From positions 1 to 25,428 of IMG/VR virus record IMGVR_UViG_3300009678_000131: a stretch of DNA of 25,428 bases. One strand, written 5' to 3'. The position numbers and the translations under genes are program-made. Positions 1-25,428 of the stretch are shown here, in pieces; position 1 is the first letter of the stretch; each line of letters opens with the position of its first letter. The notes under the pieces were generated by a model. The model was not told the DNA's origin. It searched no databases and saw only the letters and a program-made list of their open reading frames with translations. This stretch comes from a virus. Its lineage: Duplodnaviria; Caudoviricetes.

Positions 1-102
1 GGATGTCCGGTTGTTTTTCGTCCAACCGTGGCCTCTGCGCTGCGCGAATTAGGTGAACAATTGGATAGAGTAAAGGAAGAAAAGGAGAAAGCTAATGGCT
101 AA
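1..102 (+). CDS. 3' end of a gene running in from upstream (…GCPVVFRPTVASALRELGEQLDRVKEEKEKANG*)
   Basis: Frame 1 is open from base 1 to TAA at 100-102. It overlaps the next ATG at 95, whose SD (AAGGAG, 82-87) lies inside it. Confidence 0.5.
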   Translation, partial: GCPVVFRPTVASALRELGEQLDRVKEEKEKANG

Positions 103-598
103 ATGGAGTTTTAGCAATCCGACCTGGACGGCAACGGTAGTCGGCAACGGCGCCACGATGACGGCGAACGGGGCGTGCTTTGTACTTGGTTCATCGACGC
201 AGTTCATCAGGACTTACGAGGTGTACCTGGGCGGCCAAGCCACAGCCTCGGCGCCAATGATTATGGTTGTGGGCCGCGACTCCACAGTTGCCGCGACCTC
301 GATCACGCTCGGCACCAACGGCTCGTTCACGCCGTTGACCGTGCATACTGCCGCGCTGGCAGCGCCACCGACACCGGGATTCAGCGCCACGACCATGCCG
401 CAGAGAAACGCCGCGTTTCATCTGTTGCAACTCTCGTTCAACGCATTCGGCGGCATCGTCCGATGGGTGGCAGCGCCAGGTGAAGAAATCTCGCAGTACG
501 GCGTAGCGGTCAACGTGGGCGAGATTAGTTTGTCGGCGCACACGGGTTCGACGGCATCGACGGCGCTTGCAAGCCATATCGTAATCGAACCAGATTAA
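95..598 (+). CDS. Hypothetical phage protein, probably structural/decoration (beta-rich)
   Basis: AAGGAG SD plus ATG; 167 aa, Thr/Ala/Gly-rich; lies in the virion operon upstream of the tail adaptor. Confidence 0.7.
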   Translation: MAKWSFSNPTWTATVVGNGATMTANGACFVLGSSTQFIRTYEVYLGGQATASAPMIMVVGRDSTVAATSITLGTNGSFTPLTVHTAALAAPPTPGFSATTMPQRNAAFHLLQLSFNAFGGIVRWVAAPGEEISQYGVAVNVGEISLSAHTGSTASTALASHIVIEPD

Positions 599-601
599 AC
601 A

Positions 602-2926
602 GTGGCGATTTACTACGTTGACTTTACAACCGGTGACGATGGCGATACCGGCTTGAGTGAAGCCTTGGCGTGGAAAACCATTGCCAAGGTCAATGGGTCG
701 TCGTTCTCTGCCGGTGATTCGATCCTGTTCAAGAAGGGTGAAGTTTGGCGCGAGATGCTGACAATGCCATCATCGGGTAGCGCCGGTAATGTCATCACCC
801 TAGGCACATACGGCAGCGGGGCTGCGCCAATCATTAGCGGCTCCGATATTGTAACGGGTTGGACACTTGAAAACATCGTTACCGTTGTGCCGCTTTCGCC
901 AATGCCACTTTCATACTGGTATTTTGAGGATGCTGCTTCGCCATCACTCGATGGTAACGGGGTTAATAATCTTACATGGGCAGGATCAGCAGCCCAATCG
1001 GCTACGCACCATGAAGGGACATATTCGATAGCAACCCCAACGACCAGTGACAACGCCTTTATCACACTAGCAAATGAGTCTGCGACCTTTCCATTCAAAG
1101 GTACAACGACGGGTTTTACTATTGGCGGCTGGATAAACATCAAGGGTAATTTTGCCGCCTTTCGTTCAATGGCAGCGCATAGCGATTTTTCAAGTAGGGG
1201 ATGGTTGATTGCGGGCAGCGGAACTATCGGTAAATTTAGAGCGCGAGTCTATTCCGCTGGCGGCACGGCCACAATCGACCAAGCGGGCGCTGCGTACACC
1301 GGCGATGGATGGCACCATGTTGTCCTTAGATGGAACGGTGAAAACGTCGCAAACGCAGGTGCCGATGACGAAATATCGTTTTGGATAGATGGTGTCAAGG
1401 AATCAACTACGGTTACTCGCACCTCAGTCGCTCTAAATACCGCGCAGTCTCTTGCTTTTATAGGCGCTGCTGACGGCGCGTTAAATTACGATGAATGGTT
1501 TGTGTTTACTGAAGCGATTACCGATACCGTAATAGGTACTATCTATACATCCGGCTTGAGCGCATTGGGGTCATCGACCAATTTCGACGCCTACAAAAAA
1601 GTGGTTAGCGTACAACCTAGTATAGTTTATGAAACCGATACCCGGTTGGGCGAGGTAATCACTACTAAAAACAATCTAACCGCAGGAACATTCTTTTGGG
1701 ATGCAGGTGGCGGGCAGGTTTATATTCGGACAACTGGCGACGATGATCCCGCAGGTTATACAATGGAAGTCGGCCAACGTGCCGAGGCAATTTACACCAA
1801 CGATAAAACGAATATCACGATTGACGGATTGACATTGAGAGATGGCAATTCTCACTCCATCGTCGTTGGCAGCGTGACCGTAACCAATAACATCGTTCAA
1901 AACTGCATCCTTGAACGATCTGCACTAGACGGAATAGATTTAAGAGGATCGACCACAGCGATAAACGCAATCGTTGATAGCTGCACAATCAGAAACAACG
2001 GCGGATGGGGTATTTGGGTCGACAACGCTTACTCGGTCGGTGGTGAACTGAAAAACAACACGATCACCGGGAATGGGTTGGTTTCGGTTTTTAATAACCA
2101 ACAGTACAGTGGTATTCAGGGTTATTTGGGTTTGTTTAACATCTTCGGCAATACAATTTACGACAATACCCATGTTGGCAACACAGCGGGATTAAGTCAC
2201 GGAATATATGTTCTTACTAGCGCAGTCGTAACAAACATTTACCAAAATACGATTTACGGGCACCTTTATGGTGATGGCATCAAGTTAATCGGCTCCGCTA
2301 ACGTCTACCGCAACGAGATTTACGGCAATGCCAGTTCCGGCGTCGAGGCAGGACAAAACAGTTCGACCAATGTTGTCTATGCGATTTATTCCAACGTGAT
2401 TTACGGCAACAATACTGCCGAAACGTCATCGGGTATCACTGAGCAGACCAAGGGCGCCGGCACTCTTAGCCTAACGATTTGGAATAACACCATCTGGAAG
2501 AACGGCGGAACGACTCAGCAAGAGGTGAAAATCGCGGATAATTTAACCGCGTTTGACATGCGGAATAATCTTATTGTTGCCACCGATACCCGCCGCACTT
2601 TGAACATGGTCACGCAGTCGGCGGCAACTATCGACTACAATCTACATTGGCGGGCAGACGGAGCGCCTAACATCAATCACAATGGCGCGTTTCCATCATG
2701 GGCCACATGGCAAGCCACTTACGATACCAACGGGGTCAATGCAGACCCGCTTTTGACCGATCCCGGCAACGACGATTTTACTTTACAAGCAGCATCACCA
2801 GCTAAGAATGCAGGAGTTGATGTTGGATTAACTGTGGATTTCATAGGCGCTCCTATCTATGGACTGCCGGACATAGGCGCGTATGAGTATACTCCGACAA
2901 CTTTATTTGGGGCGGTAATGTTTTAA
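602..2926 (+). CDS. Right-handed parallel beta-helix (pectin-lyase-like) protein with an inserted LamG/ConA-like domain; putative spike or decoration protein
   Basis: N-terminal YYVD…GDD…AWKTIAKVN…AGDSILFKKG cap, many NNTI/GNTIY/GI repeats and a C-terminal DP…FTLQAASPA…PDIGAYEY. LamG motifs (YWYFED, FTIGGWI, WHHVVLRW, FWIDG, YDEWFVF) lie at ~900-1560. GTG start, no signal peptide. Confidence 0.8.
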   Translation: MAIYYVDFTTGDDGDTGLSEALAWKTIAKVNGSSFSAGDSILFKKGEVWREMLTMPSSGSAGNVITLGTYGSGAAPIISGSDIVTGWTLENIVTVVPLSPMPLSYWYFEDAASPSLDGNGVNNLTWAGSAAQSATHHEGTYSIATPTTSDNAFITLANESATFPFKGTTTGFTIGGWINIKGNFAAFRSMAAHSDFSSRGWLIAGSGTIGKFRARVYSAGGTATIDQAGAAYTGDGWHHVVLRWNGENVANAGADDEISFWIDGVKESTTVTRTSVALNTAQSLAFIGAADGALNYDEWFVFTEAITDTVIGTIYTSGLSALGSSTNFDAYKKVVSVQPSIVYETDTRLGEVITTKNNLTAGTFFWDAGGGQVYIRTTGDDDPAGYTMEVGQRAEAIYTNDKTNITIDGLTLRDGNSHSIVVGSVTVTNNIVQNCILERSALDGIDLRGSTTAINAIVDSCTIRNNGGWGIWVDNAYSVGGELKNNTITGNGLVSVFNNQQYSGIQGYLGLFNIFGNTIYDNTHVGNTAGLSHGIYVLTSAVVTNIYQNTIYGHLYGDGIKLIGSANVYRNEIYGNASSGVEAGQNSSTNVVYAIYSNVIYGNNTAETSSGITEQTKGAGTLSLTIWNNTIWKNGGTTQQEVKIADNLTAFDMRNNLIVATDTRRTLNMVTQSAATIDYNLHWRADGAPNINHNGAFPSWATWQATYDTNGVNADPLLTDPGNDDFTLQAASPAKNAGVDVGLTVDFIGAPIYGLPDIGAYEYTPTTLFGAVMF

Positions 2927-3606
2927 TGACTGTCACCGTTGCGGGTATAACCGAGAGCTTGCGCATCGACACGTCGGACCCAATGACGTGGAGCAGCTTC
3001 AATGCTGCCTCACCCCAAGGCGTTGTTGTCCTATTAGCGCACGGCACCGAGTCAACCGACTTGGTGGTGGGTGTTACTTACGGCACAGCGGTTCTCCAGC
3101 GTTGTTGCACCGCCGTCGATACCACAACTGAACCAGGACGGTCCTACGCCTACTTTTGGGGATCGGGTATTCCCACTGGTGTGCAGACCATCACGGTTGA
3201 CCTGACATCGGGCACCACCACAGATATTTTTGGCGCTGCGTATTCCCTCGATGGTGCCGCTAACTTGATGGTTATTGATTCCGATACCCGAGACAATAAC
3301 GCGGCTGCCGACCCAACTATCCTAACGCTCCAATATGCGGGGCGAAGTTCTATGGCCTTTGCGGTGTGTTACAGCGGCGTCACCGCCAACACAACGCTGA
3401 CCGTGCACGCAACCTCCACCAAAGACAGCACGACCGACTTGGCCGGCAACTTTACTTGCGGCGTGCAGCATCAGACGACGGCAGGAACGGCAGACTATTC
3501 GATTCAGTGGGGCGGTGTAGGCGTCGATGACTTGGCGTTTGCCACGCTTGCAGTTACGGAAGTTATTGCCATCCCTGGTCCGCTTGCAATGATGTCATGG
3601 TTCTAA
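2926..3606 (+). CDS. Hypothetical beta-sandwich virion protein
   Basis: TAATG coupling to the previous gene; 226 aa, Thr/Val/Gly-rich with VVGVTYG…DTTTEPG…GIPTGVQTITV segments; ends in the hydrophobic tail PLAMMSWF. Confidence 0.7.
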   Translation: MTVTVAGITESLRIDTSDPMTWSSFNAASPQGVVVLLAHGTESTDLVVGVTYGTAVLQRCCTAVDTTTEPGRSYAYFWGSGIPTGVQTITVDLTSGTTTDIFGAAYSLDGAANLMVIDSDTRDNNAAADPTILTLQYAGRSSMAFAVCYSGVTANTTLTVHATSTKDSTTDLAGNFTCGVQHQTTAGTADYSIQWGGVGVDDLAFATLAVTEVIAIPGPLAMMSWF

Positions 3607-3607
3607 A

Positions 3608-5137
3608 ATGGCATTTAACTCATACCAATCGCCACCGCGCCGATACAACCAGGCTAATGAAGCTGGTTGGGTTCAGAACCTTTTAGGTAAAACCTACGGC
3701 GCTGTCAGCACTCAAACTCAGCGGCTTCCGTTAATCACTAAAATTATTGCCGTATCGTCGTTTGCGGCAATCATTGCTCAACCGATCCCCAATTTACTTG
3801 GGACGACGCTTAAATCGGTACCAACGCCATTTTCTCAAACCGAATGGCCTAATCCGCAACGCAGGGTATCATTCCGTCATCCAGAGGTGCATCGGTCAGT
3901 AAAGACCGTTAGCGTCTATTCGCTTGAACTTGAAGCCGGTTCGTATTCGATAACCGGCGCCGATCTTACCCCATTAGCTGGCCGCGCCGTAAACCTCGAA
4001 TCTGGTTCTTATGCGCTTACTGGCGCCGACCTTACCCCACTAGCCGGGCGTGCGCTCAATCTTGAAGCTGGCAGTTATGCTATAACCGGCGCTGATCTAA
4101 CCGTCGCCGTAGATCGAAGTCTCGATCTTGAAGCGGGCACCTATACCATCACCGGGGCGGATTTAACACCATTAGCGGGTCGCGCCCTGGACCTTGAAGC
4201 CGGAACCTACGCTACAACTGGCGCCGACGTAACCTTCGATTATGTTCCTTCAGCCGAGGCGCCCTTTGTTCAAAACGATTGGCCCAACCCACAGCGTAGG
4301 ATTAAATTTCGCCATCCAGGGGTATTTCGATCTGAAAAGGCGACAGTCAACGCTTATTCACTTAACCTCGAATCTGGTAGTTATGCTCTCACTGGCGCTG
4401 ACGTAACCTTCGTCTATGTCCCTTCAGCGCAGGCGCCATTCGCCAAAACCGACTGGCCTAATCCAAACCCTCGACCGTTAAACTTCGCGGCTTACGGCTA
4501 CACGGTACGGCTACCGGAAAAACAAAAGCCATTCTTACAACACGACTGGCCTAACCCGTACTCGAAGATTCGCATTGCCTATCGTCCGCCGACGATGTAC
4601 AGGCCGGATAAGCCGGCACTCAACGCTTACTCGCTCGATCTTGAAGCGGGGAGTTATGTTCTCAGTGGCGCGGGCGCCACGTTGGATTACAGCGGCACGC
4701 CAACCGCCTATGATCTCAACCTTGAGGCTGGCACCTACGTTGTCACTGGCGCTGACTTAACGACACTGGCGGCAAGGACGCTTGAATTAGAGGCTGGCAG
4801 TTACACCGTCACCGGCACAGTATTAACGCCTATAGCGGACCGGACGCTTGAATTGGAAGCCGGGACTTATGCCATTACCGGCGCCGACCTAACGGCTTTG
4901 GTAGGTCGCGCTCTCAACCTTGAACCTGGCACTTACACCATTACCGGCGCTACCGCCACGTTACAGGGACCACTCGCCATATCCGATGGTGATGAAGTGC
5001 AAGTCTTGATAGCGCCGGATGGCATCGCCTGCACGGTGCTTACCGACAGCGGCACAACGGTAAAGGTTGTTATTTCCAGCGCAAAGCAAATCCACGTCCT
5101 AACCACCGGCGGCGCACCGATAAAGGTAATTATATGA
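3608..5137 (+). CDS. Repeat-rich structural protein (11 LxLE[ASP]G[ST]Y-type repeats and 4 PFxxx[DE]WPNP motifs); putative fibre/scaffold
   Basis: Repeats are visible in the protein and the DNA; ATGA overlap with the tail adaptor gene. Confidence 0.75.
   Translation: MAFNSYQSPPRRYNQANEAGWVQNLLGKTYGAVSTQTQRLPLITKIIAVSSFAAIIAQPIPNLLGTTLKSVPTPFSQTEWPNPQRRVSFRHPEVHRSVKTVSVYSLELEAGSYSITGADLTPLAGRAVNLESGSYALTGADLTPLAGRALNLEAGSYAITGADLTVAVDRSLDLEAGTYTITGADLTPLAGRALDLEAGTYATTGADVTFDYVPSAEAPFVQNDWPNPQRRIKFRHPGVFRSEKATVNAYSLNLESGSYALTGADVTFVYVPSAQAPFAKTDWPNPNPRPLNFAAYGYTVRLPEKQKPFLQHDWPNPYSKIRIAYRPPTMYRPDKPALNAYSLDLEAGSYVLSGAGATLDYSGTPTAYDLNLEAGTYVVTGADLTTLAARTLELEAGSYTVTGTVLTPIADRTLELEAGTYAITGADLTALVGRALNLEPGTYTITGATATLQGPLAISDGDEVQVLIAPDGIACTVLTDSGTTVKVVISSAKQIHVLTTGGAPIKVII
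3923..4960 (+). repeat. Degenerate coding repeats with a 66-bp (22-aa) unit, in two arrays separated by WPNP-containing inserts
   Basis: Repeat GAA codons at 3932, 3998 and 4064 are 66 bp apart. 4217-4266 and 4391-4440 are near-duplicates (actggcgc[c/t]gacgtaaccttcg…ccttcagc). Confidence 0.85.
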
Positions 5138-5748
5138 GCACAGACACCGACCTTGCCAACCAAGCCCTAGCACTTATCGGACAAGACTCCGTGCCGTCGC
5201 TGTTGACCTCTCTAAACAACAAGACGGTGGTGGCAATCAACGCGCACCTGGCAAACACCAAGGAGCAAGTCCTAAGAATGCGCGACTGGAATTGTGCGCG
5301 GCGCCGGGCAACTTTGTCGCTTACCGCCAACAATGAAAGCCTCGGCGAGTGGACTTATGCTTACCGCACACCATCGGACTGCCTAGCGGTGCGCCGACTT
5401 ATCTGTTTCCCGTACACCAATCAGCGCCATGTCTTTTCCTGGGAAGTGGACAGCGAAGGCAAGCGCGTTCTTTACTGCCACCTAGAGAATGCCGCCATCA
5501 TTTACCAAGCCAACATTACCGACGTGAACAGGTGGGACCGGCTGCTATTCAATGCGTGTGCGGCGCTCTTGGCGTCACGGCTTGCCGCCTCGTTCGGCAA
5601 GGATGTCAAGATGGCGGAGAAGTTCCTGATGGACGCTTACCGCGAGTTCGATGAAGCCGTGGGCGTGGACGAGGGCGAAGGCAACCGCGAGATAGAGGTG
5701 TCGACTGACTTTATCGACGTGCGGAATGGTGGTTATGGCAATTACTGA
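5134..5748 (+). CDS. Tail tubular protein A / head-tail adaptor (T7 gp11-like)
   Basis: DLANQALALIG…EQVLRMRDWNCARRRATL…WTYAYRTPSDCL…LLASRLA pattern; ~200 aa; directly upstream of the nozzle gene. Confidence 0.8.
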   Translation: MSTDTDLANQALALIGQDSVPSLLTSLNNKTVVAINAHLANTKEQVLRMRDWNCARRRATLSLTANNESLGEWTYAYRTPSDCLAVRRLICFPYTNQRHVFSWEVDSEGKRVLYCHLENAAIIYQANITDVNRWDRLLFNACAALLASRLAASFGKDVKMAEKFLMDAYREFDEAVGVDEGEGNREIEVSTDFIDVRNGGYGNY

Positions 5749-8700
5749 TGGCGTTCAATGTTTCCAGAATTAACTTTGCGCTCAATGTCGGCGAAGTCTC
5801 CCCCCGTTTCGAGGCACGCCAGGACAAGACCGAGAAGTATTCCTCCGCCTGCCGTATCCTCAGAAACTGGCTTCCCGTCACCATGGGTGGTGTCAAGCGG
5901 CGTGAAGGATTTGCCTATAGCGCCAAGGCTAAATATAGCGGGCTGGAGAATGCCGATGTCAGACTTATAGACTTCCGCTTCTCGTCGACTCAAGCCTACA
6001 TGCTGGAGTTTGGCGACTTCTATGTGCGCTTCTTCAAGGACGGCGTTCCGCTCATGGACCCGGTTAACCCGGCGATACCCCATGAGCTAGTCACACCGTT
6101 CGGCATTGCCGACCTTGACCTTATCAAGATAGGCAGCTTTCAATCCGCCGATGTCATGTATATCTGCACCGGCATCTACCCGGTGCAAAAGCTCGCCAGA
6201 ATAGCAGTATCGCCAGATGAGTTCACCCTAAGCGCGGTATCCTTTAATCCGCCGGCGACTCACGCCGATACGCCGCTAGGCACCGAGATAGGCAGCGGTA
6301 CCTTGACTCTTTCGGCTGTCACCGGCGACGGTATCAACATCACGGCGGCGAATGCGTGCTGGCTTGACGGCGACGTAGGGCGCACTCTAGTAAGCGGCGC
6401 GGGGCGGGCGGTTATTACTACTTTCACTTCTGCCAACATCCTAGTTGCCGATGTCGTCAGCGATTTTGTCAGTACCACGATTTTAGAGGACGAATGGCAC
6501 TTTGAGGGCTTTGGCGCCATAGCCGTAGACCCTACCAATCGGCTTGCCGGTCAAGGCGTGGGGCTTGACGCCGGCAATAACATTTTCCGCGCTACCGATG
6601 TCGACAAATACATGACGATTTACGGCGGGCTGATAAAGCTGACCGCCTACATCAATGGCGCTAAGATGAATGGCATCATCCTGAATACGCTTATTGACGT
6701 GCCTAACGATCCGGCCAGCGGCTTACCGTATGGCGACCCGCCAAGCACTACGGTATGGGGCATCGAGCATGAGTCATGGACCGATATTCTCGGCTATCCG
6801 GTATGCGGTTGTTTCTTTCAGTCGCGCATGTGGCTCTGCAAGGGAATGACCATCAACGGCAGCGTGACCGGCGACTTCGAGAACTTCTCCAAGGGCGCCA
6901 ATGCCGACGACGCTATTCAGCGCACCATTGACGACGACCAGGTAAACCCTATTCGCTGGATAAAGGCGGTGCGCTCGCTCCAGGTAGGCACAGGTGGCAG
7001 CGCGTATGAGGTAACGGCATCGACCCCCGGTAAGGCGCTATCGCCGTCCGACTTCAACGTGTTGCCTATCAGCAGCCGCGGCAGCGCCAATATCCCGCCT
7101 ACCCGCATCGGCGGGCAGCTTATTCATGTCCAGTTTGGACAGAAGAAGATACGGGAACTGGTCTTTGATTTCGTAACCGACAAGTTCAGGTCACCTTCGC
7201 TTGTAATGTTGGCAGAGCACTTGACCGAAAATAAATTCCTGATGGACGTGGCTTTCCAGCAGGAACCAGACTCTATTGTTTGGCTGGTACGAAACGACGG
7301 GATGCTTCTGGCGCTAACGTACCAAGAGGACGAGAACGTCATTGCATGGTCGACGCATCCCACTACCGGCGAAGTGACCAGTGTTGCCTGCATACCCCGA
7401 CCAACTACCGGCAAGGACTGGCTTTGGGCCAGTATCGAGCGCGATATAAACGGCGTGACCGAAACCTTTATCGAGCACATGGAGCCGGATGCCGCCGTCA
7501 ATCGCGAGTGGGCTAGTTTGCAAACCGACTGCGCCAGTCTCGCCGTGCCGGATGCTAACCTACTCATTACCGGCGCTGACCACCTAGAGGGCGCCACAGT
7601 TAGGGTAATAGGCGACGGTATGCTATTCAGCGATGCCGTGGTGACGGGTGGGCAGTTCACCCTGGAGCCGGCGATAGCCGTGGCTCAAGTAGAGTACGGG
7701 CTTGACTATGAGTCCGAAGGACTGACATGCGAGCCATTTATACCCCCCGAGCAGGGCGGCATGTTCATGTGCCGGCGCTGGAAAGCGTTGGGGATGCGCG
7801 TGCGTAGGGCTGGACCCGGACTGACGCTCAACGTGGACGATAGCGCCGATGTCGGCTTGGCGATCCTCAGACCGGATCACCCCATGGACGCGGCTATCCC
7901 GCTCCAAGAGGGTAAGCTCTGCACCGAGCAGACCAATTATAATCCATTCTGCCGGGTGTCATTCAAGCAGACTTTGCCATTCCCCGCCGAGGTGATGAAT
8001 ATCGTCGGCGACTTGGAGATAGGCACGGAATGGTGCTGTGAAACGGTGGACGAGAATCCCGATTTTGAGCTACTCGACTTGGGCGGTGGCGGCGCAGAGC
8101 CGGAGGTTTGCAATGACCTGACATTTCGGGGGCAGCAGAGCATTATTAACACGGTGGCATTCGACCAAGAAGCCACGTTTGGCGGCGGCAATTTGCGCAC
8201 GTCATGGGGGTATATCAGCGACGGCGAGTTGTGGAGTCTCATAGGGCAAGCCGGATGCGACGGTGGCAATATGGCATATACCGCCACTTGCGTGCAGATC
8301 AACCACTACGTCGATGACGTGCCAACGCTAGATTCTGGCGCGGCACCGAGTATGCCAGATGCGGCGGCGCCGTTTAGCAACGCCATGGTGGGAACCTCCG
8401 ATGTGCCGGTATGGGTCGGCAATTCAAACGCTTACGGTGGGCTGCGAATCTACTACGACAACGGCATAAATTATGTTGAGTACGCGACACCCTCTGTCAA
8501 CGGTGGTGGGCGGACCGTGGCGACGTACCTTGTCGACGGTAATGAAGTATGGACCATCAACGGTGGTGGTATGGACGGCGGTCCTCCGCAAACCGAGTTG
8601 AGTAGATTCAATAAAGCGACGGGGGTAAAACTTAACGCTTACTATCCATTCAACAATGACGAAGTGTTGGTGTTTAACCTGCAATGCACCACAGATTATT

Positions 8701-9362
8701 TGTATTGTTGCGGTACGACCAGTGGAGTCACAAGGCTTTACAAGATCAACCGCACTACTGGCGCGTTAGTTGAGTCGCTCATAATTACCTCTTTGGAGGT
8801 GGTATGGTTGGCGGTGGCAAACGACGCACTTATTTATCTCTTTGCTCCTGGCATTCCGGCAGTCGTTTACTACATCAAGAACTTCAGCGAGATCGTCTAC
8901 GTCGGGCAAATGTCAGGCGCAGGTTTTAGTCCGTCCGGTTCTGGCACGGCAATCTGGAATAACGGGACCCTGTATTTTGGCGCCGATGGCGATTCGGGAT
9001 TCACGACCGATGTGCACAAGGTAGCAATCGCCTGTCCTACTGATTTGACGGCTCCCATCCTTGCCTCGGTGCTGACCGATCCAACCGTGGTTGCCGGGGC
9101 TGATATTACCGTCGATTGGGTCAGCGTGCTTGAGCCAAACGCCAGCGATAAGATTTACATATTCACCGAACCGGCGGCGGGTGTTTATGGGTGGACTGAT
9201 GGCGAAGTGGCGGTGACGAATCAGCTTATCACGTCGGCGATCGGCACCGGCACGATGGACATTACCATTCCCGGCGGCACGACACCGGGCAGCTACGTCG
9301 CCATCTACGTTACGAGTAACAATAAATGGGTGGTGACTAGCGCGCCTTTCACGGTGACATGA
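5748..9362 (+). CDS. Tail tubular protein B / nozzle (T7 gp12/P22 gp10-like) with a long C-terminal extension
   Basis: GEVSPRFEAR…ACRILRNW…GGVKRREG N-terminus; QSADVMYI, GYPVCGCFFQSRMW, FQQEPDSIVWLVRNDG, AWSTH, HLEGATVRVIGDG and QTLPFPAEV motifs typical of podovirus nozzles. Confidence 0.85.
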   Translation: MAFNVSRINFALNVGEVSPRFEARQDKTEKYSSACRILRNWLPVTMGGVKRREGFAYSAKAKYSGLENADVRLIDFRFSSTQAYMLEFGDFYVRFFKDGVPLMDPVNPAIPHELVTPFGIADLDLIKIGSFQSADVMYICTGIYPVQKLARIAVSPDEFTLSAVSFNPPATHADTPLGTEIGSGTLTLSAVTGDGINITAANACWLDGDVGRTLVSGAGRAVITTFTSANILVADVVSDFVSTTILEDEWHFEGFGAIAVDPTNRLAGQGVGLDAGNNIFRATDVDKYMTIYGGLIKLTAYINGAKMNGIILNTLIDVPNDPASGLPYGDPPSTTVWGIEHESWTDILGYPVCGCFFQSRMWLCKGMTINGSVTGDFENFSKGANADDAIQRTIDDDQVNPIRWIKAVRSLQVGTGGSAYEVTASTPGKALSPSDFNVLPISSRGSANIPPTRIGGQLIHVQFGQKKIRELVFDFVTDKFRSPSLVMLAEHLTENKFLMDVAFQQEPDSIVWLVRNDGMLLALTYQEDENVIAWSTHPTTGEVTSVACIPRPTTGKDWLWASIERDINGVTETFIEHMEPDAAVNREWASLQTDCASLAVPDANLLITGADHLEGATVRVIGDGMLFSDAVVTGGQFTLEPAIAVAQVEYGLDYESEGLTCEPFIPPEQGGMFMCRRWKALGMRVRRAGPGLTLNVDDSADVGLAILRPDHPMDAAIPLQEGKLCTEQTNYNPFCRVSFKQTLPFPAEVMNIVGDLEIGTEWCCETVDENPDFELLDLGGGGAEPEVCNDLTFRGQQSIINTVAFDQEATFGGGNLRTSWGYISDGELWSLIGQAGCDGGNMAYTATCVQINHYVDDVPTLDSGAAPSMPDAAAPFSNAMVGTSDVPVWVGNSNAYGGLRIYYDNGINYVEYATPSVNGGGRTVATYLVDGNEVWTINGGGMDGGPPQTELSRFNKATGVKLNAYYPFNNDEVLVFNLQCTTDYLYCCGTTSGVTRLYKINRTTGALVESLIITSLEVVWLAVANDALIYLFAPGIPAVVYYIKNFSEIVYVGQMSGAGFSPSGSGTAIWNNGTLYFGADGDSGFTTDVHKVAIACPTDLTAPILASVLTDPTVVAGADITVDWVSVLEPNASDKIYIFTEPAAGVYGWTDGEVAVTNQLITSAIGTGTMDITIPGGTTPGSYVAIYVTSNNKWVVTSAPFTVT

Positions 9363-9478
9363 TGAGAGTATGCTCGAATTGTAAGAAGCTAGGCGTAGTC
9401 GAAGTGAGGGGCTGAAAGGGTAAGAAGTATAGACGCTGCAAGTTTTGCGGCACAACCAAGGTGATTATACGAAGCTAG
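9359..9478 (+). pseudogene. Small CxxC…CxxC zinc-ribbon ORF interrupted by an in-frame TGA (pseudogene or readthrough)
   Basis: ATG overlaps the nozzle stop (ATGA). Translation is MMRVCSNCKKLGVVEVRG*KGKKYRRCKFCGTTKVIIRS*, with TGA at 9413-9415. Confidence 0.5.
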
Positions 9479-9894
9479 AACTAATACCATTCCGCGCCGC
9501 TCATTTATTCGACATCGTGCCCGATGCCGACGAGGAGCTTTACCGTATGGCATGGCGGGCGCAGGAAAGCGGAGTCGGCTACACCGTTTACCTGCACGGC
9601 ATGGCGATTGGCGCCGCAGGCTTGTCGGTGCAACGACCGGGCATAGGCGAGGCATGGACTTACTTCACCCCGTTACTCAGGCGCGTTTACCCGCTGACCA
9701 TGCACCGGCTGGTAAGGCAGTTACTCGACAAGCACTCGGCAAAGCTGGAAGAAGTCTACGCCGCTTGTAAACCCGAGAATGAGCGATGGCTTGTGGCGCT
9801 AGGCTTTAAGTATGTGAAACCAGACGAATGCAAATATCCCGAAGTGTTTAAGAAACTTACGCCGGATATGAAGCTAATGGTGAGGCAGACATGA
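9445..9894 (+). CDS. GNAT-fold-like protein in the T7 gp13 position; true start uncertain (TTG 9445 or ACG 9469)
   Basis: LIPFRAAHL…AIGAAGL…PGIGEAW…NERWLVALGFK pattern; lies between the nozzle and the first ejection protein. Confidence 0.7.
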   Translation: MRHNQGDYTKLELIPFRAAHLFDIVPDADEELYRMAWRAQESGVGYTVYLHGMAIGAAGLSVQRPGIGEAWTYFTPLLRRVYPLTMHRLVRQLLDKHSAKLEEVYAACKPENERWLVALGFKYVKPDECKYPEVFKKLTPDMKLMVRQT

Positions 9895-10508
9895 CTGGCA
9901 TATTGGAGTTTTTCGGCTATGAGGCTGGCGCTTCGGCAGCGGCTTCATCGGCTGCATCCTCGGCGGCTACTTCAGCAGCAACCATGGCGGCAGAGAACGC
10001 TGCACTGGCTCAAGCTGGCTCAACGGCGGGGTCAGTAACAGCGGCGGGGCAATCGGCAGCGGCAGCACAAACAGCAGGCATCACCGCAGGCCAGGCACTC
10101 CAATACGCCTACCAGGGCGCTACCCTACTCCAAGGCGTGAGCGGCTACGCTTCCGGCAATACCAACGCTGCCTATCTGAAAGAAGCTGGTAGGCAAGCCA
10201 AGATGGTAGGCGCCGCCAACAAGAACCTATCGGATGCCAGGGGGCGCGCTCAACTTGGCGAGATACGCGCACAGGTGGGAGCGCAGGGCACGACCTTCTC
10301 CGGCTCGCCCATGTTGGTCTATTTGGACAGCGTTAAAAACGCGGCTATCGAGTCGCAAATGGAATATTACAAAGGCGAGATAGGCGCCACCGGCTACAAA
10401 GAGCAGGCAAGGGTGGCAAGACGCGGCGGTGAATCTGACCTTTGGAGCGGCATTATCGGTGCGTCGGCACCGGCTATGAAAAGTCTAGGATCGAGGTTAC
10501 TCGCATGA
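9891..10508 (+). CDS. Small internal virion / DNA ejection protein (T7 gp14-like)
   Basis: Ala/Gly/Gln-rich, helical; RAQVGAQGTTFSGSPMLVYLDS motif; gene order; ATGA overlaps at both ends. Confidence 0.7.
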   Translation: MTGILEFFGYEAGASAAASSAASSAATSAATMAAENAALAQAGSTAGSVTAAGQSAAAAQTAGITAGQALQYAYQGATLLQGVSGYASGNTNAAYLKEAGRQAKMVGAANKNLSDARGRAQLGEIRAQVGAQGTTFSGSPMLVYLDSVKNAAIESQMEYYKGEIGATGYKEQARVARRGGESDLWSGIIGASAPAMKSLGSRLLA

Positions 10509-11221
10509 TTCAGTCTGCTTTCACTCCCGACTACTACGTCGGCACCGGCTTACTGACTGACTACGCCTTCACGTTTAGGATACTCAGGAAAGCCGACATA
10601 CTGGTACAGACCAAGACCAGCGGCGGCACCGTCACTGACTTGGTACTCGATACCGACTACACCATTGCCAACGCCTATGTGAATAACCCGGCGGGCGGGC
10701 AGCTAGTCCTGGCGACAGCCTTGGAAAGCGGCACGGAGTTGTTTCTCACCCGGCAGACCGCCTTGACTCAGCTAGTCCATCTCGAAGAAGGGGCGCCGAT
10801 ACCATCATCGGTATTCGAGGAAGTATTCGACCGGCTTACCATGATGGCCCAGGAATTGACGTACTTAGCGCGTAAGGCGCTTCACTTCCCGACGACTTCA
10901 ACCGTGGTCGACATCACTGTGGAAGACCCCGAGGCTGGACAGATACTCAGGTGGAATACCGCTGAAACCATGGTCACAAACGTCTTGGCTTCAGCCTTGG
11001 CAATAACTCATACCGTGGTCGATGTGGTCTTAGCGCCGGCTGATATTTCAGCGGTGGTGACGCATGGACTCAATGACAGTAACGCCAAGATTATCGGTTT
11101 TAGCTCGACGTTTCACACGGCGTTTAAGGTGGTCAGTCAAACGGCCAATGACATTACCGTTGGCTTGACCGACGAGGCGCCGGCGGCTGGCGGTACTCTG
11201 ACCTTTGAGGTTGCAATCTAG
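10505..11221 (+). CDS. Short tail-fibre anchor/adaptor (T7 gp17 N-terminal-like domain plus a small C-terminal beta domain), 238 aa
   Basis: YVGTG…YAFTFRIL…LVLDTDYTI…LFLTRQTALTQ…EEVFDRLTMMAQEL is the typical podovirus fibre N-terminal anchor. ATG at 10505 overlaps the previous stop. Confidence 0.8.
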   Translation: MIQSAFTPDYYVGTGLLTDYAFTFRILRKADILVQTKTSGGTVTDLVLDTDYTIANAYVNNPAGGQLVLATALESGTELFLTRQTALTQLVHLEEGAPIPSSVFEEVFDRLTMMAQELTYLARKALHFPTTSTVVDITVEDPEAGQILRWNTAETMVTNVLASALAITHTVVDVVLAPADISAVVTHGLNDSNAKIIGFSSTFHTAFKVVSQTANDITVGLTDEAPAAGGTLTFEVAI

Positions 11222-11227
11222 GGAGGA
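11222..11227 (+). promoter_or_regulatory. Strong Shine-Dalgarno GGAGGA, 7 nt upstream of an in-frame ATC (11235)
   Basis: Sequence TAG GGAGGA TACGGTC ATC GCC GAT CTA CCG AGA ATT. Confidence 0.6.
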
Positions 11228-11234
11228 TACGGTC

Positions 11235-13076
11235 ATCGCCGATCTACCGAGAATTTACGCGACTCCTAATATCCCGTTCTCCGGGCCGATGGCTAGGACT
11301 ACGCCGGATGACTTCGGCGCGGGGGTGTGGGGTACGCTTGCCCGCGTCACCGAAGGGATGCGCCAGAAGCAGCTACCGATTGAAGCGGCACAGATGGAGT
11401 CGCAGTACAACATCGCCGTAAACGACTTGAAGAATAAAGTCATGGCGGAGAATGCCGACCCGCTTACCTGGCGCTCCACATTTCAAGCCGAAGAAGCGGC
11501 GCTGCGCAAGCAGATGTCCGATGGTATCCAAGACAAGGAAATTCAAAGCGTCTTTAACTTCCAGTCGGCGCGTAGCTACGACAACCATATCATCGACATC
11601 AGCACAGCGGGAATAAAGGCAAGCCATAACCGCCAACAGATAGGCGTCAAGGCAGAGTTGAAAGACATCGCCATACAGTACGGCGGGGCGCAGACCAATA
11701 AAGAGCAAGCCGAGTTGATGGCGAAGGCTAGCGGTCTGCTGTTAAGCGCGTCGACTCCGCTCGATGCCGGCGGGCAGCCTATCCCGTCCACTTACACACG
11801 TGAGGAAGCGGTGGCGATGCACCAGGAGTTTTTAAGGGATGCCGACAAAGAGCGGGTAAGCTGGATGGCTGAGCGCACGCCGGCGCAACTTATTGAGGCT
11901 CTTAAAGACCCCAAGCAATTCCCGACACTAGACGCCTCGGCGCGTAACACTGCCAGGGGAAGGGCGCAAGAGTCAATGAACTTGATGCGCATTGGCGCGG
12001 AGCGGGCGGAACAGCAGCGCATTGACAATCTCAACAGGGACATCATCGTTGCCAGCGCGGCGGATAACGTCAACCTGTTTGCCTTGCGCGAGACGGTATT
12101 CAAGAACGCCGGGGCGTTAGACTTCAAGTCACTTAACCATTGGAAAACCGTATTCGACTCGGCAATTAAGGCGCAGCAGAGCGGCGAGGACTCGCCATTC
12201 TTCAAGTCTCAAGGCGACGTGCTTGCCCATGTAATGAAGGGTGTCTTGGAGGCACCGGAGAAGTGGAGCACCACGGATATTACTCAGTATATTGGCAGGG
12301 GATTATCGGCAAAGGATGCCGAGTCTATTGAGGGGTTGCGCGAGCGGCGGTTAAAAGAAGGCGGCGATGGTCGCATGACGCCAATGGCGCAAGCGCGGTC
12401 ATCATGGGATGAGCAGCGCAAAATGGGCGCGTTTCTCAATGCCGAGGAATTAGTAATCTTTAGAAACAAGGACAAGGACCAGATAGGTCAAGCGGCGATG
12501 GTTGCCGAGAATGACCGGCGAGCGCAAGCTGTACTAGATAGAATGGTACTGGCAGAGAAGAACAAAATAGACCCGCGCAAAGCGTTACAGACCGAGATGC
12601 AGCCGTTTTACAATGAGACTGTCACGACATGGGGACAGAGATGGATGCCGTTTAGTGGTGTTGGTATGTTCGAGTACACCCGACCCAAGACACCGCAAGA
12701 GATACGCGATGCGCAAGGCCGCGCATTCACCGGTCAAGACCCCACCAAGCCAGGACCACCTGGGCCGGGGGCTAAGACGCTTACCGTTCCCGACTTGGCC
12801 GTCTTGGTGCCGAAGGTCAAGCAGTTTTTTAAGTCTACGTTCAATAAGGAGTTGCCGGTAAGCGCACAAGGGCAGAGCGGCACGCACGACAAATTGAAAT
12901 TCGACCATACGCGCTCAATGGATGTTTCCCTAAGTCCAACGACTAAAGAGGGCCAGGTACTAATGGCATGGCTCGACACTCAAGGGATACCGTTCATTGC
13001 ATACGATAGGGCGGTGCCTGGGCAATCCACCGGACCGCATATTCATATCGGTAATCCGTCGCCACGGGCAAGGTAA
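11235..13076 (+). CDS. Internal virion / ejection protein (gp15-like) with a C-terminal putative Zn-metallopeptidase domain; start uncertain (ATC 11235, TTG 11205 or ATG 11289)
   Basis: LPRIY N-terminus, a helical Ala/Gln/Glu-rich body, a Pro/Gly linker, then …GTH…DHTRSMDV…STGPHIHIG. Confidence 0.7.
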   Translation: MADLPRIYATPNIPFSGPMARTTPDDFGAGVWGTLARVTEGMRQKQLPIEAAQMESQYNIAVNDLKNKVMAENADPLTWRSTFQAEEAALRKQMSDGIQDKEIQSVFNFQSARSYDNHIIDISTAGIKASHNRQQIGVKAELKDIAIQYGGAQTNKEQAELMAKASGLLLSASTPLDAGGQPIPSTYTREEAVAMHQEFLRDADKERVSWMAERTPAQLIEALKDPKQFPTLDASARNTARGRAQESMNLMRIGAERAEQQRIDNLNRDIIVASAADNVNLFALRETVFKNAGALDFKSLNHWKTVFDSAIKAQQSGEDSPFFKSQGDVLAHVMKGVLEAPEKWSTTDITQYIGRGLSAKDAESIEGLRERRLKEGGDGRMTPMAQARSSWDEQRKMGAFLNAEELVIFRNKDKDQIGQAAMVAENDRRAQAVLDRMVLAEKNKIDPRKALQTEMQPFYNETVTTWGQRWMPFSGVGMFEYTRPKTPQEIRDAQGRAFTGQDPTKPGPPGPGAKTLTVPDLAVLVPKVKQFFKSTFNKELPVSAQGQSGTHDKLKFDHTRSMDVSLSPTTKEGQVLMAWLDTQGIPFIAYDRAVPGQSTGPHIHIGNPSPRAR

Positions 13077-16000
13077 TGGAAAACACGCCTTTACAACAAA
13101 TTGACCTAAGCACCGTCTTTAACGACGGCGACAGTAATCCTAGCGCATGGACCGGGCAGCGTGCGCAACCGCGTTTCCCTATTCTTGAGATGAATCAACC
13201 ATCGCCAGCAGTCGACGCGCCGCCGATGGTGTTGGGCGATTGGGAGAAAATCAAGAGAGCGAAGGCTATATCAGCGACATTCGACCTCCCGTTTGGCATG
13301 GCCTATGACGGTGAGGAAACATTCACCGCCGAGTTGAACAAGCAGAATCCAAGTTGGACCAGCGAGATAGGCAAGTCCATTATGCGCAGCACCGGGAACC
13401 AGTATACAAATCTCGGTCATGCGATGGAGTTGATAGGCTACAGCAAAGAGCAAGCCGATGTATACCGTATCTACGGGCGCCAGCTTGCCAACTCCTATAA
13501 TCCAACAGTGGCGGTGAACGATGTTACATGGAAGCGTTTCATATCGCCGGAATGGTTATCGACGGTAGCCGTCGAGGGTGTCACATCGTCATTATCGCTT
13601 GTACCAGCAGCCATTGTTGCCGGGTATGCAGGCTTAACCACTGCCGGTGCCTTGGGTTTGGGGATGTTTGGCAAAATAGTGTTGACGGGGTTATTCGGCG
13701 GTCTAATTACGGGACCGATTGAAGCAGCTTTCGAGGCGGGTCAGACCGTGGAGGAAGCGCGGCGCAAGGGACTACCGGAAGATGAAGTGCAGCGCCAGGC
13801 TGAATATGTTTTCAACAACAACTTGAAACTACTTATCGGTTCAAACGCCGCGCAAATCGGTGCAATGATAACGCCGATGGGCAAGATGATAAGCGCGGTT
13901 GCCCCGACCGTCATGGCGCAAAGGATAGCAGCATCCTCGATAGTCCGTAGCGCGTTAGGCGCGGCAAAGATAGGCGCAGCTGGAGCTATTGAACCGGGTG
14001 AAGAAGCCACGCAGACAGCCTTTCAACAGGTCGCCGCCGAGGGTGGCACGGTCATGGACAAGCTGAGGCGTTTCAACCCGGAGATGCAGGACGCGGTAGT
14101 GCTGGCAACCGTCATGGGCTTAGGAATGCAGGGCGCCGGCAGCGTGTTTACCGGCGTGACCGATAGGGTTGTCGACACCATGAAGGAAGGATTACGCGCC
14201 GAGTATGACGCGCAGGTGCAAGCCGGGTTGACTGCCGGCATGGATGAGCATGATGCTACGGTCAGTGCGTTAGACACCATCGCCGCCACACCCGAGGGCG
14301 AAGCGCATATAGACCAAGTGACCAAGGAAATGAAAGACTTGGCCGAGGGCAAGCCACCGCCGCAACCGACACAAGAGGAAATTCAAAAAGCGGTAGACGA
14401 CTACATTGCCGAGCAAGAAGATGTTGCCGACATTATCCCGCAGGGCGATATTGACGCGCTGGTAAACGAGCAGACCATGGAGGCGGTTGCCAGCGGTGCC
14501 ACTTCGGTTGATGAGTTACTAAGCGATGAGCCGACGATAACGGTAGAGGAAACGGCACCAGTACAAAACTTCATTATCTCCGAAGAAACCTACCAAGCCG
14601 CATTGGCATCCCTCAAGGAAAAGACTACCGGCTTACACGCTGGCGTTGATCCATTTGTATTGGGCGACCTTGTAAAGATAGGCGCATATCATATCGAGCG
14701 CGGCATCCGCACTTTTGCCGAGTGGTCCAATGCCATGATTGACCGCTTCGGTGAGTGGGTTAAGCCTCACCTAGATAACATATGGAACCAGTCTATCGAC
14801 ATGGTGGGCGCCGGTATACCGTCCGGTGTCGACCTGGGCGAAGAAGCATTGGCGGAGACAAAGGCAGTCGAAGGCGCCAAGATGCCGGCCAAGGATGTCA
14901 AGGCGCAGGTCAGACTCACCACCGGGCAGAAGCGCATTGTCAAAACTATCCGTGAGGACGAGGCGTTGCACGGCGCAATGAAGATGGCAGAGCGCATGGC
15001 TAAAGAAGCCTATGCCGCGGGTAACAAAGATGGCGTCAAGGCGGCGATGGCTGACATGCAAGAGATTGTCATCAAGGCCAAGGTGAAAGCCGAAGGGTTT
15101 GGTTTTAGAGAAGGATTCAAGCTAGGCGAGCGTTTGACTAACCGCGAGTTGACGGTTGCCTATAAAGCCAAGGAAGAAGAACGGCTTGCCACCGCCAAGG
15201 CTCTTATCAAGATGATCCATGAGTCCGATATTCCCGCCACCATGAAGGGCAAGTATCTCGAAGCGTTGGCCGGCAAACTCACCCATAAGCGCGTCAACGA
15301 CATCATGGACCGTATCAACGCGGCTAGTGAACTCGCTACCCGCCAGGAAATAGTCGACGACTTGGTTAACTTTAAGTCGCACATGGGGAGAATAGACGTT
15401 GACTACCAAAAGCGCATCACCGAGTTACTAGAGGACATCAACCTAAAGAAGATAGGGCCAAAGACCCGCGAGCGGTTGTTATCGCTGGCGGCATTCGCTG
15501 AGAGAAACGGGATGCCGTCCGGTGTGAGTCCGAAGATGCTGGCCGACATTGAACGGCTGGAGATGCGCCAGCCCGAGGATATGAGTATCCAGGACTTGAA
15601 AGACTTGCGCGACATGGCCGAGCATCTATTCGAGCTAGGCAAACTCAAGCGTAAGTTATGGACCAAGTATAACCAACGTATGCGCGAGAAGGCGATAGCC
15701 GAAGCCGTGGCATCGACTCACAACCTTGACGCCGCCACCTCCGGCAAAGAGGGCATGTGGCAAGCGACCAAGGGCGGGATGCTGACAGGCTATTTGAATA
15801 TTTTGTCGCCAATGCGTGTTGGTAGGCTTGTCGACGGCTCTAAAGCCGAACGGGGTTGGAACTATCTGGCAGTCAGGCAAATGGTGGCGAAGGCAACCGA
15901 GGCGGAATGGCAGCACCATGCGCGTCTTGCTGAAGTCATGGAAGAAGCCGACCGTCTAGGTTTTAAGACCATGGACTTGAGCGATGAGAACCTTGGCAGG

Positions 16001-17623
16001 ATAGTCGCCAATATCCGTATCCTCGAAGGCTCGCCTATGGCAGCGCAAACTATTATGGAAAGGTTTGGCTGGACCTCGTTGGCGCCACTGACACAGCAGG
16101 AAATGCGCTTAGTCGAAGCGTTGGAGAAAAGCACCAACGAGCGTGTCGCGGAAGTGGCGGCATTATGGGAAGAACGCCACAACGTGCCATTCGTCAAACG
16201 AGACCGCTATATCCTACCGCTGTATTACGAGGGTGAGTTCAACACCGGCATCGAGGACGTAGCCGACCCGCACGAGAAAACCAACGTGCCGCAGGGCTTC
16301 GGCATTGAGCGCGTCGAGGGTGTGACCAAGCCCCCGCGCATTGACCTATGGAGTATGTTGGAGCAGGCGCTCGCCGAGCAAGAATGGTTCTTGGAAGTCC
16401 AGCCGGAAATAGACAACATCAAGCGTGTGGTAAAGTCCAAGGAATACGTTGCCCAAGCCGGGCAATCGGTGTCGACTTGGTGGACCGCTTATCTGGATAT
16501 TGTTGCGCGTCATGGCATCTCGGCTGGTGCGGCGGCATCGCGGCGTAGTATGCCGGGAGTCCATCAGTTTCTAAAGGGCGCCCGCAACAACATGACGACC
16601 GGCGTGCTAGGGCTTCGCCCATCGACTATCCTTGTCCAGCCGTTGGCGCTATTTCAAACCTTAGCTTATATGAGCGCGGAGTATGGACCGGCAACAGCGG
16701 GCGAAGCATTGTCCGAGTTCGCTAAAACCTGGGTGTCGACAAGTCACTTCAACAAAATAGTCGAAGCCTCTCACTCCCTGCAAATGCGGGCTGGCGGCGA
16801 AGTCGCCTTGGCTGAGTTGCTGCAAGATTCACCCGCCACTACCAGACTCAACAAGTTCAAACGGGCGGCGATGAAGTTAATACAAAAGCCGGACATGCGA
16901 ACCACCGCCGGCACGCAACAAGCAATCGAGAACATTCTCAATAAACGCGGCGTTGAAAACGCTCACCTAGAAGCTGAAACCGTTACCTTGATGGTAGCCG
17001 CAAGTTCCGATGTGGCATCCCGACCGCTGATATTCTCCCGCGGCGAGACGGCGAAAACCTTCCTGACGTTCCAGACATTTATGGTCAACAGCTTTGGCTT
17101 AACAACTTACGATATTGTCAAACGTGGTGTCATTGACGGCACGGCGAAGAAGAAGATAGGCGCATTGATAGCCGTTGGCTTTCTCATTGCCGGTAGAGCG
17201 TCGGATAATGAAGTAAGAGAGTTTCTTTACGAGCTAACATTCAGGCGTAACCGTCAGGAAAACCGCTGGCCGGGTTGGGTGAAAGCCATATTCGGGCTGG
17301 CATCCGACGTGCCATTCTTCGGCAATGTCTTTAATATAGTGGCCGCTCACGGCGGCAGTTCGGAGATACCAATTCAGAAGATGCTAAACGACACCATCCG
17401 GGACAGCATCGGCGCGTTGGGCGCCTATACCAAGGCGCCGGGTACCCAGGAGTTATCGGCAGAGGAAAAGCGGCGTAAGCTGGCACAAGCGGCATTCCAA
17501 GCCGTCAAGGTAGGTGCGGTTATTGGCAAGGGTATTCCCGGCACGGCATTCGGACTCGATACTCTTGAGGGTGTTATGTTTCCCGCTAAGGAAAAGAGCG
17601 GCAGAGGGGAAAGAAGACGATGA
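13076..17623 (+). CDS. Large internal virion / ejection protein (gp16-like), 1515 aa
   Basis: Size, gene order and helical composition; Gly/Ala hydrophobic segments near the N-terminus and TFLTFQTF…IGALIAVGFLIAG near the C-terminus; TAATG/ATGA coupling. Confidence 0.75.
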   Translation: MENTPLQQIDLSTVFNDGDSNPSAWTGQRAQPRFPILEMNQPSPAVDAPPMVLGDWEKIKRAKAISATFDLPFGMAYDGEETFTAELNKQNPSWTSEIGKSIMRSTGNQYTNLGHAMELIGYSKEQADVYRIYGRQLANSYNPTVAVNDVTWKRFISPEWLSTVAVEGVTSSLSLVPAAIVAGYAGLTTAGALGLGMFGKIVLTGLFGGLITGPIEAAFEAGQTVEEARRKGLPEDEVQRQAEYVFNNNLKLLIGSNAAQIGAMITPMGKMISAVAPTVMAQRIAASSIVRSALGAAKIGAAGAIEPGEEATQTAFQQVAAEGGTVMDKLRRFNPEMQDAVVLATVMGLGMQGAGSVFTGVTDRVVDTMKEGLRAEYDAQVQAGLTAGMDEHDATVSALDTIAATPEGEAHIDQVTKEMKDLAEGKPPPQPTQEEIQKAVDDYIAEQEDVADIIPQGDIDALVNEQTMEAVASGATSVDELLSDEPTITVEETAPVQNFIISEETYQAALASLKEKTTGLHAGVDPFVLGDLVKIGAYHIERGIRTFAEWSNAMIDRFGEWVKPHLDNIWNQSIDMVGAGIPSGVDLGEEALAETKAVEGAKMPAKDVKAQVRLTTGQKRIVKTIREDEALHGAMKMAERMAKEAYAAGNKDGVKAAMADMQEIVIKAKVKAEGFGFREGFKLGERLTNRELTVAYKAKEEERLATAKALIKMIHESDIPATMKGKYLEALAGKLTHKRVNDIMDRINAASELATRQEIVDDLVNFKSHMGRIDVDYQKRITELLEDINLKKIGPKTRERLLSLAAFAERNGMPSGVSPKMLADIERLEMRQPEDMSIQDLKDLRDMAEHLFELGKLKRKLWTKYNQRMREKAIAEAVASTHNLDAATSGKEGMWQATKGGMLTGYLNILSPMRVGRLVDGSKAERGWNYLAVRQMVAKATEAEWQHHARLAEVMEEADRLGFKTMDLSDENLGRIVANIRILEGSPMAAQTIMERFGWTSLAPLTQQEMRLVEALEKSTNERVAEVAALWEERHNVPFVKRDRYILPLYYEGEFNTGIEDVADPHEKTNVPQGFGIERVEGVTKPPRIDLWSMLEQALAEQEWFLEVQPEIDNIKRVVKSKEYVAQAGQSVSTWWTAYLDIVARHGISAGAAASRRSMPGVHQFLKGARNNMTTGVLGLRPSTILVQPLALFQTLAYMSAEYGPATAGEALSEFAKTWVSTSHFNKIVEASHSLQMRAGGEVALAELLQDSPATTRLNKFKRAAMKLIQKPDMRTTAGTQQAIENILNKRGVENAHLEAETVTLMVAASSDVASRPLIFSRGETAKTFLTFQTFMVNSFGLTTYDIVKRGVIDGTAKKKIGALIAVGFLIAGRASDNEVREFLYELTFRRNRQENRWPGWVKAIFGLASDVPFFGNVFNIVAAHGGSSEIPIQKMLNDTIRDSIGALGAYTKAPGTQELSAEEKRRKLAQAAFQAVKVGAVIGKGIPGTAFGLDTLEGVMFPAKEKSGRGERRR

Positions 17624-19413
17624 AAAAACTCCTACTCCTACTATTCCTGCTTATCGCCTCCCCGGCGTTTGCCACCTACTACACGCGCACCGACTGCGGC
17701 ACGGTGGTCGGACCGGAAGAGGGTGATGTCTGCACGCAAACCACAACGGTCAGCGGGCGCACCTCGGGGCACCTTTACATTTACCGCTCGGCGGCATGGG
17801 TGGACGTGGACACCAGCGGCTCAGGCTCTCCAACGACGGCGACTTATCTTACTCAGACCCCCGACGCCGGGCTAGACAATGAACAGGCCATGTCTACCCT
17901 AGCCACCGGCATCGTCAAGAACCAGACCGGCACCGGCGTCCAGTCCATTGCCGCAGCGGGCACCGACTATGTGGCACCGACCGGCTCAGGCGCCGGGCTG
18001 ACCGCCTTAAACGCTTCACAACTTACCACCGGCACGGCAGCGGCAGCGCGGCTAGGCTCGGGTACACCGGACGCCACCAATTACCTACGCGGTGACAATA
18101 CCTGGCAAGCCATTACCACAGTGCCGGCATTGTCGGCTAATGGCGTCAACTGCTCGGCTGGAAGTGCGCCTCTTGGGGTGGATGCGGCGGGCGCAGTGGA
18201 GGGCTGTTTCGACGTAACGACTCAGACCGAAATGAATACGCATACCGCGCTTACCGGCACCGGGGCGCATGGGGCGACGACCACCAACACGGCAAGCCAG
18301 ATAGTCGCCAGGGATGGCAGCGGTAACTTTGCCGCCGGCACCATCACGGCGGCGCTGACTGGCAATGTCACCGGCAACGTAAGCGGCAATGCGGCGACGG
18401 CTACCACCTCAAGCGCACTGGCAGCGGCGGGATGGATACCTCCGCTTGTTACCGTGGCTACGCTTCCGGTTACGCCAGTGGACGGCCAAGAAGTGACCGT
18501 CACCGATGCGCTGGCGACGACCGATTGCGAAGTAGGCGGGGGCACTTACCGCAATCGCTGCGTGTGGAATCAGGGCGGTGGGACATGGGACTTGGCGCTA
18601 TCGGGCGTAAGTGGCGCAACGACACCGACCCTCGAAACCGTAATGACGGCGGGCAACACCACCACCAAATGCACCGAAGCCGACCCTTGTGAGTTTGGTA
18701 ATGGAACGGTGGCAATTAAAATCTATGTTACCGACGCTAACCAGATGGTGATAGAGCCGAGTGTTGCGGCTGACCGTTACTTCACTTGCATGACCAACCA
18801 AGTCTGCGGGTTTTACGATACCGAAGGAGCGGCGGCGATACTGACCATTGACCCCGACGCGGCATCACAGTTAGGTAAGTACACTTTCGGCACCGCCTAC
18901 AAGCCGACCAAGACCGTAGACTTCCCGGCGGCATCACTGACCACGGACACAGCGCAATGCGCATCACCGGCGCTGGCAACCATCAATAGCGGCGCTCCAA
19001 GGTACACCATCATCTGCACTGATAACGATGCGTCCAGCATCTACGGCGAAGCCGTCATGCCTAAGTCATGGGACGGCGGCACCGTGACCTTCGCGCACCG
19101 CTACGTCCAGACAGCGGCGGATACCGGCGTGTTAAACGGCGACATAGCGGCATCGTGCAGACTGGCAGCGGCTACCATCAACAACACTTGGGGAACCGAG
19201 ATAGCGATAGACGATGCGGCGGTGACGGGTAGCAACGCCATCGACATCACCACCAGCGCAGCCGTCACACCTAACGGCACTTGCACGGCGGGCACATCAA
19301 GACTGTTGCAATTTCGCTATCAGCTTGACGCGGCAGGCACTACAACGGCGGTGGCTACGCTGCACCACCTTGGGTTTACGATGGAATACAGCGTCACCAG
19401 CTTGAGCGACTAA
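17620..19413 (+). CDS. Tail-fibre-like protein with an N-terminal Sec-type signal peptide and 14 Cys
   Basis: MKKLLLLLFLLIASPAFA|; fibre shaft motifs TATYLTQT…EQAMSTLATGIVKN…AAGTDY, LNASQLTTGT…RLGSGT…YLRGDNTW and NTASQIVARDGSGNFAAGTITA; C-terminal MPKSWDGGTVTF domain. Confidence 0.75.
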   Translation: MKKLLLLLFLLIASPAFATYYTRTDCGTVVGPEEGDVCTQTTTVSGRTSGHLYIYRSAAWVDVDTSGSGSPTTATYLTQTPDAGLDNEQAMSTLATGIVKNQTGTGVQSIAAAGTDYVAPTGSGAGLTALNASQLTTGTAAAARLGSGTPDATNYLRGDNTWQAITTVPALSANGVNCSAGSAPLGVDAAGAVEGCFDVTTQTEMNTHTALTGTGAHGATTTNTASQIVARDGSGNFAAGTITAALTGNVTGNVSGNAATATTSSALAAAGWIPPLVTVATLPVTPVDGQEVTVTDALATTDCEVGGGTYRNRCVWNQGGGTWDLALSGVSGATTPTLETVMTAGNTTTKCTEADPCEFGNGTVAIKIYVTDANQMVIEPSVAADRYFTCMTNQVCGFYDTEGAAAILTIDPDAASQLGKYTFGTAYKPTKTVDFPAASLTTDTAQCASPALATINSGAPRYTIICTDNDASSIYGEAVMPKSWDGGTVTFAHRYVQTAADTGVLNGDIAASCRLAAATINNTWGTEIAIDDAAVTGSNAIDITTSAAVTPNGTCTAGTSRLLQFRYQLDAAGTTTAVATLHHLGFTMEYSVTSLSD

Positions 19414-20402
19414 TGAAACCTATACTTGCCGCACTTCTATCGTTATTGCTCGCTTGTCCTGCGTATGCCTTTCGCTTCGAGGTCGGCATGTACAGCGGCA
19501 GCGGCGCTGACGACCGCAACATCTCCACGGTGGCGTCGTTTGCCATATCCGCCTTGATGATAAAATGCGACGGCGCGACACACGCAACGATGAAAACGTC
19601 GTCCATAGCGGGCGATGGAGCAGATGATTTAGGGGGTGGTGGTGGCATCACCACTAATAAGATTCAGTCTATTGGCACCGGCACGTTCCAAGTCGGGACA
19701 AGCACCACAACCAATGTCAGCGGCACCGACAATTGCTTTTACGTTGCTTGGGGCGCCGATGCCAACAACGATCTGGCGGTGGGAACTTACGTTGGCGACG
19801 GTATAGACACCCGCGATATTGTCATCAGTCCGGCATTTCAACCGGGCGCGGTTATAATTTTAAGTGAGTCCGATAATGCAAATACATGGCGTGTTAGCGC
19901 CATGTCAGGTGAGGGTGATTCATCGCTCCGTTTTGCCGCATCGCCAACTGCTGCTAATTTAATTCAAGCACTTAACGCCGACGGCTTCGAGATAGGCACC
20001 GATGTTATTGTCAACGACGCCACGGGCGGCACCGTCGATTATTATCCGCTGTCCGTCAAGGATGTTACCAATTACACGGCATCGGGAACTTATACCGCCG
20101 GGGGATCACCCTCCGATGGGCTTGAAATCACGGTCGGTTTTCAACCTGACCTCGTTATTGTCAAAAGCGACACCAACGCTGGCGTAGGCATCTTCCGCAC
20201 TTCCGCCATGACCGGCGATTTCGCTTGTCCTATAACCAACGTCGCGTGCAATACAAATTTCATCCAAAGTTTCACGGCCACCGGATTCACTATCGGCACC
20301 AGCGCCAGCGTGCAAAGCGCGGGTGTCAAATACTGGTGGTACGCAATCAAGACTCCAGTATATTCAACGGCGCGACCTGTATCGCCAATAATGTTCCAGT
20401 AG
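19413..20402 (+). CDS. Signal-peptide protein with three GxYxGxG…(GFQPDLVIVK)-type phage structural repeats
   Basis: MKPILAALLSLLLACPAYA|; repeats VGMYSGSG, VGTYVGDG…AFQPGAVII and SGTYTAGG…GFQPDLVIVK, each followed by a G[TF]-x-[VI]GT-like strand. Confidence 0.7.
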   Translation: MKPILAALLSLLLACPAYAFRFEVGMYSGSGADDRNISTVASFAISALMIKCDGATHATMKTSSIAGDGADDLGGGGGITTNKIQSIGTGTFQVGTSTTTNVSGTDNCFYVAWGADANNDLAVGTYVGDGIDTRDIVISPAFQPGAVIILSESDNANTWRVSAMSGEGDSSLRFAASPTAANLIQALNADGFEIGTDVIVNDATGGTVDYYPLSVKDVTNYTASGTYTAGGSPSDGLEITVGFQPDLVIVKSDTNAGVGIFRTSAMTGDFACPITNVACNTNFIQSFTATGFTIGTSASVQSAGVKYWWYAIKTPVYSTARPVSPIMFQ

Positions 20403-20412
20403 TGAGGTAACT

Positions 20413-22575
20413 ATGAAACTACTTGCAATTCTCTTTGTGCTACTTGCCAGCCAAGCCGAGGCGGCAACTTACTGGATTTCACGCTCCGGCAACGACGCCA
20501 ATGCGTGCTTCGCCTCAGTTGCCAAGCCGACCGTAGCGACTCAGGCGAAAAGGTCTATCGCCGCCGGAATTGGGTGTCTTGCCGGTGGCGATACTCTCAT
20601 GGTCGAAGAAGGCACATACACCGAAGTGGTTACGGTCGGATCGGTCCAAGTTGTGATGTCGGGAAGTGCAATTCCATCCGGCCCATCTACATCGCAAAAA
20701 ACCACTATTAGGTGTGAAAACCTATACCCTTTGGCAGCGGCAACGCAGACCCATCCCGGTTGCGTGATTCGACCTGTCGCCGGTGGAGATTATATTGTTT
20801 ATTTTTCAGGCGTGACTCGATCCAACATAGTCTTTGATTCATTCAAAATTGACAACACTGTCAACATTGCTACGCAATCCCATGTTTCGAGAATCACTGG
20901 CGCGACCTGCACCAACTGCGAATGGCGCAATTTTACAGCCGTCAATACGGGCAGCATGACAAATGGCGGTAGCGCGTTTACGTCAAGCAGTGACAGTGCT
21001 TTTTGTGATAATGCCGTTATAGAAGGCTGGTGGATTAGTAGTTGGGAAGAATTTGGTGGCGATGGGGCTGGCACTCACGGCATCTACAGCCATTGCAATA
21101 ACGCCACAATTCGCGGGAATCGAATAGAAAACGTTCATGGACTAGGCATACAATACTATAGTTCTACTGGTGTCGTATTTTCAGGTGGGTTAATCGAAAA
21201 CAATTTTGTAAAAAGTGTTGGGCGTCGAGGGATATATGTTGGGAACAGCAACACTGGTGGCGCGATTGTTCAACGAAATATTGTTGTCGATGCTGGCAAC
21301 TCCACTGAAAATCCCGGCATAACAACTGCGAGCGATCCAACGGGGGCAGGAATTAGCGTATCTAGTTCCTTCAAGGTCTATAACAATGTTGTTGTAAACA
21401 ACCGGCATTCTGGAATTTATTGTGGCAGTTGCACAAATACTAAAAACAATATTGCCCTAGGCAACGCATCAGGAGCCGGGTCACAAATTACAACTCCGGG
21501 TGCGACAAATCTTGTAACCGGCACACAAACTAATATCTTTGTTGATCCAACAGGTTACGACTTCAACTTAAAAGAAGGCAGTGTCGCCATAGATGGCGGC
21601 ACCCCCATCGCTGGGCTAACCTATGTTGGTGCAAACCCCGACCAGGGGGCTTACGAGGCGTGCGTGCGCAACAAAGCCGTCGTCGAGAACGACGAGCCGA
21701 CGCATTATCACATTGCCTACGATTGCCCCGTCCAATCGACGAAAAACGGCGTGACGTTGCAAACACCGACCGTGGGGAATTGGGCTATTGTTGTGGCCGG
21801 CGTATCCAAGACTCTAGGCAACGGCGGGCTGGTCAGCGCGGCTATCAGTGGTCTATCGACCGTCGAAGTGGTCTTGGCTTCAGCCGTCACCAACGGGCAA
21901 AGCCTAACCGACGCCATGACGCGCTCGGCAAGTCCTACCCTGACCGATAGCTTCGCCATCGGCGGGGTATATGCCAAGGTGCGTACTTACGCAGCGTCAA
22001 GCGGCACAAACAACGTGGGGGCTGGGGTGAGTCATGCAGTGGTGCAGTCCCGCTATCAGTTTTTCAAGCTACGAGGCGCGGCTAATACGGTGGTCACGCA
22101 ATGCGCTACCTGCGCCGAGAACGTGCCCATCACCCTGCCACCGGGCGCGGCATTCCGCTTGCGCATCAAGTTTCGCAGCGACGATACCGTTGGCAGCGTC
22201 TATAACCTGCGGTATGCGAAAGACGGCGGCGCCTACACGCTGACACCGGACGCCTTCGGTGCTGACTTCATCTCATGGCACGGCATCACCGCAGACACCG
22301 ACATTGTGGCAGCAGGCACGGCGACCACGGAAATACTCACCAGCGACGAGGCAAGCGATACCGCTTGTGCCGTGATACGCACTAGCAGCGACTATCCAAG
22401 CATCGCCTTAAACAACTCCGAGACGGAATGTGAGTATGTGCTGAAGATAAGCACCTCGGCTCCGGTTGGCACGACCTATGACTTTAGGGTATACGACGGG
22501 AGCGGGGCGGCTATCGACACCTACACCAACACACCACGGCTGACCGTCGGCCCATACACCATGATGGAGTCGTGA
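20413..22575 (+). CDS. Signal-peptide right-handed beta-helix protein with C-terminal beta-sandwich domains and 16 Cys; putative tailspike/depolymerase
   Basis: GAGGT SD; MKLLAILFVLLASQAEA|ATYWIS…GND…LAGGDTLMVEEGTY cap, HGIY/GNRI/YNNVV repeats and FVDP…FNLKEGSVAIDGG…PDQGAYE, followed by two further beta domains. Confidence 0.75.
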   Translation: MKLLAILFVLLASQAEAATYWISRSGNDANACFASVAKPTVATQAKRSIAAGIGCLAGGDTLMVEEGTYTEVVTVGSVQVVMSGSAIPSGPSTSQKTTIRCENLYPLAAATQTHPGCVIRPVAGGDYIVYFSGVTRSNIVFDSFKIDNTVNIATQSHVSRITGATCTNCEWRNFTAVNTGSMTNGGSAFTSSSDSAFCDNAVIEGWWISSWEEFGGDGAGTHGIYSHCNNATIRGNRIENVHGLGIQYYSSTGVVFSGGLIENNFVKSVGRRGIYVGNSNTGGAIVQRNIVVDAGNSTENPGITTASDPTGAGISVSSSFKVYNNVVVNNRHSGIYCGSCTNTKNNIALGNASGAGSQITTPGATNLVTGTQTNIFVDPTGYDFNLKEGSVAIDGGTPIAGLTYVGANPDQGAYEACVRNKAVVENDEPTHYHIAYDCPVQSTKNGVTLQTPTVGNWAIVVAGVSKTLGNGGLVSAAISGLSTVEVVLASAVTNGQSLTDAMTRSASPTLTDSFAIGGVYAKVRTYAASSGTNNVGAGVSHAVVQSRYQFFKLRGAANTVVTQCATCAENVPITLPPGAAFRLRIKFRSDDTVGSVYNLRYAKDGGAYTLTPDAFGADFISWHGITADTDIVAAGTATTEILTSDEASDTACAVIRTSSDYPSIALNNSETECEYVLKISTSAPVGTTYDFRVYDGSGAAIDTYTNTPRLTVGPYTMMES

Positions 22576-22692
22576 ACGGAATGTAATGCCGCTCTGTTAG
22601 AGCGTTTCGACAAAGCACTCAAGCTGATATGCGCCAGTCTTGTGACTACGACTGCCAACAGAGCGGCTTGCGCCAAGGTAATGACACCGTAG
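22576..22692 (+). other. 38-codon open frame without an initial ATG, in frame with both flanking genes
   Basis: After TGA 22573-22575 the frame reads TECNAALLERFDKALKLICASLVTTTANRAACAKVMTP*, filling almost the whole intergenic gap. Confidence 0.35.
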
Positions 22693-22695
22693 ACA

Positions 22696-23004
22696 ATGGC
22701 TGAAGCAATGCACACAGACGGCGTGGAAATATCCGCTTTAGGCGGTACTCTGCGCATGTTTGGCGGCAATGCGCTATTCTTCTTTTTGCTGTTACTGCTT
22801 GGACTCAACATCGCCCTGACAGTTTGGGAGCACACGCAGAGAAGTACCGAACACGACCATATTATGTGTGCGAGCAAACTCAGCATTTACATTTACACGA
22901 CGCCGAAGGGGGCGCCTATCGATTGGGATAGACTGCCCGTCGATACGTTCGGTTGTATTCCTAAGTTCTTATTCGACCGGCCTGCTTTGCCGAGAGGTGG
23001 ATGA
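22696..23004 (+). CDS. Single-pass membrane protein (holin/antiholin candidate)
   Basis: TM segment ALFFFLLLLLGLNIALTVW; C-terminal domain with 2 Cys; lysis-region context. Confidence 0.6.
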   Translation: MAEAMHTDGVEISALGGTLRMFGGNALFFFLLLLLGLNIALTVWEHTQRSTEHDHIMCASKLSIYIYTTPKGAPIDWDRLPVDTFGCIPKFLFDRPALPRGG

Positions 23005-23357
23005 TGTTTAGCTTATTTGCCGCTGAAATAGGGACCAGCCCGGAACCCGTAATTAACGCTGTGTTAGCGGCGCTCGAAGCGCAGCGCAGTGCGTTTCTGA
23101 CCAACTGGCTGCTGGTGACGCTGATAGTCGTTGCAGCCATGGTTGCGGTAGGTGTCGGATTTGTCATGGCCGCAGTCAACCAGATACGCGAGCACACCAA
23201 CGGAATGCACACGGCGCTGGTGGACGCAACTCGCAAGCTCGCGCTTATCGAAGGTGAGGTAAAGGGCAGGGCGGAACAAAAGACAGCGGATACAGCAGAG
23301 GCAAAAATAGAGGAAGGAATTCTTGAGGGAACTCTCCAAATGAAAGGGGCAAAGTGA
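23001..23357 (+). CDS. Membrane protein with a charged C-terminal helix (holin-like candidate)
   Basis: GAGAGG SD and ATGA overlap; TM WLLVTLIVVAAMVAVGVGFVMAAV followed by IREHTNGMHTALVDAT…EG…GRAE. Confidence 0.6.
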   Translation: MMFSLFAAEIGTSPEPVINAVLAALEAQRSAFLTNWLLVTLIVVAAMVAVGVGFVMAAVNQIREHTNGMHTALVDATRKLALIEGEVKGRAEQKTADTAEAKIEEGILEGTLQMKGAK

Positions 23358-23557
23358 TGGGTGCAATTCTAGGTTTTCTAATTTGGCTGGCGATTGCCGC
23401 CATCGTTATTTACGTTGTGATATGGGCTATCAGTACCATCGTCGGACCACCGGCCAAGGTCGTGCAGTTGCTCTACGTCATCGGCGTGCTGCTCTTGCTG
23501 TACTATTGTGTGATGTACTTCCCGGCTGGCTCGTTGCCAGGCTTTCCACCGAGGTAG
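23357..23557 (+). CDS. Small two-TM membrane protein (holin candidate)
   Basis: Two hydrophobic helices joined by GPPAK; TGATG coupling (GTG 23354 also possible). Confidence 0.7.
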   Translation: MGAILGFLIWLAIAAIVIYVVIWAISTIVGPPAKVVQLLYVIGVLLLLYYCVMYFPAGSLPGFPPR

Positions 23558-23558
23558 G

Positions 23559-23763
23559 ATGCCTCTCACAGCAGACGCCTCGCCCTTCGGGCTTGTGGCA
23601 AGCGACCGACACCACTCCATTTGCCATGAGATCCCGGGTTGTTGTGCGGGGGGACCATGTACGGGGGGTATTAGGGGGGTAATTCTTGAACGCTGTCAAG
23701 TATTTTGTTGGGTAGTACCTCCCAAAAGGAAAGTAAGTATCTAAAAGATACCATGCCTCTCAC
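23559..23763. repeat. 11-bp direct repeat ATGCCTCTCAC (23559-23569 and 23753-23763) flanking three G6 runs and an imperfect palindrome
   Basis: Read directly: G6 at 23648-53, 23663-68 and 23674-79; AATTCTTGA-N6-TCAAGTATT at 23681-23704. Confidence 0.7.
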
Positions 23764-23908
23764 CGACCAGCTTTATTACACTGTAGTCGGCTACTGGTAT
23801 CTTTATTTCGATACTCACATGGCGCTTATCGTGCTATTGTTTGTCGTGGTGGTGGTGGTCTTTGTGGTGATGCTCTGTCGCATGGCGCGAAGGGAAGCCG
23901 ATGACTAA
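23753..23908 (+). CDS. Small single-TM membrane protein
   Basis: ALIVLLFVVVVVVFVVMLC followed by basic RMARR; overlaps the lipoprotein start; start codon uncertain. Confidence 0.5.
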   Translation: MPLTDQLYYTVVGYWYLYFDTHMALIVLLFVVVVVVFVVMLCRMARREADD

Positions 23909-24182
23909 ACCCTGGCTTGAAAACCTGCTCCTTCTAGCGGCGCTGCTTATCATCGTGGCGTTTTTGCCGGGCTGCACCGGCATGTTGATAGGCAACGCGT
24001 TAGGGCAAGGGCAGTCGCTGACACCGGAGCAGGTGGCCGAGTTCCGCAAGCAAAACCAAAAGGTCTATTCGTGTACGCAGGTGTCAGGTCCCCCGCCTTC
24101 AGGCATGGCTATATGGCTTGTCTTGCCGGCGGAGAGTCCGTTTAACCCAAAGTTTGCCGATGGGTGCCGGCTAGTCCAATGA
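23901..24182 (+). CDS. Small lipoprotein (o-spanin-like or accessory lysis/exclusion lipoprotein)
   Basis: Hydrophobic leader ending in lipobox-like LPG|C; two further Cys and a Pro-rich mature part; directly upstream of the endolysin. Confidence 0.65.
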   Translation: MTKPWLENLLLLAALLIIVAFLPGCTGMLIGNALGQGQSLTPEQVAEFRKQNQKVYSCTQVSGPPPSGMAIWLVLPAESPFNPKFADGCRLVQ

Positions 24183-24655
24183 CCCTCTTCGACCGTGCCT
24201 TCGAGATAGTCATCGGCCACGAGGGCAGTCTAAGCAACAATTCCGTCGACCCCGGCGGACTCACCAAGTACGGCATCAGCCAGCGCAGCTACCCCGACGA
24301 GGACATTGCCGGGCTTACCCTGGACAGGGCCAAAGACCTCTTTTATGTGGATTACTGGCTACCCTTGCAGGCATTCGAGCTACCCGACGACATCGCCATT
24401 ATGCTATTCGATATGGCCGTCAATATGGGCCGTGGAAACGCCGTGGTTTGCCTACAGCGTGCGGTAGGGGTGAAAGACGATGGTTTGCTTGGGCCCGTCA
24501 CCAGGGCTGCGTTAAAAGCCAAATACGGCCCGCAGCTATTGGAGGAAGTCACCGTCGAGCGGGTGATGTACTACACCAGTCTTGAGACTTTCAAAACCTT
24601 TGGCTTGGGCTGGGTGCGTCGGTCAATCCGGCTGCTCGGGCAGCTTACTTCCTAA
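24179..24655 (+). CDS. Endolysin, glycoside hydrolase family 108, with a C-terminal peptidoglycan-binding region
   Basis: FDRAF…GHEG…DPGGLTKYGISQRSYP…LT…A…DYW…FDMAVNMG…LQRAVGVKDDGLLGPVT…FGLGWVRR; ATG at 24179 overlaps the previous TGA. Confidence 0.9.
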   Translation: MTLFDRAFEIVIGHEGSLSNNSVDPGGLTKYGISQRSYPDEDIAGLTLDRAKDLFYVDYWLPLQAFELPDDIAIMLFDMAVNMGRGNAVVCLQRAVGVKDDGLLGPVTRAALKAKYGPQLLEEVTVERVMYYTSLETFKTFGLGWVRRSIRLLGQLTS

Positions 24656-24950
24656 TCGACTCCCAAAACTCGTCAAACATACCCGGACGTAACAACCAAG
24701 TCTCGACTCCACACAGACTAAACATATCCAGCCAGGCGTTTTGCTCCAGCGTCACCTTGCCTGTCTCGGTCTTGACTTCTATGGCAAGGATACGCTTCTT
24801 TCCTGGGTGCAGGGCTATCAAGTCGGGGAAACCCTTAGTCGACCGCCGGCTGTCATAGGTATGGTAGGACTCAAACCCGGCTACCCGCAGGGCTTGCTGG
24901 ACTCTGCCTTGAAATAGCCGCTCCGTCATTCCAGGTATGCGTTGCTTCAT
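24645..24950 (-). CDS. VRR-NUC domain PD-(D/E)xK nuclease (Holliday-junction resolvase-like)
   Basis: TERLFQ…YHTYDSRRS…GFPDL…AIEVKTETGKVTLEQNAWL…LLRP motif. Confidence 0.85.
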   Translation of the reverse strand: MKQRIPGMTERLFQGRVQQALRVAGFESYHTYDSRRSTKGFPDLIALHPGKKRILAIEVKTETGKVTLEQNAWLDMFSLCGVETWLLRPGMFDEFWESIRK

Positions 24951-25219
24951 TCGTAAGCCCCTCTACCCCTCTGTCTGATGCTCACACCCTTGGCCTTCTC
25001 GCTTTGCCGCTTACGCGGTCTGCCATGCCTGTTACTGACATGGTGCTTGGTGGGTCGGTGCTCGGCCCAATGGTGTGTGTCGGTTATCCCGGCATCAATC
25101 CTGTCATGGATAAGCATGTGCAAGGCAAGACTCGACACCGGGTAGATACGGCACCCATGCGGGCATAGGGCGGCTTTGAGGGTTATGCCGCAGACCAGTA
25201 ACTTACCAGGGGATGTCAT
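24947..25219 (-). CDS. Small basic protein with a C2H2-like Zn finger and an AT-hook-like GRPRK motif
   Basis: CPHGC-x10-HMLIH and RHGRPRKR; ATG at 25219 overlaps the end of the upstream gene, and the stop overlaps the VRR-NUC ATG. Confidence 0.55.
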   Translation of the reverse strand: MTSPGKLLVCGITLKAALCPHGCRIYPVSSLALHMLIHDRIDAGITDTHHWAEHRPTKHHVSNRHGRPRKRQSEKAKGVSIRQRGRGAYE

Positions 25220-25428
25220 CTTCTTTGCCCTCAGCATCACCATCACTGACGGGACCGGCTTCGATCGGGGTTTCCAGTTTGCCGTTACTGAAAGCTATCA
25301 TCACCGTATTGACCAGGGCGGCTCTGGCATTGGACCGCTCACAGATATGCTCGCCTTGGTCGTCAGGCTCCAGCAAGCAAGCCAGCTCATGGGCGGCTCT
25401 GCACACTAAAGACCAGTCGGACCAGGGA
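25203..25428 (-). CDS. 3' part of a gene ending in an acidic SSB-like tail (…EGKEDDIPW*)
   Basis: The frame is open to the window edge (PWSDWSLVCRAAHEL…); the C-terminus resembles the SSB-Ct DDDIPF. Confidence 0.6.
   Translation of the reverse strand, partial: PWSDWSLVCRAAHELACLLEPDDQGEHICERSNARAALVNTVMIAFSNGKLETPIEAGPVSDGDAEGKEDDIPW

Follow-up and report, generated by a model that had tools for sequence, protein, structure and literature searches.

Three consecutive genes with Sec-type leaders in the structural operon of a tailed phage: candidate exported host-recognition parts

To our knowledge, the taught view is that tailed phages make and attach every part of the particle in the cytoplasm. 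In podoviruses of the K1-5 gp37 and Klebsiella KP32 type, a short anchor or adaptor bears separately encoded receptor-binding parts in a branched arrangement; such parts lack leaders and are produced in the cytoplasm. The locus described here, from a window of 25,428 nucleotides of an uncultured short-tailed phage (the whole stretch analysed; IMG/VR record IMGVR_UViG_3300009678_000131), resembles that type in its short gp17-type anchor, separate putative receptor-binding genes and a beta-helix partner, and its anchor has an extra putative docking domain that, by genomic co-occurrence, tracks a partner module. By contrast, its outer parts, the products of genes A, B and C, carry predicted leaders and paired cysteines.

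Leader-bearing proteins connected with phages have been described in other settings. Filamentous phage coat proteins use the host secretion machinery (PMC4823517), but these phages are membrane-assembled, non-lytic and tail-less, whereas a lytic tailed particle is concerned here. The Bdellovibrio MAT proteins are leader-bearing, phage-fibre-like cell-surface proteins with variable sugar-binding tips, some disulfides and, behind the leader, a ~130-aa domain that is conserved; 13 of 21 end in S74 (PMC10769870). They share with A-C the combination of a signal peptide and a fibre-like body, but are bacterial proteins displayed on the cell, whereas A-C are encoded among the structural genes of a phage operon and gave no match to S74; the Foldseek match between A and Bd2133 is weak (E 3e-4). 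Lambda Lom is the product of a leader-bearing passenger gene between tail genes and an outer-membrane beta-barrel (PMC12309495); A-C likewise are leader-bearing genes among structural genes but, unlike this barrel, are predicted to encode soluble fibre, lectin-like and beta-helix proteins. In the solved head spike of RcGTA, the jelly-roll base Rcc01079 holds a terminal peptide of the fibre Rcc01080 (PMC7296036). The arrangement proposed below is similar, with a jelly-roll protein gripping the product of the next gene via a short hydrophobic terminal peptide, but the RcGTA peptide is N-terminal and bound on a pentamer, whereas that of B is a C-terminal candidate, the likeness being one of arrangement.

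A parallel in cultured tailed phages is offered by Cellulophaga phages phi18:3 (gp085-087, KC821620) and phi10:1 (gp091-094, KC821618), in which consecutive leader-bearing genes, as in A-C, encode proteins that are structural according to MS/MS annotation. Leaders were found in 7 of the 20 translated structural proteins annotated from MS/MS in the two phages; the two records do not mention them. Unlike A-C, these proteins contain 0-3 Cys each, show no detectable homology to A-C and might include envelope contaminants. MS/MS may pick up envelope proteins, since Bor and Lom were detected by this method in phi24B preparations and called contaminants. Searches of the open literature, supplements excepted, turned up no account of tailed phages with exported virion components.

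The initial annotation had placed three leader-bearing, fibre-like genes between a gp16-like gene and the lysis cassette, and the corresponding ORFs, starts and motifs were recovered (Table 1). The start of A overlaps the stop of the gp16-like gene (ATGA), A and B overlap by TAATG, and GAGGT precedes the ATG of C by 4 nt. All three of the proposed start signals are thus present, and the starts are fixed by the gene overlaps and the SD sequence, although alternative in-frame starts also occur in A-C. The three genes are translationally coupled to the structural operon; scans for promoters and terminators, with near-chance counts, lend no support to a separate transcription unit.

Table 1. Features of the locus (positions within the window; aa, residues of the encoded protein).
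Feature	Position	Strand	Description
Short tail protein	10505..11221	+	238 aa; gp17-type anchor (~aa 1-130) and C-domain (aa 165-237)
Large gp16-position internal-virion-like gene	13076..17623	+	named from position; stop overlaps start of A
Gene A	17620..19413	+	597 aa; leader, N-terminal two-Cys module, fibre stalk, CBM35/CBM6-like jelly-roll head; 14 Cys
Predicted Sec signal peptide of A	17620..17673	+	18 aa, AFA site
N-terminal module of A	17677..17808	+	aa 20-63; candidate partner of anchor C-domain, inferred from co-occurrence
Head domain of A	18904..19398	+	aa 429-593; predicted jelly roll; Cys 447, 466, 513, 555
Gene B	19413..20402	+	329 aa; 19-aa leader, DUF7483-like body, four invariant Cys
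C-terminal peptide of B	20367..20399	+	R..P-hydrophobic motif; candidate docking tag
Gene C	20413..22575	+	720 aa; 17-aa leader, right-handed beta-helix (18-414), two all-beta domains; 16 Cys
C-terminal domain of C	22030..22548	+	aa 540-712; candidate attachment domain
Lysis region	22696..24655	+	small membrane proteins, lipobox protein, GH108 endolysin
Lipobox protein of lysis region	23901-24182	+	
GH108 endolysin of lysis region	24179-24655	+	

Leaders were called with a home-made heuristic that combines a basic n-region, an uncharged 8-mer and an AxA site. Among the 20 ORFs of the window, only A, B and C have all of these elements, in agreement with the starts originally described for them; their 8-mers have KD values of 2.8-3.8, and the AxA sites end at residues 18, 19 and 17, leaving predicted mature N-termini TYYTRT, FRFEVG and ATYWIS, respectively. 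Given that the strict heuristic was positive for only 16 of 2940 internal control windows, three leaders in a row are not a chance occurrence. Examination of homologues, suggested earlier as a check, indicated conservation: strict leaders were present in 40 of the 48 best A homologues (62 of the 120 listed) and leaders were recognized by eye in 6/6 aligned B relatives, whereas strict leaders were called in 13 of 27 C-type proteins, most of the others having a hydrophobic leader without a basic residue. In three B relatives, leader identity is 58-63%, compared to 83-88% for the mature part, yet the n/h/AxA grammar is kept. In relatives, the leader takes the place of the initiator Met on leaderless anchor modules. 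The predicted mature chains contain even numbers of Cys (14, 4 and 16). No lipobox or beta-barrel was found in the A-C sequences or in the models of A and C, and no membrane anchor follows the leaders (top 19-residue hydropathy 1.3-1.7). Export is well supported because the leaders are conserved and the cysteines paired, and on this sequence evidence A-C are very probably substrates of the Sec pathway.

In the structural model, A is a fibre with a predicted CBM35-like jelly roll at its end. The predicted head matches 3zm8 (Z 11.9, rmsd 2.9, 124 aligned residues) and resembles, as a predicted fold, the CBM35, CBM6 and CBM36 modules. The phage fibre motifs attributed to the mature parts were located in A at residues 130-162 and 228-244, and the match of the latter to cyanomyophage genes annotated 'structural protein/fiber' extends over 30 aa at 80-90%. 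A unites fibre stalk motifs with a predicted distal receptor-binding fold. The stalk (65-275) has pLDDT <50 in the single-chain model, and the first module, ~45 aa long, varies among homologues. Searches by sequence found no solved relatives of A or B, and Pfam and NCBIfam contained no named family for A, B, the A modules or the anchor C-domain. Among A homologue heads, those with all four cysteines comprise 36 strict leaders and 9 uncalled, and those with at most one comprise 4 and 57, respectively. Cys 513 and 555 covary across 117 heads (both in 48, a single one in 6 and 2, neither in 61). In a tree built by a quick method, the heads with leaders fall into a single clade, apart from a second gain that is poor in Cys, suggesting that the association between cysteines and leaders reflects about one or two independent events; in view of this shared ancestry, p-values of 1e-9 were rejected as independent evidence. 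The A head is also found on leaderless proteins within phage structural regions and in three head-only, leader-bearing versions (207-214 aa), one of which apparently lies outside any structural operon.

The fibre-like character ascribed to B is borne out by a match to the tail fiber family PHROG 24898 (E 1e-14); B further resembles DUF7483 (PF24299) in Atlas features (0.91; 19/30 matches), with no Pfam profile match at E 0.1. Its C-terminal peptide is common to nine unrelated protein bodies occupying the B slot. Under a pattern that was defined after inspection of the first set of loci, the peptide was present there in 16 of 37 leader-bearing loci, 0 of 21 leaderless loci and 1 of 611 other ORFs; the corresponding figures for loci fetched later were 9/20, 0/31 and 0/197. 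This distribution points to the 11-aa peptide as a candidate docking tag.

C is modelled as a PL9-like right-handed beta-helix, with a Pfam Beta_helix match (E 1e-5) just short of the curated cut-off. Its predicted structure is closest to the PL9 lyases, namely, rhamnogalacturonan lyase 5olq (Z 29.8, rmsd 2.8, 328 aligned residues) and Pel9A 1ru4 (Z 26.8; E 3.6e-9), and is less similar to phage proteins (Z 20-26). Identity of the C helix and the A head to the PL9 and CBM folds is 7-18%, any catalytic or sugar-binding function being putative. Of the label 'tailspike-like', the beta-helix stands, but C is nearer to cell-type PL9 and epimerase helices than to phage tailspikes: it shares the right-handed beta-helix with the P22 and Sf6 tailspikes, but the helix starts immediately after the leader, at residue 18, with no N-terminal particle-binding domain in the single-chain model, and classification as a classical tailspike was accordingly rejected. 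The C-terminal domain, present in 27 C-type proteins with widely diverged helices, resembles stand-alone phage proteins (TM 0.73-0.81) and also parts of bacterial proteins.

As claimed originally, the gp17-type anchor is encoded apart from A-C: its 14 PHROG matches are confined to the short tail protein, which is leaderless and Cys-free, and none was obtained on the A, B or C chains. The C-domain of the anchor, which has no Pfam family match, is borne by four different leaderless bodies and is encoded directly upstream of A in four loci. In a six-frame search of 61 loci, five contained both this domain and the A module, 0 and 1 contained one without the other, and 55 contained neither; the single exception has a diverged A module (E 4e-6 alone). 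The co-occurrence represents about four independent settings and suggests that the 73-aa C-domain is a candidate socket for the 44-aa module of A. Large leader-bearing genes accompany short anchors in 7 of 11 cases and long anchors in 4 of 64. A leader is fused directly onto the tail anchor in 5 of 150 homologues, four of which are not Cys-rich, and in one locus the sole anchor between the nozzle and the operon end is leader-bearing; three other loci retain a leaderless anchor fibre of 431-460 aa next to the cassette.

The A-B-C cassette recurs as a unit in phages of unrelated types, occupying head, portal and tail regions alike. The cassette follows lambda-J-like, GTA-like and capsid genes, and a general requirement for a gp17 adaptor was rejected. 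The anticipated co-occurrence with a stand-alone adaptor thus holds for the A module and the anchor C-domain but is local, because the cassette is also found without a gp17-type tail and with other A N-terminal modules; the export part of the initial interpretation is well supported, and its proposal of joining the virion through the separate anchor gains indirect support from this co-occurrence and from the pairing of short anchors with large leader-bearing genes, without extending to a rule. Such a position-independent cassette also fits a mobile late-operon passenger. Cultured phages contained no homologues of B or C, and for A only the 30-aa motif. Cell genomes yielded A-family matches at 5 loci in a species-genome scan and in 2/401 and 1/301 sampled genomes; those for leader-bearing forms come from genomes with the labels Proteobacteria, Dehalococcoidia and Nitrospira, into which phage contigs may have been mis-binned.

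We consider it likely that A-C are Sec-exported, disulfide-folded host-recognition parts that join the particle at or after lysis via a non-exported tail stub. After late expression, A-C would be exported, cleaved at the AxA sites and folded oxidatively in the periplasm, while the 238-aa anchor would be mounted on the tail in the cytoplasm. Upon failure of the inner membrane, the first module of A would dock on the anchor C-domain, B would dock via its C-terminal peptide, probably on the jelly-roll head of A, and C via its C-terminal domain, yielding a branched adhesin/depolymerase assembly. By exchange of the N-terminal module of A, the same cassette would be plugged on elsewhere in other phages.

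Assembly in the cytoplasm as usual, with the leaders serving as uncleaved membrane tethers or structural helices or being bypassed by downstream starts, appears very improbable. The leaders were, indeed, called by our own heuristic alone and in-frame alternatives exist, but the overlaps and SD sequence that fix the starts, the grammar maintained in diverging B leaders and the replacement of the initiator Met on anchor modules all argue for export. A less remote, albeit unlikely, possibility is that the exported cassette never joins the particle but, as a Lom- or MAT-like late-operon passenger, coats or conditions the envelope of the host, blocks receptors or serves as a released decoy or adhesin. 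The variety of its genomic slots, the head-only versions and the precedents of Lom and of MAT proteins, including the weak match to Bd2133, are consistent with this scenario. Nevertheless, A-C lack a recognizable membrane anchor, lipobox or beta-barrel, the A family is rare in cell genomes, relatives have leaders fused to tail anchors, and the A module tracks a leaderless tail-anchor domain that a cell-surface protein would not need.

Alternatively, A and B might join the particle and C act as a polysaccharide lyase/epimerase-like enzyme, free in the periplasm or released, that aids the escape of progeny from capsule or biofilm. The missing N-terminal particle-binding domain and the resemblance of C to cell-type PL9, epimerase and PfbA helices are compatible with this role, as is gp095 of phi10:1, a pectate lyase with a leader, which has no MS/MS note although its four neighbours do. 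However, the C-terminal domain of C is retained despite the divergence of the helices, as would be expected of an attachment domain, and its match to stand-alone phage proteins points in the same direction; we regard a free C as rather improbable, less so than cytoplasmic assembly but more so than a cassette that stays off the particle altogether.

The folds of the parts are already known, and the novelty lies in the route, which rests on inferred attachment to the virion. Whether a widespread group of tailed phages is built in two compartments appears evenly balanced: the cytoplasm would supply capsid, tail and a bare socket, the periplasm a swappable A-B-C kit locked by disulfides, and these would meet only at lysis via a C-terminal peptide tag and a socket and module that are portable as a pair, with the change of a single plug moving the kit among podovirus, siphovirus and head positions. 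The candidate interfaces are small (the socket and module, and the tag) and testable without phage culture. If the proposed route is correct, genes of this kind are misfiled by annotation pipelines under secreted host proteins or accessory proteins, adhesins stabilised by disulfides and secreted enzymes of host type would be open to phages, and the Sec-dependent branch would constitute an extra step of morphogenesis tied to lysis.

The starts, overlaps, Shine-Dalgarno sequence and fibre motifs that the initial annotation had reported for three consecutive genes, A, B and C (the cassette), were as described on re-reading of the sequence. A home-made signal-peptide rule (the strict rule), which called 16 of 2940 internal windows in a false-alarm control, recognized leaders that combine a basic n-region with a strong core and an AxA site in 3 of the 20 window ORFs, namely, A, B and C only. 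The predicted mature chains contain 14, 4 and 16 cysteines, respectively; there are none in the leaderless gp17-type anchor or in the proteins at the positions of T7 gp14, gp15 and gp16, and two in the 774 residues of the leaderless beta-helix protein. Cysteine content alone, however, is no proof of export, because the leaderless nozzle has 21 cysteines.

Leaders recur among relatives. For A, the strict rule recognized 62 of the 120 homologues listed (196 found) and 40 of the best 48; the eight misses comprise one truncated protein, one leaderless protein and six with a hydrophobic leader by eye. All six aligned relatives of B carry leaders, and its four mature cysteines are invariant among them, whereas Cys15, within the leader, is not. 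Among 27 proteins sharing the last domain of C, 13 were recognized, and most others have a leader without a basic residue. Across 61 loci encoding the A head, de-duplicated by removal of 11 duplicates or truncated loci, leaders are present in 37, and the median number of head cysteines is four with a leader versus one without. In a quick tree, one well-supported clade comprises 34 leader-bearing entries and one mis-started entry, with a second, cysteine-poor gain of leaders in L048, L056 and L057; the correlation thus amounts to one or two events. Retention of the predicted leader across heads down to 25% identity is the stronger argument. Export of all three proteins appears very likely.

The 25.4-kb window, the entire virus record, has a podovirus-type structural module with tail tubular A and nozzle proteins (PHROG 394 and 376), internal virion proteins, the anchor gene and a GH108 endolysin. 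A lipobox protein preceding the endolysin suggests a two-membrane host. A longer identical record (32.4 kb, completeness rated 75%) extends further upstream to include a major capsid gene (PHROG 3437). The close relative G003 carries the cassette and lacks the leaderless helix pair of the window. An identical cassette copy lies on an 87.9-kb contig (L088), about twice the estimated genome length, which may be a prophage or a doubled assembly.

Features of the window and of related loci (L-numbers)
Locus	Coordinates	Strand	Feature
Window	602-3606		Leaderless beta-helix (602-2926) and 226-aa protein in the head-decoration slot; resemble C and second-slot types
Window	3608-5137		509-aa protein rich in LEAGSY-type repeats, without a convincing family match; the G003 version is shorter (~400 aa)
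Window	5748-9362		Nozzle (21 Cys, no leader) with a ~430-aa C-terminal extension that varies among relatives
Window	10505-11221		Anchor; C-domain, aa 165-237
Window	17620-19413	+	A; first module, aa 20-63; head, aa 429-593
Window	19413-20402	+	B
Window	20413-22575	+	C
L008	2384-3961	-	Three small leader-bearing genes in a row; same phage has a leaderless B-like protein
L013	16342-16737		Different 131-aa gene replacing the GH108 endolysin in a close relative
L048	10494-11123		Sulfotransferase gene (Pfam E 2e-16) directly 3' of the second, Cys-poor leader-bearing A-head group; also L054, L056, L057
L078	10001-16266		Leader-bearing tail anchor, A-type gene, gene with a presumed twin-arginine-like start, leader-bearing beta-helix
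L113	9848-10471		Leader and head-only gene (207 aa) on a 210-kb contig, apparently in a small integrated element that also has genes labelled by eye as primase- and integrase-like

The single-chain model of A (pLDDT 64) comprises a small sheet (37-62), beta modules (290-410), a stalk without resolved structure and a confident head, which resembles CBM35/CBM36/CBM6 modules (Z 11.9) and has tail fibre and spike proteins among its viral matches. B resembles DUF7483 phage proteins and PHROG 24898.

Tailed-phage fibres normally assemble in the cytoplasm, and K1-5 and KP32 use adaptors. In the literature searched, no tailed phage is described as having exported virion parts. The anchor (238 aa) is one of a family of proteins, 196-240 aa long, that carry a small C-domain, a candidate socket for A. 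In a six-frame search of 61 A-head loci extending 5 kb or more upstream, the first module of A and this C-domain were both present in five (two of them near kin), the module alone in none, the domain alone in one, which carries a diverged A module, and neither in 55. Neither is present in L012, whose head is sister to that of the window; the module occurs in L050 and L104, loci with less than 1.2 kb of upstream DNA. The C-domain carriers, leaderless in every case, are the anchor (window, L172), a 250-aa protein with repeats of the domain (L020), a 300-aa protein (L092, L093) and a 72-aa protein consisting of the domain alone (L095). In a separate scan of 84 anchors, large leader-bearing genes accompanied 7 of 11 complete short anchors in their loci versus 4 of 64 long ones; by hand, the count for short anchors is 5 of 6 once near-copies are dropped along with two loci that have little DNA downstream. 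No anchor among the 84 carried a leader itself. Leaders are fused onto 5 of 150 anchor homologues, a sixth call being a false positive; in L078 the anchor also bears a leader, and no leaderless anchor was seen there. In three unrelated podoviruses (L174, L229, L232), large leader-bearing genes, between one and four of them, come immediately after a 161-244-aa anchor.

Second-slot proteins fall into nine unrelated groups among 23, many ending in an R..P-hydrophobic peptide. This pattern, drawn post hoc from the same loci, occurs in 16 of the 37 loci with a leader, 0 of the 21 without one and 1 of 611 other ORFs; in later-fetched metagenome loci, with groups assigned by eye and some near-copies included, the counts are 9 of 20, 0 of 31 and 0 of 197. 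After leaderless A-type heads, the next gene starts with a conserved MxxFGYxxxGFG peptide in 15 of 30 hand-picked loci (L128-L161). These patterns fit a head that would hold a terminal peptide, the C-terminal one where a leader occupies the N-terminus.

The favoured reading, and a probable one, is that the proteins attach to the particle at lysis via the short anchor; the clues to it (module and C-domain, short anchors, fused leaders, terminal peptides) are all genomic. The main rival, an envelope or released role, appears unlikely. Leader-bearing proteins of the Cellulophaga phages phi18:3 (gp085-087) and phi10:1 (gp091-094) are annotated as structural from MS/MS, and leaders occur in 7 of the 20 proteins so annotated in the two phages (32 proteins translated); they show no detectable homology to A-C, however, and MS/MS structural data can include contaminating envelope proteins, according to the phi24B preprint (10.64898/2026.04.10.717836). 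The example of Lom, whose leader-bearing gene lies between tail genes (PMC12309495), shows that such a gene need not encode a virion part. That C alone is free seems quite improbable. In its model (pLDDT 76), a beta-helix begins at residue 18 and is followed by two all-beta domains; the nearest matches of the helix are PL9 lyases, alginate epimerases and the PfbA adhesin, and phage tailspikes rank lower. The last domain resembles stand-alone phage proteins as well as segments of bacterial proteins.

The gene order of the cassette, namely, an A-type gene, a second gene of 220-430 aa and a C-type gene, is recurrent. It follows capsid genes (L015, L016, L018, L022, L046), lies between terminase or portal and capsid genes (L032, L042), follows leaderless anchor fibres (L024, L033, L039) or a lambda-J-like gene (in L003, whose first cassette gene has the stalk module of A without its head) and, in L012, is found within a GTA-like tail module. 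In L030, L038 and L073, A-type genes also follow J-like genes, with followers different from those of the cassette. Given its recurrence in these varied slots, the cassette is not bound to one tail type.
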